Assembly (NCBI GenBank): GCA_002411005.1
Contig: DHQC01000003.1
Location: forward strand, 4,086 to 68,085
Source of the DNA: Bacillales bacterium UBA5348
GTDB taxonomy: Bacteria > Bacillota_I > Bacilli_A > RF39 > UBA660
Direction: 5' to 3'
DNA: 64,000 bases
The position numbers were made by a program, and so were the translations under genes. Positions 1 through 64,000 of this stretch are shown piece after piece. How positions within the stretch are numbered: the first letter of the stretch is position 1; each line of letters begins with the position of its first letter. The notes under the pieces were generated by a model. It saw nothing but the letters and a program-made list of their open reading frames with translations, was not told where the DNA came from and did not search any database.

Positions 1-1225
1 CAATACCTCTACTTATAGCTTCTTCCCTATTTGGAATAATTTCATAATTATCTTTTATATTATTATGAAGCATATCTTTAATTATTTCATCAGGATTTTC
101 AAATCTAGGATTATCATTAGTAATTATTACTTTATCGCACATTGCAAGTGCATAAAATGTCATTTTAGGCCTCTTCGTTTTATCACGATTGCCTCCACAA
201 CCAATTATACTATATATTCGACCATTTGAGAATTCTTTTACTGCGTTTAATATGTTAAAAACAGCATCTGGTGTATGTGCATAATCAACAATTATTTTGT
301 TATCATTATAAAAAACAGTATCCATACGTCCTGCTGGTGCTTTTAGTATCGGGATTTTGTTTATTATTTCAGAAAATGATATTCCTTCTTCATGTAACAC
401 TATTATCATCGTCAACAGATTGTAAATATTATGTCTACCTAATAAAGGACTTTTAACAGTATGTTTATTATTATTATATCTGAAAGAAAAGGTCGTATTA
501 TCGTTCTCAACAATAGATTTTAATATCTGATAGTCACTCTTGTTAAAACCATAAGTGAGATAATTATTAACTTTCATATCTTTAGCATAATCATCATCTT
601 CATTAATAATACTTTTACCTATACTTTTTAATAAGTGAAACAATTTTTGTTTTGTATGTGCATAATCTTCCATCGTTTTATGAAAATCAAGATGTTCCTC
701 TGTTAAGTTAGAATAGATGGCATAGTCAAATGTCAAACCATCAATCCGGTTAAAAGCTAGAGCATGACTACTGACTTCCAAAGCCACATATTTAATTCCA
801 TTTTCCTTACATTCATCTAACATTTGATATAAAGATAAAATATCTGGGGTTGTATTTTCTAACACTCTAATATCATCTTTCATATAAAAACCAATTGTAC
901 CAATATAAGCACAAGGGATATTTAGTTTATTTAACATTTGATAGATAAGAAAACAACTCGTTGTTTTACCATTTGTTCCTGTAACGCCAATAAGTTTAAG
1001 ATCTTTAATACGTGGTAAATAATATTCTTTTACATAATCAACAAGATACTGTTTAGTATCATCTACAACTGTAGTTTTTACATCATAAGAACCATGTTCA
1101 ACAATAACCTTAATAGCTCCCCTTTCAATAGCTTCATTTACATAATTATGACCGTCATATTTAGCACCTTTTATAGCGATAAAAATATCACCTTGTATAA
1201 TTTCTTTAGAATTAGTTCTAATCAC
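1..1225 (-). CDS. murE: UDP-N-acetylmuramoyl-tripeptide ligase MurE (5' part; gene continues past the window start)
   Basis: Hand translation of the minus strand from GTG at 1225-1223 gives VIRTNSKEIIQGDIFIAIKGAKYDGHNYV...LIGVTGTNGKTTSCF...GRHNIYN...DYAHTPDA, the Mur-ligase Rossmann and ATP-binding motifs. A GAGGT SD sits inside the 3' end of the upstream PBP gene. The ORF stays open to position 1, which is why it is absent from the ORF track. Confidence 0.8.
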   Translation of the reverse strand, partial: MIRTNSKEIIQGDIFIAIKGAKYDGHNYVNEAIERGAIKVIVEHGSYDVKTTVVDDTKQYLVDYVKEYYLPRIKDLKLIGVTGTNGKTTSCFLIYQMLNKLNIPCAYIGTIGFYMKDDIRVLENTTPDILSLYQMLDECKENGIKYVALEVSSHALAFNRIDGLTFDYAIYSNLTEEHLDFHKTMEDYAHTKQKLFHLLKSIGKSIINEDDDYAKDMKVNNYLTYGFNKSDYQILKSIVENDNTTFSFRYNNNKHTVKSPLLGRHNIYNLLTMIIVLHEEGISFSEIINKIPILKAPAGRMDTVFYNDNKIIVDYAHTPDAVFNILNAVKEFSNGRIYSIIGCGGNRDKTKRPKMTFYALAMCDKVIITNDNPRFENPDEIIKDMLHNNIKDNYEIIPNREEAISRGI

Positions 1226-3140
1226 CTAGATATAACCTCACTTTCTCTCCCTCTATTATCTTAGTACCCCCTGAAGGAGACTGTTCTAATATTTTCTTAC
1301 CACTTCCACTATATTCAATTTGGAAATTTTTAAGTTGTTTAATAGCCTCTACTTTTTCAAGCCCTACCACATCAGGTACCATATAATACTTTTTATCGTA
1401 CCAGTTATATCTCATTTCACTTCCATTTTCTCTCCTTTTAATATCTAAGGCATTAATAGCATCATTCATAATTGATTTAACTATAGGACCTGCAACTGTT
1501 CCACCATATTGAGTTACTCCTTTTGGATAATCAACCGCAACATAAACTAAAACTTCAGGATCATCAGCTGGTAAAAAACCAATAAATGAAACGATATAAT
1601 TTCCTACCATATATCTACCATTATTTACTTTTTGAGCAGTTCCTGTTTTACCACCAACCCTATAACCTTCTATATAGGCTGTACGGCCTGTTCCATTACT
1701 AACAACACTCTCCAAAGCATATCTAACTTTCATACTTGTAGTTTCATCTATTACCTGCCTAACCATCTTCTTATTATTTTCTTGAACAACAGTATTTGTC
1801 TCAGGCTCAAGCAATCTTTTTACAATATAAGGTTGATATAAATAACCGCCATTTATTGCTGCTGCTACGGCTGTTACTTGTTGAATAGGAGTAACTGAAA
1901 CACCTTGACCAAAAGAAGTTGTCGCTAATTCAACAGGGCCAACTTTATCTAAGGAAAAGAGTATTCCGCTACCTTCACCATTTAAATCAATTCCAGTTTT
2001 TTTACCAAAACCAAAATTATGAATATATTTATATAATCTTTCTTTACCAAGTCGTCTACCTAACTCTACAAAACCTGGGTTACAAGAATTTTCAACAACT
2101 TGTAAAAATGTCTGAGCACCATGGCCGCCTGCCTTCCAACATCTAATCCTAGCATTTTCAACTCTAACATAGCCAGGATCATAGAAAGTATCTTTATCTA
2201 AATCTACCGTTCCCTCTTGGAGGGATGACGAAATTGTGATTATCTTGAAAGTAGAACCCGGTTCATACGTAGACCAAATTGGTAAATTACGGTTAATTTC
2301 TTCAATCGTGTAATCTTGATAGTTAGAAGGCGAGAAATTTGGACGAGATGACATTGCCAGTATTTCCCCATTATTTGGATCCATTACAATAGCTAGGGCA
2401 CTATCAGGATTATACTTAGCTTCAATATTGTCTAACTCTCTTTCTACCGAGGCTTGAATATTATGATCGATCGTCAACATCATATTAATACCACTTTGTG
2501 GTTCTTCATATATCTCTGCCATTTTAAGACGTTGTCCTTTTGCATCAGAATAATATTTAATTGAACCATTCTCCCCTTTTAAATATTTATCATATTGTAA
2601 TTCTAAACCACTTAACCCCTGATTATCAATACCAACAAAGCCAACAACATGGGATAAATAATCATCATAAACATAATTTCTTTTAGCTTCCTTCAATAAA
2701 TAAACGCCATCAAAATTTAAACTATTAATTTTATCAGAAATCTCATAGTTTAATCTTCTACCCTCAGGATGGACTCTTTCGATCGAAGTTTTTTTAGCAA
2801 CGTGTTTATACATTTCATCATAAGAGACATTTAATATTTCACTTAAAGCCGTACTAACAGCCGCCTTGTCCTTAATTTGATTAGGAACAAAAACTAAACT
2901 AGTTGTCGTAACATTATCAGCTAAAACAACCCCATTACGATCATAGATAAGCCCTCTATCAGCTTCAATAGGAAGATTACGATTCCATAAATCATTCGCT
3001 AATTTATTTAAATCCTTGTATTCTATTAATTGAATAAAAAAAACTCTTATAATAATTAACGCTAACAGAATAATACAACCTATAATAATAATTTTAATAC
3101 GAGCATGAATAGTTTTATAAAACATGAATGTCCACCTCAA
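1218..3140 (-). CDS. Class B penicillin-binding protein (transpeptidase) with a single C-terminal PASTA domain; SpoVD/FtsI-like
   Basis: 640 aa. N-terminal TM anchor, dimerisation domain, then transpeptidase motifs STFK (SxxK), SCN (SxN) and KTGTA (KTG). One PASTA repeat at the C-terminus. It sits immediately upstream of murE, as spoVD does in the Bacillus dcw cluster. Confidence 0.85.
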   Translation of the reverse strand: MRWTFMFYKTIHARIKIIIIGCIILLALIIIRVFFIQLIEYKDLNKLANDLWNRNLPIEADRGLIYDRNGVVLADNVTTTSLVFVPNQIKDKAAVSTALSEILNVSYDEMYKHVAKKTSIERVHPEGRRLNYEISDKINSLNFDGVYLLKEAKRNYVYDDYLSHVVGFVGIDNQGLSGLELQYDKYLKGENGSIKYYSDAKGQRLKMAEIYEEPQSGINMMLTIDHNIQASVERELDNIEAKYNPDSALAIVMDPNNGEILAMSSRPNFSPSNYQDYTIEEINRNLPIWSTYEPGSTFKIITISSSLQEGTVDLDKDTFYDPGYVRVENARIRCWKAGGHGAQTFLQVVENSCNPGFVELGRRLGKERLYKYIHNFGFGKKTGIDLNGEGSGILFSLDKVGPVELATTSFGQGVSVTPIQQVTAVAAAINGGYLYQPYIVKRLLEPETNTVVQENNKKMVRQVIDETTSMKVRYALESVVSNGTGRTAYIEGYRVGGKTGTAQKVNNGRYMVGNYIVSFIGFLPADDPEVLVYVAVDYPKGVTQYGGTVAGPIVKSIMNDAINALDIKRRENGSEMRYNWYDKKYYMVPDVVGLEKVEAIKQLKNFQIEYSGSGKKILEQSPSGGTKIIEGEKVRLYLGD

Positions 3141-3172
3141 TAATTTATATGAAGAAATAAATAAAAATAGGA

Positions 3173-3924
3173 TTAAATATGCAATTTAATCCTATCAAAA
3201 TATTTAAATCTTTTAATGTTTTTTGGTATTTCTATCTTAATTTTTTCAGGTCTCTTAATTTTATTCTTTGAACCAACATTATCGATATATTTTAAAGAGA
3301 TATATTTTTTCGTTTTAAGACATACTCTTCTTAGAATTCTAGAAACAGTAGGTTGTGTAATTCCTAATTTAACAGCTAATTCCTTTTGCATCAATAGAGT
3401 ACTACCATTAAGACCATATGTTCCATTTATAACTTCTTTCTCTATCTCATCAAGTTGTTCTATTGCTTCTTCTAATTCATTACACGTTTCTTCATATTCA
3501 TTAGCATAATCAGCTAAAGGACCGTTATCAGGAATTACATCAAATAATTTGACTGTTCCACCCTCTGATGTTTTTAATATATCTTCATCCAAGCTAACAT
3601 CCATATTGGCTGATTTCTTATAAGATCTAAAACTCATTAATATTTCATTTTCAATACACCTTCCAGCATAACTTGAAAATTTATACCCTTTAGACACATC
3701 AAATGTCTTTATAGCTTTTACTAAACCTACACTACCTGATCCAATGATATCTTCTGTTTCCACAAATTCATGTTTGAAACGAGCCAAAATAAAAACAACA
3801 AACCTTGAATCAACTGCTTAAATGCTTCTTAACTACCACTATTATATAGTCTAAAATATTCTAATGTCTCTTTTTCACTTAAATGACCGAAAAAATTATA
3901 TTTCCTCTCTTTTTCACGATTCAT
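3173..3924 (-). pseudogene. Sporulation-type sigma factor (SigE/SigK family) disrupted by an in-frame stop and a frameshift
   Basis: The body ORF 3173..3787 (TTG start) encodes sigma regions 2.2-4.2 (GLVKAIKTFD...YAGRCIENEILM...ITQPTVSRILRR) but lacks region 2.1. A separate frame upstream (ATG 3924-3922) reads MNREKERKYNFFGHLSEKETLEYFRLYNSGS* with a TAA at 3831-3829 where SigE/SigK carry Gln/Glu. The text then continues as EAFKQLIQ in that frame and as RFVVFILARFK (region 2.1) in the body frame, offset by 1 nt near 3803-3806. Confidence 0.55.
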
Positions 3925-3991
3925 GTAACCCCCACTTTCCAAAATTTAAAATGTAGTGATTATTATACATAATTAATGAATAATATGCAAG

Positions 3992-4018
3992 AAAAAAAGA
4001 GATAGTCTATATCTCTAT
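3992..4018 (-). terminator. 27-bp repeat copy 1: rho-independent terminator immediately after tagD
   Basis: The plus-strand sequence is aaaaaaagagatagtctatatctctat. On the minus sense this gives the hairpin agagata-uagac-uaucucu followed by U7. Confidence 0.7.
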
Positions 4019-4437
4019 TAATTTTTCACTGCCAATTCTTCTTTTATCTGAGTAGAAGATACACCCTCAGTTCTAGGTAAATAAACAACATCAGCATATT
4101 CTTTTAAATATTCAAATCTTTCACTACCTGCCCAATCTCCACCCATAACAACTATATCAATATCATATTTTTGTATATCATAAACCTTTTGTTCCCATGT
4201 TTCCTCAGGTATAACCAGATCTACATATTTTATTGCTTCAACCAATAACTTTCTTTCTTCATAATTAAAATAAGCTTTCTTCCCTTTTTTATCATTAAAT
4301 TCATCTGTAGAAACAGCGACAACTAAATAATCCCCTAAAGCCTTTGCTCTTCTTAATAAATTAATATGCCCATAATGTAATAAATCAAATGTTCCATAAG
4401 TTAATACTTTTTTCATGATTATCTCCTTATTATTCAT
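4018..4437 (-). CDS. tagD: Glycerol-3-phosphate cytidylyltransferase
   Basis: 139 aa with the HYGHINLL (HxGH) nucleotidyltransferase motif. Size and sequence are typical of TagD/TarD. It overlaps tagH by 8 nt. Confidence 0.9.
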   Translation of the reverse strand: MNNKEIIMKKVLTYGTFDLLHYGHINLLRRAKALGDYLVVAVSTDEFNDKKGKKAYFNYEERKLLVEAIKYVDLVIPEETWEQKVYDIQKYDIDIVVMGGDWAGSERFEYLKEYADVVYLPRTEGVSSTQIKEELAVKN

Positions 4438-5164
4438 TCATGAATTTTTCATATGCAGCTAAAATCTTATCTGGATCACCCTGCATTTTTATTTTACCAT
4501 CATGTAACCATATTACTTCATCACATAATTCGTTTAATGTTTTAGGAGTATGAGAAACAATAATAACCGTTCTGTTTTCAGTAAAGATAAGTTCTTTCAT
4601 TTTACCATAACTTTTCTTTTTAAATTGAACATCTCCAACACTTAAAACCTCATCTATAAGCATTATATCAGTTTCTAGTATAGCAGTAATAGCAAATGCT
4701 AATTTAGAATACATTCCTGAAGAATATGTTTTAACTGGTTTATATATAAAATCTCCAATATCAGCAAAATCAATTATTTCTTGTTCTTTTTCTCTAACCT
4801 GCTCTTCATTAAAACCTAATAAAAGTCCAGATAAATATATATTTTCATAGCCTGTTAATTTTTTATTAAAGCCTACTCCAATTGATAATAATGATACTGT
4901 ATTATTATGTAAATCTATACTCCCTATATCAGGCGAAAAGATTCCACCAATAGCTCTTAATAATGTTGATTTACCACTACCGTTTTTACCAATAATTCCT
5001 ATTATTTTACCTTCATCAATTGTAAAGGATACACCCCTTAAGGCTTCAAAAGTTTCTATTTTCTTTCTATTTTTTTTATTAAAAAAGGTAGATCTAATAG
5101 AAGTCTTTTTAAGACCCTTATATGTAATATGTAAATTCTCAATTGTAATCGCTTCTTTTTTCAT
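4430..5164 (-). CDS. tagH: Teichoic-acid export ABC transporter, ATP-binding protein
   Basis: Walker A GKNGSGKST, ABC signature YSSGMYSKL, Walker B MLIDEVLSVGD. It is adjacent to an ABC-2 permease. Confidence 0.85.
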   Translation of the reverse strand: MKKEAITIENLHITYKGLKKTSIRSTFFNKKNRKKIETFEALRGVSFTIDEGKIIGIIGKNGSGKSTLLRAIGGIFSPDIGSIDLHNNTVSLLSIGVGFNKKLTGYENIYLSGLLLGFNEEQVREKEQEIIDFADIGDFIYKPVKTYSSGMYSKLAFAITAILETDIMLIDEVLSVGDVQFKKKSYGKMKELIFTENRTVIIVSHTPKTLNELCDEVIWLHDGKIKMQGDPDKILAAYEKFMNE

Positions 5165-5955
5165 TAAATCACCTTCGCATAACTATTTTCATTCTTATGA
5201 ATCAACTTAATACCTATATAAGTAAAAATCAATCCAACCACTAACCAAAAGGTTAGACCTGAAAAATTTGGAATTTTATCATAGATTATAACATTCCTAA
5301 ATTCATTCATCAAAAATGCTATTGGATTAACACTTAACATTAAAAAGCCAAGTTTCCCCTTTAATCTAACATTAATATTATAAAACACTCCTGAAAGATA
5401 AAACAAGAATCTAAGTACAATATCACTTAGGTTAGCTAAATCTTGTACATAAACACTAAAATGCATTAATATACAAGATATTCCAAAAGTAATAATATAA
5501 AGTATTATTAAGATAGGAAAGAAATATAACATTGTAAAAGAGAATGGAACATTCATAATTAACATAATTATAATTAATAATACAAACGAAATAAATAATT
5601 TAAATAAATATGTAAAAGATTTAGATATTAACAAAATATATTTAGGTATATATACTTTAGATATTAATTCTCTATTATTTACAACTAATTTAATACTACC
5701 AGTTATCATTCTGTTAAAGAATTGCCATACAGTAATACCTATTAATACAAAAGGAATAAAATATTCTTCATTAGCCTTAAAAACATATCCAAAAACAAAG
5801 ACATAGATCAACATAAAAGATAATGGTTCAATAATCCACCATAACCAATTTAAATATGAATCTGTGACTTCACTTTTAAGCTCTGCTTTAGCAGAACGAA
5901 TAGCATACCTTGAATATTTTTTTGTATTGTTATATAAACGTACTACGTCTTTCAT
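5164..5955 (-). CDS. tagG: Teichoic-acid export ABC-2 type permease
   Basis: 263 aa polytopic membrane protein with 6 predicted TM segments. It is translationally coupled to tagH (ATGA overlap). Confidence 0.8.
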   Translation of the reverse strand: MKDVVRLYNNTKKYSRYAIRSAKAELKSEVTDSYLNWLWWIIEPLSFMLIYVFVFGYVFKANEEYFIPFVLIGITVWQFFNRMITGSIKLVVNNRELISKVYIPKYILLISKSFTYLFKLFISFVLLIIIMLIMNVPFSFTMLYFFPILIILYIITFGISCILMHFSVYVQDLANLSDIVLRFLFYLSGVFYNINVRLKGKLGFLMLSVNPIAFLMNEFRNVIIYDKIPNFSGLTFWLVVGLIFTYIGIKLIHKNENSYAKVI

Positions 5956-5973
5956 ATTTTATATTTCCTCCAT

Positions 5974-8583
5974 TTATTTTTTATATGTTGCATCAATGAT
6001 TCGTTTACAATTGTTTTTATCTGTATATTTAAAGGTATTATTAACTCTTTTAATATATTTTTCTTCCATCTTAAAACCATTATCGAAATAAAATTTTATT
6101 TTAGCAACAACATCTTTATAGTCAGTTAAAACATCCCCAAAAGCATCATTTTCATAGAGAAAATATCCTTTGCTGTAATATTCTTCAAAGAAAGTATCAT
6201 TATCAAATTGAAAGAAAATTTCCGGTTTTTTTAAATATGCAAAATCGAAAAAAACGCTTGAATAATCAGTTATTAATAATTTAGACTCGGAAAAAACTTG
6301 AGAATACGAAACATCATTTTGAGATATTATCCTGATATTTTCATCGGAGAATTCATCAAAAAAACTTTTGTAGCCGTCCATACCTGGATGCAAAATAAAA
6401 TTCATCGTATACTTATATTTTTTTAACATTCTCTTCAAGTTTTTATCTGTCAATAGTTTTTTATAATTAATATAATATTCACTTTTGTCGAAATCGGGCA
6501 AAGTTTCATGTGCACCATTTTCCAATATTTTTCCAGACAATTTTTTTCTCCAGGTAGGACATAAAGAGATAATGTTTTCACTATGATTCTCTAAAGAATC
6601 AAACCTTGCTAAACCAGTTAATAATATATCACTTGAATCAAAAAAGTATTTTTTTTGGTTTATTTCGTTATATTCACCTACTGTCGAAACAATAAACTTA
6701 TCTGCTTTTATATTTAATTTATTTGACGGTATTGATAAATCATCTTTTATTATTCCGTGTTGCAGCCAAATTAGTTTGTATGAAAATAAGTCCTGATAAT
6801 ATTTGATTTTATCTAATTGAAAAGCATTATAAAATAATCTGTGCATATGTGATGTATATAAAAATTTAGTGTTTAAAAATAAAAATTTATGTTTTATACT
6901 TCCGCGTTTTACGACTTTACCAATTTTTCGTAACCTTTTATAATCGGTGCTATTTTTATTTATTACGAAATAGGTATTCTTAGCAATATCTAATCTGTTA
7001 GAATATATATATTTAAAAAGAGCTTCGCCATTATCTCCTGCTTTATCAGGCCTATCGTTAATTAGAATAAACTCTTTTGTTCTTTTAGATAACAATCTTA
7101 AAAAAGTTTTATACTTGTATTTTCTAATTATATTAAAAAAACTATTAAAGTTATAAGTATTTGTCCTCATGTCTGTTTTCGATAATTTAAATTTTCTACC
7201 ATTAAATGATAAATAATATTTTTTGTGTCTTAAAAGAATTTTATCATCTTTTAAACTAAGTTTAGTGTTAGCATCTACAATTATTCTTCTAATCGGATAA
7301 TTTTTATTTTCTTTTGTATTAATTAACATAAACTTTATAATTTTTGATTTATTTATATCAAATTCAAATTTTCTATAATGAGTGTTATCAATTAAAAATT
7401 CACCATAATTTGTATCATAAGGACTATTAAAGTCTTCTCTTTTTGTGTAAGTATATACTTTGTTATTACCATCATAAGCGGCAATATCAATATAATTACA
7501 TAAATAGTTGTTAAAAAGGATTTCAAATGTTATAGTCTTTTCTTTAAAATAATAATTTTTAATTTTAATATCACGGTTATTTAAAACTACTATATTGTTC
7601 TCTAACAACTTTTGATAATTACTGTTTTTTAAATTGATAAATACCAATTTTTGTTCAATATTAGGCAGCCATTTAGATTTATTATAGATGTAATCATCTG
7701 ATAATAAGTTTATATATTCTTTATATTTTCTTATAATCATATCATAATTAGCTTTATTTTCAAAAAGCTCCAGTTGGATATCTCTTAACCTACTTCTTAA
7801 CTCGTATATAATTATTTCTTTCTGATAATTTTCTAAGTTTTGTTTATTAAAAACCTCAAATAGATTTAAAACAGAACAATAGCCTTTTTCAAGCAATTTT
7901 AAATTATCAACTATTGAAGTTTGCTCTTTTCTTTTTCTATAATGATATTTAACATTGTTTTCACAAACATAACCAATATTTTTATTATTCAAATATAACT
8001 CACTATTAAATTTACCATCCTCAGAAGAAACCATCGTGACATCAAATTTTTTGTCTTTTATAATATTTGATTTATAAAAAGAAGAGGCACTTGAAAGTAC
8101 AAAATTATGAGGTTCCGTAGTCAAACTTATAATCCTATTTCTTCCCCCCATAAATTTATATTTTCCATGTATACCTATTTGAGCTTCAAAATAATATAAG
8201 GGGATAGAAACCATGTCAACATATAAAAAGTTTCTTTCAAAAAAATTAAAAACCTCTGTAAGTGTATTTGTTGATAATTTGTCATCCGGATCTAAAAAAT
8301 TAGTGTATTTTCCTTTAATTTTATTCAAACCTGCATTTCTTGCTCCACTTTGGCCTTTATTCTTTTGATATATATATATAATATTATCCGGGTATTGGTG
8401 TTTATATTTTAAGCAAATCTCTTCACTATTATCGGGGCTTCCATCATTTACTAATATTAATTGAACGTTTTCTTCAAATCCTATGTTCTGATTAATAACA
8501 CTTTCTATTGCTTCTTCTAAATACTTTTCGACATTATAAATCGCCATTACTATAGAAAATTTATACTCATATTTCTTTTCCAT
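5974..8583 (-). CDS. Bifunctional GT2 glycosyltransferase / CDP-glycerol glycerophosphotransferase (TagF-family)
   Basis: The N-terminus is GT-A (FSIVMAIYNVEKYL...LILVNDGSPDNS). The C-terminus carries TagF/TagB motifs (CPTWRKK, ILHPG, ITDYSSVFFDFAYLKKPEIFFQFD). Confidence 0.75.
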   Translation of the reverse strand: MEKKYEYKFSIVMAIYNVEKYLEEAIESVINQNIGFEENVQLILVNDGSPDNSEEICLKYKHQYPDNIIYIYQKNKGQSGARNAGLNKIKGKYTNFLDPDDKLSTNTLTEVFNFFERNFLYVDMVSIPLYYFEAQIGIHGKYKFMGGRNRIISLTTEPHNFVLSSASSFYKSNIIKDKKFDVTMVSSEDGKFNSELYLNNKNIGYVCENNVKYHYRKRKEQTSIVDNLKLLEKGYCSVLNLFEVFNKQNLENYQKEIIIYELRSRLRDIQLELFENKANYDMIIRKYKEYINLLSDDYIYNKSKWLPNIEQKLVFINLKNSNYQKLLENNIVVLNNRDIKIKNYYFKEKTITFEILFNNYLCNYIDIAAYDGNNKVYTYTKREDFNSPYDTNYGEFLIDNTHYRKFEFDINKSKIIKFMLINTKENKNYPIRRIIVDANTKLSLKDDKILLRHKKYYLSFNGRKFKLSKTDMRTNTYNFNSFFNIIRKYKYKTFLRLLSKRTKEFILINDRPDKAGDNGEALFKYIYSNRLDIAKNTYFVINKNSTDYKRLRKIGKVVKRGSIKHKFLFLNTKFLYTSHMHRLFYNAFQLDKIKYYQDLFSYKLIWLQHGIIKDDLSIPSNKLNIKADKFIVSTVGEYNEINQKKYFFDSSDILLTGLARFDSLENHSENIISLCPTWRKKLSGKILENGAHETLPDFDKSEYYINYKKLLTDKNLKRMLKKYKYTMNFILHPGMDGYKSFFDEFSDENIRIISQNDVSYSQVFSESKLLITDYSSVFFDFAYLKKPEIFFQFDNDTFFEEYYSKGYFLYENDAFGDVLTDYKDVVAKIKFYFDNGFKMEEKYIKRVNNTFKYTDKNNCKRIIDATYKK

Positions 8584-8592
8584 GATTTCCTC

Positions 8593-11460
8593 CTAAATTA
8601 TTTTTTCTTTTCTTAATTTAGATATAATTCTATCTGAATTACTGTTATCATCAAATTCCACTATTTTTTTGTACCTGTTTTTATACTTTGTTTCTTGATT
8701 GCTATGATAATCTTTTTGAATTGCATTAACTAATTCTTTCTTATTATAACACACACTACCGAATGCTAAATTTTTGGTAAGCATTAGTTTTGTTCCTTCA
8801 CCATACATCTTTAGACAATCATCTTTATCTCTCCAAAAAAATATGACATTGCTGCCTCGATAAAACGCATCATATGAAATTGAAGAGTAATCTGTAATCA
8901 ACAATTTACAATTTTGTAATATCTTATCATACTCAACTTTTTCAGGTAAATATTTTTTTAGTTCACAATCAGAATTTTTCATATAATTTACAATCAGGGG
9001 ATGAGGTAAAATAATGGTTTTTTGCAATAAATCCTCAGGTATTGATTTAATAATATCCTCAATCATTCTATAATAATTGGTTTTTGAAAAATCGATGCGT
9101 GCTTGATTTAATTCCCACCTTCTCCAGGTTGGCATTATAACAATTTTATCTGCATTAGTTTTTTTATAACTTTTATCAAATTTTGCTAATCCTGTGATGT
9201 ATAAATCTTTTTTATTAAAGCCACCTAATTCAATAAAGTGTTCTGCTTCTAATTTTGAAGAAACTACAATTTTATATAATTTATATTGATTTTTTCTAAA
9301 ACTAGATCTCATATCACTATCCAAAGAAATCATATACATTACGCCATGCTGTAAAAATATAAATGATATGTCTTTCTGGTTTATTTTTCTTACAGCATAT
9401 TTATTAGCAATTCTTAATTGTATAGCATGGGCTATCGTTTCAGTTCCAATAAATTTTTTACAACTAAAAAAGTATATTAAATGACGTAAAGAATTTTTGT
9501 AAATTATATTTTTCTTGTATTTTTCGTCTATATTATTTAGTACATCATTATTCTTATCAATTATATAATAGCATGAATAATATCCTTTATCTATTAGTTT
9601 TTCGTATAACACAGAAGCACTTTCTTCATATCTATTCGACTCTTTTTCATATAATAAAATAATGTTTCTTTTAAACCAAAATTTAGATAATACATAGCTA
9701 AAAAATATTTTTAACTGTCCTTTAAATGTATCATAAACGTTTTTTTCTCTTATAGTTAAATACATTGTATTTTTTATTGTTTGTCTAAAATAAATAGCAC
9801 TATCATTATGAATAATAATTTTGCTATTACGATTTTTTCCATTTTTAAAATCAAAAATATTAAAAAGAATTCTACCAAAATTATCTTTATATTGTAATTT
9901 TATCTTGTTCTGAATATCAAAATTAAGAATAGCCTCTATAGGAAGACTAAATTTATAAAAGTTAAAATAATATCCTTTTATAAATGGAATTCCTTTTTCA
10001 TATTTTAGTTTAATTGGAAATGTAACATCGTTAATTACTATCTTTAAATTTTTTGCATTAATATTGCTTGAAGTACTTCCTAATATTTTAAAAAGTCCGA
10101 AAGCAGAAAAATTTATTTTGCCGTTTCTAAAAGAGCTTTTTTTTGTTATATTAAGCAATAAAGGTTTTTCTTTTTTTTCTTTTACTTCATCTATTATCCT
10201 TTCAATTACTCTCTTACTACTTTTACCATCATCTAAATAATTAAATCTGTTGTTAAATTCTACATATTTCGCATTATATTTATCAAAATATTTATCAATA
10301 TTTCTTATTTCTTTAATTAGTCCAGTTTCATTTTTAATAATAGGTCCTGGTAATTCTTTTAAATCAAAATAAAAATCTCTTAATTTGTTTTGGTATGTAT
10401 CTAAATCATACATATAAAATAAAATTGGTCTATTTAGGTTAGCATAATCAAAGAATACGCTTGAATAATCAGTTATTAATAAATCACTTATGATATATAG
10501 ATCATTAATATCATCATAATTACTGACATCATAAACAAAATCTTTATATTTTTCTAAATCTAATGAATTAGAGACAAAATAATGGGTTCTTAGTAATATA
10601 ATATAATCTTTACTAAGTTTTTCTTTTAATAAATTTAGATTTATTCCTAATTCATATGTATAACCTACTCCAGATACGTGTTGATCGTCTCTCCATGTTG
10701 GAGCATACAAAATAACTTTCTTATCTTTGGGTATTTCTAATTCTTTTTTTACCTTAGTTAAATCCTTTTCTCTATATTTAAATAAGAAATCATTTCTTGG
10801 ATAACCTTCTTCAATAATAATATTTTCTTTATTTAATTTTTTAAGATTGAAGGCTGAAATGAATTTCTCAGTACAAAATTTAGAAGGAGATAACATATAA
10901 TCATATCTTAAAGCGTCATCATCATACTTAGCTCTTATCTCTCTATTACTATTAAGTGCGTTACCACCAGTTACTTTAATATCATAACCAAGTCTTTTTA
11001 GAGGAGTTCCATGCCATGTTTGAATATAAACTTGTCCTTTTTTCTTTTTGATTTGTTCTGGTATTCTTGAATTACTTATCCAATACTTTGAAATCGAATA
11101 GTATTTGTAATAATCCTTAGAACCATATTTTACTAAAATAGTATTTTCATTAGTAAATAAATGTGCTTTCTCATCGGGGTTTTTAAAGGCCCAAATAAAT
11201 TTAAAATCATTATATTTTTTATTGTTAACCATGTATTCATATAAAGCTCTTGGACTATCAGCATAACTTCTACCCATATAAGCTTCAAAGATAATCATTT
11301 TATTATTAATTTGGCCTTTATCACTTACAATGCTGTATTTTATTGACCTATATAATCTTAATGATTTTCGTAATACTTTTCTAAACTGAACATTCTTTTT
11401 AGATAGATTTAACAAATGTCTTTTTAATTTTTTCCTTACTTTCATCATTAACCTCCCCAA
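8593..11460 (-). CDS. Tandem double-domain CDP-glycerol glycerophosphotransferase (TagF-like poly(GroP) polymerase)
   Basis: 955 aa containing two TagF-like modules: QTWHGTPLKRLGYD...APTWRDD...ITDYSSVFFDYANLNRPILFYMYD and LQHGVMYMISL...MPTWRRWE...ITDYSSISYDAFYRGSNVIFFW. The 5' end overlaps the next gene by ~60 nt, so the true start is probably internal (MMKVRKK or MIIFEAYMGR). Confidence 0.75.
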   Translation of the reverse strand: MGRLMMKVRKKLKRHLLNLSKKNVQFRKVLRKSLRLYRSIKYSIVSDKGQINNKMIIFEAYMGRSYADSPRALYEYMVNNKKYNDFKFIWAFKNPDEKAHLFTNENTILVKYGSKDYYKYYSISKYWISNSRIPEQIKKKKGQVYIQTWHGTPLKRLGYDIKVTGGNALNSNREIRAKYDDDALRYDYMLSPSKFCTEKFISAFNLKKLNKENIIIEEGYPRNDFLFKYREKDLTKVKKELEIPKDKKVILYAPTWRDDQHVSGVGYTYELGINLNLLKEKLSKDYIILLRTHYFVSNSLDLEKYKDFVYDVSNYDDINDLYIISDLLITDYSSVFFDYANLNRPILFYMYDLDTYQNKLRDFYFDLKELPGPIIKNETGLIKEIRNIDKYFDKYNAKYVEFNNRFNYLDDGKSSKRVIERIIDEVKEKKEKPLLLNITKKSSFRNGKINFSAFGLFKILGSTSSNINAKNLKIVINDVTFPIKLKYEKGIPFIKGYYFNFYKFSLPIEAILNFDIQNKIKLQYKDNFGRILFNIFDFKNGKNRNSKIIIHNDSAIYFRQTIKNTMYLTIREKNVYDTFKGQLKIFFSYVLSKFWFKRNIILLYEKESNRYEESASVLYEKLIDKGYYSCYYIIDKNNDVLNNIDEKYKKNIIYKNSLRHLIYFFSCKKFIGTETIAHAIQLRIANKYAVRKINQKDISFIFLQHGVMYMISLDSDMRSSFRKNQYKLYKIVVSSKLEAEHFIELGGFNKKDLYITGLAKFDKSYKKTNADKIVIMPTWRRWELNQARIDFSKTNYYRMIEDIIKSIPEDLLQKTIILPHPLIVNYMKNSDCELKKYLPEKVEYDKILQNCKLLITDYSSISYDAFYRGSNVIFFWRDKDDCLKMYGEGTKLMLTKNLAFGSVCYNKKELVNAIQKDYHSNQETKYKNRYKKIVEFDDNSNSDRIISKLRKEKII

Positions 11461-12565
11461 GATTTCCTTTAAGAATATAATCCGCTAATAAAGTGGTAAT
11501 ATTTCCAGATACATTAGCGACATATTTACTCTTAAAATTTCTTATTAAGTTAAAATCATATTGTTTCTTATTTAAACTGTACATTAATTCATAAGCTGAC
11601 TTAAATACACATCCCGGCATTTCTTTATATAAATCAATGTTTAGTCCGTTCTTTTCTATATATTCTGAATAATCATAAACATAAAAATATACTGGTTTTT
11701 CAAGGATAGCAGCTTCAATAGAAATAGCCGAATAATCAGTTATTACATAATCAGCTATCGTAAGTAACTCTAAGGCTGTAAATTCCTTGCATCTATATAC
11801 TCGATCATTCGAAAACTTTATTTTTTTACTTGGATGACTTTTGATAATTAAGTTATATTTACTTAAATTAATTGAATTAATCAATCCCTTTACATGATTA
11901 CTTTCATTAGTTCTAAAAGTTGGTACATACAAAATCACTTTTTTACTATTAAGTTTTGGATAAGCTTTATGAATTTTATTTTTAATTAATTTTTGATTAT
12001 TAACTAAATAATCAATTCTTGGTAACCCTAGCGAAATTAATTTATCAAAATCAGCATTAAAAGCCTCACTAAAATAAGGAACCATAGCAACTGATCCAGA
12101 TATTATTACATCATAATTTTTATGCATATCCATCATTTTAGATACTTTAATATTTCTGCCAGATTCTTTTCCTAAAGTTTGATATCCAAACTTCTTTATA
12201 GCTCCTAAAGCATGCCAAATTTGAACTACTTTCAAATCACGCTTATGGTTCAATATACTTATTGGAATTATATAGGAATCAATAATGCATGTTTTAGAAG
12301 TCGCTATATGGTACATTTGTTTTAACATAAAAAAATAGAATTTTACTCCTCCTATAAAATCTTTATCTAGCTTTCTAGATAACATTTTTATTTTTAAATT
12401 CTTATTCTGTAATAACAATTCCTTCGAGAGTAATTTAAAATCCAACGAAGCAAAATCAGACTGACGGCTTAGGAAAGTGATTTTATTATTATTGGTCGGA
12501 AATAACTTTAAAAAAAAGTAAATAAAACGCAAATGATATTTAAATAAATATAGAAGCATTGCCAT
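11399..12565 (-). CDS. CDP-glycerol glycerophosphotransferase, TagB/TagF family (primase-like, short form)
   Basis: 388 aa with QIWHALGAIKKFG, VPTFRTNE and ITDYSAISIEAAILEKPVYFYVYD motifs. Confidence 0.75.
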   Translation of the reverse strand: MAMLLYLFKYHLRFIYFFLKLFPTNNNKITFLSRQSDFASLDFKLLSKELLLQNKNLKIKMLSRKLDKDFIGGVKFYFFMLKQMYHIATSKTCIIDSYIIPISILNHKRDLKVVQIWHALGAIKKFGYQTLGKESGRNIKVSKMMDMHKNYDVIISGSVAMVPYFSEAFNADFDKLISLGLPRIDYLVNNQKLIKNKIHKAYPKLNSKKVILYVPTFRTNESNHVKGLINSINLSKYNLIIKSHPSKKIKFSNDRVYRCKEFTALELLTIADYVITDYSAISIEAAILEKPVYFYVYDYSEYIEKNGLNIDLYKEMPGCVFKSAYELMYSLNKKQYDFNLIRNFKSKYVANVSGNITTLLADYILKGNLGEVNDESKEKIKKTFVKSI

Positions 12566-12752
12566 ATTTTAATATTAAAGATATTTCATTTACTTCTTCC
12601 CTGCTATAAAAAGTTATAATTCCTACTAAATTATTCACTAAATATCACTCCTATGTAAATTATATCACATATATAACATAAATAATGACCATTAGTAACA
12701 TTTTTCGCTAATTTAAGGGTTCTTTTAACAACAAAATTATAAATTTTACGAT

Positions 12753-12779
12753 AAAAAAAGAGATAGTCTATATCTCTAT
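12753..12779 (-). terminator. 27-bp repeat copy 2: identical terminator overlapping the stop of the YiiX-like gene
   Basis: A perfect copy of the 27-mer at 3992-4018 with the same hairpin and U-run. It overlaps the TAG stop at 12770-12768. Confidence 0.7.
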
Positions 12780-13316
12780 CTCTTGTTGTTCAATATAATT
12801 ATAATTTCTTAAATAACCTATATATATATTTGTTAATCCCTCTAAAAGTTCAAAATCCTCTGGATGAGTTATCTTTGGTAAAGCACTGACATCAATATCT
12901 GATTTATCTAGAATATATTTTACAAAACCTGAACAATAAAATTTGTTAGTAGCATTGCTATGTCGGTTAATTCCAGCTAAAACAAGACCCGTTCTATTAA
13001 ATTTATATTTGTTTTTATTATCTATCATGTAATTAATATTTTCTTTTAAATCTTGATATTGTTGATCAGTAACATTTAAAACATAAATTTTTGATTTAGT
13101 ATCTTTAAAACGTTTAAATGTTCCAATATTTATTCCTTCATGGACAAAGCCTCCTGAAAAGGCATTATATGGATTTAATCTACCAAAGGAATATAATTCC
13201 TTTAAATCTTTATCTAGGGAAATAGATACATGATTATATTCTTTCCCTGAATAATATTTAATAACAGTAGATAATATTGTTCCTGTTTGAGTTAATACGA
13301 TATATATCTTTTTAAT
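12768..13316 (-). CDS. YiiX/DUF830-like permuted papain-fold (NlpC/P60-related) peptidase; probable non-canonical ATT start
   Basis: An open frame runs from directly after the PBP stop (TAA 13346-13344) to 12768: ...SIKKIYIVLTQTGTILSTVIKYYSGKEYNHVSISLD...NKFYCSGFVKYILD. The His-then-Cys order is typical of permuted papain-like amidases. No ATG/GTG/TTG lies upstream of the His-containing half (first ATG at 13028). An ATT at 13316-13314 sits 3 nt after GGTGGT. Confidence 0.5.
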   Translation of the reverse strand: MKKIYIVLTQTGTILSTVIKYYSGKEYNHVSISLDKDLKELYSFGRLNPYNAFSGGFVHEGINIGTFKRFKDTKSKIYVLNVTDQQYQDLKENINYMIDNKNKYKFNRTGLVLAGINRHSNATNKFYCSGFVKYILDKSDIDVSALPKITHPEDFELLEGLTNIYIGYLRNYNYIEQQEIEI

Positions 13317-13343
13317 ACTACCACCATCTCTAATACTTTTTAT

Positions 13344-15488
13344 TTATAATTCTACTTTAGAACTTGTACGTTTAAGTTTTAAGTTTAACTCCTCTATCTT
13401 TGTAATACTAGTTCCTTCTGATATATCTTGGCTATAAACATAACCATATCCTTCTATATTACACTTTATATTAATTAAGCTACAATAAGTATTTACTTCT
13501 CTACTAGACCACATCGTCATTTTAGGTAAGATTATGTCTTTGCTATTAGTTAAAACAAAGATAGTATCACCATCATTTATAATCTCATTAGCTTTAGGAT
13601 ATTGATTTATAATCTTATCGCCATCACCAATCACTATATTTTGGTGATCGATGGAGTCCATTACTATTGTGTTATTATTGATGAAATTAGGTACAACATA
13701 GCTTGAATCACTTGTTTCCACTATTTCTACATCTTGTTTAATATTATAATATTTTGCTACATCAACAACCAATTTTTTTACAGCTGACGCAACTGCTGTT
13801 GAAGCTCCATAATCAGGTCTTTTTGCTAAGGCATATATTATTATTTCTGGATCATCTTTAGGAAACATACCCGCAAATGATCTTATATAATCTTCTTTTC
13901 CTGTTTGATATCTACCGGTATTAGGATCTACATATTGAGCAGTACCTGTTTTTGCAATAAGATCATAACCTTCAACTTTATAATTATAACCTGTTGCAGC
14001 ATTTGGATCACCATGTACTACTTGATACATCAATTCTTTTATAGCTTCAACTGTTTCCTTTGAAGCGACTGTTTCAATCTCTTCACGTCCTCCAGTATAC
14101 ACTATCTGATTAGTGTTAGGATTAACAATTTTTTCCACAATATAAGGTTTAAGCATAACACCATCATTAGCGATAGCGGTCAGAGCTTGAACAAATTGGA
14201 TTGGTGTTACGGTAATACCTTGACCAAAACCTGCATTTGCAACTTCAACATCATATTTGAAATTGATTATTCCTGCTTGTTCATTAGGTAATGTGAAACC
14301 GGTTTTTTTACCAAACCCTAATTTCATAAAATAATCTTTTAAATCTTTTCTATTTATAAACTCTTGAACCATATTAGCAATACCAACATTAGATGAGAGA
14401 GCAAAACCTTGATCATAAGTAATATTACCCCAGCCTTCTGGTTTCCAATCAGAAATTGTATCATCACCAATTTCTATTTTACCAGACTTAAAAGTATTAT
14501 TACCTTTATAGGTTCCTTTCTCCATCGCTGCCATATAAGTAAAGGCTTTCATTGTTGAACCTGGTTCAAAAGTATATGATACCAAAGGATTTAAATAGTT
14601 TTCAATGTTTTTTATATTAGGATTAAATGAAGGTGTAGAAGTAGTTCCTAAAACAGCACCTGTTTTAGCATCTACAACAGTCATAAGCATCCAATCAGGA
14701 CCATATTTTTCAGTTGATTCCTTAACAACTCTTTCTGTAAACAATTGAACATTATCATCAATCGTTAAGTAAATATCATTACCATCTTCTTCTTCATCAC
14801 GAACCTCTGGAGTATTAGGAATTTTATAACCGTTTAAATCTTTCTGATATTCTAAATAACCATCTTTTCCACTCAATTCTTTATTATAATATTTTTCAAT
14901 TCCCATTTGACCTTTTATTTTTAAATCATCATTCATTTGGACATAGCCTAACGTATATGCTAAAAAATCATTGTTAGGATAATATCTTTTAAACGTTTGA
15001 ATAAAATCAATTCCTGGTAATTCAAGTTTTTGTATTTCTTCTTTCTTAAGCTCTGTAATACCCACCCCTCCAGGTCTTAACTCTACTTGATAAAGATTTT
15101 CTTTGTTTAATAATCTTAAAATTTCCTTTTTATCCATATTAATAATTGATTCTAAAGCTTCAGCTGTTTTCTCCTTATCAACGACATGTCTAGGAGTACT
15201 AAAGCCCTCACTTCTTTTAGGTGAAAGATAAGCTATAACGGTGTATGAATCAACGTTTTGAGCTAAAATACCACCATTATATGAATATATTGTTCCTCTA
15301 TTAGCATATAAAATATCTTTCTTGGTATTACGATTATTTGCAAATTGTTTTAGATTAATACCATCAATAGTTGTGGATAATGATAATCTTGCCATTTGGA
15401 TGGATATAACCAAAAAGAAAAGAAAAGGTACGATAAGCATTAATTTGTTTACATTAATTCTATTTGTCGTATCTTTTCCTTTTTTCAT
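13344..15488 (-). CDS. Class B penicillin-binding protein with two PASTA domains (PBP2B/FtsI-type, division)
   Basis: 714 aa. TM anchor, transpeptidase SxxK (STMK), SxN (SSN) and KTG (KTGTA) motifs, then two C-terminal PASTA repeats. It follows ftsL as in the dcw cluster. Confidence 0.85.
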   Translation of the reverse strand: MKKGKDTTNRINVNKLMLIVPFLFFLVISIQMARLSLSTTIDGINLKQFANNRNTKKDILYANRGTIYSYNGGILAQNVDSYTVIAYLSPKRSEGFSTPRHVVDKEKTAEALESIINMDKKEILRLLNKENLYQVELRPGGVGITELKKEEIQKLELPGIDFIQTFKRYYPNNDFLAYTLGYVQMNDDLKIKGQMGIEKYYNKELSGKDGYLEYQKDLNGYKIPNTPEVRDEEEDGNDIYLTIDDNVQLFTERVVKESTEKYGPDWMLMTVVDAKTGAVLGTTSTPSFNPNIKNIENYLNPLVSYTFEPGSTMKAFTYMAAMEKGTYKGNNTFKSGKIEIGDDTISDWKPEGWGNITYDQGFALSSNVGIANMVQEFINRKDLKDYFMKLGFGKKTGFTLPNEQAGIINFKYDVEVANAGFGQGITVTPIQFVQALTAIANDGVMLKPYIVEKIVNPNTNQIVYTGGREEIETVASKETVEAIKELMYQVVHGDPNAATGYNYKVEGYDLIAKTGTAQYVDPNTGRYQTGKEDYIRSFAGMFPKDDPEIIIYALAKRPDYGASTAVASAVKKLVVDVAKYYNIKQDVEIVETSDSSYVVPNFINNNTIVMDSIDHQNIVIGDGDKIINQYPKANEIINDGDTIFVLTNSKDIILPKMTMWSSREVNTYCSLINIKCNIEGYGYVYSQDISEGTSITKIEELNLKLKRTSSKVEL

Positions 15489-15499
15489 TGTAACACCTC

Positions 15500-15802
15500 T
15501 TAATTTTCTTCAATTACCTTTATGTTATTACTATTGTACGCTAATCCGAGATCGCTTGCAATAGCTTGGATGTTCTCAAGTGATTGAAGTTCGTTGACTT
15601 TCATCGTCAAGCTCTGATTCTTCTTAGTTTGGGTAGTTATTTCTTTTTTAAGCCTCTCAACTTCTATATTACTATCTGATAACATGGCTTTTCCAAAGAC
15701 ATCTGTTGCTGGAATTAAAAGCAATAGTAAAACACATATTTTAATCATTACTTTTTCAATTCCTAATAATTTGATTTTTCTTTTTCTAGCCATGTAGTTC
15801 AA
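15500..15802 (-). CDS. ftsL: Cell division protein FtsL
   Basis: ~100 aa bitopic protein with one TM helix followed by a coiled-coil/leucine-zipper region. It lies between rsmH and the PBP gene. Confidence 0.7.
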   Translation of the reverse strand: MNYMARKRKIKLLGIEKVMIKICVLLLLLIPATDVFGKAMLSDSNIEVERLKKEITTQTKKNQSLTMKVNELQSLENIQAIASDLGLAYNSNNIKVIEEN

Positions 15803-16725
15803 TCCTTCCTTCTTATCTTCTCAGCCACTCTTAAGGTTGCCGATCTAGCTCTATTATTTATATTTAACTCTTCATCACTAGGAACATATCTTCCTATTAA
15901 TTTAAGAGTTGGTTTATATTCATCTGGTATATTAGGAAGCCCTTTTACTATTTCAGGAACATCACTATACTTTTTAAATACACTTTTACAGATTTTATCT
16001 TCCAATGAATGAAAAGTTATAACACATATTCGTCCACCTTCATTTAGTAAGTCAATTGCATCCTCCAAAGATTTTTCTAAGATGTCTAATTCATGATTTA
16101 CTTCTATGCGGATAGCTTGAAATACTTTTCTAGCTGGATGACCAGCTCTTTTGTATTTATCTGGAACACCACTCTTTATTACTTCAACTAATTCAAGTGT
16201 TGTTTCGATTGGCTTTTGAGTACGATATTCAATTATCTTTTTAGCAATACTTCTAGCATATTTTTCTTCTCCATATTTGAAGAAGATATCTAACAATTCT
16301 TCAACTGAATAATTATTTACTATTTCATATGCTGATAATTTATCTTCCCTATTCATACGCATATCTAATCTTGCATCCTGGTGATAACTAAATCCTCGCT
16401 CTTCATTATCGAGCTGAGGACTCGATATGCCTAAATCAAACATAATACCGTCTATTTTTGCTATACCTCTGTCTGTTAATTCTTTTTTTATATTTACAAA
16501 ATTTGAATGAACAATTTCATATTGATTTGAAATATTACTTAAGATTTTCTCACTATATTGGATTGCTTCGCTATCCTGATCAAAGGCGAATAAGAACCCC
16601 TTTTTAATTCTTTTCAAGACTTCCCTACTGTGACCAGCATAGCCAAGCGTCGCATCAACATAAATTAAATCATCTTTAATCTCCAAATTGTCAATTGTTT
16701 CCTTTAGTAATACACTCTTATGCAT
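15799..16725 (-). CDS. rsmH: 16S rRNA (cytosine1402-N4)-methyltransferase
   Basis: 308 aa. SAM-binding motif DATLGYAGHS, MraW family. It follows mraZ. Confidence 0.9.
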   Translation of the reverse strand: MHKSVLLKETIDNLEIKDDLIYVDATLGYAGHSREVLKRIKKGFLFAFDQDSEAIQYSEKILSNISNQYEIVHSNFVNIKKELTDRGIAKIDGIMFDLGISSPQLDNEERGFSYHQDARLDMRMNREDKLSAYEIVNNYSVEELLDIFFKYGEEKYARSIAKKIIEYRTQKPIETTLELVEVIKSGVPDKYKRAGHPARKVFQAIRIEVNHELDILEKSLEDAIDLLNEGGRICVITFHSLEDKICKSVFKKYSDVPEIVKGLPNIPDEYKPTLKLIGRYVPSDEELNINNRARSATLRVAEKIRRKD

Positions 16726-16727
16726 CT

Positions 16728-17159
16728 TTAAATGTCCATGTTGAATAAATTTTCTGCTATATCAGATAAATTATCTTCATTTCCCTTAAAGAAATCATTA
16801 AAGCGATTTTTTGACCAAATTTCTAAGCGGTCGTTTACGCCGATAATAACGCATTCTTTGGTTAAATCGGCGTATTCCGCTAGTGGAGAGGTAATATTTA
16901 TTCGACCTTGCTTGTCGAATTCACATTCAGTAGCACCGGAGATGAAGAAACGCATGAATATTCTTGCATCCTTTTTAGTGAAAGGGAGGACTTTTAATTT
17001 TGAGATGATATTTTCCCATTCGTTTTTTGGATAAACGAATAAACATCCATCCAAGCCTTTTGTAATGATAAATTTATCGCCTAATTCATATCTAAATTTA
17101 GAAGGTATTATTAAACGACCCTTTTCATCAATACTATGATGATACTCACCCATCAACAT
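16728..17159 (-). CDS. mraZ: Transcriptional regulator MraZ
   Basis: Two MraZ repeats ([15 protein letters not shown]... and the second half). The start is most likely ATG 17159-17157 (MLMGEYHH) behind a GGGGGA SD, not the longer ORF-track start at 17192. Confidence 0.85.
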
Positions 17160-17295
17160 GAAAATCCCCCACTTTCTTCCACTTAATGCCACTGTCTACC
17201 ACTATGATACTATTTTAAAATTGTTTTGTAAAGTCTTTTGGGGTTATTTTTTCATATTCTTTACATGTTTATTTGAGTTATTTCAACAAAAAAAG

Positions 17296-17333
17296 ATTCC
17301 TGAATTTTTTAATTATTTTCAAGAATCTTTTTG
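17296..17333 (-). terminator. Rho-independent terminator after the 723-aa pilin-like gene
   Basis: On the minus-sense RNA, aagattcttgaa pairs with ttcaggaatctt around a 13-nt loop and is followed by a U7 run. Confidence 0.45.
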
Positions 17334-17335
17334 AT

Positions 17336-19507
17336 TTATTTTTCCTCAAGATATATTTTTAAATATGGTGCATTACCGTTATTAGCTTCTTTTGAATAAT
17401 AACTCATTTTATTCCAATATCCTCCAGCATTAGATTGTCCTCTGTTATGATCAATTATAAGACCATAATTTTTACTAGGATTTTCATTCCAATAAGTAAT
17501 AATATCGGTTACATCTGCTGAACGCCATCCATATCCATAACCAGAAGGATTAAGGCTTACCATCCGACTTGTATAAGTATCAGTCATCATTGAATCTGGC
17601 AGTTTATCATTCTTTATCCAGGGTACAATAACACGCCTAACAGGATGTGTCTGCTGTCTTTCAGGAATATCTCCATTATAATAATATGCATATAATTCAG
17701 CTTTAGAAATATTATATATTGCTGTTGGTGGTACATCAAAAGTTAATAAACCTCGTGTATCGTAACCGGCAACATCATAAGATAAGACATAAAAAGATGT
17801 TGCTGTATCATTAGCCCCAATTGTGTTATTAACATTGACACTAGTATCATACAAAACTGGTACCATTACATATCTTTTATTAACTATTGATGTCTTATAA
17901 GTAACTTTTAAATGGGGTTTATAATCCGTTTCTGATTCCATCGTATAATATTTCATACGATTCCAATATCCTCCAGCTTCTGATGTACTTCTATTATGAT
18001 CAATTACAAGACCATAATTTTCAGTAGGATTATTTTTCCAATAAGTAACTATATCAGTTACATCTGCTGAACGCCAACCATATCCATAATTAGCTGTATT
18101 TAAACTCTTCATACGAGCTGTATATGTAGAAGTCATCTTATCATTCGTTAAGTAATCATTCTCTGTCCATGGAACAATAACACGTCTAATAGGATGCGTT
18201 TGTTGTCTAGAAGGAATATCTCCATTATAATAATACGCAAATAATTCAACTTTAGTGACATCAGCTAAATTAATATCAGTTACATCAAAAGTCATAATAG
18301 GTCGTTCATCATATTGAGAATCAGTACTAGTTAAAACAGAAAAATATTGAGCATCTTTTTGAGTACCTATTATTTGACTAATATGAACACTAGAATCAAA
18401 GGTTGGATATATTGTTTGATAATCAATTGTTTCAGTATTGATTGTATATTTATTTTCAAGGAGTTCAGAACCATTAAATTCAACCGTGAATTTTATTGGT
18501 GTATAAACTACTTCTCCTACTCCTTCAATGGTATTGGGAATAACGTTAGTTAAATTATCTACTGTTGCACCTACAGTTGCGTAACAAGTCTCAACATCAC
18601 ACATAACTGTAACATTATCTGGAGCCATATTTAATGTTCTAGTAGCATGGTCCCTAAAAACACTCGCCTGACTAAGATCAATCTCAACGGGCATTTCACC
18701 AGGCCATATTACTTCTCTCATATTTCTTTTATTAATATAACGTTTGAAATCATCAAGACTTTCAAAAACTGTCTGTGTTGTTACCCTAGTTACTTCAATA
18801 TCTTTGATGTCAAGAGGTAACACACCTAATTCAATTGTATATTCATAAGATAATGGCAAGGTTGCTGATGAAGATATATAACCAACTGTATAATAAGTTT
18901 TACGATAGACTGTTTTTTCATCGCCTTCACTACCAATTGTAGTACTACTAGACGAATCAGACGCTACAGGGATATTTATATTTCTATCACAAGTTGAAGA
19001 GTTAGAATCCGTTTCATTATTAGCCTCTAACAACTCAGCTAAACTTATATCATATTGAAGCGCTAATTCCTCCCATGTATCACATGTTTCAATAACGCTA
19101 GTTGCTTTACAATCACTAGGTATTGTTTTAGTAACAGTTATTTTATTTGTATTAGCTGATTTTGTTGCACAATATGTTCCATTATGAATTGCTAAAACAA
19201 CTTTATTTTTATCATTTAAAACAACAGTACCTGTTTTAGGACCATCACCAGTATAATCTAACCTTTTATCATCAGCATTATATTGGATACCATCCAAATA
19301 ATAAAACTCTTGATATCCTTGTCCTTCATTTTCATTAGCAATAAGTAATCTACCAGCATCCGCTATCGAATAGGCCGTTGCTCTAAAGGCCTCTTTTCTT
19401 GCTGTTTCAATTATATTGGTAATAATTGGCACCGATATAGTTAAAACAACTATCAAAATTATGATAGCTGCTAATAATTCTACTAAGGTAAATCCTTTGT
19501 TTTTCAT
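17336..19507 (-). CDS. Large type-IV-pilin/pseudopilin-like secreted protein (class III signal peptide) with tandem C-terminal repeat domains
   Basis: The N-terminus MKNKG|FTLVELLAAIIILIVVL is a prepilin-peptidase-type leader plus hydrophobic helix. 723 aa, with a LysM-like motif (DTWEELALQYDISLAELLEANN). Two ~180-aa C-terminal repeats share ...YYNGDIP(S/E)RQQTHP(I/V)RRVIVPW...GYGYGWRSADVTDI(V/I)TYW...DHNR...GGYWN. Confidence 0.7.
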   Translation of the reverse strand: MKNKGFTLVELLAAIIILIVVLTISVPIITNIIETARKEAFRATAYSIADAGRLLIANENEGQGYQEFYYLDGIQYNADDKRLDYTGDGPKTGTVVLNDKNKVVLAIHNGTYCATKSANTNKITVTKTIPSDCKATSVIETCDTWEELALQYDISLAELLEANNETDSNSSTCDRNINIPVASDSSSSTTIGSEGDEKTVYRKTYYTVGYISSSATLPLSYEYTIELGVLPLDIKDIEVTRVTTQTVFESLDDFKRYINKRNMREVIWPGEMPVEIDLSQASVFRDHATRTLNMAPDNVTVMCDVETCYATVGATVDNLTNVIPNTIEGVGEVVYTPIKFTVEFNGSELLENKYTINTETIDYQTIYPTFDSSVHISQIIGTQKDAQYFSVLTSTDSQYDERPIMTFDVTDINLADVTKVELFAYYYNGDIPSRQQTHPIRRVIVPWTENDYLTNDKMTSTYTARMKSLNTANYGYGWRSADVTDIVTYWKNNPTENYGLVIDHNRSTSEAGGYWNRMKYYTMESETDYKPHLKVTYKTSIVNKRYVMVPVLYDTSVNVNNTIGANDTATSFYVLSYDVAGYDTRGLLTFDVPPTAIYNISKAELYAYYYNGDIPERQQTHPVRRVIVPWIKNDKLPDSMMTDTYTSRMVSLNPSGYGYGWRSADVTDIITYWNENPSKNYGLIIDHNRGQSNAGGYWNKMSYYSKEANNGNAPYLKIYLEEK
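17340..18250. repeat. Intragenic tandem duplication (~540-bp unit, ~80% nt identity) inside the pilin-like gene
   Basis: Nucleotide blocks ~17400-17720 and ~17940-18260 align with ~80% identity. The encoded protein repeats are given above. Confidence 0.7.
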
Positions 19508-19594
19508 ATTCTCACCAACATTTCAATTAATATTAAGATAACTACGATAGACAATTAGTATTATTTATATATTGTACTTAAAGATATATATTTA

Positions 19595-19625
19595 AACAAA
19601 AAAGCAAACTAACCGTTTGCTTTTT
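19595..19625. terminator. Bidirectional rho-independent terminator downstream of polC
   Basis: The gcaaac-taac-cgtttgc hairpin is flanked by an A-run and a T-run. Confidence 0.6.
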
Positions 19626-19630
19626 GTAAA

Positions 19631-22600
19631 TTAGAATAATGTTAATTGATTTGTTTCTGGCATATCTTTTAAAATACCCATCATACGCATTTTATCAATC
19701 AGCGTATTAGATACTTTAGCTCGTTTTGAAAGATCTTCGATACTAATAAAAGGTCCTTTTTCTCGTTCTTCAATAATTTTTTTAGCAACAATATCCCCTA
19801 AACCATCAATCGCTCTAAAAGGAGGAATTAAAGTTTTATTATCTTTGTCAACAACAAAATTTCTAGCATCTGATTTGTATAAATCAAAATCCCCTATTCT
19901 AAAGCCTCTAGCTGTTAGTTCTAATGCTGTATATAAAACATCAAGGATTGCTTCCTCTTTATTAGTTTTATTAAACCCTTTTTCTCTTATTTCAAAAATA
20001 CGTTCTTTGATTGTTTCATAACCCTTGATCATTGTTTCAATATCAAAATCATGACAACGAATACTTAAGTAGGCTGCATAATAATAAATTGGCATATGAA
20101 CCTTAAACCATGCTACTCTCCATGCCATTATAACATAGGCAACAGCATGAGCTTTGGGGAACATATATTTTATTTTAAAGCAAGAATCAATATACCACTC
20201 AGCTATATTCTTTTCTCGTAATTTTGGCATCCAAACCTTTTCCCAAGTTTCCTTCTCTTTACTTGGTTTACCTTTTCTAACAAATTCCATAATTTTGAAA
20301 GCATCTTTTGGTGCTAAACCGTGATATGAAAGATAAACCATGATATCATCACGACAACCAATAACTTCGCTAAATTTACATGTTCCAGATTTGATTAATT
20401 CCTGAGCATTTCCTCTCCAGACATCAGTTCCATGGGATAATCCTGAAATTTTTACTAAACCTGCAAAAGTGGTAGGTCTTGTCTCAACAAGCATATCCAT
20501 TACAAACTTTGTCCCAAATTCAGGCACTCCATAAGTACCTACTTCAGATAGGATTTGTTCACTTGTTACACCTAGAATATCAGTTGATGAAAAAATACTC
20601 ATAACATCTTTATCATCTAACGGGATACTTAAAACATCTACCCCCGTTAAATCTTGTAACATTCTTAACATTGTTGGATCATCATGACCAAGTATATCTA
20701 ATTTTAATAAATCTAGTTCCATTGGATGATAATCAAAGTGAGTAGTATACCATTTTGAATTAACATCATCAGCTGGATATTGATATGGGGTAAAATCTAG
20801 AACATCCATATAATTTGGTATAACAACAATTCCGCCTGGATGTTGTCCCGTTGTTCTCTTAACACCAGTACAACCTAAAGCTAAACGTTCTTGTTCTGCA
20901 AAACGCATTGTTTTACCATGTTTCTCCATATATCCTTTTACATAACCAAGAGCTGTCTTTTCTGCTACTGTTCCAATAGTACCAGCTCTAAAAACATACT
21001 CATCACCAAATAATACTTTGGTATAATCATGAGCTTTAGCTTGATATTCACCAGAAAAGTTAAGATCTATATCCGGAACCTTATCAGCATCAAAACCTAA
21101 GAAAGTTGCAAAAGGCATATCTTGTCCTTCTTTACGCATCATTGCTCCACAAGTACATTTTTTATCTGGCAAATCATAACCACTGTCATATAAAGAACCA
21201 TAGGATTTACCTTCTTCATTTTCAAAAAGACTCGTTTTACATTCAGGACACAAATAATGAGGTGGTAATGAATTTACTTCAGTAATCCCCATCATATTAG
21301 CAACAAAAGAAGAGCCAACTGAACCTCGACTACCAACTAAATAACCATCATCATTTGATTTCTTAACAAGTTTTTGAGCTATCAAATAGATAACATCAAA
21401 GCCACCACCAATAATACCATTTAGTTCAGCTTCAATTCTGTCTTTAACAAGATCTGGTAAAGGATCTCCATATAATGAATGAGCTTTGCCATAAGTTAAA
21501 TCTCGAACTATTTTATCAGAGTTCTCCATCTTAGGAGATAAAGGTTTTGGACTATCACGGATAACTACAATAGGTTCAATCATATCTGCTATTACATTTG
21601 TATTAGTAACAACTATTTCACGAGCTTTGTCTTCACCTAAAAAAGCAAATTCATCTAACATTTCCCTCGTTGTCATTAAATGTTGACTAGGAATGTTAGT
21701 TATATCATTCCTGTTTAAGGGATGTCTACCTCCACCAGGAACATTTTGATTAACAATAATTTCACGATAGATTTTATCCTCAGGATCTAATTGATGAACA
21801 TCACCAGTTGCAACTATTATTTTTTTATTATCTTCCGCAAGTTTAATAATTTTAAGAACATGTTTTTTTAATTCATCACGGTTATCAAAATCATGAAGTT
21901 GAAGCAAATGATCATATACACTTAAGGGTTGTATTTCTATATAATCATAGAATGACATAAGCGTATTCATTTCTTCATCACTCTTGCTTTTAGCTAAAGT
22001 AAATATTTCCCCATTTGCACAGCCACTCCCAATTAATAATCCTTCTCGATTATTAATTATCTCACTACGTAAAATTCTAGGAGTTTTATACATATATTTT
22101 GTATTTGACAATGATACAATTCTAAACAAATTCTTTAAACCAGCTTGATTTTTAGCTAGTAAATTTATGTGATAAGGGCGACCAAATTTATGAATATCCT
22201 CTTTCGAAACAAGTTTCTTAATATCACTTATCTTTTCGATATTGCGGTCTATCATCTTGATAATCATTTTATTTAGAACAAGTCCTGTTGCCTTAGCGTC
22301 ATAATCAGCACGGTGATGTCCATTTTCATCAAAAGGTATTTCATAACGTTTAACAAGTGCTGATAAACTATGACGAGCTGAATTAGGTTCAAGAGCCCTA
22401 CTAAGTTCTAAAGTATCAAGAACAGGATTAGAAAAAGTTCCTAAATTATATTTATTATAAGCGCTCTCTAAAAATGAAACATCAAACTTAGCATTATGGG
22501 CCACCATAGGCAAATCACCATACCACTCAATAAATTGTTTGATAACTGTCTCTTCATCTTCTTGTCCTTTTAACATATCGTTAGTAATGTTAGTTACTTT

Positions 22601-23911
22601 AGTAATTGTAGCGGATATAGGGCGACTCGGATTAATTAAAGCTTGGAAAGTATCAAGCACCTCCCCATTGCACATTTTAACAGCTCCAACTTCAATAATA
22701 GAGTCCCCACTTGTAGCATTAAAACCCGTTGTTTCAAAGTCGAAAATAACAAAAGTAGCTTTATCCAAAGCTTCATCATTTTCTCTTATAACAATATCAA
22801 TATTATCGTCAATCATATTAACTTCAAGACCATAGATGATATTAATTCCTTTTACTTTGTGATATGCATCAGTAAAAGCCTGACAACCATTATGATCTGT
22901 TATCGCTATAGCTTTGTGACCCCATTTAGCAGCTCGGGCAGCTAAATCAACCACATTAACAACTGAATCCATCTGACTCATATGAGTATGAGCATGTAAC
23001 TCAACACGTTTTTCCTCTTCTTCGTCCATACGAAGAACTGTTTTTGAAGGAATTTCGACCATATCTCTAATATTTAAGACCAATTCATGCATATAAGTAT
23101 CGTTCTTTACACCACCTCTTATTTTATACCATTTGCCAGTCTTAACCTTAGAACCAATAGTTGCAAAAATTTCTTCATCCCGTGTAAATATTTTAGCATT
23201 GATACTATCTGTATTATCGCTTAATTTAAACATAGCTATTTTAAAATCTTTATTAGGAATTTCTTTCAACTCAACGTTAAAAACATACGCCTCAATAACA
23301 ATAGATGGTTCTTCTTCAATAATATCTCTAACACTTATGACTCGTTTTGATTTTATTTCGTTACCATAAATAATCGGATTTTCTACTTTAGTAGGCTCTA
23401 CTTTAATAAAAGTTTCTTTTTTTATAGCTTCTTTAATAATATGACGTTCTTCATCATCAATAACAATTGTAATTTCTAAAGCAAAACCATATCTTTTAAA
23501 ATACATATCAATATTTTTCTTGGCTTTATCAAGTTTATTAAATTCAAACTTATTTAAAACACTAATATTTAAAACATTATCTTCTACTTTTATTTTCTGA
23601 CTAGCAAACATCTTACTTAAATCTAATTTTTCTATAATATGTTTAAAATAATCTTCAACCATACTATTATCATTAGATTCGTATTCAAATGTTGCATAAA
23701 TATCTTTTAAGGTATTAAAAGAGGTCTTTAATGCTGTTTCAAATTCATTAATGACATTTGTTGGAAGAACATTATTTAAATGAATGACAAAATTCCAAAC
23801 ATTATTTTTTTCATCAATAAATAGTTTTACTAATTTTCCACCGTTAAATAACGAATAATGTTCTTTATTAAAATTAATTTTATCTAATAATAATTGTAAT
23901 TTTTCACTCAT
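19631..23911 (-). CDS. polC: DNA polymerase III PolC-type (alpha subunit with intrinsic 3'-5' exonuclease)
   Basis: 1426 aa with the Gram-positive PolC architecture. It contains a PHP domain (ELHAHTHMS), an exonuclease (FVIFDFETTGF...H...D) and polymerase-core motifs, and is separate from dnaE in this window. Confidence 0.95.
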   Translation of the reverse strand: MSEKLQLLLDKINFNKEHYSLFNGGKLVKLFIDEKNNVWNFVIHLNNVLPTNVINEFETALKTSFNTLKDIYATFEYESNDNSMVEDYFKHIIEKLDLSKMFASQKIKVEDNVLNISVLNKFEFNKLDKAKKNIDMYFKRYGFALEITIVIDDEERHIIKEAIKKETFIKVEPTKVENPIIYGNEIKSKRVISVRDIIEEEPSIVIEAYVFNVELKEIPNKDFKIAMFKLSDNTDSINAKIFTRDEEIFATIGSKVKTGKWYKIRGGVKNDTYMHELVLNIRDMVEIPSKTVLRMDEEEEKRVELHAHTHMSQMDSVVNVVDLAARAAKWGHKAIAITDHNGCQAFTDAYHKVKGINIIYGLEVNMIDDNIDIVIRENDEALDKATFVIFDFETTGFNATSGDSIIEVGAVKMCNGEVLDTFQALINPSRPISATITKVTNITNDMLKGQEDEETVIKQFIEWYGDLPMVAHNAKFDVSFLESAYNKYNLGTFSNPVLDTLELSRALEPNSARHSLSALVKRYEIPFDENGHHRADYDAKATGLVLNKMIIKMIDRNIEKISDIKKLVSKEDIHKFGRPYHINLLAKNQAGLKNLFRIVSLSNTKYMYKTPRILRSEIINNREGLLIGSGCANGEIFTLAKSKSDEEMNTLMSFYDYIEIQPLSVYDHLLQLHDFDNRDELKKHVLKIIKLAEDNKKIIVATGDVHQLDPEDKIYREIIVNQNVPGGGRHPLNRNDITNIPSQHLMTTREMLDEFAFLGEDKAREIVVTNTNVIADMIEPIVVIRDSPKPLSPKMENSDKIVRDLTYGKAHSLYGDPLPDLVKDRIEAELNGIIGGGFDVIYLIAQKLVKKSNDDGYLVGSRGSVGSSFVANMMGITEVNSLPPHYLCPECKTSLFENEEGKSYGSLYDSGYDLPDKKCTCGAMMRKEGQDMPFATFLGFDADKVPDIDLNFSGEYQAKAHDYTKVLFGDEYVFRAGTIGTVAEKTALGYVKGYMEKHGKTMRFAEQERLALGCTGVKRTTGQHPGGIVVIPNYMDVLDFTPYQYPADDVNSKWYTTHFDYHPMELDLLKLDILGHDDPTMLRMLQDLTGVDVLSIPLDDKDVMSIFSSTDILGVTSEQILSEVGTYGVPEFGTKFVMDMLVETRPTTFAGLVKISGLSHGTDVWRGNAQELIKSGTCKFSEVIGCRDDIMVYLSYHGLAPKDAFKIMEFVRKGKPSKEKETWEKVWMPKLREKNIAEWYIDSCFKIKYMFPKAHAVAYVIMAWRVAWFKVHMPIYYYAAYLSIRCHDFDIETMIKGYETIKERIFEIREKGFNKTNKEEAILDVLYTALELTARGFRIGDFDLYKSDARNFVVDKDNKTLIPPFRAIDGLGDIVAKKIIEEREKGPFISIEDLSKRAKVSNTLIDKMRMMGILKDMPETNQLTLF

Positions 23912-24003
23912 TTTGTTTACCTCTATTCTTCACAACTCAACAATAATTGTCATATTTAATCATTATAAATATTATAACATTATTTCATTATCTTTTCATC
24001 CAA

Positions 24004-24031
24004 AAGTATAAAAAGGAATTAAATAATATTA
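24004..24031 (-). terminator. Rho-independent terminator after pyk
   Basis: The aggaattaaat...atttaattcct hairpin is followed, on the minus sense, by a U-run. Confidence 0.55.
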
Positions 24032-24052
24032 TTTAATTCCTTGTCATATAAA

Positions 24053-25498
24053 TTATTTTATTTCTTCTATTTTCATAAAATTAGTACTATTAGCTTTAAT
24101 TGGAATACTACCCGTTATAATGATTTTATCATTTTCAAGAGGAATTATTTTTTTAGCTTCATTTATACTGTTATCAAGCATTTCATCAGTGCTCTCAAAA
24201 GTCGGTGTAACAACAGGATAAGTTCCATAATTAAGTGATAAACTGCGAGCTGTTTTTTCCTCTGGAGTTGTAACAATTATAGGACACCTTGGTCTAAAAC
24301 TACTTATCATTCTAGCTGTATATCCAGATACTGACGAAGCAACTATTGCTTTAGCTTTAAGTTTGTTTGCACTACTAGTTACATTGCTTGCAATAATTGT
24401 TGTTATGTCATCTTGAGCTTCATCTTTTTTATCAAGCATAAATTTATCATAATCAAGATTATCTTCCATATTGGTAATAATCCTCTTCATAGTTTCTAAT
24501 GTTTCTAGTGGGTATTTTCCAACAGCTGTTTCCCCACTCAACATAACAGCATCAACACCATCAATGACAGCATTAGCGATGTCTGAAACTTCTGCTCTGG
24601 TTGGTTTAGAATAATATTCCATTGACGCTAACATTTGCGTAGCGACAATACAAATCTTATTAGAAAGTAATGATTCATGGACAATCTTCTTTTGAAGATA
24701 TGGTACTTCTTCAAAAGATGTTTCAACACCTAAGTCTCCACGAGCAACCATAATACCTTCACTTACCTTAATAATATTATTGAGATCTTCTATAGCACTC
24801 TTGTTTTCAATTTTTGAAATAATTTGCATATGTTCATTACGTAATTGAATAAGCATATCATTTACATCAAGCACATCATTCGCATTTCTAACAAAAGATA
24901 AAGCTATATAATCAGCATCTATTGATGACGCAAAAGTTATATCACTTTTATCAGCGATAGATAAGAAATCAATATTTAAATTAACATCTGGAACATTAAG
25001 ACCTATATCATTTTTTATACAACCACCTGTTACTACTTCACATATAACATCATCTATAGTTTCATCAACAACAACTAATTCAATAGTACCCTCTTCAAGT
25101 AATATCTTATCACCCTTTTTAACATCCTGAATAAGTCCTGGATAATTAACTAAAAACTTTTCATTGTTTTTAGAAGAATCTTTAACGGTTAAAACAACAG
25201 TGTCTCCTTCACATAGCATTGTATCCTCATCACTATATGCTTTAAGAGTTAACTCTGGACCTTTAGTATCAATTAAGATACCAACATTCATCTTTAATTC
25301 TCTGTTTAATTCTCTGATTGTATAAATAATATTACGAGCTTCATCTCGCGTAGCATGAGACATATTTATTCTAGCTACATCCATACCGTTTTCCATCATA
25401 ATACGTAACATTTCCCTACTATAGGTTGATGGTCCAATTGTACAAATAATTTTGGTCTTTTTCATTCTATTCCTCCTATCATTTACATTTCTTACCAA
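24053..25498 (-). CDS. pyk: Pyruvate kinase
   Basis: 481 aa. MKKTKIICTIGPST N-terminus; conserved PK barrel and active-site motifs (NMSHAT, MVARGDLGVE). Confidence 0.9.
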   Translation of the reverse strand: MVRNVNDRRNRMKKTKIICTIGPSTYSREMLRIMMENGMDVARINMSHATRDEARNIIYTIRELNRELKMNVGILIDTKGPELTLKAYSDEDTMLCEGDTVVLTVKDSSKNNEKFLVNYPGLIQDVKKGDKILLEEGTIELVVVDETIDDVICEVVTGGCIKNDIGLNVPDVNLNIDFLSIADKSDITFASSIDADYIALSFVRNANDVLDVNDMLIQLRNEHMQIISKIENKSAIEDLNNIIKVSEGIMVARGDLGVETSFEEVPYLQKKIVHESLLSNKICIVATQMLASMEYYSKPTRAEVSDIANAVIDGVDAVMLSGETAVGKYPLETLETMKRIITNMEDNLDYDKFMLDKKDEAQDDITTIIASNVTSSANKLKAKAIVASSVSGYTARMISSFRPRCPIIVTTPEEKTARSLSLNYGTYPVVTPTFESTDEMLDNSINEAKKIIPLENDKIIITGSIPIKANSTNFMKIEEIK

Positions 25499-27134
25499 AT
25501 ATTGCTAAAACTTTATTTATAAAAGTAGCGCCAAAGATGTCTTTTATTAAACCAATTTTGTAAGTTGTTACAAAATATGTTATAGCTCCTACACCACCAT
25601 ATAAGATAATGGCTAATAGTGCTTGTGATCTATGAACAACATCAAATGGTATAACTACTTTTAATAGTATAACAACAGCTATCATAACTAAGCAAGATGC
25701 TGTAATTTTTAGCGTTCTAGTTAGAGTCTCTTTATAGACAACCTCTAATTTACGTTTTAAGAATTTAAGATTCATAATAATTGATGATGAGAAACCTAAT
25801 AACGTTGCTGCGATAGCTCCATAAGCTGGATGTAATCCAAAGTATGCAAATAAATACATAAAGGGAACATTTAATAATACTTTAAGTATAAAACCTACTG
25901 ATATGTTAACAAACATAATTTTTTGAAAACTTAAGGCTTGAATAATAGCATTAAGTGTTGCTAGAACACTAGAGAACAGGGCCATAAAAATATATACCAT
26001 AAAGATACTACTACAAAGCTCATCATATTGATAGAACATTGTCCATACTGGTTTAGCTAAAAGACTAAGTCCAATAGTCATTGGAACCGCTATAAACAAT
26101 AGTATTTGCAATGATTTATTTATTTTACTTCTTACATCATCATATTTCTTTGTAACAAAATTATTGGTTATTGTTGGAACCAAACTTGTTAATAATCCTG
26201 CTGCAACAGAGGCTACTATCATATTTAATTTAGAACCCCAAGTTGAGAAGATACTGACTACAGTTTCAGCTTCCTCAACGGTATATGCTAATCCATTAAC
26301 CATTGTTTTTAGAATAGTAGATAAATCAATTAAATCATAAGATGATAAAGCTATACTACTAAAAACAAAGGCTGATGAATAACCTAATATTCTAATAGCA
26401 ATATCTTTGTTCTTAACATTTGATTTTGTTTCTGATTTGCTAATAGTTGGAGTAATTTGTTCTCGATATTTTTTCATATTGTACTTGATATATAAATATG
26501 CTACGACACCACCTATCGCTGCACCAAAAGTAGCGACACCTACACCAACGGTAATAGATAAACTTAAAACCCTAACTGCGATATAACTTCCTACAATAAT
26601 AAAAAGTACTCTAACTAATTGTTCTAGGACCTGGCTTATTGTTGATACCGTTATAAAACTATGTCCTTGTAAATAACCTTTGGTTACACTTAATCTAGGA
26701 ACAATAAGAATCGCAATTGCAATAATTCTAATAACAAAGGTTACATCCTCAATTGTATTTCCACCCTTTATATCACCTATAAAGAAATATGCTATATTAG
26801 GAGCAAAAACAATTAAAATAATAAAACTTGAAGCACTTAAAATAGTAATAATTTTTTTCGCTATCTTAAAGGCTCTTATTTTTAAATCCTGTTGGTCAAG
26901 CGAGTCATATTCACTCGTTAAACGACTTATAGCAAGCGGTATACCAACCGAAGAAAGACTTAAGAAAATATTATATATTATATAAGCATAACCATATAAA
27001 GCCCCTCCTTGGGCGCCAATAATGGCGTAAAAAGGGATAACATATACAATGCCTAGTATTTTACTAATAACAACACCTACAGTCGCTATCATAGCACCTT
27101 GTACAAAAGTATTTTTTTTCATCGATACACCCAC
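25479..27134 (-). CDS. MurJ/Wzx-family polysaccharide/lipid-II flippase (MOP superfamily)
   Basis: ~550 aa, ~14 TM helices, with a MATE/MOP-like repeat. It overlaps pyk by 20 nt. The start may be the internal MKKNTFVQG (27122). Confidence 0.65.
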   Translation of the reverse strand: MGVSMKKNTFVQGAMIATVGVVISKILGIVYVIPFYAIIGAQGGALYGYAYIIYNIFLSLSSVGIPLAISRLTSEYDSLDQQDLKIRAFKIAKKIITILSASSFIILIVFAPNIAYFFIGDIKGGNTIEDVTFVIRIIAIAILIVPRLSVTKGYLQGHSFITVSTISQVLEQLVRVLFIIVGSYIAVRVLSLSITVGVGVATFGAAIGGVVAYLYIKYNMKKYREQITPTISKSETKSNVKNKDIAIRILGYSSAFVFSSIALSSYDLIDLSTILKTMVNGLAYTVEEAETVVSIFSTWGSKLNMIVASVAAGLLTSLVPTITNNFVTKKYDDVRSKINKSLQILLFIAVPMTIGLSLLAKPVWTMFYQYDELCSSIFMVYIFMALFSSVLATLNAIIQALSFQKIMFVNISVGFILKVLLNVPFMYLFAYFGLHPAYGAIAATLLGFSSSIIMNLKFLKRKLEVVYKETLTRTLKITASCLVMIAVVILLKVVIPFDVVHRSQALLAIILYGGVGAITYFVTTYKIGLIKDIFGATFINKVLAIFGKKCK

Positions 27135-27140
27135 CTAATA

Positions 27141-28349
27141 TTATTTATATGCTGTCGTACGGTTTACCCAAGTATTACGTGTCCCATCTGGGAAATTTAT
27201 AAGTAAACGTGGATTAACGGTCTTTGATGTAAAAGTATAATATGAAGAATAATCTGTATACCAATAACCGTAAGCTATTGAAAAGTGTAAATGGGGACCT
27301 GTTGAATTACCTGTCGAACCCATAATTCCTATAACAGTGTTTTTACTAACGACATCGCCAGCTTTCACACTAATAGAAGCTAAATGGCAATAATAAGTTG
27401 TATACTTTGTTGATTTACCATTAGCTTGTATATTATGGTGAATAATTACTTGATTACCACCACCAGTTGAACTACGTAACACCTTTACAACTTTACCATT
27501 AGCAGATGCAAAGACTTGTGAAGCATATTTGTTAGTACTTGAAAGATCAAGCGCATAGTGGAAAGCATATGAACCCTTACCATAAAGATCACGATAGCCA
27601 TATTCACTAGTTACATAACCATTAGCTAGAGGTCTCCAGAATTTTGTATCAGGAGGCAAAATTTTATTAGCACAAGTACTTATATCATCACTGCTCTTAC
27701 ACCCAGCTTTTATATATATGTCTAACACTTCTTTAGCTATTTTAATTTCTTCACTTATACTTTGAGAGTAGTCTTCTAAGTCTTCTCTTTTAGAACCTAA
27801 CGAATTTAATTGATTAGCTAAAGTAACTTGCATTTGTTTAAGTTGAGCCTCTTTATTGTTTAGTTCAACTTTCTTAGCTTCAGTATTTACAATCATTTGA
27901 TTCATATCCGCAATCAATGTTTTATTATAATCAACTAATTGCTCAGTAATTGAAATCCTATAAATAAAATCAGTCATCGTTTTAGAACCAGCTATATATT
28001 CTAAATATTCATTATTCCCCTCAGATATTTGAAGAACACTAACTAATTCTTTTGTTTCAGCATCTTTATCTTTGATTTGTTGATTAAGACTTTCAATCTC
28101 TTTCGTAGCAGCAATCATTTCATTTTGAATACGATCTATATCTTTATATGATTGATTAATATTACTTCTAGTATTAGCAATTTGTTGCTCTGTTTGTTTA
28201 ATATTAGTTTCCGTCTCATTAGCTTCTACTTCTTTTTGATTTAATTCGTTCTCAAGATCACCAACTGTTTTAGCATATACATTTGGCACATAAAAACAAT
28301 TACACAACAGTGCACAAATAAGAAGAATTCTAAAACCTCTTTTTAGCAT
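27141..28349 (-). CDS. Secreted M23 (LytM/lysostaphin-type) metallopeptidase with N-terminal coiled-coil
   Basis: Signal peptide, a ~200-aa Q/E/K-rich coiled coil, then the M23 motifs HYALD and GSTGNSTGPHLHF. Confidence 0.8.
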   Translation of the reverse strand: MLKRGFRILLICALLCNCFYVPNVYAKTVGDLENELNQKEVEANETETNIKQTEQQIANTRSNINQSYKDIDRIQNEMIAATKEIESLNQQIKDKDAETKELVSVLQISEGNNEYLEYIAGSKTMTDFIYRISITEQLVDYNKTLIADMNQMIVNTEAKKVELNNKEAQLKQMQVTLANQLNSLGSKREDLEDYSQSISEEIKIAKEVLDIYIKAGCKSSDDISTCANKILPPDTKFWRPLANGYVTSEYGYRDLYGKGSYAFHYALDLSSTNKYASQVFASANGKVVKVLRSSTGGGNQVIIHHNIQANGKSTKYTTYYCHLASISVKAGDVVSKNTVIGIMGSTGNSTGPHLHFSIAYGYWYTDYSSYYTFTSKTVNPRLLINFPDGTRNTWVNRTTAYK

Positions 28350-28356
28350 ATATACT

Positions 28357-29598
28357 TCACCTCTTTATAATATAGCGTACGCCCTTTAAAACTTTCTTAG
28401 CAATTGGCATTACAACACCAAACAATTTATAAATACCCTTATTTATAGGTAAATCATATTCACCTACAAACTCTAAAATAACAGGATTAAACTTTGATTT
28501 AAATACAAACAATTTATCATCAAGGGCTCCCCCTACTCCCCCTAGATTACAATAATGAATCTTATTATCTAAACACTTCTTAAAAATATCAAACAATAAA
28601 CCAACGTTAGTATTTAAATGAGGCAAAATCTCAACATTATTACCAGCATAAAGATATTCCATCATTCTTATACCTTCATTATTAGAAGGACTTATTATTA
28701 AAGCAACTGATGTTATAACATCATTTCCATATTCTTTTTTTATACCTTTAGCTTGGTCTAATTGACGCTTTGTATCCTCAACATTATTTTTACCAACTTC
28801 TAGTTCACTCTCTAAAAAAGAAATATATTTAACTAAATCAACATGAGCAAAACACAACTGAGCATTATCCTTATAAGCTTCAATTATTCTTTTGAAATAA
28901 TCTTCACTTCTTAGAGTAATATGTTGTCTTTTCTCTGTCATATTAATAATATCATAAAACGCCTCAATATTCTTGACATCAGATGAATATGTAAAGTAAA
29001 CTCCCCTCTTTTGATGATAATTACCAATATAATTTCTGGTTGTTCTACTTATTTTACTTCTTAGTGTATTTTCATCAAGAAAGTTATTATCTTTATCAAT
29101 CATTGGAACAGCTAGATTAAAACGGGGTTGTAAATATGCTGCCAGATTTTTCTTAAAGCCTTTATGTATATAACCATTATTTAGTAAGACCTTGTGTTTT
29201 TTATCATAATCTTCACTAAAATTAAGAGGTATTTCTATATTTTCCTTAATACTACGTTCTGTAACACAAAATAATGGATCTATTTTTAGACAATAAGCAT
29301 GTCTTTCTTTAGCATAATCTTTTAAATAACCAGTGAATGTTTTTACTAATGAAGAATCAGTATAATCAATTGTATAACCTCTAGGAATATAAATAAGATT
29401 AACATTTAAAGCTAAATTTCTAATTAAAAGAAGAGCTGTCGCTACTAAGACTTCGTCTTTATATAAACCAACTAAGACATTATCCCAGTTGTTTTTTACC
29501 TGTACCCAGCCTCTCTCTTGCATAATACTAATCATGCTGTGTTTAGCAATAAAATCATCATATTCTTTTTGATCAAGATTAACTTTAAACTTATACAT
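28357..29598 (-). CDS. FemAB-family peptidoglycan interpeptide-bridge aminoacyltransferase (paralogue 1)
   Basis: 413 aa, FemABX/Lif family. It has the acyltransferase fold with an inserted coiled-coil helical arm. One of three tandem paralogues. Confidence 0.8.
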   Translation of the reverse strand: MYKFKVNLDQKEYDDFIAKHSMISIMQERGWVQVKNNWDNVLVGLYKDEVLVATALLLIRNLALNVNLIYIPRGYTIDYTDSSLVKTFTGYLKDYAKERHAYCLKIDPLFCVTERSIKENIEIPLNFSEDYDKKHKVLLNNGYIHKGFKKNLAAYLQPRFNLAVPMIDKDNNFLDENTLRSKISRTTRNYIGNYHQKRGVYFTYSSDVKNIEAFYDIINMTEKRQHITLRSEDYFKRIIEAYKDNAQLCFAHVDLVKYISFLESELEVGKNNVEDTKRQLDQAKGIKKEYGNDVITSVALIISPSNNEGIRMMEYLYAGNNVEILPHLNTNVGLLFDIFKKCLDNKIHYCNLGGVGGALDDKLFVFKSKFNPVILEFVGEYDLPINKGIYKLFGVVMPIAKKVLKGVRYIIKR

Positions 29599-29608
29599 AT
29601 TATACCTC

Positions 29609-30871
29609 CTAGAAACGACTATTTAAGCGTTTCAATAAACGATGTTTTTTCTCTAAAAAATTATATATTTTTGAATTATTAACTAAATAATAATCGCCAA
29701 AATAATCAACTAATTCACCATTCAACTGTTTCTTAAATTTATAAACACTATACATTGGATCATCTTCTATTTTCTCAGTTGTATGACTCAAACTACCACC
29801 TAGATTAAAAATTGAAACACGTTTCTTTAAACTATCTTTAATCATTTGCCAAACTAATAATGAGGTTGATTGAGTAAACTTTAATTGTTTAGAATTAGCT
29901 CCTAATAAATAATAGCTTTTTGACCCCATTGATATAAAGTAAGCAGCTCCTATATATATAGTTTGATCCTTATATTTTTCAATAGTATCAAGACGTTTCT
30001 CATATGATTTTATATTCTCATTTAATTCCTTAACTCTTTTTTCAATATGTTTACTACCACTATTCTCTAATTCTTCTATTTTAGAATTAGCATCTGTTAT
30101 AAGTTCCTTAATATTTTTATAATCAATATCATAATTATATTTAGCTAAATAGATGGTTGAATGTTTATATAAATTATTAAACATCTTCTGGTAAAAACTC
30201 TTTTTCTTAATACCAAAACCCTTACGATCACTAGTCTCAATAAACAAATCATAGAATATATCAAAAATATTGCTATCCTTTATATATTCTTCCCCTTTGT
30301 ATTTTTCAACAGTAACTCCTCTTGTTTGACATAAGTTAATATCATATTGCAAACTCTTATCAAAATTATTAAATGTCTTATCCTCTATATTTTTATTATC
30401 ATAATCAAAGACCATTTGATAATTATTATTTATTTGCATATACTGGTGAGCCTTTTTATCTTCATAAATATAACCAGATGATAGCATTTGCTTATGTATT
30501 ATTTGTCCCTCTTCCGATAACTCAAAATTAATCATTTTTATTATTTCAGGATCAAACAAAGCATATGCTATAGAATTTTGTTTCATATATTTTTTAAAAT
30601 AAGTAGTGAATTCTTTTATTAATTTTGTATTTTTAAAATCACAAACAAAACCATTTGGAGCATAACAAACTGAAATCAAAGTGAAAGGTATATAAAAGCG
30701 CAATAAAGAACAGCTAAAAACGATATTATTTTGATCATCATACCCATTTATACAAGTGTTATGGAAAAACTTCTTTAGTTTTGCCCAGCCTGAGGTTTGA
30801 CGGAAAATACCATTTGGAATTGAAAACTTATCATTTTCTATTGGTTTTACCTCTCTAAATTTATACTTCAT
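29609..30871 (-). CDS. FemAB-family peptidoglycan interpeptide-bridge aminoacyltransferase (paralogue 2)
   Basis: 420 aa. Same family and same coiled-coil insertion (KELITDANSKIEELENSG...). Confidence 0.8.
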   Translation of the reverse strand: MKYKFREVKPIENDKFSIPNGIFRQTSGWAKLKKFFHNTCINGYDDQNNIVFSCSLLRFYIPFTLISVCYAPNGFVCDFKNTKLIKEFTTYFKKYMKQNSIAYALFDPEIIKMINFELSEEGQIIHKQMLSSGYIYEDKKAHQYMQINNNYQMVFDYDNKNIEDKTFNNFDKSLQYDINLCQTRGVTVEKYKGEEYIKDSNIFDIFYDLFIETSDRKGFGIKKKSFYQKMFNNLYKHSTIYLAKYNYDIDYKNIKELITDANSKIEELENSGSKHIEKRVKELNENIKSYEKRLDTIEKYKDQTIYIGAAYFISMGSKSYYLLGANSKQLKFTQSTSLLVWQMIKDSLKKRVSIFNLGGSLSHTTEKIEDDPMYSVYKFKKQLNGELVDYFGDYYLVNNSKIYNFLEKKHRLLKRLNSRF

Positions 30872-32157
30872 TATTTAGTCCCCTTTAGCTTTTTTGCAAT
30901 GTTTCTTAATAATGGTAACATCTTAGTAAAAAGAAAATACATAAGTTTGCTGTTTATAATTGCAAATTCGCCAATATATTTTATTTCATCAGCATTAAAG
31001 CTTTTTTTAAATAAATATAATCCATAATCTTTATCTCGCTCATTCTTATATTGTAAATGAATTCGAGATAAATCATGTCCTATACATTTATGATTAATAC
31101 TATCTTCAATTCTTTTATAATTTAAATAGTGGCTTGATCTCGTTGAATTACGAAGAATGTTTTTACTACCACCATATAAACATATAGAATTGTTTCCAAA
31201 GATAATAGTAATCCCACCTGCTAAATATAACTTTTTATTAGTAGAATAATCAATCTTATTATTTTCAAGTTCTAAGACTCTCTTATTATACCCTTCTATT
31301 TTAGAAGTTAATTCATTAATTTCTTTAGTATGTCTCTTATCATTTTTATCAAGCTTTGATAATTTTTCCTGATACTCATCTGTTTTCCTTTTGTCTTCAT
31401 CTGCATCATAATAAACCATATTTAGTTTGGCGTATGGTTCGAAATTTTTAAGCATGTTGATAAAATAATTGTAACTTCTTGTACTCGCTTCTAAGCGAGT
31501 CATCGTTTCATTCATTACATTCATAAACTCTTCCATCAGAATAGGATTTTCTTTTACATCACTGTAAACAAATGTTTCGTATTTCAATCCTCTTTCTGGA
31601 GATGTTCTAATACTGTATTTCAAACCTTTCTCAAAGTTTTTTACTATCTCATCTAAAGACTTAGTCTTACCTTGTTCATCTGCTAAATCAATAATATAGG
31701 TCGTATCTGGTTGGATATATGGTCTACGATTTAGAGTTCTTTTTAATGAGGCTGCTTCAAAAGTTTTCAAAACAGAAACTCCTACATTATCAAGCTCATC
31801 GTTTTTAGCTAAAACAACCGTCGGGTCAATAAAGCAAAGTCCAATATGCTCTTTTTTAGTTAGTTGTTTTATATAAATTAGAGCTTCTTCTACTAATTTA
31901 GCATTACTATAATCGCAGACAAAGCCAAGGGGGATATAACCCATTTTCATTATTTTCGCAACGGGTCTCACAAGTAGAAGACAACTCAAAACACTGTTTT
32001 TGTTTTTATCCTCAGCCATGATATAAATACCATTCCAAGCCGTCTTTTGTTCATCACCTTTACTTGTTTGAAAAACAGATCCGTTATTATCTAACACAAA
32101 TTTATCAAATTTAGCTAAATCTTTTTCAATATAAAATTTATACATATTATCACTCAC
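30871..32157 (-). CDS. FemAB-family peptidoglycan interpeptide-bridge aminoacyltransferase (paralogue 3)
   Basis: 428 aa. Same family. Its stop and start overlap paralogue 2 (ATGA coupling). Confidence 0.8.
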   Translation of the reverse strand: MSDNMYKFYIEKDLAKFDKFVLDNNGSVFQTSKGDEQKTAWNGIYIMAEDKNKNSVLSCLLLVRPVAKIMKMGYIPLGFVCDYSNAKLVEEALIYIKQLTKKEHIGLCFIDPTVVLAKNDELDNVGVSVLKTFEAASLKRTLNRRPYIQPDTTYIIDLADEQGKTKSLDEIVKNFEKGLKYSIRTSPERGLKYETFVYSDVKENPILMEEFMNVMNETMTRLEASTRSYNYFINMLKNFEPYAKLNMVYYDADEDKRKTDEYQEKLSKLDKNDKRHTKEINELTSKIEGYNKRVLELENNKIDYSTNKKLYLAGGITIIFGNNSICLYGGSKNILRNSTRSSHYLNYKRIEDSINHKCIGHDLSRIHLQYKNERDKDYGLYLFKKSFNADEIKYIGEFAIINSKLMYFLFTKMLPLLRNIAKKLKGTK

Positions 32158-32243
32158 TTATTATTAGTTTATATTATTATAGCATTAAGTACTTGATATA
32201 TAAAGAGAATAAGTTCTTCTTTACAAGAAAAAATCCATTATTG

Positions 32244-33725
32244 TTATCTATATAACAATGATGGATTTGCTGATTTACTTCCAGCTGAATATGGCATGCC
32301 GCCTATAAATAAAGCATAGTGTAAATGGGTCCCTGTTGTTCCTACAGTATAACCTGAGTTACCCATAGCAGCGACTATCTTTCCGCCTTGAACACTTTGA
32401 CCTGGCTTAACATAAATCTTAGATAAGTGACAATACAATGTGTAATAGTTATTAGCATGTTGTAACACTATATTATTACCACATGTTTTATCATAAGCAG
32501 TTTTCGCAACAACACCATCACTAGCAGCATATATTGGTGATCCATAACCAGTACCACTAATATCTATCGCTTCATGGAATTTACCCCAACGGTAACCATA
32601 ACGACTTGTTATGACATATGGTGTGTTTGTAGGCCAATACCAATTACCATCAGAACTTACAGTAACTGTTCCACCGCTTATACTCTTTGTACCTTTGACA
32701 ATAATCTTCTTAACAGGATCTTTTAAAACGTAAGAGGAACCACGGTCAATTTGAACATTTGTAATAGCACCGTTAGTTGTTTGACGTTTTAAAATAACAC
32801 GTTCAACTCCGTCTACACCTTCTTGAGTAACTTTCGTTGTACCATAAACCATGGTTGGATCATAAGTTGTTTCGGTCTCAAATTTAATCGATTGATCCTC
32901 AACCACGTGTTCTTCAACAACAATGTCAAAGATTGGCGAAATCAAACCAACGGATACTTCTTGACCTGGATATAAAAGACTATTTGAATTTTTAAATTCA
33001 GGATTAACCACTAAGAACTCTTCAGCACCTAATTTATGGTTAAAAGAAATTTGCTCAATAGTGTCACCAGCTTGAACAATATATTTATCTTGATTTTCAA
33101 CTGTTCCAAATAAGAGATATTTATCCAATAAATTACCATCAGTAAAAATAAATTCGTCAGTTGAAATAAAATCTTGTTTAATTGTTATTTCTTCACTTAT
33201 ATATAAATCTTCTATAATTTTACCAGTACTAGTAATTTCTTTTTGATTGGATTCTTTAAAATCCTCATATTCTTCTTTAGAAACAAAAGCCTGGATTGAC
33301 TTTGTTACAGCATTAGTAAATAAATCTTTATCAATAACATTAATTACTTTTTCTTCATCACCTTTAAGCTTAATGACATATCCTTTCACTGTAAAAGGAC
33401 TCTCTTCTTTTATAAGATTATATACTTCTTCCTCAGTTAAAACTTTATCTTTATAACTAATATATTTTTGAATATTTAAATTCTTGGGGGGATAAACATA
33501 ATCAACTTTGTATTTATTTTTAATCTCATCCTGTTTTTTATTAATATAATCTACTAATTTTTCCTTAGATTCTATAACACCTATTTTTTCACCTGCTAAA
33601 TAGACTTGATATAGTTCTTTTGGCATCGCTGAAACAGTTGTTCTTTCTTGATCAAAAAAGACAATGACAACAGTACTTAGTGCCAGTGTTATAAGAAACG
33701 TAAACAGCAACGTTATTTTTTGCAT
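32244..33725 (-). CDS. Secreted M23 metallopeptidase (C-terminal catalytic domain)
   Basis: 493 aa. Signal/TM anchor, a long N-terminal region, then the C-terminal M23 motifs HEAIDIS and GYTVGTTGTHLHYALF. Confidence 0.8.
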   Translation of the reverse strand: MQKITLLFTFLITLALSTVVIVFFDQERTTVSAMPKELYQVYLAGEKIGVIESKEKLVDYINKKQDEIKNKYKVDYVYPPKNLNIQKYISYKDKVLTEEEVYNLIKEESPFTVKGYVIKLKGDEEKVINVIDKDLFTNAVTKSIQAFVSKEEYEDFKESNQKEITSTGKIIEDLYISEEITIKQDFISTDEFIFTDGNLLDKYLLFGTVENQDKYIVQAGDTIEQISFNHKLGAEEFLVVNPEFKNSNSLLYPGQEVSVGLISPIFDIVVEEHVVEDQSIKFETETTYDPTMVYGTTKVTQEGVDGVERVILKRQTTNGAITNVQIDRGSSYVLKDPVKKIIVKGTKSISGGTVTVSSDGNWYWPTNTPYVITSRYGYRWGKFHEAIDISGTGYGSPIYAASDGVVAKTAYDKTCGNNIVLQHANNYYTLYCHLSKIYVKPGQSVQGGKIVAAMGNSGYTVGTTGTHLHYALFIGGMPYSAGSKSANPSLLYR

Positions 33726-33770
33726 TTATATCACCACTTTATTAATCATACTTAATATCAGTCAATTATA

Positions 33771-36722
33771 TCATAAATCGGACAAGATTTCCACTTTGAG
33801 GACTGACAATTGATACCTTGACATTCTCTTTTCAACTCGAGCTTTAACCTTTAAAATATTACCAACTTCTATCTTTGAATATTCTTTATATGTCTTAGAA
33901 AACATTACTAATTCAGCATTAGAAGATTCATCTTCTCCTGTAAGAAAGGCCATTTCTTCATTATTTCTAGTTCTAATAACTTTTATTTTATTTATATAAA
34001 CAATAACCTCAATTACGGAATCAAAATAGTCTTTAATATTATTAAGCTTTACTATTTTTTCATTTGCAGCTTTATATTCTAACACAGGATGATTACTAAG
34101 ATAAAAGCCAAATATTGCCACTTCTCTTCTACTTAATTCCTCTTTATTCATTTCATCTACTACTGCAATCAATGGCTTTTCAACTAATGATGGATCAATA
34201 CCAGATACTAATTCAGCATAAGTAAAAGCATTATCAATATTATAAAGTAAGGTTTGATGATTATAACCAAATTCATCAAAAGCACCTGCATCAATTAATG
34301 ATTCTATTGTCCTTTTTGTTACAGCTCTACCATATGTACGACCAACAAAATCAAAAAAATCCTTAAACACGCCATTTTCACGTTCTTTAATTATTTCTTT
34401 ACAAGTAATACCACCTACATTATGAATCACTGCTAAAGAGAATCTGATACCAGAATCTTCTACTTTATATTTATATTCACTACTGTTTATAGAAGGATTT
34501 AATACTTTGATTGACATCATTCTGCATTCATCAATATACTCTTTCGTTTTATATTCATTACCAATTACATTTGTTAGTAAATTACTCATAAAGTATTTAG
34601 CATAGTGAACTTTTAAATAAGCCATTTTATAGCCTATTAATGAATAAGCAACTGAATGTGCTCTGTTAAAACCATAATCAGCAAACTTTAAAATTAAATG
34701 ATAAACTTTAGAAGCTGTAGTTTCATCATAACATTTCGCTACACTTCGTTTAATAAATTTAGTCTCTTCGCCCTCTAACAATTCTTTCTTCTTTTTACTC
34801 ATAGCACGTCTTAAAATATCAGCTTCACCATATGAGTATCCAGCCATAACGTGGGCAATCTGCATTATTTGTTCTTGATATATAATGATACCATAAGTAG
34901 ATTTTAAGATTTTATATAAACTCTTATCTAAATAATCAATCGCTTCGCGCCCTTCTTTACGTCTAATATAACTATCTATATTTGCCATCGGGCCAGGTCT
35001 AAATAACGCTATAGCAGCAACAATATCCTCAAAAGAAGAAGGCTTTAATTTACGCAAAAAATTCTTCATCCCAGAAGATTCAAATTGGAAGATACCTTCA
35101 GTTAAAGCTTTAGAAAACAACTCATAAGTTGCTTTATCATCTAGTGGAATATCTTTAAAAGCAATAGGATTCTTATCTTGTTTCAAAATATCTTTTTCAA
35201 CACCTTCGATTAAGGTTAAATTCTTTAAACCTAGAAAATCCATCTTCAAAAGTCCTAAATCCTCTAAGTGTTCCATTGAAAAACCCGTTAGATAATAATC
35301 ATCATACTTTTGAAGAGGAATATAAGAATCAAGATCAAGCTCTGATACTACAACCCCTGCAGCATGAACAGAAATTTGTCTTTTAGCACCCTCAATATAT
35401 GAGGCTATCTTATAAATATTGTTTAAATCTTTATCCATTATAAGAAGACGTTCTAAATTCTCATTATTCTTATAATTAGTATTAAGAGAATATTTAATAT
35501 CAATCATTCTTGAAACAGTATCTATTTTATTAGATGTATAATCAAAAATACGTGCTACATCCCTTAAAGCTTGTTTGCCACTAAGCGTTACAAAAGTAAT
35601 AATTGGCGTAGCTCTTTTTTTACCATATTTATTAATAACATAGTTTACAACTTCACCCCTTCTAGTTGATTCAAAATCAATATCAATATCAGGCATAGAA
35701 ACACGTTCAGGATTTAAAAAACGTTCAAATAGTAAATTATATTGTAAAGGATCAACATCAGTTATACCAAGACAATATGAAACCAAGCTCCCAGCAGCAC
35801 TACCTCTACCAGGACCCACTAAAATTTTATGAGTTTTAGCATACTTTATAAAATCAAAAACGACTAAAAAGTAATTGTTAAAGCCCATCTTATCGATAAT
35901 ACTAAGTTCATATTTTAAGCGTTCAACATAAGAACGAGGTATTTTATTGTCCATTCTTTTTTCTAAACCAACTTTGCATAACGATTGCAAATATATTTTA
36001 GGATTAAATTTTTCGTCATCTTTATATTTAGGTAAAAGATGAGGATTAGATTCAAAAGTAATATGACATAAATCATTTATCTCTGTCATATATTTTAAAT
36101 CTTCTTCAAAACTATTTTCTAAAACTTCAGCCTCCGACATCAAATGATTATTATCTTCTAGAATATACTCTTCTATATCATCTATCTTTTTACCATCTCT
36201 AATTAAATATAGATATTTTAAAAACTCACTATCCTTTTCATTCAAGTATAAAACTTCATTTATAAAGATTGTCTTCTCACTTAATTTCTTTAAAAAATTA
36301 CGTTCTTCTTTCGAAGAATAGCCTACATAAAGGTATGAATAAATATCCTTTAAATTATTAAAGATAGAACTTGATGTATATGGCATAATACATATTAAAT
36401 TATCAGCATACTCTCTTAAAGTAGGAAAATCTATTTTAGAATCTTGTTTTATAGAAACAAGTCTTGTTAAATTTTGATATCCTTCATAATTCATAGCATA
36501 TAATAATATAGTATGATTATCAACTTCTATATCAAGACCAATAATAGGTTTAACATTATTTTTTAAACATTGTTTGTAAAAGTCCATGGTACTATACATT
36601 GTACTATCAGTAACAGCCATTGTTTTAATATTTAAAGTAAGCGCTTTTTTGATAAGACGATTGATATCATTTAAGCTAGATAGCAAATAATAATTGGTTT
36701 TAATATTAAATGGTATATACAT
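33771..36722 (-). CDS. dnaE: DNA polymerase III alpha subunit, DnaE-type
   Basis: 983 aa. PHP domain, polymerase core (ISVHAAGVVVS, PDIDIDF) and an OB fold. No exonuclease domain. Confidence 0.9.
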   Translation of the reverse strand: MYIPFNIKTNYYLLSSLNDINRLIKKALTLNIKTMAVTDSTMYSTMDFYKQCLKNNVKPIIGLDIEVDNHTILLYAMNYEGYQNLTRLVSIKQDSKIDFPTLREYADNLICIMPYTSSSIFNNLKDIYSYLYVGYSSKEERNFLKKLSEKTIFINEVLYLNEKDSEFLKYLYLIRDGKKIDDIEEYILEDNNHLMSEAEVLENSFEEDLKYMTEINDLCHITFESNPHLLPKYKDDEKFNPKIYLQSLCKVGLEKRMDNKIPRSYVERLKYELSIIDKMGFNNYFLVVFDFIKYAKTHKILVGPGRGSAAGSLVSYCLGITDVDPLQYNLLFERFLNPERVSMPDIDIDFESTRRGEVVNYVINKYGKKRATPIITFVTLSGKQALRDVARIFDYTSNKIDTVSRMIDIKYSLNTNYKNNENLERLLIMDKDLNNIYKIASYIEGAKRQISVHAAGVVVSELDLDSYIPLQKYDDYYLTGFSMEHLEDLGLLKMDFLGLKNLTLIEGVEKDILKQDKNPIAFKDIPLDDKATYELFSKALTEGIFQFESSGMKNFLRKLKPSSFEDIVAAIALFRPGPMANIDSYIRRKEGREAIDYLDKSLYKILKSTYGIIIYQEQIMQIAHVMAGYSYGEADILRRAMSKKKKELLEGEETKFIKRSVAKCYDETTASKVYHLILKFADYGFNRAHSVAYSLIGYKMAYLKVHYAKYFMSNLLTNVIGNEYKTKEYIDECRMMSIKVLNPSINSSEYKYKVEDSGIRFSLAVIHNVGGITCKEIIKERENGVFKDFFDFVGRTYGRAVTKRTIESLIDAGAFDEFGYNHQTLLYNIDNAFTYAELVSGIDPSLVEKPLIAVVDEMNKEELSRREVAIFGFYLSNHPVLEYKAANEKIVKLNNIKDYFDSVIEVIVYINKIKVIRTRNNEEMAFLTGEDESSNAELVMFSKTYKEYSKIEVGNILKVKARVEKRMSRYQLSVLKVEILSDL

Positions 36723-36827
36723 CTTATCACCTCATATTCATTTTACTATATTTTGATAATTTTTACTATTTAAATTGACTTATAACCATCAATGTGGTAC
36801 ATTTATAGGGCAAGAGGAGGAAATATA

Positions 36828-36992
36828 ATGGCTATAAAAGTAACTGAGAAGAAACCATTATTTGGTAATCTAAAATCTCATTCTAATAGAAAAACAAAAC
36901 ATGCACAAAAACTTAATATGCAAAAAGTTGAAATTGACGGAAAAAAAGTTCTTACTACCGCAAGGGAAGCTAAAAAAATAAAGAAATCTTAA
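36828..36992 (+). CDS. rpmB: 50S ribosomal protein L28
   Basis: MAIKVTEKKPLFGNLKSHSNRKTKHAQKLNMQKVEIDGKKV... matches bL28. An AGAGGAGG SD lies 7 nt upstream of ATG 36828. The ORF-track start at 36792 is an upstream artefact. Confidence 0.85.
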   Translation: MAIKVTEKKPLFGNLKSHSNRKTKHAQKLNMQKVEIDGKKVLTTAREAKKIKKS

Positions 36993-37014
36993 TTAAGAAA
37001 TCTTTATTTTTTTA

Positions 37015-37395
37015 TTATGGTGTTGTATAAATAATTGTTCCCACAGTCACTTCGTATTTATTCATAGATTTTACTAAGATAGATACTTGAGTATTTAAGG
37101 AAATCTCTTTATTTTCTCTCTTATCAATCAATGGAGGTTTTAAATCCCCTGTATCAACTAAATCCTGTAATGTAATAGTAACGGTATTACCAATTGTAGT
37201 ACTTCCCGGAATTAATTCTTTATGTTTTCTGACATATAATTCGGTTGTATTTTCAATGTTATCAATTAAATTTTCAAAAGAGGCTTCCCTCGTACGATTT
37301 ACATTATCAATAACCACAGGAACCGTAATAATAGATAAAACTCCTAAAATGATTATTACCGCTAATAATTCAATTATTGTAAATCCTTTTTTCAT
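37015..37395 (-). CDS. Type IV pilin/pseudopilin-like protein (ComGC/PilA-like N-terminus)
   Basis: 126 aa. MKKG|FTIIELLAVIIILGVLSIITVPVV is a class III leader plus the conserved E5 residue. Confidence 0.75.
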   Translation of the reverse strand: MKKGFTIIELLAVIIILGVLSIITVPVVIDNVNRTREASFENLIDNIENTTELYVRKHKELIPGSTTIGNTVTITLQDLVDTGDLKPPLIDKRENKEISLNTQVSILVKSMNKYEVTVGTIIYTTP

Positions 37396-37561
37396 ATTTT
37401 ACCTCTTTCTGTTCTTATGTATACCTTCTCTATTTTATATTATACTACAATTTACTAGTTTTTAAAAATTTTTCTAACATTCTAAATTTTACCAATTAAT
37501 ATATATAATCATAAGCATAAAAACATTGTTTTAGTTAATAATACAAAAGAAGGAGGTTTTT

Positions 37562-37993
37562 GTGAAAAGATTTTTAAAAGCAACATTACTTACATTTGTC
37601 TTTTCTTATCTAACATTTGGTATGCCTTTGGTTTTTGCCCAAGATCCAACTAATCCTGATGGTACTACTAATAATAATGGTACAATCATTGATGATGGCA
37701 CAGACAATGATAATAATTTAAATAACAATCTTAGTCCTGACGATAATGATTTAAACAACAATCCAACGGATGATCGTGATTTAAATAATGACAATAATGA
37801 TGATGGTATAATTAATGATAATAATAATGATGACGATGATTTAATTAATGATAATGATAATGATCCTATAGAAGCGGCTGAAGACAATGACTTTGGTGAG
37901 AATCTACTATGGGGTGTTGGCGGTGCAATTATCGGGGCAATAGTTACATATTTCTTAGTTAGAGACAAAGATGACGTTACAGTTGTTAAATAA
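37562..37993 (+). CDS. Secreted, C-terminally membrane-anchored acidic Asp/Asn-rich low-complexity protein
   Basis: Signal peptide (MKRFLKATLLTFVFSYLTFGMPLVFAQDP), ~90 aa of D/N-rich degenerate repeats (DNDNNLNNN, DDNDLNNN, NDNNNDDDDLINDNDND) and a C-terminal TM helix plus short basic tail. The DNA shows degenerate gataatgat-type repeats. Confidence 0.6.
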   Translation: MKRFLKATLLTFVFSYLTFGMPLVFAQDPTNPDGTTNNNGTIIDDGTDNDNNLNNNLSPDDNDLNNNPTDDRDLNNDNNDDGIINDNNNDDDDLINDNDNDPIEAAEDNDFGENLLWGVGGAIIGAIVTYFLVRDKDDVTVVK

Positions 37994-37999
37994 GTTGCA

Positions 38000-38028
38000 G
38001 TAGACATGATTAAAATGTCTACTTTTTT
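38000..38028 (+). terminator. Rho-independent terminator after the acidic protein gene
   Basis: The gtagacat-gattaaa-atgtctac hairpin is followed by T6. Confidence 0.65.
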
Positions 38029-38032
38029 ACAA

Positions 38033-38062
38033 AAAACAAACCAAATTGGTTTGTTTTTGTTT
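38033..38062 (-). terminator. Rho-independent terminator after pgi (also functional on the + strand)
   Basis: The acaaacc-aaat-tggtttgt hairpin is flanked by A- and T-runs. Confidence 0.6.
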
Positions 38063-38066
38063 TTAT

Positions 38067-39278
38067 TTAGTTCATTAACTCTTTCATAACATTCTTGTAT
38101 TCTTCTACGCCCTCTTGATCAAAAGGATTAACGTTTTCTAGAAAACCACTTATATAACAAGATATCATAAAGAATTGGAATAAATAACCTACTAATTCTT
38201 CATTTAATTCTTGAATATTAATAACATTGTTTAAAACTCCACCCTTTAAATGAGCTATTGATGTTGCTTTAGAGGCAATATTATTTATATCATTTAGAGA
38301 TTTTTTATATTGTTCTAATTCAAGGTCGTTATTAGATCGTTCAACATTTAAGACCGTTTCAAACAGTATTTTATTTCCTTGTTGAACAAATTGTCCTAAT
38401 GAATGTAAATCTCTTGTATTGATAAATGATACTGGTAAAATACCTTGTTCATTTTTACCTAAAGATTCACCATATAATTGTTTTAACCATTCAGTAAAAG
38501 CATATAACTTTGGTTCATAAGCAACATAAGCTTCAACTGTTTTTCCTTGCTCATTTATAAGTTTTCTAATTACAGCATATTTAATTTGATTGTCAAGATT
38601 ATTACTAGCCTCTTTAGCGCCCTTATAAATATTTCTTATATTAATATTAGAAACAGCCATCGGTAACAAACCAACAGGAGATAAAACAGAGTATCTGCCT
38701 CCTATATCACTTGGCATAATAAATGATTTGTATCCATGGATATTTACTTCTTCTCTTAAAGAACCATTATGTTCATCAGTTGTAATAATAATTCTTTTCT
38801 TTAACTCAGATTCATCATATTTTTCTTTCATTAAATCCATAATGATTTTATATGACACTAAAGTTTCTAAAGTAGAACCAGACTTTGATATAACATTAAC
38901 GATTATACGCTTGTCTTTTATAATATTGATTAAATCATGATAATAATCACTAGATAAATTATTTCCTACGAAATATATTTTAGGATTATTTGTTTCATTA
39001 TAGAAATAAGGATTTAAAGCTTCTATACCTGCTAAAGCACCTAAATAAGAACCACCTATTCCTATCACGATAAATACATCACAATTATTACGAACAAATA
39101 AAGAGGTCAAATTAATATCTTCAACTAATTCTTCATTAAAAAGGTTGTCAAGATTATACCAACCTAACATATCACCTTTTCCTAATGAATCTTTTATTGA
39201 GGATACTTTAGCTGTATATTCTTTTAGTTGATCCTCACTTATGAAATCTTTGGTATAAGTATCAAAATCAAATCTCAT
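38067..39278 (-). CDS. pgi: Glucose-6-phosphate isomerase
   Basis: 403 aa. PGI family signatures (GIGGSYLG, SKSGSTLET). Its start ATG overlaps the stop of the upstream giant gene (TAATGA). Confidence 0.85.
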   Translation of the reverse strand: MRFDFDTYTKDFISEDQLKEYTAKVSSIKDSLGKGDMLGWYNLDNLFNEELVEDINLTSLFVRNNCDVFIVIGIGGSYLGALAGIEALNPYFYNETNNPKIYFVGNNLSSDYYHDLINIIKDKRIIVNVISKSGSTLETLVSYKIIMDLMKEKYDESELKKRIIITTDEHNGSLREEVNIHGYKSFIMPSDIGGRYSVLSPVGLLPMAVSNINIRNIYKGAKEASNNLDNQIKYAVIRKLINEQGKTVEAYVAYEPKLYAFTEWLKQLYGESLGKNEQGILPVSFINTRDLHSLGQFVQQGNKILFETVLNVERSNNDLELEQYKKSLNDINNIASKATSIAHLKGGVLNNVINIQELNEELVGYLFQFFMISCYISGFLENVNPFDQEGVEEYKNVMKELMN

Positions 39279-42200
39279 TATACATCCTCCTTCATGGTAA
39301 TGATAACACGATGTTCTTTTTTATCATCCACTAACTTAATTACATTATCTTTTACTGGCATATTATCTAATACAACAGCTATTTTACCACTTGCAATATG
39401 ATTTTTGTTTTCTACTTTAATTATATATTTAGTATTTAAATAAGTATAGTTGATTTCATAACCCTCCCAATCTTTATTTATTCTTGGATTTAAGGTTAAA
39501 GTATCTCCTACTTTATTAAATCCTAAAATATCTTCAAGACCAATTTTATAAGCCCAACTAGCAGAACCTGTATACCATGTCCAGCCACCTCTACCTAAGT
39601 GATCGCGGTTAGAATATATATCAGCAGCGATAACATAAGGTTCAACCTTATAAACATCCGCTACAACCTTAGATGATACCCTATTAATCGGATTAATCAT
39701 TTGGTAGTATTCATAAGCAAGATCTGCCTTACCATCTTTTAAGAGAGCTAAAATATACCATAAGGCAGCATGCGTATATTGTCCACCATTTTCCCTCGTA
39801 CCAGCAACATAATCTTTTATATAACCAGGATTATTGTTAGTATCTTTAAATGCTGGAGTTAACAGTTTTATTATTTTATTTTGTTTATCTACTAATCTTT
39901 TCTCTACCTCACCAAACAAAAGAGCTTTTTTATCATCTGCGGCAAAATTACTAATGACACTCCATGATTGACATAATAAATCTATTTGACATTCCAAATT
40001 ATTTCTTGAACCAAGAGAATCACCATTATCAAAGTAGGCTCTTAAATACCATGAACCATCCCAAGCATTCTTCTTTAAGGCTTCGCCTAAAACATCTCTT
40101 TTTTCCAAACATAACTTTGCAAAATCTTTATCATTATATTTTCTAGAAATAGCAGATACTTTTTGTAAGATATCATATAAGAAGAAACCAACAAAGACAC
40201 TCTCTCCTCTTCCTTTATGACCAACTCTATTCATTCCATCATTCCAGTCACCACTACCCATTAATGGTAAACCATGTCTTCCCATTTGACTTAAAGCTTT
40301 CACAATTGATAACTTCAAATGACCATATAGTGTGTCCTCTTCATCAATATATCTATATCTGATACCCTTTTCAGATTCTATGATAGTTAGTTTTTCACCA
40401 TCAACAAATGGTACTTTTTCATCTAAGATAGAAAAGTCACCCGTTACTTTTAAATATTCATAAGTAACATAAACTAACCATAAATAGTCATCAGTGAATT
40501 TAGTTCTTGAACCAAACATAATTTCTTCATGCCACCAGTGAAGGACATCTCCCTCTTTAAATTGATGTTTAGCATGAGTTAATATTTGATTTCTAGTAAA
40601 AGATGGATCACTGTAGACTACTCCCATAACATCCTGTAATTGATCTCTAAAGCCTATCGCACCACCTACTTGATAGAAGCCCGCTTTCGCTAATAACCTT
40701 GATGCATATGTTTGATATAAAGCCCAACCATTTAGAGCATAATCAAATGTTTTATCTGGGGTTGAAACAGTAATGGTTGATAATAATTTATCCCAATACT
40801 TAGTTACTGTTAAAAACTCATTATTGATTGCTTCATTATTATATTTTTTAAGTGATGCAGAAACATTATCACAACCAAGCATAAATGAGAATGTTTTGTT
40901 TGAGGATGCCTCTACTTCAACATTTACAGTTACACTTTTATTAATAATATCAGAATCATTAAACTCAATAATTGGTTCTGTCGCAGATACAAAGACACTT
41001 GCATCATTAAAGGTTGTATTATATTTATTCTCTACATATAAACAATTATTCTTTTTATCAAAACTAGAAGATATAAAACGACTAGTAAGTTCTTCCGTAA
41101 CACCTAACACCATACTTAAGACTAAATCAACTTTAATCATTTGTTTTGTTTTTAAATTGTTTTTAATGTTTATTTCATAGAATTTAACATTATCATTACG
41201 TGCTACAAAGACTTTAACAAAGGCTTCATATTCTTTTGTTTTGCTGTAGAATGTTGAATATCCAAAACCATGTTTAACTAAACTAGGTTTAAAGCTTTGA
41301 TTATTTATAACGATGTTTTCACTACGGGGATCCCTCGTTGAGTCATTACTCCATGAGGTTAGTTTAAACTCTCTACTATTATAAGCATAAGTAAAACCAC
41401 CCATATTATTACTTACAATGGTTCCAAAATTATCATTCGCGATAACATTAACCCAAGGTGTTGGAGTGTCTATTTTATCAAGTATATATTCTCTACCGAC
41501 ATTAGTAAAACCACCATAACCATTATATAATTCTACATCCTTAGGTAATGCTACTTCTAAACTAACAGCATCTTCATTCTTATTTGAAATAAGTTTAACC
41601 TCATCAATCAGATTATAAGTTTGTTCTGCAAATGAACTACTACTTGAAGCATTTAAAGAAATAGATGCTACTAAGTTTAATAAGACACGTTCTTCTTTGC
41701 TTATATTTGAAGAAGATACTAAGAAGACATCACCAGGTATACCCTCAAAATTATTTGAATTATTAATTTGATATAACAACAAATTAATATGCTCACTAAT
41801 AGCCTTTTCATTAATATCTTGATTATTATTAATAATAATAAAATCAATCGCAAGGGCTCTTACTTTGTAAAACTCATATGCTTGTAAAGCCTCTTTCACA
41901 AAACCAATATCTTCAATCTCATCAATCTCTATTAAAATAATCGGCCAATCACCTGATATACCAAACTTCCATAATCCCTCTTGTGATAATTGATTTGACG
42001 CAAGTAGCTTCTTTCTTTCTTCAGTTGATGGTAATGATTGGAAAATATATTTTAACATCGTATTATATAAACGCATTTGATTAGCATTTAAATTAGCATA
42101 TTTAGTTCTAATATTATTTAAAACAGTTGCCATATCAAATGCTCTATCAATTGAGAACTCATCTTTATATTCATTTACAATTTCCATAACTTGTTCTCTT

Positions 42201-45200
42201 GATTTACCAAAACCAACAAGTATATAAAGTTTTACTTTTTCTTTAGCTTTAATCGTTATTCTTTTTCTAATACTCATTATTGGATCAAGTGACGCTCCTG
42301 TTAATTTAGATAAATCCTTTTTGTTAACTATAAGATCAGGATTTGATAATGTTCTATTACGACCAATAAAGTTCGCTCTAGAAGTTTCATAAAGAAATGA
42401 ATCATATTTTTCATCTTCCATAAACATTCTATTAATTACATAATATCTAGTATTTCCTTTTGTTCTAGATTTTCTACTAAAGATTAATGATGATGTACCC
42501 TGATCAATCTCACTTAAAATAGTTAAGCCATTAAATGCTCTATGAGCAACATCTTCATCATTACGACTCATAATAACTTCACCATAAGAAGTAACTTCTA
42601 ATGTAACATCATTATTTGAATTGTTTTGAAAGGTTACTTTTCTTAATTCAGCATTATAATCTTTTACAACCGTAATTTCCGTACTAGTTATAATATTATC
42701 ATCTTCTCTTAGATATTTAATACGGTCTGAAGCGAAAGTTACCTTATAATTATTTGGTTTAACATTTAAAGGAGCATAGGTATTAGACCACACTTTATTA
42801 TTATTAAGATTTCTAATATATAAGAATAAACCATAGTCATCATCACTGACTTTCCTAAATCTATTTATTTGAAGATTCTTATATTTACTAAAACCATTAC
42901 CTCGATCATTTAATAAAACTGAATAAAAACCATTTGATAAAACACCAAGTTCAGATATTTGATTTATAGTATCTACTTCTCGCATATCATTTTCTTGTTT
43001 TTCTTTTGAATATTGATATTTTTTATATTTAGCAATCTTCAAATCAATATAAGTTTTAATTTGAACTTTTTCTTTAAGAAGCATCTCAATAGATTGAACA
43101 GTCTTATCATCGTGGAAATGTTCTTGTATAACATTATCTTTCAAATAATTAGTAAGACTTGCTAAAATCATACCTTGATGATGAGCATAATAATTTTTAA
43201 TAACAACATCATCATCGTAATCATAAGCTTCAAAGAAGCCATATTTTCCATACATATTTAGTTTCTTTAGTTTGTTTATATTATCATATACTTCTCTATC
43301 ATCAATCCCAATAGCCATGATTGAACTATATGGAGATATAACAATAGGATAAGAAGCACTCTCTTGAAATTTTAAATATGGAATACCAAATGAATTATAT
43401 TTATAGTTTTGAGAATCATCTAATTCATTATAAGCAGATTCTGATATACCCCAAGGTAGATCTGGATCTATTTCTCTAATAAACTCTCTCTGAGCAAAAT
43501 AAGCATAGTAATAGGTTTCATCTAACAAAGTATGTTGATAAGTCTTCATAAAGATTAACGGCATAAAGTATTCAAAAGCAGTTCCAGACCAAGAAGCTAC
43601 ACCTTTATAACGTTTATACTTAGTTAAAGCTTTGTCTAAACAAAACCAATGTTTATATGGGACATTTCCCTTCGCAATAGAAATAAAACTTGTAAGTCTA
43701 GCTTCTGATGCAAAATTATTATAATGATATGAAAGCAATGTTTGTTCACTATAATTATAACCAATACTAAAGACGTCTAAATCTTTATTATATAATTTAG
43801 TGAAATCCATTTCTTCGATTAACTTTTCAACACGAAACAAAGTCTCCCTATTTCCTTGTTTTTCTAAGAAACTCTTAGCAACATATAAGCACGCTAATAA
43901 ATTACCCGTATCGACGGTTGATATAAAATATGGATGCATTTTTCTCATTGTATAAATGTTATACCAGTTATATAAAAGACCATTCCATTTTTCTAACTTT
44001 TCAACGCTTTTTACAATATTACTAATCATTGTCACAGCTTTATTACTATTTATTAAACCTAACTCAAAGACCGATACAACACTAACGATAGAGAATCCTA
44101 TATTAGTAGGAGATGTTTTATGATCGACCTTTTCTTCTCTGTTTAATTGATAATTGTCAGGAATTAAATAATTATATTCTTCACAAATTAAATCATCAAA
44201 ATAACTCCATGTTTGTGTAGCAACATTCATTATCTCAGCTGTTTCTCTCTTATCAAGATCTTTGTTATCCTCTACTAAATTACGACTAATTAAGAACAGT
44301 AAAACAGGAGCTAAAAACCAAATAATTGCAATAACACAAGCAAGTTCAATCTCAGTAGGTTTAAAGATAACTGCTAAAACAATTAATAAGACAGCACAAA
44401 GATAATTTGTTCTAAAAGCTTTCATATATGTAGATAAATTATTTTTAAGTGTCTTTTCAACCTCTTCAGCTGTAATCCAATTAAGTAATCTCTTTTTACT
44501 TATAAACATACGATATAAAGCTTTTATAATCGAATCAATATATAAATAAGCTTCATAAGGAAGAACTGCTAAAACAATTAAAGATTTATTTATAACAGCA
44601 AAAACACCCTTTATTAAATTAAGATAATACTTTAAGAACATATCATATTTATTTCGATATAAAATCTTGGAAATTAAGTAGAAGAAGATTGGAATCATAA
44701 TTATGATTGATACTAAAATTAAATAAGCAGAAGCATTACCATTGCCAATCGTAAAACCATAGAAAATAAGTAACAGTAAGAAAGGACTTAATAAACTTCT
44801 TCTTAAATTATCAAAGATCTTCCATTTAGAAAGAATTGATATAGGATTATTAACAGTTTCTCCCTTAGCATTTTTAACTTTTTTCTTAAGCCAACCAATT
44901 ATTTGCCAGTCTCCTCTATTCCAACGATGATGTCTTGAAGCATCATTTAAATAAGCGCTTGGATAATCATCAAATAATTCGACATCATTAATAAAGCCAC
45001 ATCTTAAATAATTACCCTCTAATAAGTCATGACTTAAAATAAGATTGTTAGGAAAAGCATCACCTAAGACTTGATCAAAGACCTCTAAATCATAAATACC
45101 TTTACCAACAAAACTACCCTCATTAAAGATATCTTGATATAAATCAAATGACGCTGTGGTATATATATCTAAACCACCTAAACCAGCAAATAATTGAGAA

Positions 45201-46975
45201 TATTTTGATTTACTAGTAACCTCAACATCGACATTAATTCTGGTTTGCATAATCCCATAACCACTTACAACCTTGTCTTTCTCTTCAGATAAAACAGGTC
45301 TATTAAGAGGATGAGCCATCGCACCAATCAATTTAAAGGCCGTATTTAGTACTAATTTAGTATCTGTATCTAATGTTATAACATACTTAATAGGAACATT
45401 AAGATTACTAAAAGTATGACAATTAAAATATTCTTTCTTTTCTTTATCCGTTAATTTATTTAATAACAATTTATTAAAATGATGAAGAGCTCCTCTTTTT
45501 CTTTCAAAACCCAAGAAACATTCTTCACCCTCATTATAAAAACGATTACGATAAACAAAATAGAAAATATTCTTACCATATTTCTCATTTAATTCACTAA
45601 CTTTAGAAAGCCCAGCCTCGATGATTTCTTTATCTACTTCAACATCTTTAACCTTCTCACTCGTACAGTCTCCTAGTAAGGTAAAATAAAGATTATCTGT
45701 TTTATTAGATAAATAATAAAGCTCTAAACTATCAAACATTTGTTGTACTTTCTTTTTATTACTAAGAAGCGTTGGTATTACAACCATCGTACTAAATTCC
45801 TTAGGCAAGCCATCATCAAACTTCACTTTAAATAAGCTGTTAACATTATCATAATGCATTAATATTTGAGTAATAGATTCAATAACTAAGCCACTAATAG
45901 GTACTAATAAAATAAAGAATGATATCATACCCGCATGTTTTGCAATCTCAAACGATAAAATGAAAGTTAATAATAAAATAACTAAAATATAGATTCTAGC
46001 TCTAAACATATAATTCTTTGGTTTGGATAAATACCAACCTACATGTTGTTTCTCTTTATTAGCAGTTTCTACAATCTCTTTAGTATATTCATATTCACTT
46101 ATGTTTCTTTTTCTAGCATTTAAGATTATTTTTTCGCGATATTCTCTCTTACTATTATCAAAGATATTATTATAAACATTAGCATTTTCACTTATCAAAG
46201 TCTTTTCTGCATAATTTGTATTTTTATATAAATCTTCAATCTTATATTTAGAAACTTTCTTTAATGAACCAAATAAATTAATCATTAAAAAGTTATCACT
46301 AGCCATTTCATTATGTGACTGTTCAATTAACTCTCTTAATGATAAATTTTCCTTTTTTAATAATTCATTTAATTTAACAAAGGCTGCATCAGCTAAAACA
46401 CCTAATTCTTTTAATTTATAATTAAGTTCTTCAATATAATAAGGATGTTTTATCATTTCCTCATCGATATCTATGTATTTTTCTAATTCAAAAGATTCAT
46501 CACCTATGTTATTCGCAACCACAGTAAAAAGATGATCAACATCAGCTTTTTCATTTAGTCTCTCATCTAATCTTTTACATAATACATTTAATTCAGAAAT
46601 TAATACCACTTTTATATAAGTATATATTACATTGATTTCATAATAAGAAAAATAATCTTTTGTTTCTTCTTGATAAATATTTAATTTATCTATTAAAGAT
46701 GGCATTTTAACTTGAAAATCATTAGTCTTAAGAATGTTATATATTAAAGCATATAGCGCTTTCTTTCTTTTACCTTTCATTTGTTTCATTACTTTGCTAA
46801 GATATTCATCACTAATATTTTTTTCTTGTTCACTAATTATATAATAATTATCAATAAGCCATTCATTAATACCACCAATACTTACATTTTCTTTGGTCTT
46901 CCTTATTAACTTTTTATAATATTCGGTAATTTCTCGCATTTCTCTTTTAAAATTTATTAATCCCACTCTACTCAT
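39278..46975 (-). CDS. Giant multidomain glycosyltransferase-glycoside phosphorylase (GT84-like + GH94-like); cyclic beta-1,2-glucan synthase (Cgs/NdvB/ChvB)-like
   Basis: 2565 aa. N-terminal cytoplasmic region, TM cluster, a GT domain with DxD (ITLDTDTKL) and a (Q)xxRW-like RHHRWNRGDWQ motif, a second TM cluster, a central (alpha/alpha)6-like region, and a C-terminal GH94-type domain (HWWHEE..., GQYTHAALWY, GRGGWTWYTGSASW). Confidence 0.6.
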   Translation of the reverse strand: MSRVGLINFKREMREITEYYKKLIRKTKENVSIGGINEWLIDNYYIISEQEKNISDEYLSKVMKQMKGKRKKALYALIYNILKTNDFQVKMPSLIDKLNIYQEETKDYFSYYEINVIYTYIKVVLISELNVLCKRLDERLNEKADVDHLFTVVANNIGDESFELEKYIDIDEEMIKHPYYIEELNYKLKELGVLADAAFVKLNELLKKENLSLRELIEQSHNEMASDNFLMINLFGSLKKVSKYKIEDLYKNTNYAEKTLISENANVYNNIFDNSKREYREKIILNARKRNISEYEYTKEIVETANKEKQHVGWYLSKPKNYMFRARIYILVILLLTFILSFEIAKHAGMISFFILLVPISGLVIESITQILMHYDNVNSLFKVKFDDGLPKEFSTMVVIPTLLSNKKKVQQMFDSLELYYLSNKTDNLYFTLLGDCTSEKVKDVEVDKEIIEAGLSKVSELNEKYGKNIFYFVYRNRFYNEGEECFLGFERKRGALHHFNKLLLNKLTDKEKKEYFNCHTFSNLNVPIKYVITLDTDTKLVLNTAFKLIGAMAHPLNRPVLSEEKDKVVSGYGIMQTRINVDVEVTSKSKYSQLFAGLGGLDIYTTASFDLYQDIFNEGSFVGKGIYDLEVFDQVLGDAFPNNLILSHDLLEGNYLRCGFINDVELFDDYPSAYLNDASRHHRWNRGDWQIIGWLKKKVKNAKGETVNNPISILSKWKIFDNLRRSLLSPFLLLLIFYGFTIGNGNASAYLILVSIIIMIPIFFYLISKILYRNKYDMFLKYYLNLIKGVFAVINKSLIVLAVLPYEAYLYIDSIIKALYRMFISKKRLLNWITAEEVEKTLKNNLSTYMKAFRTNYLCAVLLIVLAVIFKPTEIELACVIAIIWFLAPVLLFLISRNLVEDNKDLDKRETAEIMNVATQTWSYFDDLICEEYNYLIPDNYQLNREEKVDHKTSPTNIGFSIVSVVSVFELGLINSNKAVTMISNIVKSVEKLEKWNGLLYNWYNIYTMRKMHPYFISTVDTGNLLACLYVAKSFLEKQGNRETLFRVEKLIEEMDFTKLYNKDLDVFSIGYNYSEQTLLSYHYNNFASEARLTSFISIAKGNVPYKHWFCLDKALTKYKRYKGVASWSGTAFEYFMPLIFMKTYQHTLLDETYYYAYFAQREFIREIDPDLPWGISESAYNELDDSQNYKYNSFGIPYLKFQESASYPIVISPYSSIMAIGIDDREVYDNINKLKKLNMYGKYGFFEAYDYDDDVVIKNYYAHHQGMILASLTNYLKDNVIQEHFHDDKTVQSIEMLLKEKVQIKTYIDLKIAKYKKYQYSKEKQENDMREVDTINQISELGVLSNGFYSVLLNDRGNGFSKYKNLQINRFRKVSDDDYGLFLYIRNLNNNKVWSNTYAPLNVKPNNYKVTFASDRIKYLREDDNIITSTEITVVKDYNAELRKVTFQNNSNNDVTLEVTSYGEVIMSRNDEDVAHRAFNGLTILSEIDQGTSSLIFSRKSRTKGNTRYYVINRMFMEDEKYDSFLYETSRANFIGRNRTLSNPDLIVNKKDLSKLTGASLDPIMSIRKRITIKAKEKVKLYILVGFGKSREQVMEIVNEYKDEFSIDRAFDMATVLNNIRTKYANLNANQMRLYNTMLKYIFQSLPSTEERKKLLASNQLSQEGLWKFGISGDWPIILIEIDEIEDIGFVKEALQAYEFYKVRALAIDFIIINNNQDINEKAISEHINLLLYQINNSNNFEGIPGDVFLVSSSNISKEERVLLNLVASISLNASSSSSFAEQTYNLIDEVKLISNKNEDAVSLEVALPKDVELYNGYGGFTNVGREYILDKIDTPTPWVNVIANDNFGTIVSNNMGGFTYAYNSREFKLTSWSNDSTRDPRSENIVINNQSFKPSLVKHGFGYSTFYSKTKEYEAFVKVFVARNDNVKFYEINIKNNLKTKQMIKVDLVLSMVLGVTEELTSRFISSSFDKKNNCLYVENKYNTTFNDASVFVSATEPIIEFNDSDIINKSVTVNVEVEASSNKTFSFMLGCDNVSASLKKYNNEAINNEFLTVTKYWDKLLSTITVSTPDKTFDYALNGWALYQTYASRLLAKAGFYQVGGAIGFRDQLQDVMGVVYSDPSFTRNQILTHAKHQFKEGDVLHWWHEEIMFGSRTKFTDDYLWLVYVTYEYLKVTGDFSILDEKVPFVDGEKLTIIESEKGIRYRYIDEEDTLYGHLKLSIVKALSQMGRHGLPLMGSGDWNDGMNRVGHKGRGESVFVGFFLYDILQKVSAISRKYNDKDFAKLCLEKRDVLGEALKKNAWDGSWYLRAYFDNGDSLGSRNNLECQIDLLCQSWSVISNFAADDKKALLFGEVEKRLVDKQNKIIKLLTPAFKDTNNNPGYIKDYVAGTRENGGQYTHAALWYILALLKDGKADLAYEYYQMINPINRVSSKVVADVYKVEPYVIAADIYSNRDHLGRGGWTWYTGSASWAYKIGLEDILGFNKVGDTLTLNPRINKDWEGYEINYTYLNTKYIIKVENKNHIASGKIAVVLDNMPVKDNVIKLVDDKKEHRVIITMKEDV

Positions 46976-47066
46976 AATTACCTCCTTAGTATTTTTTATA
47001 CTTCTCTATTATACCATTCATTTGCTTAACCTTCAAATAAATAAACTACAGGTATAATTCACAGAA

Positions 47067-47348
47067 TTATCTTAATTTAAAAACTAGGTTTTCTTTTAAT
47101 ACTTTACTACGGCCAACTAATTCTTTATTATCCCACCCTATGCATTTACTGCCGTTATCACCAGTTTTTTCATAAGGTGGTATAGGACAACCCTCATTTA
47201 TACAATTAAGACAGTTTATGCCAAATAAAGCACGTTTAAGACTTCGATATTCAGTTATAGACAATTGAGCAGCTGCTTTCATGTAGAATTCACTTTCATC
47301 TTCAACAATATTTCTGATAATTTCAAGCAATTTCTTTTCCTTTGACAT
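47067..47348 (-). CDS. Small Cys-rich protein of unknown function (paralogue A)
   Basis: 93 aa, helical N-terminal half. The C-terminus reads GINCLNCINEGCPIPPYEKTGDNGSKCIGWDN...GRSKVL. It is 58% identical to paralogue B. Confidence 0.55.
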   Translation of the reverse strand: MSKEKKLLEIIRNIVEDESEFYMKAAAQLSITEYRSLKRALFGINCLNCINEGCPIPPYEKTGDNGSKCIGWDNKELVGRSKVLKENLVFKLR

Positions 47349-47418
47349 GTTTAAAAACCCTCCTAAGTTAATTACATTATAGCACGCAACTATATATTTG
47401 TGTAAATTTCAATTATCT

Positions 47419-47448
47419 AAAAGGACTGCAATTACTTGCAGTCCTTTT
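47419..47448 (-). terminator. Rho-independent terminator after Cys-rich paralogue B (overlaps its stop codon)
   Basis: A 12-bp stem aaaggactgcaa/ttgcagtccttt with loop ttac, in AT-rich flanks. Confidence 0.6.
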
Positions 47449-47728
47449 ATTTTAATTTTAATATATTTCTCTCTCTTAAAACCTTACTTCTTCCAACATA
47501 TTCTCTATTTTGCCAACCGATACAACCATCACCCGCATCACCATGTTTTTCATATGATGGTACTGTGCAACAGCCATTCGTACAGTTATAACATCTCATT
47601 CCAATTAAAGCTCTTTCTATATATTGATATTCTTCAATGGATAACTGATCCGCTACGGCTATATAGAACTTTCTTTCATTTTTAATAAGATTTCTAATAA
47701 TCTCAAGCAATTCTTTTTCCTTATACAT
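47447..47728 (-). CDS. Small Cys-rich protein of unknown function (paralogue B)
   Basis: 93 aa. MYKEKELLEIIRNL...GMRCYNCTNGCCTVPSYEKHGDAGDGCIGWQNREYVGRSKVL. Confidence 0.55.
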   Translation of the reverse strand: MYKEKELLEIIRNLIKNERKFYIAVADQLSIEEYQYIERALIGMRCYNCTNGCCTVPSYEKHGDAGDGCIGWQNREYVGRSKVLRERNILKLK

Positions 47729-47795
47729 ATCAAAACCTCCTATTTATTTTACATTATAACATATATATAAATTTCAAGTAAATTCTTAACCAACT

Positions 47796-47823
47796 AAAAA
47801 GACTGCAATCACTTGCAGTCTTT
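47796..47823 (-). terminator. Rho-independent terminator after the 124-aa membrane protein gene
   Basis: The aaagactgcaa-tcac-ttgcagtcttt hairpin is a near-copy of the 47419 terminator. Confidence 0.6.
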
Positions 47824-47839
47824 ATTAGTATCAATTAAA

Positions 47840-48214
47840 TTATTTCTTACTTTTTACTTTTTCATCTTTTTTATTAATAAAGAACATTACGCCACCAACA
47901 ATAAGCATGTTAGCTAAAGCTACATATAGAGATAAATACTTATAATAATCACTATTTTCATTAGATAATTTATAATTATCATATTCTAGTTTACAACGTT
48001 GATCTTTTGTTTCATCTGTTAAGTCTTTATCCTCCATATAATACTTACAATTAGCAATTTTATATTGCTCATATGTATAATTTCTACTTGGTTCCTTCAA
48101 TACCAATTCAATGATACTACTACTGACAACTACAGTAGCACCAATAAGCCAGATTAGTAAGATAGCATTAGTAATTTTAAAAATAATTTCCTTGTCTTTA
48201 CTAAATAAATACAT
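47840..48214 (-). CDS. Small two-TM membrane protein, unknown function
   Basis: 124 aa with two hydrophobic helices at residues ~15-40 and ~95-115, a charged loop and a basic tail. Confidence 0.45.
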   Translation of the reverse strand: MYLFSKDKEIIFKITNAILLIWLIGATVVVSSSIIELVLKEPSRNYTYEQYKIANCKYYMEDKDLTDETKDQRCKLEYDNYKLSNENSDYYKYLSLYVALANMLIVGGVMFFINKKDEKVKSKK

Positions 48215-48286
48215 TTATCTTCATCTCCTCTATTATCATTATATATGATAATTAATTTTTATACAATATGTTTCATTTATACAAAG

Positions 48287-50377
48287 TTATACCTGATTGG
48301 CAAACTTTTTTTCAACATTTTTGTATTCTTCTATTTCATTAACAAAAATTGATTGTTTACTTTTTGGAACTAAGAGATATACTTTATTTTTTGTTCTAGT
48401 TAAAGCCACATAAAAGAGTCTACGTTCTTCAGCATAATCTATTGATTCATCATTTTTTGGTCTTATTAATTTTACTAATGGCTCATCTTCAATTTTAGAT
48501 GGAAAGCCATATTTCTCATCTGATAAATTCAATAATATACAATGATCACATCCTAATCCTTTAGCTTTATGAATTGTTAAAAATTTCAAATTAGCTTTCG
48601 GATACTTTTTTGATGTTATCCTTTCACCAATTATATTAAAGAGATTATCATTTTGAATCGTATATATATCTTTTCTATATCTCCCTAGAAGCAAGATTTT
48701 GCTTTTAGGATGTCGGGAATAAATATGATTAATTATATCGTTTACAATTTTAGATCTTTGAATATCTGCTTTTCTAAAATCACTATCATCATAAATAATT
48801 ATCTCTACAGGATTATTTAAATGTTTACTTGATTTTAATTTCTTCTTAACTTGATATTCATTCTTTAAAATAAACTCACCAGCTATATCTATTAGTTCCT
48901 GACTATTGCGATAAGTGTTTTCTATTGGAACACTTTCAGCATTTTCTAAATTCTTATCAAAATCTTTAAATAAATCTATTCTAGCTCCAGAAAAACCAAA
49001 GATTGATTGCCAATCATCACCTACAGCCATTATTTTAGCATCAAATAATTTTGACATTCTTTCAACCAGATTAAACCTTTGACTAGAAATATCTTGGTAC
49101 TCGTCAATAATTAAATATTTATAATCTACTCCCAAGCTTTTCTCTTTCACATTTGGCATAACAGTATATGCTTTTATAATCATGTCATTAAAATCTATCT
49201 TTTGCATTTCTGCTAATTTCTTTTGATAGTTAATATAAAAGTCCCTCATCACTATTAATTGATCTTTTAAAATGCCTGTATTTTCTTTTGTTAGATTATC
49301 AAAATTATCAACATTAAAGTTCCTTTGTTTAAAAAGATTAATAAAGGGAATTAGCATCTTTTCAATAAATGTGTTTATATAACCATCTTTATTTGTATCA
49401 CGTAAAGTAGTAAATATTTCTTCATCACTAAGGCGATTAAATTGATAACCCTTTTTAATCAATTGGTCTTTTAAATGACTTAGATATGTTCCGTCTTTAT
49501 ATTTAGACTGCGTTATAATAAAAAGGTTTTTATTATATCCCTGGTTATAAAATTCCGTTTTTCTTTCCATCGTTTTGAGATATGATCTTAATGTCTCTTC
49601 GTCATACATATAATTATTTCCTTCTTGATCTACCCCAAAATGTTCAATATAATTTTCTTTTCCAAGTTGAGATATAAAAAAATCTGGTCGTAGCAATTTC
49701 TTTGGATCATTGTATTTTCTTTCATATTCATAATCTATTCCATTCTTATAAAGGAAATTAGCGATATCAACTTCCTCTTTCGAAGCTAGATATTCACCTC
49801 TTATTGATTTTTTATATGCTCTTCTCTTCTTTATTTGACTGTGATTATATGTTTTTAAATCAAAACCACTTTTTATCAGATTTTCATTGTAAATACTATT
49901 GTGATATTCTTCAAAATTGGAAGAGTTCTCCCACCCTTTACCAAATCTTAGAAACTTACTAAAAGAATGCTCAAATAACTTGAACTTTTCTTTATCAACA
50001 AATAACTCATCTTTTATATAATTAGAAAAAATGTTATATTGCATTTTTTCGTCTACTATTCCATTGAAGTTTTCTCCACTAGCTCTTATTATTTTCAAAC
50101 CTAAGCTATGAAAAGTATGAACATCTACTCCTTTTAATCCGAATTTATCATGAAGAGTTTTTTCGATTTCTTCTGTTACTTTTTTCGTAAAAGATAAAAC
50201 TGCTATTTCACTTTGTTGATATCCACATTTATCAACCAAATATTTAACTTTTGCAATCATGGTTGTTGTTTTACCACTACCAGCCCCAGCAACAACTAAC
50301 AGATTATCAGCATCATTTAAAATAGCTCCCCTTTGTTGTTCATCCAATTTTATATTTGGATCAACCTTTTCAAACAT
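48287..50377 (-). CDS. UvrD/Rep/PcrA-family SF1 helicase with a ~250-aa domain inserted between motifs Ia and II
   Basis: Motif I VVAGAGSGKTT and motif II IIDEYQDIS, plus later helicase motifs (TIHKAKGLGCDHCIL; VALTRTKNKVYLL). The insertion between them contains an E..D...EYE...K pattern (EEVDIANFLYKNGIDYEYERKY...LRPDFF) suggestive of an embedded nuclease-like fold. Confidence 0.7.
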   Translation of the reverse strand: MFEKVDPNIKLDEQQRGAILNDADNLLVVAGAGSGKTTTMIAKVKYLVDKCGYQQSEIAVLSFTKKVTEEIEKTLHDKFGLKGVDVHTFHSLGLKIIRASGENFNGIVDEKMQYNIFSNYIKDELFVDKEKFKLFEHSFSKFLRFGKGWENSSNFEEYHNSIYNENLIKSGFDLKTYNHSQIKKRRAYKKSIRGEYLASKEEVDIANFLYKNGIDYEYERKYNDPKKLLRPDFFISQLGKENYIEHFGVDQEGNNYMYDEETLRSYLKTMERKTEFYNQGYNKNLFIITQSKYKDGTYLSHLKDQLIKKGYQFNRLSDEEIFTTLRDTNKDGYINTFIEKMLIPFINLFKQRNFNVDNFDNLTKENTGILKDQLIVMRDFYINYQKKLAEMQKIDFNDMIIKAYTVMPNVKEKSLGVDYKYLIIDEYQDISSQRFNLVERMSKLFDAKIMAVGDDWQSIFGFSGARIDLFKDFDKNLENAESVPIENTYRNSQELIDIAGEFILKNEYQVKKKLKSSKHLNNPVEIIIYDDSDFRKADIQRSKIVNDIINHIYSRHPKSKILLLGRYRKDIYTIQNDNLFNIIGERITSKKYPKANLKFLTIHKAKGLGCDHCILLNLSDEKYGFPSKIEDEPLVKLIRPKNDESIDYAEERRLFYVALTRTKNKVYLLVPKSKQSIFVNEIEEYKNVEKKFANQV

Positions 50378-50498
50378 TTCATCAAAATACGTTTTATTTT
50401 CAACTAACTTTTGTTGTAGAATTATTTCGCTAGAATTTTCTCTATTAAGTGAGTTAATATGATCACCTCCAATTAAAACAATTGTTTTACTTAAACGA

Positions 50499-52370
50499 TT
50501 ACAAGTTGTTAAGTTTTTCTTTTAAATAGTTTTGTAGATTTTTATCTACGCAATATACATAACAACCTTTCATTCCCCTTGTCATTAGAGTTTTATATGT
50601 ATTCTTTATTATCTTGTCAGATACTTTTAGTGCTTCCTCTGGATTCCTATTATACATTGCTTTAATACCAAATAATGATTTATCAGTGCCCGCCCTTTTT
50701 GTGAAATCTGTTACTATTTGACCGTTTTCATATCTTATATCTTCACCTATTATCACACCAACATAATCGAATTCTAATCCTTGGCAAGTATGAATGCAAC
50801 CAATTTCTTTAATAGAGTCAGAATCTATTGCCCAAGTACTACTATTAGCTAAATTCCAGCTCATTCCAAAGTTATGTTCAGGTATAACAACATCATGAAT
50901 TTCACTATTGTTTTTAGCATTACTAATCCAATTCCAACAATATCCAGCGACCATTCTTGATTTATTGTTTACATCGTTTTTTTCGGATATTAATTCTTTT
51001 AATTCATTTGGATCGTCAAGCACCTTGAAATCATAATCAAAATCAAAATTATAATTAGCTGTTTCCCTAATATCTAAAACATTATCTAACCAATTTAGAT
51101 AACCATCAGACCCATTACATCTAAATTGTGATTCCAATTCTACCACTTGTATTTCCGCATCTAATTGCTTTGCATATTTTTCTATAACATCCAAACTACC
51201 AATATCTGAAAGAGTTACTTTTTGATTCTCATCTAAAAAAAATACAGAAAATTTTGAAGCATGTATAATTTCTTTAATTTGATTCTCACCCTTGTTTTTA
51301 AACATGCCTGATTTGGCATTTAATCTATGTGCCTCATCCACGATCAATGCATCAAATATATTTTTTTCGGAATCCACATACATTCCAGAGCCTTTAAATA
51401 AGTTCTTTATGTAACTAGCTTTAAAATTACCTTTTAATCTATCATAAAAAACATTTCTAGGTGCAGCATTCTTAGTAATATAATTAGTAACCATATTTTT
51501 ATTTGTTAATTCAACTAATAAATTAATGGCCAAAACCGACTTTCCAGTACCTGGTCCACCATTTACTACTAGCACCCTCTTTTTTTTATCATTATAAGAC
51601 TTATTAGCCAAATCTAAGGCTGTCTCATATACTACTTTTTGCTCATCAATCATAACAAACTCTTTGTTACCATTTAACATGTTCTTTAATGAATCTTGCA
51701 GTCTTCTTGAAGGCCTGATCTTACCGTTTTCTATTTTATATAACAGTTCCTTATTATCACCGTATGTAATATATTTCTTTATAAATTCACGCAGTTTAAG
51801 TACATCACCCATACCAAATAATGGAGCATCATCGATATACTCTTTATACATTTCGTCCACTAACGCATCAGTTGGAGTAATTTTATAATTATGTAAATAT
51901 GCACAAGGATACAAGTTAATTAATTCTTTTTGAACCGATTCGTTAAAATCCATTATTAAAGAAGCATACGACCAAGCCTGATAAGAGGGGTGAGTTACCT
52001 CTCTAAACCCTCCACCAACAAAGGTTTTAACGAGGCCATCCCTTCCCTCAACTCTAGCGCAAGTATCCCACTGCTTTAATTCAATTATTATTACAGAATC
52101 CTTATTATTTTTATCATACCCAGACAACATGAAGTCAACTCTTTTTGAAGTTGATGGAATATTAAATTCAATTGCAACACCAGAATCATCAGGTATTTCA
52201 TTATCATTTAACACTTTATACATATATTCCATCGAATTCTTCCAAGATTTGATTTGAGCTTCTCCACTTCTTCCAAAAAATTTTTGATATTTTTCATGAA
52301 TCTTTCTGGTTATATTATCAGTTAAAACATCATTAATAAATCCTTGTTTAATTCCCTCGTATACTAACAT
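50499..52370 (-). CDS. PD-(D/E)xK nuclease-like N-terminal domain fused to a DUF2075/SF1-type P-loop helicase (Nhi-like nuclease-helicase)
   Basis: The N-terminal region RVDFMLSG...VIIIELKQW matches a PD-(D/E)xK-like D...ELK motif. The C-terminal half has Walker A VNGGPGTGKSVL and Walker B/DEAH IVDEAHRLN, with later SF1 helicase motifs (TIHTCQGLEFDYVGVI, MTRGMKGCYVY). Confidence 0.65.
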   Translation of the reverse strand: MLVYEGIKQGFINDVLTDNITRKIHEKYQKFFGRSGEAQIKSWKNSMEYMYKVLNDNEIPDDSGVAIEFNIPSTSKRVDFMLSGYDKNNKDSVIIIELKQWDTCARVEGRDGLVKTFVGGGFREVTHPSYQAWSYASLIMDFNESVQKELINLYPCAYLHNYKITPTDALVDEMYKEYIDDAPLFGMGDVLKLREFIKKYITYGDNKELLYKIENGKIRPSRRLQDSLKNMLNGNKEFVMIDEQKVVYETALDLANKSYNDKKKRVLVVNGGPGTGKSVLAINLLVELTNKNMVTNYITKNAAPRNVFYDRLKGNFKASYIKNLFKGSGMYVDSEKNIFDALIVDEAHRLNAKSGMFKNKGENQIKEIIHASKFSVFFLDENQKVTLSDIGSLDVIEKYAKQLDAEIQVVELESQFRCNGSDGYLNWLDNVLDIRETANYNFDFDYDFKVLDDPNELKELISEKNDVNNKSRMVAGYCWNWISNAKNNSEIHDVVIPEHNFGMSWNLANSSTWAIDSDSIKEIGCIHTCQGLEFDYVGVIIGEDIRYENGQIVTDFTKRAGTDKSLFGIKAMYNRNPEEALKVSDKIIKNTYKTLMTRGMKGCYVYCVDKNLQNYLKEKLNNL

Positions 52371-52372
52371 AA

Positions 52373-52699
52373 TTATTCTCCTAATTTATTGTACTTAGTA
52401 CTTACCCCTTTAGATTTTTCAACAGGATATTTTAATTTACTTTTTTCTAACTTATCTAAAATAATTTGATCTAAATCTACATTTAATTTATCTGCTAATA
52501 AGATGCAATAATTAGCAACGTCGGCAAGTTCGTCGCATACTTCCTCTTTATCAAAATTACTGTTCCATTGAAAACATTCTAATAATTCTCCAGCTTCAAT
52601 AGAAATAGATTTAGCTAAGTTTTCAGGGCTATGAAATTGATCCCAATCTCTTTCCTGATTAAAATTAAGTATTTGTTCCTTTACTTCCATGTTAATCAC
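52373..52699 (-). CDS. MazG-like nucleoside triphosphate pyrophosphohydrolase (all-alpha NTP-PPase, YpjD-type)
   Basis: 108 aa. EAGELLECFQW...DELADVANYCILLADKLNVDL...KYP are the metal-binding EExxE/D motifs of MazG-type NTP-PPases. Its start lies 3 nt after the stop of the nuclease-helicase gene, so the two are operonic. Confidence 0.65.
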   Translation of the reverse strand: MINMEVKEQILNFNQERDWDQFHSPENLAKSISIEAGELLECFQWNSNFDKEEVCDELADVANYCILLADKLNVDLDQIILDKLEKSKLKYPVEKSKGVSTKYNKLGE

Positions 52700-52852
52700 C
52701 TATTTATATTATATCATATAAAAATATAATTTCTAAGCTTTTGTAAATTTGTGTTCAACAAAAAAGATATGCCTACACATACCCTCTTCTCTTCGTATTC
52801 GATTCTACAAGACTATAATCAAAATAATTTTAATTATTTATAACATCGTCAA

Positions 52853-53431
52853 TTATTCCTTCAGAACATCTTTTATTATTTTTCTTATTTCAACAATTCG
52901 CCTCTTCTCAAATTCAGGATGATCCATAAACCATTTCATATTTAAGGGGGACGGATGTGGCAACACCAAAGCCTTTTTACCATTTAAAACATTATCCTTA
53001 AATACTAAAGTAGCAAAATCTTCATTAGGAAACAAATATTTTGCAGCATAACTTCCAACAATGACATATAATTTACATTTAACAAGTTCCAGTTCCTTTT
53101 TTAGCCATAAATCCCGACAGTTTTTAGAAGGTGGATTATCTTTACCGCTTTTGTTTTTACCTGGATAGCAATGACCAACAGAGGTAATATAAAAATTGTC
53201 TTCATTATAAAACTCTTCATCGGTTATTTGATACCATTGATACTTTAATCTTTCACCACTTGCATCATTAAATGATCTTAATGTTAAATGAACATTTTTA
53301 GATGGTGCTTGTGAAATGTGCATTATTTTAGAATTAGTTTTTCCAAATGTAACAGGATGCGGGGTAAAACCAAAACGTTCTGCACATAAACGGCATTGTT
53401 TAATTTTTTCCTTTAATTTTTCAAGTTCCAC
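52853..53431 (-). CDS. Uracil-DNA-glycosylase superfamily protein (family 4/5-like)
   Basis: 192 aa. N-terminal CRLC pair; a motif-A-like SQAPS; the motif-B hallmark of the UDG fold, LVLPHPSPLN. Confidence 0.6.
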   Translation of the reverse strand: MELEKLKEKIKQCRLCAERFGFTPHPVTFGKTNSKIMHISQAPSKNVHLTLRSFNDASGERLKYQWYQITDEEFYNEDNFYITSVGHCYPGKNKSGKDNPPSKNCRDLWLKKELELVKCKLYVIVGSYAAKYLFPNEDFATLVFKDNVLNGKKALVLPHPSPLNMKWFMDHPEFEKRRIVEIRKIIKDVLKE

Positions 53432-53596
53432 TTTTACTCACCTCAAATCGTACTTATAGTATTATCATTTTTTATTAAAGTATATCAAAATCACATAATA
53501 ATTAAAGTGCTATCAAAACCAGTGTGTTACAAAAAGCCACGCAATTTCATATACTATAGTATATATTTTTGTTAAAAATAGAAAGGTGGTTTTATT

Positions 53597-54322
53597 ATGG
53601 AAACTTATACGGTTTTGTCAGGGGATACTATGTGGCGAATTGCTAAGAAGCATGAAATTGGATTAAACGAATTATTGACGGCTAATCCTCAGATTACAAA
53701 TTCAGCTCTTATCCTTCCAGGACAAATAATTAACATTCCTGGTAACAACGCATCAACTTATACAGTTTCGCCTGGAGACACTATGTGGAATATAGCAAAA
53801 AAACACGAGATTGGATTAAGTGATTTGACGGAAGCCAATCCTCAAATTGAAAACCCTTCTTTTATTCTTCCGGGACAAACAATCAATATTCCTAATGGTA
53901 CTAGTACTCCCAGCACTCCTAGTACTCCTAATGATATAAGAGCATTAGAAAACGAGGTAATTAGATTGGTTAACATCGAGAGAGCAAGAGTCGGTCAACC
54001 AGCATTAACCGAAAACAATGAAGTAAGTCGTGTCGCCAGAATTAAATCAAATGATTTTATTGAGAACAATTATTTTTCTCATAATTCCCCTACTTATGGT
54101 ACTCCATTTGAGATGCTTAGATCTTTCGGAATTAATTTTTCTGCAGCTGCAGAAAACATTGCACGAGGACAAAGAACTGCTGCTGAGGTCATGAACAGTT
54201 GGATGAATTCATCAGGTCATAGAGCAAACATTCTAAGTTCTACGTATAATCAAATTGGTGTAGGTGTTGCAAGAGCTAATGATGGAACTTTATATTGGAC
54301 TCAAATTTTTATAAGAGATTAA
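53597..54322 (+). CDS. Secreted 2xLysM + CAP/SCP (YkwD-like) domain protein
   Basis: Two LysM repeats (YTVLSGDTMWRIAKKHEIGLNELLTANP...; YTVSPGDTMWNIAKKHEIGLSDL...), a T/P/S linker, then a CAP domain (FSHNSPTYGTP...GHRANIL). A GAAAGGTGG SD precedes the start. Confidence 0.8.
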   Translation: METYTVLSGDTMWRIAKKHEIGLNELLTANPQITNSALILPGQIINIPGNNASTYTVSPGDTMWNIAKKHEIGLSDLTEANPQIENPSFILPGQTINIPNGTSTPSTPSTPNDIRALENEVIRLVNIERARVGQPALTENNEVSRVARIKSNDFIENNYFSHNSPTYGTPFEMLRSFGINFSAAAENIARGQRTAAEVMNSWMNSSGHRANILSSTYNQIGVGVARANDGTLYWTQIFIRD

Positions 54323-54494
54323 TATAGAATACTATATAATAAATAACAATAACTTTATAGAAAAAGACTTTCCAATTATTTGGAAGTCTTTAAATTATTA
54401 ATATCCGCTAAAGATTCAAGCTGATAAATCACTACATAAAATACGTACTTCTTATGTACTGTTATTTTAAATATGATATTATATTTTTAAGTTA

Positions 54495-55040
54495 TTAGTT
54501 TGTTTTTGGTTTCAAAACTTTAGTAATTTGCTGTTCCATTAATGGTCTAGCAAATTGTTCTTCTAAAGTTAAAACACTACTTTTATATCTATTATATGCA
54601 AATTGATAATCTCCATTCTTTATTGCATTTACACACACCTTCACAACATTTTGATAAATATAACTATATATTGAATTATTGTTTTCAATCTTATTAATTC
54701 CTTCTACTATAATTGGCGCAGTACTATAATAATAATCTATATCTTCTTTTGACACAAAACTATCTCTAAAATTTCTAAGTATAGTAAGTTCCTCACAATC
54801 ATCATTAAATTTTTCTCGAAAGTGCTTAATACATGCAGAGGTTAAATAGCAGTTCCCTTCTGTTGTTGTTTTATCACCATCTGTTTTTTCGTTAATGTTG
54901 AAAGTTCCTTTTTCATAATCAATATTTATATGTGTTGAATTATGCTCACCTCTAGGATCCCTATCATATATATTTACATGTCCTTTCTCAGCATCATTAT
55001 TAACATCAATCCATACTCCTTCTTTATTTTTTTTAGCCAT
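54495..55040 (-). CDS. Hypothetical protein (downstream gene of a two-gene cassette), unknown fold
   Basis: 181 aa. The His/Asp-rich N-terminal half reads GHVNIYDRDPRGEHNSTHINIDYEKG. The C-terminal half reads GNCYLTSACIKHFREKFNDDCEELTILRNFRD. Its start overlaps the stop of the upstream ORF by 8 nt. Confidence 0.4.
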   Translation of the reverse strand: MAKKNKEGVWIDVNNDAEKGHVNIYDRDPRGEHNSTHINIDYEKGTFNINEKTDGDKTTTEGNCYLTSACIKHFREKFNDDCEELTILRNFRDSFVSKEDIDYYYSTAPIIVEGINKIENNNSIYSYIYQNVVKVCVNAIKNGDYQFAYNRYKSSVLTLEEQFARPLMEQQITKVLKPKTN

Positions 55041-55365
55041 TGTTTATCCCCCTCATTTCTAAAATTCTTTCCATTAGTTCACTAAATCCGAATTGCAAAT
55101 CTTCCGCAAATATAAAAATATCAACTTTTTCATAACATTCATTAGCAAAATCAACTATTTCTTTTTCGCTAAATTTAAAATCTATTTTATCAATATTTTT
55201 GTGCATCAGATAATTCTCATATTGGTTAATAAAATCCTCAAGGTATTCACTAGAAGTTTGTCTTATTTTTTCATCAACAGTCTTTTTTTCAATGCATAAT
55301 GCTGAAGCTATTATTTTTCTGAACAAATTAACAATTTCATCAAAATTATTTACTTTTTCTTTCAT
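55033..55365 (-). CDS. Hypothetical small acidic helical protein (upstream gene of the two-gene cassette)
   Basis: 110 aa with no recognisable motif. An AAAGGTGA SD is present. A 7-bp-stem hairpin (gtggtga...tcaccac, 55387-55411) lies just upstream. Confidence 0.4.
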   Translation of the reverse strand: MKEKVNNFDEIVNLFRKIIASALCIEKKTVDEKIRQTSSEYLEDFINQYENYLMHKNIDKIDFKFSEKEIVDFANECYEKVDIFIFAEDLQFGFSELMERILEMRGINNG

Positions 55366-55678
55366 TTTTTCACCTTTCTAGAAAAAGTGGTGAAAAATGT
55401 ACAATCACCACTTTAATTCCTGTCAAATTTTTATCGGATAAATGGGTGATTTTTTTCACTTTGCACCTTATTACTTCTATAATCATATTAACAAAATATA
55501 TAATACTATTCAACTATTTATCAAATGTTATTTTTATTTGGTATATTTTAATAACCATGTAAAGGATTCAAATTTGTTTTTATCATTATTCTTATAAAAA
55601 TAGCTCCCTTCAGTTTTTTAAAGTTATATTTATTATACAACTTTCTGTCCAACTTTTGGAAGCCATTTTATTTCAACT

Positions 55679-55757
55679 TGGTGTCCCCTGGGGGATTCGG
55701 ACCCACGACCCACTGATTAAGAGTCAGTTGCTCTACCAACTGAGCTAAGGAGACACG
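55679..55757 (-). tRNA. tRNA-Lys (anticodon CUU)
   Basis: The reverse complement folds as a cloverleaf: acceptor GTCTCCT/AGGGGAC, D-arm GCTC/GAGC, anticodon stem ACTGA/TCAGT with loop CTCTTAA (anticodon CTT), T-arm GTGGG-TCCGAAT-CCCCC, discriminator A, encoded CCA. The T-loop has C at position 55 and a U50-C64 mismatch. Confidence 0.7.
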
Positions 55758-55767
55758 TAATACACTA

Positions 55768-55844
<77 letters not shown>

Positions 55845-55857
55845 ACAAAGCATATTT

Positions 55858-55886
55858 ATTTTACAACACAATCTCTAAAAATACAA
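55858..55886 (-). promoter_or_regulatory. Putative sigma-A promoter for the tRNA-Val/tRNA-Lys pair
   Basis: On the minus sense: -35 TTGTAT, 17-nt spacer, -10 TAAAAT preceded by TG. The -10 lies ~12 nt upstream of the tRNA-Val 5' end. Confidence 0.4.
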
Positions 55887-55918
55887 CCTATTTAATATAA
55901 ATTTTGATTTTTATAAGT

Positions 55919-55947
55919 AAATTAAAGGCAACTCATGGTTGCCTTTA
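55919..55947. terminator. Rho-independent terminator after ddl
   Basis: The aaaggcaac-tcat-ggttgccttt hairpin has AT-rich flanks on both sides. Confidence 0.6.
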
Positions 55948-55948
55948 A

Positions 55949-57130
55949 TTAAAATTTTCTTATTTTTCCTTTAGCGCCTTTTAAACCGTTATAATTTTGT
56001 AAAATGTTTGTTTCAAATGAATATATCATCTTAGTTTTTCTCTTATAATCTTTAACAGCTAAAGAGATTAAATCATCTAATAGAGTTGTATAGTTCTTAC
56101 CGACTGGTTCCCATAAATAGAATGATAATGATCCTGGGATGGTATTTATTTCATTTATATATACTTTATTCTTTTTCTTATCAATTAAGAAATCAATACG
56201 ACAGACACCTGCTGAATTAAGAACTTTAAATGCTTGTTTTGCTAAATCTCTTACTTCTTTTCTCATTTCATCATCTATACTAGCAGGAATCTTTCTATTA
56301 GTAGAAACCATTCCTTTTGATTTGCCACCCTTTGAATTACCTAAATATTTATCTCTATAAGTTAAGAATTCATCAGCACTTATTACTTCTTCTATTTCAC
56401 TTGTTTGTTGATATTCATAATTACCTAAAACACTACAATTAACTTCAACTAAGTTTTCAACTACTTCTTCAACAACAATCTTAGGGTCATATTGCATAGC
56501 CTCTTCAATTGCAATTTCAATATCTTCTATTTTCTTAACTTTACTAATACCTACACTACTCCCTAATTTTGAAGGTTTTACTATAACCGGGAAAGTTAAT
56601 TTCTTTATTTTATCTATTACAGCTTTTGAATTATCTTTATATTCAGAATCAAAGAACCATTCATATTTAGTAATAGGCATTTTTTCCGCTTCAAATATTT
56701 GTTTCATAAATATTTTATCTTGACCTACGACAGAAGCATAAAGATCACTTCCTACAAATGGAACACCAACTAAATTTAAATATCCTGCTACGGTGCCATC
56801 TTCAACATTAACACCGTGGACAATTGGTAAAACAATATCTATTTCTTCAACAACTCTTCTGAATCCCTTTAGATTTTGTAAAACACATTTACCATCTTTA
56901 TTATATAAAACAACCTTTTTAGCATAACGTTTCAAATTATCTAAATCTTGATAATTCTCTATCTCCTTTAAGAGATTACCAGTATACCATTCTTTTTCTT
57001 TTGTTATATAAATAGGGATGATTTCATATTTATCACTATCTAATGCTTTCATTGCTTGAACTGCTGAAATAATACTTACTTCATGTTCAACAGTTTCTCC
57101 CCCGAAAATAACACCAACTCTTAATTTCAT
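55949..57130 (-). CDS. ddl: D-alanine--D-alanine ligase
   Basis: 393 aa. ATP-grasp fold with N-terminal MKLRVGVIFGGETVEHEVSIISA and the Ddl-family core. It lies immediately downstream of murF. Confidence 0.85.
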   Translation of the reverse strand: MKLRVGVIFGGETVEHEVSIISAVQAMKALDSDKYEIIPIYITKEKEWYTGNLLKEIENYQDLDNLKRYAKKVVLYNKDGKCVLQNLKGFRRVVEEIDIVLPIVHGVNVEDGTVAGYLNLVGVPFVGSDLYASVVGQDKIFMKQIFEAEKMPITKYEWFFDSEYKDNSKAVIDKIKKLTFPVIVKPSKLGSSVGISKVKKIEDIEIAIEEAMQYDPKIVVEEVVENLVEVNCSVLGNYEYQQTSEIEEVISADEFLTYRDKYLGNSKGGKSKGMVSTNRKIPASIDDEMRKEVRDLAKQAFKVLNSAGVCRIDFLIDKKKNKVYINEINTIPGSLSFYLWEPVGKNYTTLLDDLISLAVKDYKRKTKMIYSFETNILQNYNGLKGAKGKIRKF

Positions 57131-57141
57131 TTTCTCAACTC

Positions 57142-58734
57142 CTACTCGTTAAATATATCAGGTAAATCATTTTCTAGCAATACATACGTATCGCCATCTT
57201 TTAATTTTCTCATTAATGTAAATGCCTCTTTTACATCATTTACAATATGAATATTTTTATTAGGATACCCTACTTCTTTTAATCCATCTTGGATTGGTTT
57301 TGTTTGACTTTTTCCAACTAATATAACTTCATCACATGCTTTAGATATTTCAATACCAAATTCTTTATTAAGATCATATTGTTTACTTCCTAATTCAATC
57401 ATTCCAGGGGTTACAATAATCTTTTTACCTGGCATCATACCTAAGACTTCAACCGCCATCTTAGAACCAATTGGATTAGAATTATAAGCATCATCTATTA
57501 TATTTATATCAACATATTTTTTTAATTCAAGACGATGTTCAATAGGTTTAACTCTTTTAACTGCTTTTTGTAATTCTGGAATAGTTATTCCTAATTCATA
57601 TCCTAGTGTAATCGCTGCTAAAATATTATATACATTAGCATACCCAAGTAATTTTGTTTCAAACTGATGTTTCTTTTTATCACCTTTAAATATAACATTA
57701 AAGGTTGTACCTTCATGTGTTACTTTTATATTATCTGCTCTTACATCAACATCTTTATTATCGATACCAATCCATTTTATTTGGCAATTATTTTTAAGTT
57801 TATAATTTACTTGTAATGGATCATCTCCATTAAGTATTCCAATACCATCATGGGGTAGACTTTCTATCAATTCAAACTTCCCTGTTTGAATGTTTTCTTG
57901 GCTTCCAAACAATTCTAGATGGGCGGTGCCAATTCTCGTTAGAATGCCATATTTAGGGTGAATAAAATCACATAATTCTTTTACTTCTCCCTTTTTATAA
58001 GCTCCCATTTCTGCGATAAAGACTTCTGTAAATTTATCTAAATAATTATTAACCGTAATCATTAAACCATATGGTGAATTAAAGTTCTTAGGTGTTGGTA
58101 GTGTTGTATATTTAATATTTAAAATATCACTTAGAATATTTTTACTACTTGTTTTACCATAACTTCCTGTAATACCTATTTTCTTTAAATTAGGCATCCT
58201 CTTTAATTTTTTCTTCGCTAAATTAAAATAATATAAATAAACTAGTTTTTCGATTGGAATATTTATTTTTACTGATAACCAAACGACGAAATATTGAAAA
58301 TACGCTAGTAAGATAAGTGCATAGATATATATGTTTAATGATGTTGATTGATAATTATTTATAATTGAAATTATAGGTATTAAATAAAGAAGAATATTTG
58401 TTACTATGAGTCTTTTTACTCTAGCGGTAACTACTAATGGCTTCTTTGTACTTTCTTTTTCCATTCGTTTATAAGTAACGATAAATGTTATACCATAAAC
58501 AATGATTGAACCGGAAGCAATAATAGTATTATTAGTTATGAATGAAATATATAACGCTAATAACAGTGGTAATAAATCTATAGCTTCAAATACTTTACTC
58601 CTATTTTTTAAAATCCATTTAAAATAACGATGATCATCATCATATAGATTTTGTTGTAACATATGTAGTGCTTTTTTTGTTCTTAAGAACATATATGCAA
58701 GCCATCCAACTAACGAAAGAATAAAATAAGTCAT
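57142..58734 (-). CDS. murF: UDP-MurNAc-tripeptide--D-alanyl-D-alanine ligase MurF with an N-terminal ~150-aa polytopic membrane extension
   Basis: Mur ligase P-loop GITGSYGKTSSK and central/C-terminal Mur ligase domains. Residues 1-150 form 4-5 hydrophobic helices that are not part of canonical MurF. Confidence 0.75.
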   Translation of the reverse strand: MTYFILSLVGWLAYMFLRTKKALHMLQQNLYDDDHRYFKWILKNRSKVFEAIDLLPLLLALYISFITNNTIIASGSIIVYGITFIVTYKRMEKESTKKPLVVTARVKRLIVTNILLYLIPIISIINNYQSTSLNIYIYALILLAYFQYFVVWLSVKINIPIEKLVYLYYFNLAKKKLKRMPNLKKIGITGSYGKTSSKNILSDILNIKYTTLPTPKNFNSPYGLMITVNNYLDKFTEVFIAEMGAYKKGEVKELCDFIHPKYGILTRIGTAHLELFGSQENIQTGKFELIESLPHDGIGILNGDDPLQVNYKLKNNCQIKWIGIDNKDVDVRADNIKVTHEGTTFNVIFKGDKKKHQFETKLLGYANVYNILAAITLGYELGITIPELQKAVKRVKPIEHRLELKKYVDINIIDDAYNSNPIGSKMAVEVLGMMPGKKIIVTPGMIELGSKQYDLNKEFGIEISKACDEVILVGKSQTKPIQDGLKEVGYPNKNIHIVNDVKEAFTLMRKLKDGDTYVLLENDLPDIFNE

Positions 58735-59468
58735 TACTTCACATCCTTTAAGAATTCATTTAAGATATTTACTGTTTGATCAAGTCTTTCTAAATATGCA
58801 TAATGTGTACAACCTTCATAAACAATCAAACCACAATCTTTTATTGTACTTTCTATTACTTTAGCTTCATCTAATGGTACTTCTGTATCTTCTGAACCCC
58901 ATATAAGGATTGTAGAAGCTGAAATCTTAGGAAGATATTCATACAAATTAGTATTAATTACATTAACTAATATTTGTCTCATAATAGGTGTTGCATTACG
59001 ATAATCTCTAGATCCCATATGACGTTTTGCATAACCCTCTAAATTCTTTATAAGTGGTATCTTTTTCATTGTCTTTAATATTTTTAATTTAACATTAGCT
59101 TTTTTATTGCTTCTTCTAAATGGAGATCCAAATAAAACTAATTTAGATGTAGGTTTAGTAGCAGCATATATCATCGCGATACGTCCTCCAAAAGAGTGAC
59201 CTATCAGAATTGGTTTTTTAATCTTGAGTTTTTTTAGTAATTCATCTAATACTTCATAATAATTATATACTGTAAATGCATATGGTGGTTCAGGACTTTT
59301 ACCAAAACCTGGGAAATCAATGATTGTTATTCTAAAATCATCTTGTAATCTTCTTCCTATAGGATCCATCATTTCAATGTTTTGACCCCATCCATGTAGT
59401 AAAACAATATCTTTTCCTTCTTCATTTCCATACTGAACATAATTAATATATGTATCTTTTAAATTCAT
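58734..59468 (-). CDS. Alpha/beta-hydrolase fold protein
   Basis: 244 aa. HGWGQN oxyanion region, GHSFGG nucleophile elbow, C-terminal His. Confidence 0.7.
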   Translation of the reverse strand: MNLKDTYINYVQYGNEEGKDIVLLHGWGQNIEMMDPIGRRLQDDFRITIIDFPGFGKSPEPPYAFTVYNYYEVLDELLKKLKIKKPILIGHSFGGRIAMIYAATKPTSKLVLFGSPFRRSNKKANVKLKILKTMKKIPLIKNLEGYAKRHMGSRDYRNATPIMRQILVNVINTNLYEYLPKISASTILIWGSEDTEVPLDEAKVIESTIKDCGLIVYEGCTHYAYLERLDQTVNILNEFLKDVK

Positions 59469-59630
59469 AAAATCACCTGCTTAATATTATTATATGAGAT
59501 ATTAACCCATAAGTTCATATGTATATTATACAACATAATGGCTTATATTAAATGACACTTTACACTTTTTTTATCTAAATTGTTAGCATTATAAAAGAAT
59601 AACAAATATTTCTGTTATTCTTTTTAAAAA

Positions 59631-60359
59631 TTATAGGAAGTGAGTGGAAAATTGATTTATTATTCCTCTTGAAAAAGTATCTGCCATTTTTAAAGCTTGA
59701 TTCTCAACATCATCAAAGGCTTTGATATCGTCTTCGTAATTACCTGCTAAACGATTTGATGCTTGTTTTTTTACTAAATCTAAATGATTATATAACATTT
59801 GTCTTATATCGTTTTCAACATAATATGGATTAATACTCGCTAAATAAGATGCTATATCATCGGCATTTTTATACCAAGCTTTATCAAAAGCTGCTGCATT
59901 AGTTGTTTCCCCTGCTTTTAGTGAGTTTATTAATTTATTGCCAATAACAAGATGATCAGTAAATAATTCTTCAATTTGTTTTGCAACATTATCACCATAA
60001 TATATTTTATATACATTTCCAATATCTTTAGGATTTCTTAGTAATCTTCTCGTAACAAAATCTAAATCTCTTAAATTATCTACTGTACTTATAATTAATG
60101 ACCTCGTCCATATTGAATGTTGTTCCCACAGGTTACGCATTTTGTTCATTAAATCAACTTCTCTTTTAGTCATTGAATCTCCATTTAAACCACTACGCCC
60201 CGGATAAATAATTATTTCATCACCTATTTTTAATCTGTATGGATTTAAATATGGATTTGCTGCCAAAATACCATCGGCTGTTGTTTTATATTGTATTGCT
60301 AGTTGATATAAATTATCCCCTGGCATTAACTTATGAACTATTACATTTTGATTATTCAT
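59631..60359 (-). CDS. LysM domain protein with a C-terminal helical domain of unknown function
   Basis: 242 aa. The N-terminal LysM reads VHKLMPGDNLYQLAIQYKTTADGILAANP...IGDEIIIYPG. The remainder is helical with no recognisable motif. Confidence 0.55.
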   Translation of the reverse strand: MNNQNVIVHKLMPGDNLYQLAIQYKTTADGILAANPYLNPYRLKIGDEIIIYPGRSGLNGDSMTKREVDLMNKMRNLWEQHSIWTRSLIISTVDNLRDLDFVTRRLLRNPKDIGNVYKIYYGDNVAKQIEELFTDHLVIGNKLINSLKAGETTNAAAFDKAWYKNADDIASYLASINPYYVENDIRQMLYNHLDLVKKQASNRLAGNYEDDIKAFDDVENQALKMADTFSRGIINQFSTHFL

Positions 60360-60447
60360 AATCCCTCCTTTACTAGTGATTTATCACTATTCATATATAT
60401 CTTATGGTTTTATCTAATTTAGGTTAATATAAATCAAAAAAATCCTT

Positions 60448-60927
60448 TTAAAGGATTTTTTCTAATTCTAATATTCCGTCAATATATTCTTTAAAAGATG
60501 GGGATATTTTTATAATATGACTTCTGATTGCATCCCGATTTTTCTTATCTTTATATGATAAAGATACATACAAATCATTATTAGTATCAAAAGAAATTAC
60601 TGCTCCGTTATTAAAATCAATTTCTACTTGCCCCTTCACAGCTAACTCAACCTCTTCAATATTAGACTTTTTAATGTTACTTGTTATCTTTAAAATTGTT
60701 TTTTCATCTTTTATTTCCTTAATTGTATCAGGTTCAACTAAATCGAGATTATTATCTTCATACCCTCTTATCGTTTTAGCTGTTTGAACTCCTCTTTCAT
60801 TATATTTAATTGTTATATGATCTGTTTCCAAGATATCTATAGATCTATTTGAATATAGGACATATAATATTAATGTTATAACTGCTATGGATATAATTAT
60901 AATTATAGTTTTCTTTTTATTGTTCAT
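60448..60927 (-). CDS. N-terminally anchored membrane/secreted protein, unknown function
   Basis: 159 aa with a single N-terminal TM/signal anchor and a beta-rich ectodomain. Confidence 0.4.
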   Translation of the reverse strand: MNNKKKTIIIIISIAVITLILYVLYSNRSIDILETDHITIKYNERGVQTAKTIRGYEDNNLDLVEPDTIKEIKDEKTILKITSNIKKSNIEEVELAVKGQVEIDFNNGAVISFDTNNDLYVSLSYKDKKNRDAIRSHIIKISPSFKEYIDGILELEKIL

Positions 60928-61065
60928 TGTTTCCTCCTTATAATTATTCTTTTCTATAATAATTATACCTTATGTGAACTTTATTACAAGATTCTTTTTC
61001 TAACTTTACAATGCTATATATAATTAAAAAGCATAATATATAAAGAAATATAAAGGTGGTGAGTC

Positions 61066-62199
61066 ATTATAATACATGTTGTAAGACAGGGAGATACATT
61101 ATATAAAATTGGTGAGTTATATAATATGGACTATAAAAAAATAGCTGAAGATAATAAAATACCTCTTGATAAAACGTTAGTTGTTGGTCAAACTATTGTC
61201 GTTATACCTGACACTAATACTCGTAAATATAAACAAATTACCGTTAATGGTTATGCTTTTACCAATATTGATAGAGTTATTTTAGATGATGTATTACCCT
61301 CTTTAACCTATTTAAGTATTTTTAGATATTCAACTGATCCTGATGGTAACCTAAATACCATAAATGATGAAGAGCTAATAGCTATAGCTAAAGGCAATGA
61401 TGTTGTTCCTATTATGGTTATTACTAATATTGGTCTAGAGGATAGATTTGATAGTGATTTAGCTCACGCTATTTTAAATAATGAAGATGCTCAAAATAGA
61501 TTAATAACTAATATCCTAAGTGTGATGAGGTTAAAAGGATATGGTGGGTTAAATATTGATTTTGAATATGTTTATCCAGAAGATAAAGAAGCATATATAA
61601 ATTTCCTTAAGAAAGCGAAAACTGAACTTGAGAAAAATAATTATCTTCTTTCGGTTGCCCTTGTGCCTAAATATAGTGACGATCAAGAAGGTTTATTATA
61701 TGAAGCTCATGATTATAGTCAAATTGGTGAAATAGCCGACTATGTAATTCTAATGACCTATGAATGGGGATATTCAGGAGGACCTGCAAGAGCTGTTGCG
61801 CCAGTTAATTTAGTAGAAAGAGTTTTAGACTATGCTACTAAAAAAATACCTAACAACAAAATGTTACTAGGTATACCTAACTATGGATATGATTGGACTT
61901 TACCATATGTTGAAGGTAACTTAGCTAGGTCAGTCGGAAATTATGAAGCAGTTGATATAGCTAATTACTATAGACAATCTATAAATTATGATTATGAAGA
62001 ACAATCCCCTTATTTTAATTATTATGATTCGGATTCATTTGAACATGAAGTATGGTTTGAAGATGCAAGAAGTATTCAAGCTAAATTAGAGCTAGTTATT
62101 AAATATAATATTGAGGGTGTAAGTTATTGGAAAATTGACAAATTCTTTCCCCAAAACTATCTAATACTTAATCACTTATTCGCAATAAAAAATCACTAA
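61066..62199 (+). CDS. LysM + GH18 (chitinase-like / YaaH-YdhD-type peptidoglycan hydrolase) protein; probable ATT start
   Basis: The GH18 catalytic motif is GGLNIDFEYV (DxDxE). The reading frame is open and LysM-like (IIHVVRQGDTLYKIGELYNM DYKKIAEDN...) for 20 codons upstream of the first ATG (61126), back to a TGA at 61060. ATT at 61066 lies 6 nt after an AAAGGTGGTGA SD. Confidence 0.6.
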   Translation: MIIHVVRQGDTLYKIGELYNMDYKKIAEDNKIPLDKTLVVGQTIVVIPDTNTRKYKQITVNGYAFTNIDRVILDDVLPSLTYLSIFRYSTDPDGNLNTINDEELIAIAKGNDVVPIMVITNIGLEDRFDSDLAHAILNNEDAQNRLITNILSVMRLKGYGGLNIDFEYVYPEDKEAYINFLKKAKTELEKNNYLLSVALVPKYSDDQEGLLYEAHDYSQIGEIADYVILMTYEWGYSGGPARAVAPVNLVERVLDYATKKIPNNKMLLGIPNYGYDWTLPYVEGNLARSVGNYEAVDIANYYRQSINYDYEEQSPYFNYYDSDSFEHEVWFEDARSIQAKLELVIKYNIEGVSYWKIDKFFPQNYLILNHLFAIKNH

Positions 62200-62232
62200 A
62201 ATATAGTGATTTTATTTTGTTTAAATATCTAT

Positions 62233-62904
62233 TTAGTAATCAATTTCATTAGCTTTAAGATAGGCTTTTTTAAAAGCATCATAATCATCAATCAATTCTC
62301 TAAAATCAATTAAATATTGTTTGTAAACACCATCATCATACCAAACGTTTTTGGCATAACCTTCTTCTCCGAATTTCTCTTGTAAATGATTATAAGAATC
62401 TCTTATTTTTTCATCTAATGATAAATTGGAATTTCTGTTTAATCGATATTGATAAGTTCTTATTAATGGTTTAATCAAATCATGACTACGATCAGCCGAA
62501 GAAACTAACTTTCCATAATTACTTCTTGGTTCATATTTTATTGAAGCTCTATGATCTTCAATTGCTTCTGACATTAATTTTCTCTCATCATCAGAATAAT
62601 ATTGTTCCATAAACTTGTCTTCTAAAAACATTTCAGCTGACCTTTTTTCATGTTTCCCATCATCCATTATTCTACCAATGTCATGATAAGACGCAATCAC
62701 AAACACGATATTTTGATCTAAATCCAATCCTAAATTATCTAATAAAGCAAAACTTCTATTTATAACATCAAAGATATGATCTAAACCATGTCCACTATCA
62801 TCCTCAGCATACACTGAAAAAACATTTTTTTCTATATATTCATAAATTGTTGGATTAATCCTTTTTACAATAGTCTCATTTAATTTCATTTTCCATTCCC
62901 CCAA
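62233..62904 (-). CDS. HD-domain phosphohydrolase
   Basis: 223 aa with H...HD...D motifs (GHGLDHIFDV; SYHDIGR). Confidence 0.65.
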   Translation of the reverse strand: MGEWKMKLNETIVKRINPTIYEYIEKNVFSVYAEDDSGHGLDHIFDVINRSFALLDNLGLDLDQNIVFVIASYHDIGRIMDDGKHEKRSAEMFLEDKFMEQYYSDDERKLMSEAIEDHRASIKYEPRSNYGKLVSSADRSHDLIKPLIRTYQYRLNRNSNLSLDEKIRDSYNHLQEKFGEEGYAKNVWYDDGVYKQYLIDFRELIDDYDAFKKAYLKANEIDY

Positions 62905-62909
62905 AATTA

Positions 62910-63806
62910 TTAAAATATATATTCACCATCATCATATATAATGTAATACTGACTCTCATTAATACTGATTAAAATTGCATCATCTGTTCTATCGTGTTTA
63001 AGTATATAACAAGTAATTCCATCTCCACTATAAACTTCTGTCATTCCTTCATAATTAAGTAAATTAATATAATCTTCCTGTATCTTGTCATATGTTAATT
63101 CATTAATATTATGAATGATTAGTGCAGAGCCATTGTTTCTCACTACACTAGCTTTATAATTATCTAAATCTATATATACCACAGCATAATCATTATAATT
63201 AAACTCTATTTCTGCTTCTTTGCTTATCTTATTTATCTCATTTTTGTAAATCAAAAACTTTAATCCTAAAATTGTATAATATCCTAACCAAACTATTGCA
63301 ATAAGAATGCCAATTGTAGTACTTGCCTTTTTAATTACCCTTATTGTTTGTTCTTTATTCATATTCTTTTCTACGTTGAAAACCTTTTTAAAGATAAACC
63401 AAAGCAAATCTAAAGCTAGTATTACACATAGTTGAAATTCATAAAGAAATGGCACGATAACATACTCTAAACCTGCCAAGCAAATAAATCCACCACCACA
63501 TTGGCCATGTATAATATCTGCTTTTAAAAGTGAAGATAATACAAAGCTACTAATAATACATAATAATGTCCAACTAATACTAATTATTGTATAAAATTCT
63601 ACATTACTTAATTGAAATGCTTTTTTAATTGTATTACGCTTTACCAAATATAATATTAAAATTATTAAACTTAAAAATAACCAAACAGTATCAGGATTAA
63701 ATAAATAATCAGAAGCACCATTTTCATTAAGAAAAACATACGTAACTATCTGAATTAAAAATATTGATATTATAATTAATATTAATTTAAATTTACCCAT
63801 TACCAC
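62910..63806 (-). CDS. Polytopic membrane protein, unknown function
   Basis: 298 aa with 5-6 TM helices in the N-terminal two-thirds and a soluble C-terminal domain. Confidence 0.4.
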   Translation of the reverse strand: MVMGKFKLILIIISIFLIQIVTYVFLNENGASDYLFNPDTVWLFLSLIILILYLVKRNTIKKAFQLSNVEFYTIISISWTLLCIISSFVLSSLLKADIIHGQCGGGFICLAGLEYVIVPFLYEFQLCVILALDLLWFIFKKVFNVEKNMNKEQTIRVIKKASTTIGILIAIVWLGYYTILGLKFLIYKNEINKISKEAEIEFNYNDYAVVYIDLDNYKASVVRNNGSALIIHNINELTYDKIQEDYINLLNYEGMTEVYSGDGITCYILKHDRTDDAILISINESQYYIIYDDGEYIF

Positions 63807-63928
63807 ACTCTCCTATCTATCTTATAAGTGTATATTAGCATTCATACAACAAAAAATCAATCCATTTCTGAATTGACATTTATTATACATAACTTTTTCC
63901 AGCTTTTGAAAGCCATTTCATATTCAAT

Positions 63929-64000
63929 TGGTGCGGGTAAAGGGACTTGAACCCCCATGGATTGCTCCACTAGATCCTAAGTCTAGCGCGTCTACCAATT
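63929..64000 (-). tRNA. tRNA-Leu (anticodon UAG), class II with long variable arm; 5' end truncated by the window edge
   Basis: The reverse complement reads ...GCGCTAGA-CTTAGGA-TCTAG-TGGAGCAATCCATGG-GGGTTCAAGTCCC-TTTACCCGCA-CCA. Anticodon stem CTAGA/TCTAG, anticodon TAG, extra arm, T-arm GGGTTCAAGTCCC. Confidence 0.7.

Follow-up and report, generated by a model that had tools for sequence, protein, structure and literature searches.

How a set of wall teichoic acid-type genes, bracketed on both sides by the same 27-bp sequence, came to lie inside the dcw cluster is the question raised by this locus. Within the window, i.e., the whole 64-kb stretch of DNA analyzed here, the 27-mer AAAAAAAGAGATAGTCTATATCTCTAT (hereafter R) is present on the forward strand at exactly two places, 3992-4018 and 12753-12779. 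Searches allowing up to three mismatches returned only these two sites against an expectation of zero (none of 100 shuffled sequences had a match). The identity between the copies ends exactly at the edges of the 27-mer and the flanking sequences are unrelated, in agreement with the initial annotation, which had described R as occurring twice in unrelated contexts. All genes and other features of the window listed below are on the minus strand.

The 27-bp repeat and the operon between its copies

Read on the minus (coding) strand, R is ATAGAGATA-TAGAC-TATCTCT followed by T's, and folds into a hairpin with a 7-bp stem, a 5-nt loop and a run of seven T's (centroid energy of -6 kcal/mol, and -9.2 kcal/mol in the context of copy A), as had been proposed for both copies from their sequence. 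Copy A (12753-12779) is the predicted terminator of the mraZ-mraW-ftsL-PBP-C92-like transcription unit. The upstream ORF ends inside this copy, where the 12 nt that open the repeat (12768-12779) specify its final three residues and stop (I-E-I-stop). The identical copy B (3992-4018) is the predicted terminator of the tag operon; tagD overlaps it by one base (4018), the first of R and the last of the tagD stop TAA, and the T-run of this copy stops 1 nt ahead of the -35 box of a sigma-factor gene promoter. In both copies the stem-loop directly precedes the U-tract and is located at the stop of an ORF, C92-like or tagD, as expected of intrinsic terminators, while the G+C-rich stem that is also characteristic of them is lacking (two G-C pairs, -6 kcal/mol). 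The consensus terminator scan did not call R because it needs at least three G-C pairs. A purpose-written scan of the window's coding strand for hairpins followed by T-runs found 11 sites; each lies at the end of a gene or operon, the stems are all different except in the R pair, and the nine other sites match the architecture of R. We infer that R is an intrinsic terminator with a weak stem.

The unique body of the cassette between the two copies (4019-12752; 8,734 bp) begins with a leader (12566-12752) that has a plausible extended -10 promoter, partly read by eye (TG 12667-12666, TATAAT 12664-12659). An upstream ORF of 32 codons (12540-12638), with a strong GGAG ribosome-binding site and a GTG start, overlaps the ATG of the tagB-like gene at 12565. 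Comparison of the leader with other sequences gave only short matches at chance level. The leader is followed by six genes, all of them tag genes: a TagB/TarB-like CDP-glycerol glycerophosphotransferase (11399-12565; 388 aa, full length in alignment with its relatives), a double TagF/TarF-like glycerophosphotransferase (8593-11460; 955 aa, two Glyphos_transf domains), a bifunctional fusion of a GT2 glycosyltransferase and a TagF-type glycerophosphotransferase (5974-8583; 869 aa), a TagG-like ABC-2 permease recognized by domain annotation (5164-5955), a TagH-like ABC ATPase (4430-5164) and the glycerol-3-phosphate cytidylyltransferase TagD (4018-4437; TIGR01518 equivalog, 193 bits against a cutoff of 165.4). 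The annotation thus upholds the gene content given earlier, viz., tagD-tagH-tagG and three TagF/TagB genes bracketed by R. Three of the proteins match PF04464 (E-values of 2e-33 to 7e-139), which places them in the TagB/TagF family; their TarB/TarF equivalog scores are below the cutoffs and the assignment is at the family level only. ABC2_membrane and ABC_tran domains were found in the candidate TagG/TagH exporter, for which the best NCBIfam matches are TagH models at sub-cutoff scores (201 against 320 bits). The TagO and TagA linkage-unit enzymes and an LCP ligase are present neither in the cassette nor among the annotated ORFs of the 64-kb window, and would thus be encoded elsewhere if the polymer is wall-linked. 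Judging from its gene content and ends, the cassette is a putative self-contained, six-gene operon of wall teichoic acid type with its own promoter and terminator. As the occupied allele has R twice, the division operon, the tag operon and the sigma/spoVD unit would each be insulated.

On the left of the cassette lies a PBP2x/2B-like class B PBP (13344-15488), the last intact gene of the mraZ-mraW-ftsL-pbp unit. A Peptidase_C92/YiiX-like frame (12768-13343) is open for 191 codons right after the PBP stop; its first start codon does not come before 13028, and an ATG at about 13326 is in another frame. This ORF is frameshifted, and one more A in an A5 run would join both frames. On the right are a SigK/SigE-like sigma-factor pseudogene with its promoter (3173-3990; TTGCAT 3990-3985, a 17-nt spacer, TATAAT 3967-3962), which starts at ATG 3924 and in all strains is interrupted after codon 31 by an in-frame TAA, and SpoVD (1218-3140; above the cutoff of TIGR02214), with which the spoVD-murE-mraY-ftsW half of the dcw cluster begins. 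A sigma "paralogue" on another contig proved to be this same locus in its empty form. The block is therefore placed between the two dcw halves, between PBP and spoVD, as the initial annotation stated, but its description of these halves as normally contiguous does not hold: the interval is variable clade-wide and, with the frameshifted C92-like ORF and the sigma pseudogene lying in between, the halves are not contiguous even in the empty allele.

Occupied and empty alleles in near-identical strains

Searches with the 27-mer found no match in the GTDB species representatives, a set from which the species of the window seems to be absent, or in the viral contigs of IMG/VR. In JGI metagenome contigs, R was found at this locus only, in both allelic states, and a JGI sample contains the organism. 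In the window and these collections, R is thus not a terminator common to many unrelated loci, the outcome that had been named as telling against a cassette. The empty site with one repeat copy that the initial annotation suggested looking for is present in five contigs (L003, L004, L005, L008 and L021), in which the cassette body is missing and a single R joins the left flank of copy A to the right flank of copy B. The segment present or absent is hence 8,761 bp long (the body and one R copy). These contigs are 99.85-99.93% identical to the window in the left flank and 98.8-99.2% in the right flank, and such a one-copy site in near-identical strains supports the view that the wall teichoic acid module was inserted or exchanged as a cassette. 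The T-run has eight T's in all empty alleles and seven in both R copies of all occupied alleles. Among the 15 contigs recovered, seven are occupied, four are empty and four end at the fork. Contigs L006, L007 and L009 end exactly at the last base of R, as expected of an assembly fork. Both alleles were found together in several samples. For example, JGI 3300028602 contains empty L004 and occupied L010, and assembly GCA_028680775.1 holds empty L021, the protein accessions of the window's contig being in the same series. Thus, the tag operon is a strain-level presence/absence polymorphism with exact boundaries and, as an indel, a clean and fairly ordinary case of strain-level cell-surface variation.

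The flanks of the two alleles bear signs of recombination, as in minimal mobile elements and flexible islands. All four gametes are seen between cassette state and a SNP block at 3153-3208 (in a small sample of 7-10 contigs), and over about 2.7 kb from R, empty L004 and occupied L002 do not differ at any variable site of the left flank. Substitutions peak in the sigma pseudogene (3751-3817), where a patch diverged by about 30%, with a 10-bp indel, lies 175-240 bp from the boundary and is linked to cassette presence in every contig that covers it (three occupied, three empty). A single SNP separates the alleles in the 174 bp between R and this patch, an oddity if a divergent donor had supplied the entire block. 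The five empty alleles in the haplotype table all have T8, and also 3959C and the other sigma patch where the contigs reach that far; no simple insertion or deletion relates the sampled occupied and empty haplotypes in this table. The flanks and the coupled patch fit a model in which both alleles are exchanged by homologous recombination, like flexible glycan islands.

Nothing in its composition marks the cassette as foreign, and the GC and codon-usage check proposed earlier therefore does not help the case for an acquired cassette. Its G+C content is 24.5% against 28.8%, a difference located in codon positions 1 and 2; its GC3 (0.135-0.198 against 0.15-0.23) and RSCU (pooled r = 0.95) match those of the rest of the window. 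The annotated ORFs and domains of the 64-kb window include no integrase, transposase or recombinase, and no circular-junction contig was seen. Of the features expected of a site-specific integrative element, flanking direct repeats and a one-copy empty site are present and an integrase gene is not. A composite transposon or IS was rejected, there being no transposase, a duplication of 27 bp, and ends (ATCGTAAAATTT... / ...GTGAAAAATTA) that are not inverted repeats. Integron gene cassettes have an attC site of 55-141 nt with R and L boxes, a promoterless ORF and IntI nearby; a 27-nt repeat, a six-gene operon with a promoter-like leader and no integrase do not conform to this. A group IIC intron inserted after the terminator, of which intron RNA domains or a reverse-transcriptase ORF would be expected, was likewise set aside, as an Rfam scan of the window at gathering thresholds returned three tRNAs only and no group II intron or other structured RNA. 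Searches for carriage of the cassette on plasmids or phages gave only short, distant matches to conserved segments of tagD or TagF.

Origin of the two alleles

In relatives, the interval between PBP and spoVD contains secreted paralogues, or relA/spoT with a gene of no known function, or an acyltransferase with other genes; their tag modules are at other loci and none has tag genes in this interval. Differing content between conserved flanks, as in minimal mobile elements and flexible islands, is thus seen here (within the species, the tag cassette or nothing), and from these comparisons the interval is a likely clade-wide variable hotspot. There is no close outgroup, the nearest PBP being 71% identical; a PBP-based locus search in the GTDB representatives gave only one Clostridium MAG, at 45% identity. 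The best homologues of the cassette outside the species have 56-62% protein identity and 70% DNA identity. The closest, L019, has the latter value and the same gene order on a contig of only 5.5 kb, with the two domains of the double TagF as separate genes; the next-best TagB homologues (L025 and L026) are at other loci.

The stem of R is shared with one of these relatives: AGAGATA..TATCTCT followed by T7 comes after the PBP stop in L015 and, in the relatives' loci scanned (L012-L020 and L022; about 170 kb), is found nowhere else. R-related hairpins with a compensatory G:C to A:T change are present in L013 and L015. A dispersed family of such stems was rejected, given that a variable-loop pattern and a regular expression allowing one mismatch per arm had all their matches within the PBP-spoVD interval (window, L013/L014 and L015). 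In L015, three R-family hairpins in direct orientation, two of them identical at 30 of 36 positions, separate PBP, relA/spoT, a 353-aa gene and spoVD. Because the end of the upstream ORF (three codons and the stop) falls within R, and the PBP gene of a related species is followed by this stem too, R appears to be the native terminator of the locus and the tagD-side copy an in-situ duplicate, which strengthens the earlier suggestion of a terminator duplication.

We consider it probable that the locus represents a strain-level polymorphism of a self-contained tag operon 3' of a native R, in a variable interval. The tag unit would have entered the site in an ancestor of the species, R being duplicated in the same event, possibly through a short homologous crossover of R with an R-like terminator carried by the incoming DNA, a route that would also take an illegitimate join immediately behind the T-run. 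Both alleles, occupied and empty, may now be passed as blocks between co-existing strains by homologous recombination in the flanking dcw genes, and recombination of R with R would be a route to precise loss of the cassette. We lean toward the empty state as the ancestral one. Selection acting at the cell surface, for instance through phage receptors, probably maintains the polymorphism, the part of phages being drawn from the literature.

The opposite course of events, in which the occupied state is older and a single event of recombination or replication slippage between the R copies produced the empty allele, later spread by homologous recombination, has a lesser though real claim. The single R would then be the scar of a deletion and not of an insertion. 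Deletion between the R copies predicts exactly the empty junction observed, the T8, 3959C and sigma patch shared by the empty alleles fit a single origin, the native-like codon usage of the cassette suggests long residence, and the occupied allele is in seven of the 15 contigs and the empty one in four. Yet, having T8 in place of T7 together with the other sigma patch, the empty alleles do not derive from the sampled occupied strains by deletion alone. An earlier event duplicating R is still needed, which adds a step, and the tag modules of relatives lie outside the interval.

It is rather improbable that R is an att-like site at which a recombinase in trans, from another place in the genome or from a co-resident element, moves the tag operon as a non-autonomous cassette lacking an integrase (CIME-like or integron-like), with the R-family hairpins of relatives as traces of repeated capture. 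Perfect 27-bp direct repeats that, like many att sites, take in the 3' end of the preceding ORF, exactly one R copy at the empty site, and the three direct hairpins between unrelated genes in L015 are in keeping with it, and CIMEs provide a precedent (PMC5704250). A large serine recombinase is also encoded about 6 kb downstream in L013 and L014. However, neither the cassette nor the window encodes a recombinase, R has no second locus in JGI and is absent from the GTDB representatives and viral contigs, and circular junctions were not seen. Moreover, cassette state is tied to the flanking haplotype and T-run length instead of switching on one background, and the repeat coincides exactly with a functional-looking terminator.

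There is similarly a small chance that the R-family hairpin is a cis-acting site that guides the capture of whole transcription units between the dcw PBP genes and is duplicated at each capture. If so, arrays of "unit + hairpin" would be expected, such as those of L015 (three hairpins) and the window (two). This would amount to an operon cassette system in uncultured Bacilli, working by a recombinase in trans or by replication or repair. Its building block would be a 27-nt terminator, its function analogous to that of CIMEs or integron attC arrays.

An artefact, i.e., mixed-strain mis-assembly of the repeats or empty site, or a chance or convergent likeness of terminators, might be suspected of a MAG whose bin holds both alleles and of AT-rich terminators of low complexity, but is extremely unlikely given that the occupied structure is identical in at least seven and the empty one in at least four independent contigs from different samples and assemblers, that the empty alleles have linked variants of their own (T8, 3959C, sigma patch), that 27 bp is shorter than the assembly k-mers in the contig identifiers (k119, k141), and that no shuffle had a match and all other terminators of the window have different stems.

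Significance and relation to known systems

Among phage receptors and surface determinants, wall teichoic acids are major ones, and a polymorphism of this kind is therefore one expected to shape phage-host dynamics within a population. The locus provides a natural case, exact to the base pair, in which near-identical strains of an uncultured Gram-positive bacterium co-exist and differ by a whole cell-wall-polymer operon. Since the resident terminator is exactly duplicated and related hairpins part unrelated genes at this site in relatives, the locus suggests that terminators can serve as boundaries or landing pads for operon insertion that leaves neighboring essential division genes undisturbed. 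Such a mechanism, if real and not a one-off, bears on how transcription units are safely added inside conserved clusters. Nothing specific on terminator-flanked teichoic acid cassettes was found in the literature.

Among integrase-less segments, the cassette resembles CIMEs and elements integrated at the 3' ends of genes in that its direct repeats take in the 3' end of the preceding ORF (PMC5704250). Unlike CIMEs, its content is a single biosynthetic operon, and no decayed transfer or integration genes, cognate ICE or integrase, or further copy of the site were found. An interval between conserved genes that has differing cassettes and no transposase or integrase is also known from the minimal mobile elements of Neisseria (Saunders & Snyder 2002, as cited in PMC1797815), the movement of which is ascribed to recombination in the flanking genes. 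Those elements are not defined by direct repeats, whereas the terminator is duplicated at the present locus.

The flexible genomic islands (replacement or additive) for cell-surface glycans are exchanged by homologous recombination, with a substitution peak at the island boundary (Lopez-Perez, Martin-Cuadrado & Rodriguez-Valera 2014, PMC4033161). As in these islands, a surface-polymer cluster differs among co-occurring, near-identical strains in the absence of mobility genes, and the flanks are recombined with a sharp substitution peak by the boundary. Unlike them, the locus has presence or absence only and no alternative clusters, and its boundaries are base-exact with a duplicated 27-bp terminator, which the island model neither requires nor explains. 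With the tag/tar clusters of Bacillus subtilis and Staphylococcus the cassette has in common TagD, TagB/TagF-family glycerophosphotransferases and a putative TagGH exporter. In contrast to these clusters, it is without TagO/TagA linkage-unit genes and an LCP ligase, has fused enzymes (the double TagF and GT2-TagF), and is situated inside the dcw cluster between two PBP genes, where it is dispensable at the strain level.

An 8,761-bp presence/absence polymorphism bounded by a duplicated terminator

The 27-mer AAAAAAAGAGATAGTCTATATCTCTAT (here termed R) occurs twice in the window, at 12753-12779 (copy A) and 3992-4018 (copy B), and brackets the tag genes as the initial annotation had reported; allowing up to three mismatches, no further match was found in the window, chance expectation likewise being none, and the flanks of the two copies show no similarity to each other. 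R was not found in 185,579 GTDB representative genomes or in IMG/VR, and among JGI metagenome contigs it is present at this locus only, so that in these searches it is not common at unrelated loci. An 86-aa ORF adjoining copy A (orf86) is present on 15 contigs. The structure with the tag cassette is the same in L001 (and five similar contigs) and in L002, and the contigs L003 (GCA_028692855.1), L004 (JGI 3300028602), L005 and L008 carry orf86, one repeat, the sigma gene, spoVD and murE. A further contig of the latter kind, L021, was reached separately via the sigma protein. The empty site with one repeat copy, which the initial annotation had envisaged, is thus found in near-identical strains on five contigs. 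At base level it reads …CAACAAGAG, R with 8 T, CTTGCATATT…, i.e., the left flank of copy A, one repeat and the right flank of copy B, with allele-to-allele identities of 99.85-99.93% over the left and 98.8-99.2% over the right flank.

Three contigs (L006, L007 and L009) terminate precisely with the final base of R, which is what an assembly fork would be expected to give. JGI sample 3300028602 contains, besides its empty contig, an occupied fragment (L010, equivalent to window 3797-6272), and in GCA_028680775.1 the 12.8-kb contig L021 is empty and the window's protein accessions are in the same series. SRR22315502, SRR22315503 and SRR22315505 are also among the samples with both alleles. Thus, the mixed data and the fork-ending contigs reveal that both alleles co-exist in several samples. 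The locus therefore displays a precise presence/absence polymorphism of 8,761 bp, comprising a self-contained tag operon bounded by a duplicated native terminator. The strains among which it segregates co-exist, are about 99.9% identical in the left flank, and show past recombination in their flanks. The earlier view of the tag module as a cassette is supported, with its interval now refined to a variable hotspot and its repeat to a resident terminator.

The repeat and the variable PBP-spoVD interval

On the minus strand, R reads ATAGAGATA-TAGAC-TATCTCT followed by T's, forming a hairpin whose 7-bp stem encloses a 5-nt loop, the T's numbering seven in total (-6 kcal/mol; -9.2 kcal/mol for copy A in context). 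With two G-C pairs, the hairpin is weak, and a consensus terminator scan missed it. Our own scan of the 64-kb coding strand identified 11 hairpin and T-run sites, all located at gene or operon ends, and only the R pair share a stem; when the loop was allowed to vary from 2 to 9 nt, the R stem had only these two occurrences in the window. Perfectly palindromic hairpins between A-runs and T-runs are seen at 19602-19622, 38035-38055 and 60441-60457, and score on both strands as bidirectional terminators. R also overlaps coding sequence: in copy A its nucleotides 1-12 are the I-E-I-stop codons of a Peptidase_C92-like frame, and in copy B its first base finishes the TAA stop of tagD.

A search of the relatives' loci (L012-L020 and L022, about 170 kb) for the R stem found one occurrence, directly after the PBP stop in L015 (aaAGAGATAattTATCTCTTTTTTT), and allowing one mismatch added the L013/L014 terminator just upstream of the spoVD leader (AGAAATAT-AGGG-ATATATTTCT, then T's; L013 15042-15067), in which, compared with R, a compensatory change has turned a G:C pair into A:T. 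Three such hairpins, all in direct orientation, occur in L015 (12157-12177, 13769-13804 and 14910-14945), where the arrangement is PBP, Ra, relA/spoT, Rb, a 353-aa gene, Rc, spoVD, with Rb and Rc identical at 30/36 positions. The family follows the pattern AGA[G/A]ATA…TAT[C/T]TCT, then T's, with the compensatory pair change. By our rough estimate, an identical 7-bp stem would arise accidentally with a chance of ~1e-3. Based on its position, its coding overlap and the conserved stem, we conclude that R is probably the locus's own terminator and the tagD-side copy an in-situ duplicate. Hairpins of this family part unrelated genes in the PBP-spoVD interval of related species, and L013 and L015 have in common the one that lies just before the spoVD leader, although their preceding genes differ.

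In relatives whose PBP is 68-71% identical to that of the window, the PBP is followed by two secreted paralogues (L013, L014 and L023), by relA/spoT and an unknown gene (L015), or by unrelated genes, the spoVD half of the cluster then lying at another place (L012 and L024), and none of these relatives (L012-L015, L023, L024) has tag genes after the PBP; the interval is thus a variable hotspot. The closest homologues of the cassette proteins, 55-62% identical, neighbour yfhO and a tagO-like gene, cysS, or mur ligase genes, or lie after yebC. Since the relatives lack tag genes after the PBP and the homologues are at other loci, the position of the tag unit in the division/cell-wall (dcw) cluster is probably derived in this lineage. 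The cassette has a colinear counterpart, with 70% DNA identity, in the 5.5-kb contig L019, which is known here without flanks. The ORF between polC and mraZ (17336-19507, minus strand) also varies among L005, L012, L013, L015 and L024; this second variable slot at the dcw border encodes 723 aa here, and DUF6512 proteins, a pilin-like N_methyl/Ig-like protein or nothing in relatives, the apparent split in L005 being a scaffold gap of N's.

The cassette and its neighbouring genes

All genes described at the locus are on the minus strand, in the transcription order polC, the 723-aa ORF, mraZ, mraW, ftsL, PBP, C92-like frame, copy A, a 187-nt leader, tagB-like, double TagF, GT2-TagF, tagG, tagH, tagD, copy B, a promoter (TTGCAT-17-TATAAT), a SigK/SigE-like sigma gene with its terminator, and spoVD. 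The cassette leader has a plausible extended -10 promoter (12659-12667), all six ORFs are intact, and this layout, with R at gene ends, makes the cassette a complete transcription unit. Alignment of the tagB-like protein with relatives starts at its first Met; the gene is without an obvious ribosome-binding site, and its ATG is overlapped by a 32-codon upstream ORF (12540-12638) that starts with GTG behind a strong GGAG ribosome-binding site, an arrangement that suggests translational coupling or a leader peptide. The 955-aa double TagF (8593-11460) starts from a TTG inside the 3' end of the tagB-like gene, so that the two genes share 62 nt. In L019 (2-2673), the closest cassette relative, its counterpart is a pair of neighbouring genes, and the double TagF is hence a gene fusion.

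The C92-like frame (12768-13343) has 191 open codons starting right after the stop of the PBP2x/2B-like PBP (13344-15488), and orf86 is its tail. Its match to Peptidase_C92/YiiX is weak (E 0.005), and ATG, GTG and TTG are all absent from it ahead of 13028; an ATG at about 13326 is out of frame, and one additional A in the intervening A5 run (about 13311) would fuse the two frames (MVVVLKKIYIVLTQTG…). Comparison of strains across the 3.5 kb left of R showed no variable site within this stretch, and the frame may represent either a pseudogene or a gene that depends on slippage. In all strains, codon 31 of the sigma gene (3173-3924) is followed by an in-frame TAA. The spoVD leader (about 3141-3166; …TCATATA.A.TTA.TGAGGTGG…) is conserved across species (L013 15068-15108; L015 14946-14985); in L013 and L015 it forms the inverted repeat GTCCAYTCAT…ATGAGGTGGAC, which would sequester the ribosome-binding site, and it thus may be a translational control element.

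Elsewhere in the window, also on the minus strand, three tandem FemAB-family paralogues (28357-32157) are bordered by a PcsB-like M23 peptidase, a second M23 peptidase that carries LysM and G5 domains, and a MurJ/Polysacc_synt flippase-like gene; jointly these genes make up a dense cell-wall cross-bridge and remodelling cluster. A 2,565-aa protein (39278-46975) with GH94 catalytic, supersandwich and glucoamylase-like domains resembles cyclic beta-1,2-glucan synthase or phosphorylase, which is unusual in a small low-GC Gram-positive genome. At 48287-52370, a UvrD-like helicase adjoins a Schlafen group 3-type helicase (PF09848, E 6e-108), possibly a defence-related pair.

Haplotypes and origin of the two alleles

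Cassette presence is coupled to seven rather than eight T's in R and to 3959T rather than 3959C on every contig covering these sites, and, in three occupied and three empty contigs, to one version of a 67-bp sigma-pseudogene patch (3751-3817, minus strand). The patch is about 30% diverged between alleles with a 10-bp indel, in genomes otherwise roughly 99.9% identical; the empty version has a second in-frame TGA at the expected NLR motif, and the occupied version the 10-bp deletion instead. Both are still readable as sigma region 2, and are thus two old alleles rather than products of random decay; gene conversion from a divergent homologue is a possible origin of the patch. Farther out the association breaks, with all four combinations of cassette and 3153-3208 haplotype observed: present with reference (window), present with alternative (L002), absent with alternative (L003) and absent with reference (L004). 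On the left, the empty L004 equals the occupied L002 at all variable sites within about 2.7 kb of R. Thus, the alleles recombine with their surroundings, and the sampled haplotypes are linked neither by simple insertion nor by simple deletion between the R copies.

We propose that the tag unit entered 3' of the division-operon terminator in the species ancestor, and that R was duplicated in the same event, which would have left all three neighbouring units terminated. In a single-event route, R could have crossed over through short homology with an R-like terminator carried by the incoming DNA, accompanied by an illegitimate join just after the T-run. The alleles would now spread by homologous recombination, and surface-directed selection, e.g., by phage, may keep both. 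An ancestral empty state is the reading we moderately favour. Recombination between the R copies could also precisely excise the tag unit. A secondary deletion as the source of the empty state is a reading we consider rather unlikely; no close outgroup for the polarity of gain and loss was present in the collections. That a recombinase acts on R in trans, in a CIME-like manner (PMC5704250), is improbable. Integrase, transposase and relaxase domains are absent from the cassette and the other annotated ORFs across the 64 kb, and the cassette ends have no terminal inverted repeats. Neither a group II intron nor another Rfam family was detected, and no plasmid or phage came up as a close relative. 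The compositional check suggested by the initial annotation gave a lower G+C for the cassette (24.5% vs 28.8%) but the same GC3, with a correlation of 0.95 between its pooled RSCU and that of the remaining window. The cassette thus bears no sign of mobile-element machinery or foreign origin; a hypothetical circle or tandem junction of it would read …GTGAAAAATTA, R, ATCGTAAAATTT….

The locus is a case of the well-known strain-variable surface-glycan island, and what sets it apart are the exact terminator boundaries and the related hairpin arrays in relatives. Its layout agrees with the Neisseria concept of the 'minimal mobile element' (PMC1797815), and the substitution peak beside an exchanged surface-glycan island, as seen here, is the signature of replacement flexible genomic islands (PMC4033161).

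Follow-up and report, generated by a model that had tools for sequence, protein, structure and literature searches.

We propose, with a probability of about 0.8, that the cgs gene of Bacillales bacterium UBA5348 encodes a cyclic glucan synthase held in the membrane by six helices. The gene would share a transcript with pgi, initiated at a promoter of its own, and its translation is probably coupled to that of pgi. The protein is most likely a Cgs-family enzyme that uses UDP-glucose for the cytoplasmic synthesis of cyclic beta-1,2-glucan, since it is collinear with a proven synthase over its full length and possesses all Cgs-critical residues, which are invariant in its relatives. The host is an uncultured organism known from a MAG. 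It is a walled monoderm, as the analysed window (the whole 64-kb stretch of DNA) carries teichoic-acid, FemAB and PASTA-PBP genes, in agreement with the low-GC Gram-positive named in the initial annotation.

Architecture of the Cgs-like protein

The 2565-aa open reading frame of the initial annotation, which gave no strand, was located on the minus strand (Table 1). We do not consider an open frame of 2565 codons attributable to chance, because stop codons are frequent in DNA of 28% GC. All four motifs quoted for the protein were found, namely LDTDT at residue 535, RHHRWNRGDWQ at 681, GQYTHAALWY at 2398 and GWTWYTGSASW at 2464.

The protein exhibits a full-length match to the cryo-EM structures of Agrobacterium tumefaciens Cgs (AtCgs, 8rf0/8rf9; 1320 bits, E = 0), and the alignment consists of three collinear stretches (residues 12–307, 371–1034 and 1050–2524). 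The proposed homology to Cgs, NdvB and ChvB is therefore borne out along the entire chain, from GT84 through the (alpha/alpha)6 cyclase in the middle to GH94 at the C-terminus, while the term "close counterpart" was an overstatement because identity to the proteobacterial enzymes is about 28–35%. The suggested domain order was likewise confirmed by Pfam, PDB alignment and hydropathy. The N-terminal scaffold domain is the poorest match to AtCgs of the whole protein.

Membrane helices were located with a plain Kyte-Doolittle scan (19-residue window, no topology predictor). Hydropathy peaks were observed at residues 321–373 (two), 727–774 (two), 785–817 and 851–902 (two); apart from the 785–817 stretch, these correspond to 2+2+2 helices as in AtCgs, where six TM helices are present and an extended stretch separates TM4 from TM5 (PMC10901819). 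These segments provide a six-helix anchor flanking the GT domain (2 + 4), and all catalytic domains are predicted to be cytoplasmic parts of a single polypeptide carried on six membrane helices.

Among the domain models, Pfam recognised the C-terminal region through GH94_b-supersand (277 bits) and Glyco_hydro_94 (379 bits), with the catalytic domain at 2060–2485, which supports the GH94-like assignment made earlier. The GH144/GH162 assignment expected for the cyclization domain did not stand; this central domain belongs to GH189, and GH144/GH162 are fold relatives only. No Pfam model for GT84 matched, so the Pfam scores are limited to hydrolase and phosphorylase domains, and none of the NCBIfam models matches the 2565-aa protein. 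Identical and related proteins are named in NCBI as "glucoamylase family protein" or "GH36-type glycosyl hydrolase domain-containing protein".

Table 1. Features of the cgs-pgi locus (positions are those of the window)
Feature	Coordinates	Strand	Residues	Basis and remarks
Promoter-like site 5' of cgs	47008..47036	minus		TTGAAG, 17 nt, TATAAT with TG extension; consensus scan only
Shine-Dalgarno AAGGAGG, cgs	46981..46987	minus		Read from sequence; 5 nt ahead of ATG
cgs	39278..46975	minus	1–2565	ORF, 2565 codons, ATG start
N-terminal cytoplasmic scaffold domain	46016..46975	minus	1–320	Aligns to AtCgs NTD 65–359, stretch E 1.6e-8
TM helices 1–2	45857..46015	minus	321–373	Kyte-Doolittle, peaks 2.26 and 2.21
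GT84 domain	44798..45856	minus	374–726	Aligns to AtCgs 462–1116, 406 bits
TM helices 3–6 with intervening hydrophobic/amphipathic stretch	44270..44797	minus	727–902	Hydropathy
GH189 cyclization (transglycosylase) domain, compact	43016..44269	minus	903–1320	E 3.8e-106 to 8wy1
GH94 glucan phosphorylase region	39281..43015	minus	1321–2565	Pfam
Shine-Dalgarno AAGGAGG, pgi	39286..39292	minus		Read from sequence; inside last cgs codons
pgi, glucose-6-phosphate isomerase	38067..39278	minus	403 aa	ATG shares 1 nt with cgs stop
Palindromic hairpin with T-run	38032..38058	minus		Right after pgi stop; pattern scan only; AT-rich stem, 3 G-C pairs

Catalytic residues of the three domains

Conservation was assessed in a set of 12 homologues with 48–74% identity. 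In the GT84 domain, D436 corresponds to D527 of AtCgs, D536/D538 (the DTD motif) to D624/D626, D650 to D739 and R684/W685 to R773/W774; in AtCgs, D527 and D624/D626 are the UDP-binding aspartates, D739 is the catalytic base and R773/W774 form the RW motif (PMC10901819). Y605 (GGLDIYTT) aligns to AtCgs Y694 (GIDPYVF), the autoglucosylated primer tyrosine in the IF1-homology loop (PMC10901819), and on this alignment is the putative primer tyrosine. The catalytic residues and Y605 are invariant in 12 of 12 homologues.

The GH189 family was defined in 2024 on the cyclase domain of a Thermoanaerobacter Cgs, and the structurally characterised domain is that of Thermoanaerobacter italicus (TiCGS), in which E1442 is the nucleophile, E1356 the acid/base, and E1400 and H1536/H1537 are modulators (PMC10834661). 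Their equivalents are E1179 (in WGISES), E1091 (in ASEAR), E1135 (in FEYFMP) and H1265/H1266 (in AHHQGM), respectively, and all five residues are invariant across the 12 homologues. An AlphaFold model of the domain (pLDDT 76, pTM 0.83) ranked 8wy1 (TM 0.80) above AtCgs 8rf9 (0.76) and the GH144 beta-1,2-glucanases (0.73) among PDB structures, with low-confidence loops beside E1135 and E1179. The domain is compact, as in the clade to which the protein belongs: it lacks the helical insert of about 120–210 aa (a 4-helix subdomain) after residue 1039 that AtCgs, TiCGS and most homologues possess. Homologues from Caloramator, Paenibacillus and Anaeromyxobacteraceae likewise have a short insert or none, and we therefore regard it as a variable accessory. 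Such an insert is typical of GH189 and is not shown to be family-defining.

Residues of note in the GH94 domain are R2110/D2111, D2246 and H2402. D2111 (GFRDQLQD) and D2246 (GDWNDG) are equivalent to AtCgs D2393 and the catalytic acid D2528, both residues with a demonstrated role (PMC10901819), and are invariant in the 12 homologues.

The cgs-pgi operon and its conservation

As initially described, the end of cgs and the beginning of pgi overlap: in the junction sequence GTA TAA TGA, the stop TAA (39280..39278) and the ATG (39278..39276) have one base in common. The pgi product was identified by the Pfam PGI model (79.5 bits, cut-off 22), by similarity to Bacillus anthracis Pgi (3ifs, E 1.4e-99) and by the motifs GESxGK, HSLGQ and FDQxGVExxK, all of which are present. 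NCBIfam PRK14097, the Gram-positive type, scored 426 bits, slightly below its cut-off of 443 because of loop deletions. The 64-kb window contains no pgi besides this cgs-linked copy.

A GGAGG equivalent to the ribosome-binding site at the junction is also present in relatives, and cgs and pgi are probably translationally coupled. The hairpin 3' of pgi likely marks the end of a bicistronic transcript. The promoter-like site is compatible in position with the 91-bp intergenic gap upstream of cgs; the consensus scan of this AT-rich region returned 72 sites against 83 expected from shuffles and, showing no enrichment, is uninformative. Rfam matches were confined to tRNAs; neither a riboswitch nor a leader was detected close to the operon. 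With co-transcription and probable coupling, production of the synthase would be tied to that of the enzyme interconverting fructose-6-P and glucose-6-P.

Within this Bacilli lineage, cgs and pgi stay together as a tightly conserved module. The pair was found at 12 distinct loci, down to about 46% Cgs identity, and these include all 4 of the 4 loci that were approached blind through Pgi homologues. Stop and start usually overlap. Of 11 junctions inspected, 9 show the two genes abutting or overlapping, whereas the other neighbours are all reshuffled. Coupling is not universal, because a terminator-like hairpin separates cgs from pgi in two relatives (L007 and L009), and in another (L006) pgi lies 5.5 kb from cgs. 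In three relatives, a gene for a PgmG-like phosphoglucomutase is situated divergently upstream.

ORF calling and all-against-all BLASTP across 80 loci revealed no conserved neighbour of cgs other than pgi and, in a few cases, pgm. Among the loci compared, no other phylum shows the cgs-pgi linkage. Small recurring neighbour clusters were considered as partners and rejected, as they represent housekeeping genes (cation efflux, M18 peptidase, FtsH, Crp-like regulator, SDR); none of the recurring clusters in the 80 loci contains an exporter or modification partner. No Cgt/ChvA/NdvA-type ABC exporter was observed in the window or linked to cgs in the 80 loci, the sole ABC system in the window being teichoic-acid TagGH-like. 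The 80 loci also contain no linked gene for a sugar transporter or a glucosidase.

Distribution of related synthases

Relatives were recovered by an alignment-based search of genome contigs, a single-protein query having returned none. At least 595 species genomes, spread over many phyla, encode such proteins, so the enzyme is not unusual in a low-GC Gram-positive as had been suggested. Cultured relatives include Clostridium polynesiense, Caloramator quimbayensis and Paenibacillus cremeus, and the Firmicute enzymes form a separate branch in a distance tree, unlike a recent import. Mis-binning of all Bacteroidales-labelled homologues was considered and rejected, as four of them (L004, L008, L011 and L016) lie on contigs of 46–129 kb with 50–60% GC, while two loci of 26–27% GC labelled "Muribaculaceae" are probably mis-binned. 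CAZy lists 1930 GT84 entries (PMC12102758). In the literature searched, cyclic beta-1,2-glucan or Cgs of Gram-positives was represented by no more than CAZyme inventories and the work on the TiCGS domain, and a cyclic beta-1,2-glucan from a monoderm was not found.

Proposed function and alternative explanations

By analogy with the Agrobacterium enzyme, we infer that the GT84 domain would glucosylate Tyr605 of its own IF1-like loop, generating a primer, and lengthen it with beta-1,2-linked glucose taken from UDP-glucose. The GH94 domain would use phosphate to shorten over-long chains, releasing glucose-1-phosphate, and the GH189 domain, with E1179 as the nucleophile and E1091 as the acid/base, would move the chain onto its own end. 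A ring of roughly 17–25 glucoses would thereby be freed and the primer regenerated. The enzyme would be produced from a transcript that starts at the promoter of cgs itself and includes pgi.

A cyclase domain that lacks the insert may not close rings, or may only disproportionate chains, and the product could then be linear beta-1,2-glucan, either oligosaccharides or a polymer that is capsule-like or associated with the wall. The missing 120–210-aa insert, the low model confidence in the loops around the catalytic glutamates, and a monoderm host with no periplasm and no exporter nearby would all suit a linear product. We consider it improbable, as the nucleophile, the acid/base and the pKa-tuning neighbours are all invariant, and the insert, which Caloramator, Paenibacillus and Anaeromyxobacteraceae enzymes also lack, is assigned in AtCgs to dimerisation and not to catalysis (PMC10901819). 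Less probable still is a catabolic protein that takes imported beta-1,2-glucan or cellodextrins apart by phosphorolysis and supplies Pgi with the products. The NCBI product names and the Pfam scores would fit such a role, as would pgi downstream and pgm nearby, but the protein shows collinearity with a proven synthase, and its GT84 domain is intact, with the primer tyrosine and every catalytic residue in place; in addition, its domains are all predicted to lie in the cytoplasm on a 6-TM anchor, and none of the 80 loci links cgs to a sugar transporter or glucosidase.

It is quite conceivable, although we lean against it, that the cgs-pgi linkage has no meaning for glucan synthesis and that the single housekeeping pgi of the lineage rides on a well-expressed, inherited transcript. 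The Pgi of about 400 aa is the ordinary type of the lineage with all catalytic motifs, no other phylum among the loci compared joins the two genes, and the three exceptional relatives have pgi at a distance or behind a hairpin. Against this, the 9 of 11 abutting or overlapping junctions persist despite the reshuffling of other neighbours, and pgm joins the pair in three genomes. Pgm and Pgi catalyse the two steps linking glycolysis and glucose-1-P, which is both needed by Cgs (via UDP-glucose) and released by it. A more specific possibility, which we regard as unlikely, is that pgm, cgs and pgi together run a cytoplasmic beta-1,2-glucan pool, serving as a reserve or osmolyte and not located in a periplasm. 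Carbon would flow from fructose-6-P through glucose-6-P and glucose-1-P into glucan, and the transglycosylase and phosphorylase domains of the same enzyme would return the glucan as glucose-1-P without ATP cost. If true, a cyclic glucan would be turned over in a cycle much as glycogen is, and a physiology of cyclic beta-1,2-glucan would be described for the first time in a monoderm.

Cyclic beta-1,2-glucans are periplasmic osmoprotectants and host-interaction factors of Brucella, Agrobacterium and rhizobia, and a monoderm cell has no periplasm to fill. The intact synthases in gut and fermenter Firmicutes and in Bacteroidales suggest that the ecology of the molecule is wider than this textbook role, and the breadth of the family is already evident from CAZy and recent papers. 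The conserved cgs-pgi module offers a testable hint of metabolic coupling. Practical value is limited: the poor annotation "glucoamylase family protein" is corrected, and a naturally compact synthase might express more easily for cyclic-glucan production.

Comparison with known systems

AtCgs (ChvB) and the orthologous Cgs and NdvB enzymes of Brucella and Sinorhizobium share with the Bacillales protein an identical order of NTD, 2 TM, GT84, 4 TM, cyclase and GH94 with an inserted subdomain. All residues experimentally implicated in AtCgs, including the primer tyrosine, are conserved, whereas the Bacillales protein is only about 30–35% identical to AtCgs and about 270 aa shorter, mostly because the insert is lost and the N-terminus is shorter. 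In contrast to the AtCgs system, the Bacillales gene resides in a pgi operon, in a monoderm with wall teichoic acid, and no Cgt/ChvA exporter was found, either linked to the gene or elsewhere in the window.

TiCGSCy (8wy1), the founder of GH189, is the closest relative of residues 903–1320 in both sequence (E 3.8e-106) and fold (TM 0.80), and its host is likewise a Firmicute. It carries an insert of roughly 160 aa that the Bacillales domain lacks, and was characterised as an isolated domain only, not as a full enzyme or by its in vivo product. The GH144/GH162 endo-beta-1,2-glucanases, such as CpSGL of Chitinophaga pinensis (5gzk), share the (alpha/alpha)6 barrel (TM 0.73) and approximately the size of the compact cyclase. 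With about 15% identity and another catalytic arrangement, these hydrolases exhibit a likeness at the level of fold and not of family membership. Finally, free-standing GH94-type catabolic enzymes match the C-terminal roughly 500 aa (E about 1e-68) and share the catalytic Asp, GFRD and GQYTH; these are soluble, stand-alone proteins, whereas the Bacillales GH94 domain would act as the length-control module of a synthase.

Domain assignment of the Cgs protein

The ORF assigned to cgs was confirmed on the minus strand, and all motifs quoted in the initial annotation were present in its translation, at residues 535 (LDTDT), 681 (RHHRWNRGDWQ), 2398 (GQYTHAALWY) and 2464 (GWTWYTGSASW). Since stops are common at the 26–30% GC found around cgs in the window, a frame of this length would not be expected by chance. 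Pfam analysis identified a Glycoamylase match (residues 1086-1289), the GH94 supersandwich in two stretches and the GH94 catalytic domain (2060-2485), supporting the C-terminal GH94 domain recognised initially. No Pfam model matched the N-terminal 900 residues, and NCBIfam, which holds no model for the Cgs family, gave zero matches. The proposed Cgs/NdvB/ChvB-type identity was upheld by a PDB sequence search, in which Agrobacterium tumefaciens Cgs (AtCgs; 8rf0, 8rf9), a structure solved by cryo-EM (PMC10901819), scored 1320 bits over three collinear stretches. Among PDB sequences, free-standing GH94 phosphorylases aligned to the C-terminal 500 residues only. Hydropathy analysis revealed a pair of helices in each of the regions 321-373, 727-774 and 851-902, with a hydrophobic stretch at 785-817, in agreement with the six-helix anchor and extended TM4-TM5 segment of AtCgs.

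The central domain had been suggested to be a GH144/GH162-like cyclisation domain. Residues 902-1312 aligned with the crystallised cyclization domain of Thermoanaerobacter italicus CGS (TiCGS; 8wy1) at E 3.8e-106 among PDB sequences. When residues 900-1320 were modelled with AlphaFold on a 32-sequence alignment (pLDDT 76, pTM 0.83), the model, of low confidence in the loops around E1135 and E1179, matched 8wy1 best (TM 0.80), followed by AtCgs (0.76) and GH144 beta-1,2-glucanases (0.73). The central domain is therefore assigned to GH189, the family created for Cgs cyclase domains; GH144 and GH162 were rejected as its family and are fold relatives.

Catalytic residues and compact architecture

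Residues with experimentally established roles in AtCgs (PMC10901819) and TiCGS (PMC10834661) were mapped onto the window protein, after the 8rf0 chain index was verified on the DAD motif to equal native AtCgs numbering. Every mapped residue paired with an identical one, and all were invariant across an alignment of 12 homologues (48–74% identity).

Features in the window and residue correspondences of the window protein
Feature	Window position or protein residue	Strand	Description or counterpart	Basis
cgs	39278..46975	-	2565-codon ORF, ATG start	
pgi	38067..39278	-	403-aa glucose-6-phosphate isomerase	
Promoter-like TTGAAG-17-TATAAT with TG extension	47036..47008	-		pattern match in AT-rich DNA
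AAGGAGG ahead of cgs ATG		-		read from sequence
Palindromic hairpin and T-run after pgi stop	38058..38032	-		pattern match in AT-rich DNA
Collinear stretch	12-307		AtCgs 65-359	PDB sequence alignment
Collinear stretch	371-1034		AtCgs 462-1116	PDB sequence alignment
Collinear stretch	1050-2524		AtCgs 1259-2806	PDB sequence alignment
GT84, UDP binding	D436, D536		AtCgs D527, D624	alignment
GT84, mutated to inactivate GT	D536, D538, D650		AtCgs D624/D626/D739	alignment
GT84, catalytic base	D650		AtCgs D739	alignment
GT84, RW motif	R684/W685		AtCgs R773	alignment
GT84, covalent glucan primer	Y605		AtCgs Y694	alignment
GH94	D2111		AtCgs D2393	alignment
GH94, catalytic acid	D2246		AtCgs D2528	alignment
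GH189, nucleophile	E1179		TiCGS E1442	alignment
GH189, acid/base	E1091		TiCGS E1356	alignment
GH189, pKa tuning	E1135, H1265/H1266		TiCGS E1400, H1536/H1537	alignment
Teichoic acid cluster	4018-12565	-		
93-aa paralogues	47067-47348, 47447-47728	-		
14-bp hairpin	47418-47449			
124-aa ORF	47840-48214			
Helicase block	48287-53431	-		
Two tRNA genes	55679-55844			
143-aa ORF	37562-37993	+		
Prepilin-type, 723 aa	17336-19507	-		
Prepilin-type, 126 aa	37015-37395	-	ComGC/GspG-like	

AtCgs is longer than the window protein by about 270 residues. Aligning the latter with 15 homologues in MAFFT placed the main loss in a 120-210-residue insert after residue 1039, together with a shorter N-terminus and the loss of several 10-30-residue loops. 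The equivalent helical subdomain of the AtCgs cyclase barrel contributes to dimerisation (PMC10901819). As the insert is likewise short or missing in the aligned Caloramator, Paenibacillus and Anaeromyxobacteraceae MAG homologues, it is a variable accessory and its absence is not unique to the window protein.

The cgs–pgi pair and its conservation

At the 3' junction of cgs (GTA TAA TGA GAT), the TAA stop (39280..39278) and the pgi ATG (39278..39276) share one base, as initially read, with AAGGAGG 7 nt before this ATG, within the cgs 3' end. The pgi product scored 79.5 bits against Pfam PGI (cut-off 22) and 426 bits against NCBIfam PRK14097, slightly under the equivalog cut-off of 443. It aligned with Bacillus anthracis Pgi (3ifs) at E 1.4e-99, differing in loop deletions only, and contains the GESxGK, HSLGQ and FDQxGVExxK motifs. 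This is the one pgi copy in the 64-kb window. The predicted promoter and hairpin of the pair are pattern matches, not functional proof.

The link between cgs and pgi not only stood but could be extended. Among 80 genome-scan loci, pgi follows cgs only in low-GC (26–34%) loci of the compact clade, the Cgs proteins of this Bacilli lineage lacking the cyclase insert; neither the high-GC Bacteroidales loci nor any other phylum had it at this position, and no other cgs neighbour recurred. Independently, four Pgi homologues (49–65% identity) were chosen without regard to cgs, and all four loci carried a cgs of 2527–2569 aa directly upstream, with all other neighbours different. Among MAGs whose label reads Bacilli, Mollicutes or Tenericutes bacterium, the ordinary Pgi is this form of ~400 aa. 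The gap between the genes was −8 to +4 nt in 9 of 11 junctions, most of which have a GGAGG-type sequence (at least GGAG) close upstream, within the end of cgs; in the remaining two (loci L007 and L009) the genes are separated by a spacer of 30-66 nt containing a terminator-like hairpin. In locus L006, pgi lies 5.5 kb downstream of cgs. Furthermore, three relatives carry a divergent PgmG-like phosphoglucomutase/phosphomannomutase gene upstream of cgs. No pgm was found in the window, where small ORFs and helicase genes fill this position.

Host and family distribution

The window encodes three TagF-like glycerophosphotransferases, TagD-like and TagGH-like genes, two class-B PBPs with PASTA domains, three FemAB paralogues, a MurJ/Wzx-like flippase, Ddl, a Mur ligase, and LysM/M23 and LysM/CAP proteins. 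With this gene set the host is a walled monoderm with teichoic acid, and thus the description as a low-GC Gram-positive was correct. The wall teichoic acid cluster comprises the TagD-like cytidylyltransferase, the TagGH-like ABC-2 transporter and the TagF-like trio, of which one, of 869 aa, carries a fused GT2 domain and another, of 955 aa, contains two Glyphos_transf domains.

Scanning GTDB species, each through one genome, gave a Cgs relative in at least 595 of them. Among the matches listed, identities were 64% (UBA1423) and 46% (Candidatus Onthousia faecavium) in Bacilli MAGs, 45–57% in Bacteroidales, 32–37% in cultured Firmicutes (Clostridium polynesiense, Caloramator quimbayensis, Paenibacillus cremeus) and 28–36% in Chloroflexota, Planctomycetota, Acidobacteriota, Gemmatimonadota, Myxococcota and Proteobacteria. 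CAZy holds 1930 GT84 entries (PMC12102758), and GT84/GH94 proteins already appear in published Firmicutes CAZyme inventories, e.g. Caldicoprobacter. In a midpoint-rooted neighbour-joining tree of 72 full-length sequences, built without bootstrap, the compact clade falls inside a Firmicute branch. Given this placement and the wide distribution, the view that such a gene is unusual in a Gram-positive is unsupported at gene level. Literature searches found no demonstration of the beta-1,2-glucan product itself in any monoderm; TiCGS was studied as an isolated domain only (PMC10834661).

Four high-GC Bacteroidales sequences nest among low-GC Bacilli in the same tree, which suggests that cgs moved from Bacilli to Bacteroidales. 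These come from rumen/gut MAGs (L004, L008, L011, L016; 50–60% GC, contigs of 46–129 kb), were compared with the low-GC Bacilli loci L001, L002 and L025, are 45–49% identical to the window protein and have no downstream pgi. Loci L007 and L017, deposited as 'uncultured Muribaculaceae bacterium', show 26–27% GC and a Bacilli-type cgs–pgi pair, and their contigs are probably mis-binned or mislabelled. In L084, a biogas fermenter contig, a small acid-soluble spore protein gene (PF00269; 152-313) adjoins the pair, so the 'Mollicutes bacterium' label of its MAGs is doubtful and the lineage may be spore-forming.

Genes neighbouring the pair

Directly upstream of cgs lie two tandem 93-aa paralogues (57% identical) sharing conserved cysteines (CxNCxN..C, then CIGW), with a strong hairpin between them and no Pfam, NCBIfam or PADLOC match. 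Beyond them lies a 124-aa ORF without assigned family. The helicase block, which adjoins two tRNA genes, encodes two helicases, one of UvrD type whose best PADLOC matches are GajB-like (GajA was not seen) and one of Schlafen-group-3/DUF2075 type that weakly matches AbiO/Nhi-like proteins, besides a UDG-family glycosylase and a MazG-like gene taken from the public annotation. As it stands where close relatives carry pgm upstream of cgs, it is possibly an inserted islet for defence or repair. Convergent with pgi, the 143-aa ORF has a signal-like N-terminus, a long Asp/Asn-rich low-complexity middle, a C-terminal hydrophobic helix and no family match; the public gene call favours it over an overlapping minus-strand ORF. 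Additionally, prepilin-type N-terminal methylation motifs occur in two proteins, and N_methyl plus Fib_succ_major proteins are also found near cgs in relatives (L002).

Proposed function

By analogy with AtCgs, the cgs product is probably a membrane-anchored, self-priming synthase with the activities of the beta-1,2-glucan synthase family (probability about 0.8); our confidence in ring formation is somewhat lower. The enzyme would face the cytoplasm, prime itself, and polymerise, trim and cyclise beta-1,2-glucan as AtCgs does, and would be co-expressed with Pgi. The insert-less cyclase could instead release a linear product, which the invariant catalytic set makes very unlikely. A catabolic role is what the public names imply: the cgs product recurs identically in NCBI MAGs carrying the label 'Bacilli bacterium', where its sole name is 'glucoamylase family protein', and a relative at 63% identity goes by 'GH36-type glycosyl hydrolase domain-containing protein' (entries for the protein and its relatives: MDD2203339.1, MDD4053726.1, MDD4411613.1, MDD3305274.1). 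Both names overlook the GT84 synthase function, and the intact GT84 domain and the primer tyrosine leave a catabolic role scarcely credible.

Pgi and Pgm catalyse the two steps linking glycolysis with glucose-1-P, the precursor of UDP-glucose and also the product of GH94 trimming, and a functional link between cgs and pgi is therefore plausible. The pairing could also be inherited synteny only, a reading we hold to be somewhat doubtful yet of real weight, with pgi perhaps no more than the single housekeeping copy. No Cgt-type exporter was linked to cgs in the 80 genome-scan loci, and there is no periplasm in a monoderm. A cytoplasmic glucan pool cycled through pgm–cgs–pgi seems unlikely.

The cgs product belongs to a known, very large enzyme family, as the initial annotation correctly recognised, and nothing about its presence in this phylum is unusual. 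Beside AtCgs and the rest of that family, what is added is of modest value: a conserved cgs–pgi module, a compact architecture and a name that improves on the public one.

Follow-up and report, generated by a model that had tools for sequence, protein, structure and literature searches.

Four adjacent genes on the minus strand of the window (the whole stretch of 64,000 nucleotides that was analysed) encode a UvrD-like helicase, a nuclease-helicase, a MazG-like pyrophosphohydrolase and a UDG-superfamily protein. Do they act together as a DNA-targeting set, as the initial annotation had suggested, or does only a part of them form a functional unit? The four genes it described exist, and every ORF is present at the positions collected in Table 1.

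Table 1. Features of the 47.0–55.7 kb block and its tRNA border
Feature	Positions	Strand	Remarks
tRNA-Lys(CTT) and tRNA-Val(GAC)	55679..55844	-	ARAGORN and Rfam; border of the variable region
orf110 and orf181, overlapping two-gene cassette	54495..55365	-	overlap of 8 nt
Protein with 2x LysM and CAP/YkwD, spore or cell-wall type	53597..54322	+	Pfam LysM, CAP; resident gene
UDG-superfamily protein	52853..53431	-	PF03167, E 1.7e-22; four invariant Cys; motifs ISQAPS, LPHPSPLN
MazG-like all-alpha NTP pyrophosphohydrolase, DCTPP1/RS21-C6 type	52373..52699	-	PF12643, E 1.4e-19; core pair gene 1
Predicted PD-(D/E)xK nuclease fused to DUF2075 SF1 helicase, 623 aa	50499..52370	-	PF09848, E 6e-108; core pair gene 2
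N-terminal nuclease-like domain, residues 1-255	51606..52370	-	E68, D79, E97-x-K99
SF1 helicase/DUF2075 core, residues 264-609	50544..51581	-	Pfam match; invariant motifs
UvrD/helicase-IV-like SF1A helicase, 696 aa	48287..50377	-	Pfam UvrD-helicase and UvrD_C
Nuclease-bearing insertion, residues 95-375	49253..50095	-	Vsr/Bax1/I-Bth0305I-like PD-(D/E)xK fold
orf93a, orf93b (93-aa paralogs, four conserved Cys) and orf124 (predicted membrane protein)	47067..48214	-	

The two tRNA genes noted earlier at the edge of the block were confirmed by ARAGORN and Rfam (tRNA-Lys at 55679–55754, tRNA-Val at 55768–55844). The relatives L098, L099 and L116 have the order abhydrolase-MurF-Ddl-tRNA-Val-tRNA-Lys in common with the window and differ in the genes downstream: those of the window are missing, and L116 carries a HerA-like ATPase and a type I RM system (HsdM/HsdS) at the same tRNA site. 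Because relatives keep MurF-Ddl-tRNA-Val-tRNA-Lys yet carry other cargo, including type I RM, we regard the 47.0–55.7 kb block, which lies downstream of the two tRNA genes, as a variable hotspot of defence type. The proposal of a tRNA-adjacent island thus holds with respect to gene content, which varies at a conserved site, but not with respect to traces of integration: a Pfam scan found no integrase among the ORFs of the block, and no att direct repeats derived from the tRNA end were found there. A comparison of 47–55.7 kb with its flanks, which the initial annotation had proposed for GC and codon usage, revealed no difference in GC, GC3 or codon usage and hence no compositional sign of recent transfer.

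Not every gene at this site belongs to a common unit; we regard the UDG-like gene, the LysM/CAP gene and the small ORFs as residents or as unrelated neighbours. The duplicated small genes and the two-gene cassette that had been pointed out are present: orf93a and orf93b share 57% identity, the duplicated unit contains a hairpin, and orf110 and orf181 overlap. For orf93a, orf93b and orf124 we found neither family matches nor counterparts in the other loci compared, and profile searches gave no family above cut-off for orf110 and orf181. A homolog of orf181 (55% identity) lies immediately upstream of MazG in one locus (L085), which also carries a 75% identical LysM/CAP copy near the pair described below. 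The LysM/CAP protein scores 178.9 against a cut-off of 171 with the NCBIfam model spore_YkwD. As for the UDG-like protein, PF03167 and the HPSPLN motif agree with its earlier placement in the UDG superfamily; strict family 4 was rejected because its scores fall under the NCBIfam family-4 cut-offs (TIGR00758, 39.8 versus 125.3; NF040953, 45.1 versus 250). Its best PDB match is the uncharacterised 3ikb, followed by family-4 UDGs. Four cysteines (C13, C16, C88 and C105), probable 4Fe-4S ligands, are invariant in 13 homologs, as is HPSP; motif A reads ISQAPS. Between the gene and MazG lies a gap of 153 nt that contains a promoter-like site. In a close relative the UDG adjoins GH94, with MazG, DUF2075 and UvrD absent there, and elsewhere it is found in conserved, housekeeping-like contexts. 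It is probably a resident Firmicute gene outside the module.

The nuclease-helicase is matched by PF09848 (DUF2075/SLFN-g3_helicase) over its helicase core, in which Walker A (GGPGTGKS) and motif II (VDEAHR) are both invariant. The N-terminal region has no family match in Pfam and only weak fold matches to restriction endonucleases, and E68, D79, E97 and K99 are invariant in it. The Nhi-type architecture proposed earlier is borne out by PF09848 at residues 264–609 together with these four residues. We found no modification-reader domain in the protein. Among 51 full-length representatives of the family, about 8 carry a C-terminal LexA/UmuD-type Peptidase_S24 domain, and the RefSeq names are bland. 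The family comprises more than 8000 clusters that are 55–80% identical over full length in bacteria, CPR and archaea, with 55–70% identical copies in Methanosphaera, Saccharibacteria and Bacilli and also on plasmids. Judged from this distribution of sequences, the family is patchy and horizontally spread.

For the MazG-like gene, the gene caller sets the start at ATG 52690, which results in a protein of 105 aa. With 70.5 bits against a cut-off of 27 it belongs to PF12643, its closest solved relatives are dCTP pyrophosphatase 1/RS21-C6 (E 4.5e-18), and the metal-binding motif EA.ELLE...E.AD is at least 90% conserved across 50 MazG partners. On the minus strand MazG lies upstream of the helicase, which starts after the MazG stop with a 2-nt spacer; the initial annotation had the order reversed, with MazG starting 3 nt past the helicase stop. 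Conservation was counted across 80 DUF2075-homologous loci from Bacillota, Saccharibacteria, Treponema, Proteobacteria and archaea. In 44 of the 80 loci MazG lies no more than 150 nt from the DUF2075 homolog, and the count rises to 53 when the distance is extended to 6 kb. It occurs on either side of the helicase, across phyla from Bacillota to Halobacteria, and in some loci other genes separate the two. MazG is not obligatory, since 27/80 loci have none in the fetched flanks. MazG and the nuclease-helicase co-diverge (Mantel r 0.52, a value reached in 0 of 2000 permutations). The tight coupling of nuclease-helicase and MazG that had been claimed is therefore supported by the spacer, by adjacency and by co-divergence.

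The UvrD-like protein contains Pfam UvrD-helicase and UvrD_C domains, with the 271-position UvrD-helicase profile (E 9.5e-45) stretched across residues 11–476. PcrA/UvrD align solely to residues 25–104 and 378–525, and because this alignment skips the middle of the protein the net insertion amounts to ~200 aa. The predicted Vsr/Bax1-like nuclease insert is genuine, in agreement with the earlier description of a nuclease-like insertion in a UvrD-family helicase. Helicase IV is the best family name for the protein, and some sources call homologs ‘DNA helicase IV’; with the helicase IV equivalog of NCBIfam it scores 287, below the cut-off of 543. The MazG-DUF2075-UvrD-like trio is also present in L086–L088 and L131, and inverted in L032. 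When neighbours in other genomes were compared, as had been suggested, MazG recurred, the UvrD-like gene joined the pair in the nearest clade but outside it in just one Saccharibacteria locus, and a UDG lay beside DUF2075 homologs in 0/80 loci. Elsewhere the UvrD-like gene is found alone or beside NUDIX and PLD-helicase genes; in the closest clade it joins the pair as a facultative third gene. By these comparisons the conserved unit is the pair of MazG-like protein and putative nuclease-helicase, not a four-gene DNA-targeting system as first proposed.

The Sorek-lab list of Abi/defence Pfams includes PF09848, and the surroundings of its homologs are often defence-related, with flanking genes that are unrelated between loci. 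SauUSI-like PLD-helicase-DUF3427 genes occur in 10/80 loci and NUDIX genes in 9/80; both are interleaved with the MazG-DUF2075 pair in L010, L024, L036 and L070, and neither is found in the 64-kb window. McrBC, AbiU2, NERD, HNH and Fic are further neighbours, as are components of DISARM, BREX and Dpd, and on a Hymenobacter plasmid an RM system lies near the DUF2075 homolog.

The phages T2/T4/T6, SPO1/SP82G, PBS1/AR9 and SPR/phi3T have DNA containing glc-hmC, hmU, dU or 5mC. All of these were included in a panel of 26 phages against which SG192 from Bacillus firmus gave no defence and was scored ‘x’ (Millman et al. 2022). In that study a pyrophosphatase + DUF2075 pair was listed as candidate SG192/SG193 (‘Pyrophosphatase’), one of 45 candidates from a screen for genes that cluster with known defence systems; cloning of SG193 failed (Millman et al. 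2022). By its sequence, the pair in the window looks like this known but unvalidated anti-phage candidate, which others proposed before us. The initial annotation had not recognised the combination as a named system; PADLOC, in which no model fits, agrees, whereas the SG192/SG193 entry does not. The negative result for SG192, the sole published test of the subfamily, is counter-evidence to an anti-phage reading. It also weakens the suggestion that the genes target non-canonical bases, because SG192 gave no protection across a panel that included phages with modified DNA.

What, then, might the pair do? We see an even chance that a mobile operon of two genes, to which a UvrD-like third gene was added in this lineage, forms the functional core and has an anti-phage role. 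Gene 1 would encode a DCTPP1-like MazG nucleotide pyrophosphohydrolase and gene 2 a single-chain nuclease-helicase translationally coupled to it. The nuclease-helicase would load onto invading phage or plasmid DNA and degrade it with ATP, while MazG would hydrolyse non-canonical dNTPs; the most plausible are 5-substituted dCTPs, substrates of DCTPP1. MazG could thereby keep modified nucleotides from degraded foreign DNA out of the host DNA, which would protect the cell itself, or else deprive phages of modified precursors. We infer this modified-dNTP role by analogy; the same logic would apply to the long-noted pair of SauUSI and NUDIX, which is often interleaved with the MazG-DUF2075 module. 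A wider generalisation appears rather doubtful to us, namely that small NTP pyrophosphohydrolases (MazG here, NUDIX by SauUSI) are dedicated partners of nuclease-helicase restriction enzymes and destroy modified dNTPs. If true, it would establish a general principle of ‘restriction plus nucleotide-pool sanitation’ and make MazG-DUF2075(-UvrD-like) a new type IV-like system, whose activity the published screen would have missed owing to expression, host or phage choice. The modified dNTPs would then stem either from phage precursor pools or from modified phage DNA that is degraded and recycled, and their destruction would spare the host chromosome self-restriction or deny modified bases to the phage.

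The tight coupling and co-divergence of MazG and DUF2075 would also suit an abortive-infection or toxin-antitoxin-like arrangement: the nuclease-helicase would be a latent toxin, which MazG regulates by destroying an activating or fuelling nucleotide and which DNA damage or phage replication triggers. The Peptidase_S24 C-terminus of some representatives suggests RecA/ssDNA control, PF09848 is among the listed Abi Pfams, and the failed cloning of SG193 points in the same direction. However, a toxin should not persist without its antitoxin, as the helicase does in the 27 loci that have no MazG, and a MazG gene whose side relative to the helicase varies, or that other genes set apart from it, is hard to reconcile with such regulation. 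DCTPP1-type enzymes are dNTP house-cleaners, and we know of no role for them as signal degraders. We regard this arrangement as improbable. Lower still we place ordinary housekeeping, with MazG as a pool sanitiser, DUF2075 and UvrD-like proteins as repair or recombination helicases, the UDG as a repair glycosylase and all of them as chance neighbours. The uniform GC and codon usage, the housekeeping-like contexts of the UDG and the UvrD-like gene elsewhere, the bland RefSeq names and the missing phage phenotype in the single published test of the pair would be expected in this case, but the sporadic occurrence of 55–70% identical copies in different domains of life as well as on plasmids, the locus-specific and often defence-related flanks and the relatives with the same tRNA synteny that are devoid of the genes would not. 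A system of all four genes (UvrD-like, nuclease-helicase, MazG and UDG) against phages whose DNA contains dU or hypermodified pyrimidines is very unlikely: the genes are adjacent on one strand, their family matches predict DNA or nucleotide substrates throughout, and MazG and UDG are among the predicted, unvalidated defence domains of DefensePredictor, but the UDG is set off by its gap and promoter-like site, never accompanies DUF2075 in the 80 loci, and is found without the others in a close relative and also in conserved non-defence contexts, and the SG192 pair showed no activity against hmU phages or the dU phages PBS1 and AR9.

The preferred reading, a mobile anti-phage pair, can be compared with several known systems. 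In PADLOC, Nhi, AbiO and PDC-S41 match the helicase core only (E ~1e-13 to 1e-15), and the Nhi match (E 1.5e-13) is confined to profile positions 198–428 of 470. Nhi of Staphylococcus epidermidis (SERP2475) and Nhi-like of Bacillus cereus likewise combine an N-terminal PD-(D/E)xK-type nuclease with a DUF2075/SF1 helicase in ~610–625 aa. Both are validated defences of the same architecture, Nhi-like being that of Millman et al. 2022, and phages escape Nhi-like by losing a DNA methylase. However, Nhi-like of B. cereus is only 25% identical to the window's protein, over 164 residues around helicase motifs I–II, and membership in Nhi or Nhi-like by sequence was therefore rejected; moreover, Nhi and Nhi-like act alone, whereas the window's subfamily usually has a MazG partner. 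Gabija was rejected as well: the UvrD-like gene matches GajB models (E 2.6e-48), but no match to models of its GajA (OLD/Toprim) partner was found in the ten ORFs of the block that were scanned. The insert of the UvrD-like protein resembles Bax1, Vsr and I-Bth0305I, although it sits inside the helicase and is not a separate subunit as in archaeal XPB-Bax1.

In SauUSI, a type IV modification-dependent restriction enzyme, a nuclease-helicase likewise goes with a small NTP pyrophosphohydrolase, a NUDIX gene of unexplained role being linked to it in at least 60 genomes; it differs in its PLD nuclease, SF2 helicase and DUF3427 reader domain, and in having NUDIX, not MazG, as its partner. Mammalian DCTPP1, which prefers 5-modified dCTP, aligns as DCTPP1/RS21-C6 across the whole domain of the MazG-like protein, and the EExxE...ExxD residues are common to both, whereas the bacterial protein (105–108 aa) is without the N- and C-terminal extensions of DCTPP1. 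SG192 belongs to the same two-gene family: the 399 residues of its helicase that Table S2 prints show 55% identity to the helicase of the window, its MazG-like partner has 98 aa, and the copy in the window differs from it by an extra UvrD-like nuclease-helicase downstream.

The MazG-like gene and the gene for a PD-(D/E)xK nuclease fused to a DUF2075 SF1 helicase make up a module of two genes (three locally) in a hotspot for defence genes, and we consider the chance that this module is an anti-phage or anti-MGE system to be about even. The initial annotation had described four DNA-targeting genes (UvrD-like helicase, nuclease-helicase, MazG and UDG) as one set beside two tRNAs. What had been observed holds up and most of the annotation is right; all four gene assignments were upheld by Pfam. 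The gene order in the pair had been reversed, however: MazG is the upstream gene, with 2 nt from its stop codon to the helicase start. The UDG-like and MazG-like genes are separated by 153 nt with a promoter-like site. In this AT-rich DNA (GC of the window ~28%) a promoter and terminator scan gave no matches above the shuffled expectation, and operon boundaries were therefore taken from spacing only.

Features of the block between Ddl and the GH94 protein, in order of minus-strand transcription (window positions)
Feature	Position	Strand	Assignment or remark
Ddl	55949-57130		
tRNA-Val	55768-55844	-	
tRNA-Lys	55679-55754	-	
orf110	55033-55365	-	no family assignment
orf181	54495-55040	-	8-nt overlap with orf110; no family assignment
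2xLysM + CAP/YkwD protein	53597-54322	+	
UDG-like	52853-53431	-	Pfam
MazG-like	52373-52699	-	Pfam PF12643
nuclease + DUF2075 helicase	50499-52370	-	Pfam
UvrD-like helicase	48287-50377	-	Pfam
orf124	47840-48214	-	
orf93b	47447-47728	-	
orf93a	47067-47348	-	
GH94 protein	39278-46975		single 2565-aa product with Glycoamylase, GH94 beta-supersandwich and GH94 catalytic domains

Of the 80 genome loci around the best-matching homologs of the nuclease-helicase, 44 have a MazG homolog no more than 150 nt from the helicase gene and 53 have one within 6 kb; 27 were without MazG in the fetched flanks. The neighbour co-occurrence that the initial annotation had proposed as a check thus holds for MazG and DUF2075. 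In the 50 clustered pairs MazG lies upstream 34 times and downstream 16 times, and both genes share a strand with one exception. The two proteins have also co-diverged, with correlated pairwise identities (Mantel r 0.52; 0 of 2000 permutations as high). From the tight linkage, common strand and correlated identities we conclude that the pair is inherited and transferred together. Of the proteins with solved structures, mouse and human dCTP pyrophosphatase 1 (RS21-C6; E 4.5e-18) match the MazG-like protein best, and the glutamates and aspartate that bind metal are conserved across MazG partners. RefSeq labels such pairs ‘nucleotide pyrophosphohydrolase’ and ‘DUF2075 domain-containing protein’.

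Conserved catalytic motifs occur in both parts of the 623-aa DUF2075 protein: Walker A (GGPGTGKS) and motif II (VDEAHR) are invariant in the DUF2075/Schlafen-group-3 helicase core (residues 264-609), as are E68, D79 and E97-x-K99 in the N-terminal 255 residues, which matched no Pfam family. The nuclease-like domain is always N-terminal, in proteins of ~620-650 aa (1865 clusters at 50% identity). The family is very large and its degree of conservation unusual: the clusters scored number more than 8000, and each of the best 120 listed shows full-length identity of at least 67%. The window protein is identical to one from a ‘Bacilli bacterium’ MAG of fermentation and digester metagenomes, and sources named among the best cluster matches include Bacilli, Methanosphaera and Saccharibacteria. 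At least 429 matches were found in species-representative genomes, the best 80 of which include Clostridia, Bacillaceae, Treponema, Zeta- and Gammaproteobacteria, Methanobrevibacter, Woesearchaeota and Methanomethylophilaceae. The family has spread horizontally across bacteria, CPR and archaea, with plasmid-borne copies in Methanosphaera, Halalkalicoccus, Hymenobacter and Priestia, and few DUF2075 gene arrangements are as widespread or as well conserved as the pair. With only four IMG/VR matches and four GenBank phage records, the module is not typically phage-borne. One match (H26) is a full-length nuclease-helicase homolog of 55% identity in Microcystis phage Mwe-JY31 (PP438423.1, a 22-kb record, 3849-5705), annotated as hypothetical.

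Variants fused to a LexA-type S24 peptidase lend some support to a rival reading, a toxin-like or abortive design in which MazG would be the regulator. A C-terminal LexA/UmuD-type Peptidase_S24 domain is present in ~8 of 51 full-length DUF2075 representatives (785-824 aa), and such fusions hint that the protein may be controlled via RecA/ssDNA signals. Fused copies are the representatives P0362, P0365, P0377, P0382, P0397, P0399 and P0507 as well as L074:8001-10475, a zetaproteobacterial locus that retains the upstream MazG. Fusions of MazG to the helicase, sought as Rosetta-stone evidence, were not found; the longer variants bear Peptidase_S24 or PIF1, the latter in one representative joined to a PIF1-like helicase (P0465, 1068 aa).

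The reading as a four-gene system stands for the MazG-DUF2075 pair and, in the nearest clade, for the UvrD-like gene, but not for UDG. The tie of the UvrD-like gene is partial: the order MazG-DUF2075-UvrD-like occurs in the nearest relatives (loci L086-L088 and L131) and, inverted, in a Saccharibacteria genome; the gene is absent from loci L005 and L085, of the 80 genome loci 78 lack it, and elsewhere it sits amid housekeeping genes. Its family is large (700-870 aa) and named helicase IV by some sources; the window protein scores under the NCBIfam helicase IV cut-off. A net insertion of ~200 aa is found family-wide, with invariant E201, E202, E219, PDF231-233 and EH245-246. In a sibling Bacilli MAG the same helicase precedes a NUDIX gene and a PLD-SF2 helicase, followed by a WYL regulator, a Ham1-like ITPase and NTPase_I-T (L091:442-14178); upstream lie a 445-aa thymidylate-synthase-like gene and a Fic gene, and the cluster is dense in nucleotide-pool enzymes. 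A close homolog of the UvrD-like gene at L132:5445-14604 is followed by a 500-aa protein of no family, a dimeric dUTPase_2, an NT5C nucleotidase and a dCMP deaminase. The UDG-like protein belongs to a conserved Firmicute subfamily (~192 aa) with four invariant cysteines and the motifs ISQAPS and HPSPLN; its closest structure, 3ikb, is uncharacterised. UDG was found beside DUF2075 homologs in none of the 80 loci, the gene has a conserved non-defence context on three contigs, and in a close relative (GH94 ~72% identical) UDG directly follows GH94 with the MazG, DUF2075 and UvrD genes absent. We therefore regard it as a resident gene.

The surroundings of the 80 DUF2075 homologs are rich in defence genes and vary by locus. 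Of these loci, 10 encode a SauUSI-type protein (PLD nuclease, SF2 helicase, DUF3427) and 9 have a small NUDIX gene; both lie interleaved among MazG and DUF2075 in L010, L024, L036 and L070, where the order differs between loci, which suggests a four-gene super-module. Interleaving of this kind is seen across L010:4502-7667, L024, L036, L070, L025 and L009, from such unrelated taxa as Solobacterium, Clostridia, Niallia, Treponema and Virgibacillus. Further neighbours are McrBC, AbiU2-HEPN, NERD-HRDC, HNH and Fic, and a Hymenobacter plasmid carries an RM system followed by two tandem DUF2075 genes. Pfam and PADLOC scans of 146 sampled neighbours, read as per-family counts and not as a formal defence score, gave strong matches to DISARM DrmD/DrmA, BREX BrxH, PbeA, HmaA and DpdF. 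Ordinary metabolic genes are likewise among them. Plain housekeeping is another rival reading, as is the four-gene system of the initial annotation; were the module not defensive, its strong conservation across domains would still have to be explained.

The site itself is variable. Relatives with Ddl 69-77% identical keep abhydrolase-MurF-Ddl-tRNA-Val-tRNA-Lys and carry unrelated genes after tRNA-Lys, in one case a HerA-like (DUF87) ATPase and type I RM HsdM/HsdS behind the same MurF-Ddl-tRNA-Val-tRNA-Lys order (L116:12433-18772). From this conserved synteny with differing cargo we conclude that it is a hotspot attracting defence genes. The island proposed beside the tRNAs is borne out to this extent, but neither an integrase among the block ORFs nor an att-type direct repeat derived from the tRNA 3′ end was found, and the block is not set apart in GC, GC3 or codon usage, a comparison the initial annotation had suggested. 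The relative at L085 shares LysM/CAP, the orf181 homolog and the pair; the arrangement thus predates the species and was altered by piecemeal gain and loss. This orf181 homolog (55% identity, L085:7017-7502) lies directly upstream of MazG; a second (31%, L101:32-376) lies upstream of an abhydrolase-MurF-Ddl cluster. The paralogous 93-aa genes orf93a and orf93b (57% identity; four conserved cysteines, C..C...C...C.GW) each lie within a duplicated ~380-nt unit carrying a GGACTGCAA..TTGCAGTCC hairpin; they matched no known family, and homologs were not found in the fetched loci. A 72% identical copy of the GH94 protein occurs in the relative L126, and a third tRNA (63932-64000, minus strand; Rfam, 32.5 bits) is cut by the window end.

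For a defensive module, the nuclease-helicase would degrade invading DNA, driven by ATP, and the DCTPP1-like MazG partner would remove non-canonical dNTPs, which might either keep self-restriction from harming the host chromosome or leave the phage short of modified precursors. Phages T2/T4/T6, SPO1/SP82G, PBS1/AR9 and SPR/phi3T together cover glc-hmC, hmU, dU and 5mC DNA. All of these were in the panel of 26 phages used by Millman et al. 2022 on candidates that were tested in E. coli and B. subtilis under their native promoters. Their candidate SG192 ‘Pyrophosphatase’ from Bacillus firmus (Table S2: a 98-aa pyrophosphatase and a 643-aa DUF2075 protein) was scored ‘x’, no defence, and cloning of SG193 failed; the authors add that unverified candidates may still defend under other conditions. 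Because of this negative test and the 27 loci without MazG, we regard the specific modified-dNTP logic, drawn by analogy, as rather unlikely. Our literature search found no paper treating DUF2075 together with MazG and no later validation of the pair, which is a known but unvalidated candidate, absent from defence-system catalogues.

An immune role for the module would add a very common system, and would explain both the NUDIX gene linked to SauUSI and the prediction of MazG domains as defensive; DefensePredictor counts MazG with its predicted, unvalidated defence domains (still so in 2026). Human Schlafen group III proteins share the fold of the DUF2075 helicase core, so the mechanism could be relevant to antiviral factors of eukaryotes. 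Over ten ORFs PADLOC reported no named defence system, giving only a generic GajB and partial Nhi/AbiO/PDC-S41 matches. Nhi and ‘Nhi-like’ are validated single-gene defences of nuclease-helicase architecture, unrelated in sequence to each other, and Nhi-like is escaped by phages losing a DNA methylase; between Nhi-like and the window protein, identity is only 25%, around motifs I-II. The SG192 DUF2075 protein is 55% identical to the window protein over the 399 residues printed in Table S2. The proposed combination of a nuclease-helicase with a dNTP enzyme would parallel SauUSI and its conserved NUDIX/MutT neighbour, described in 2011 in at least 60 genomes with its function unexplained.
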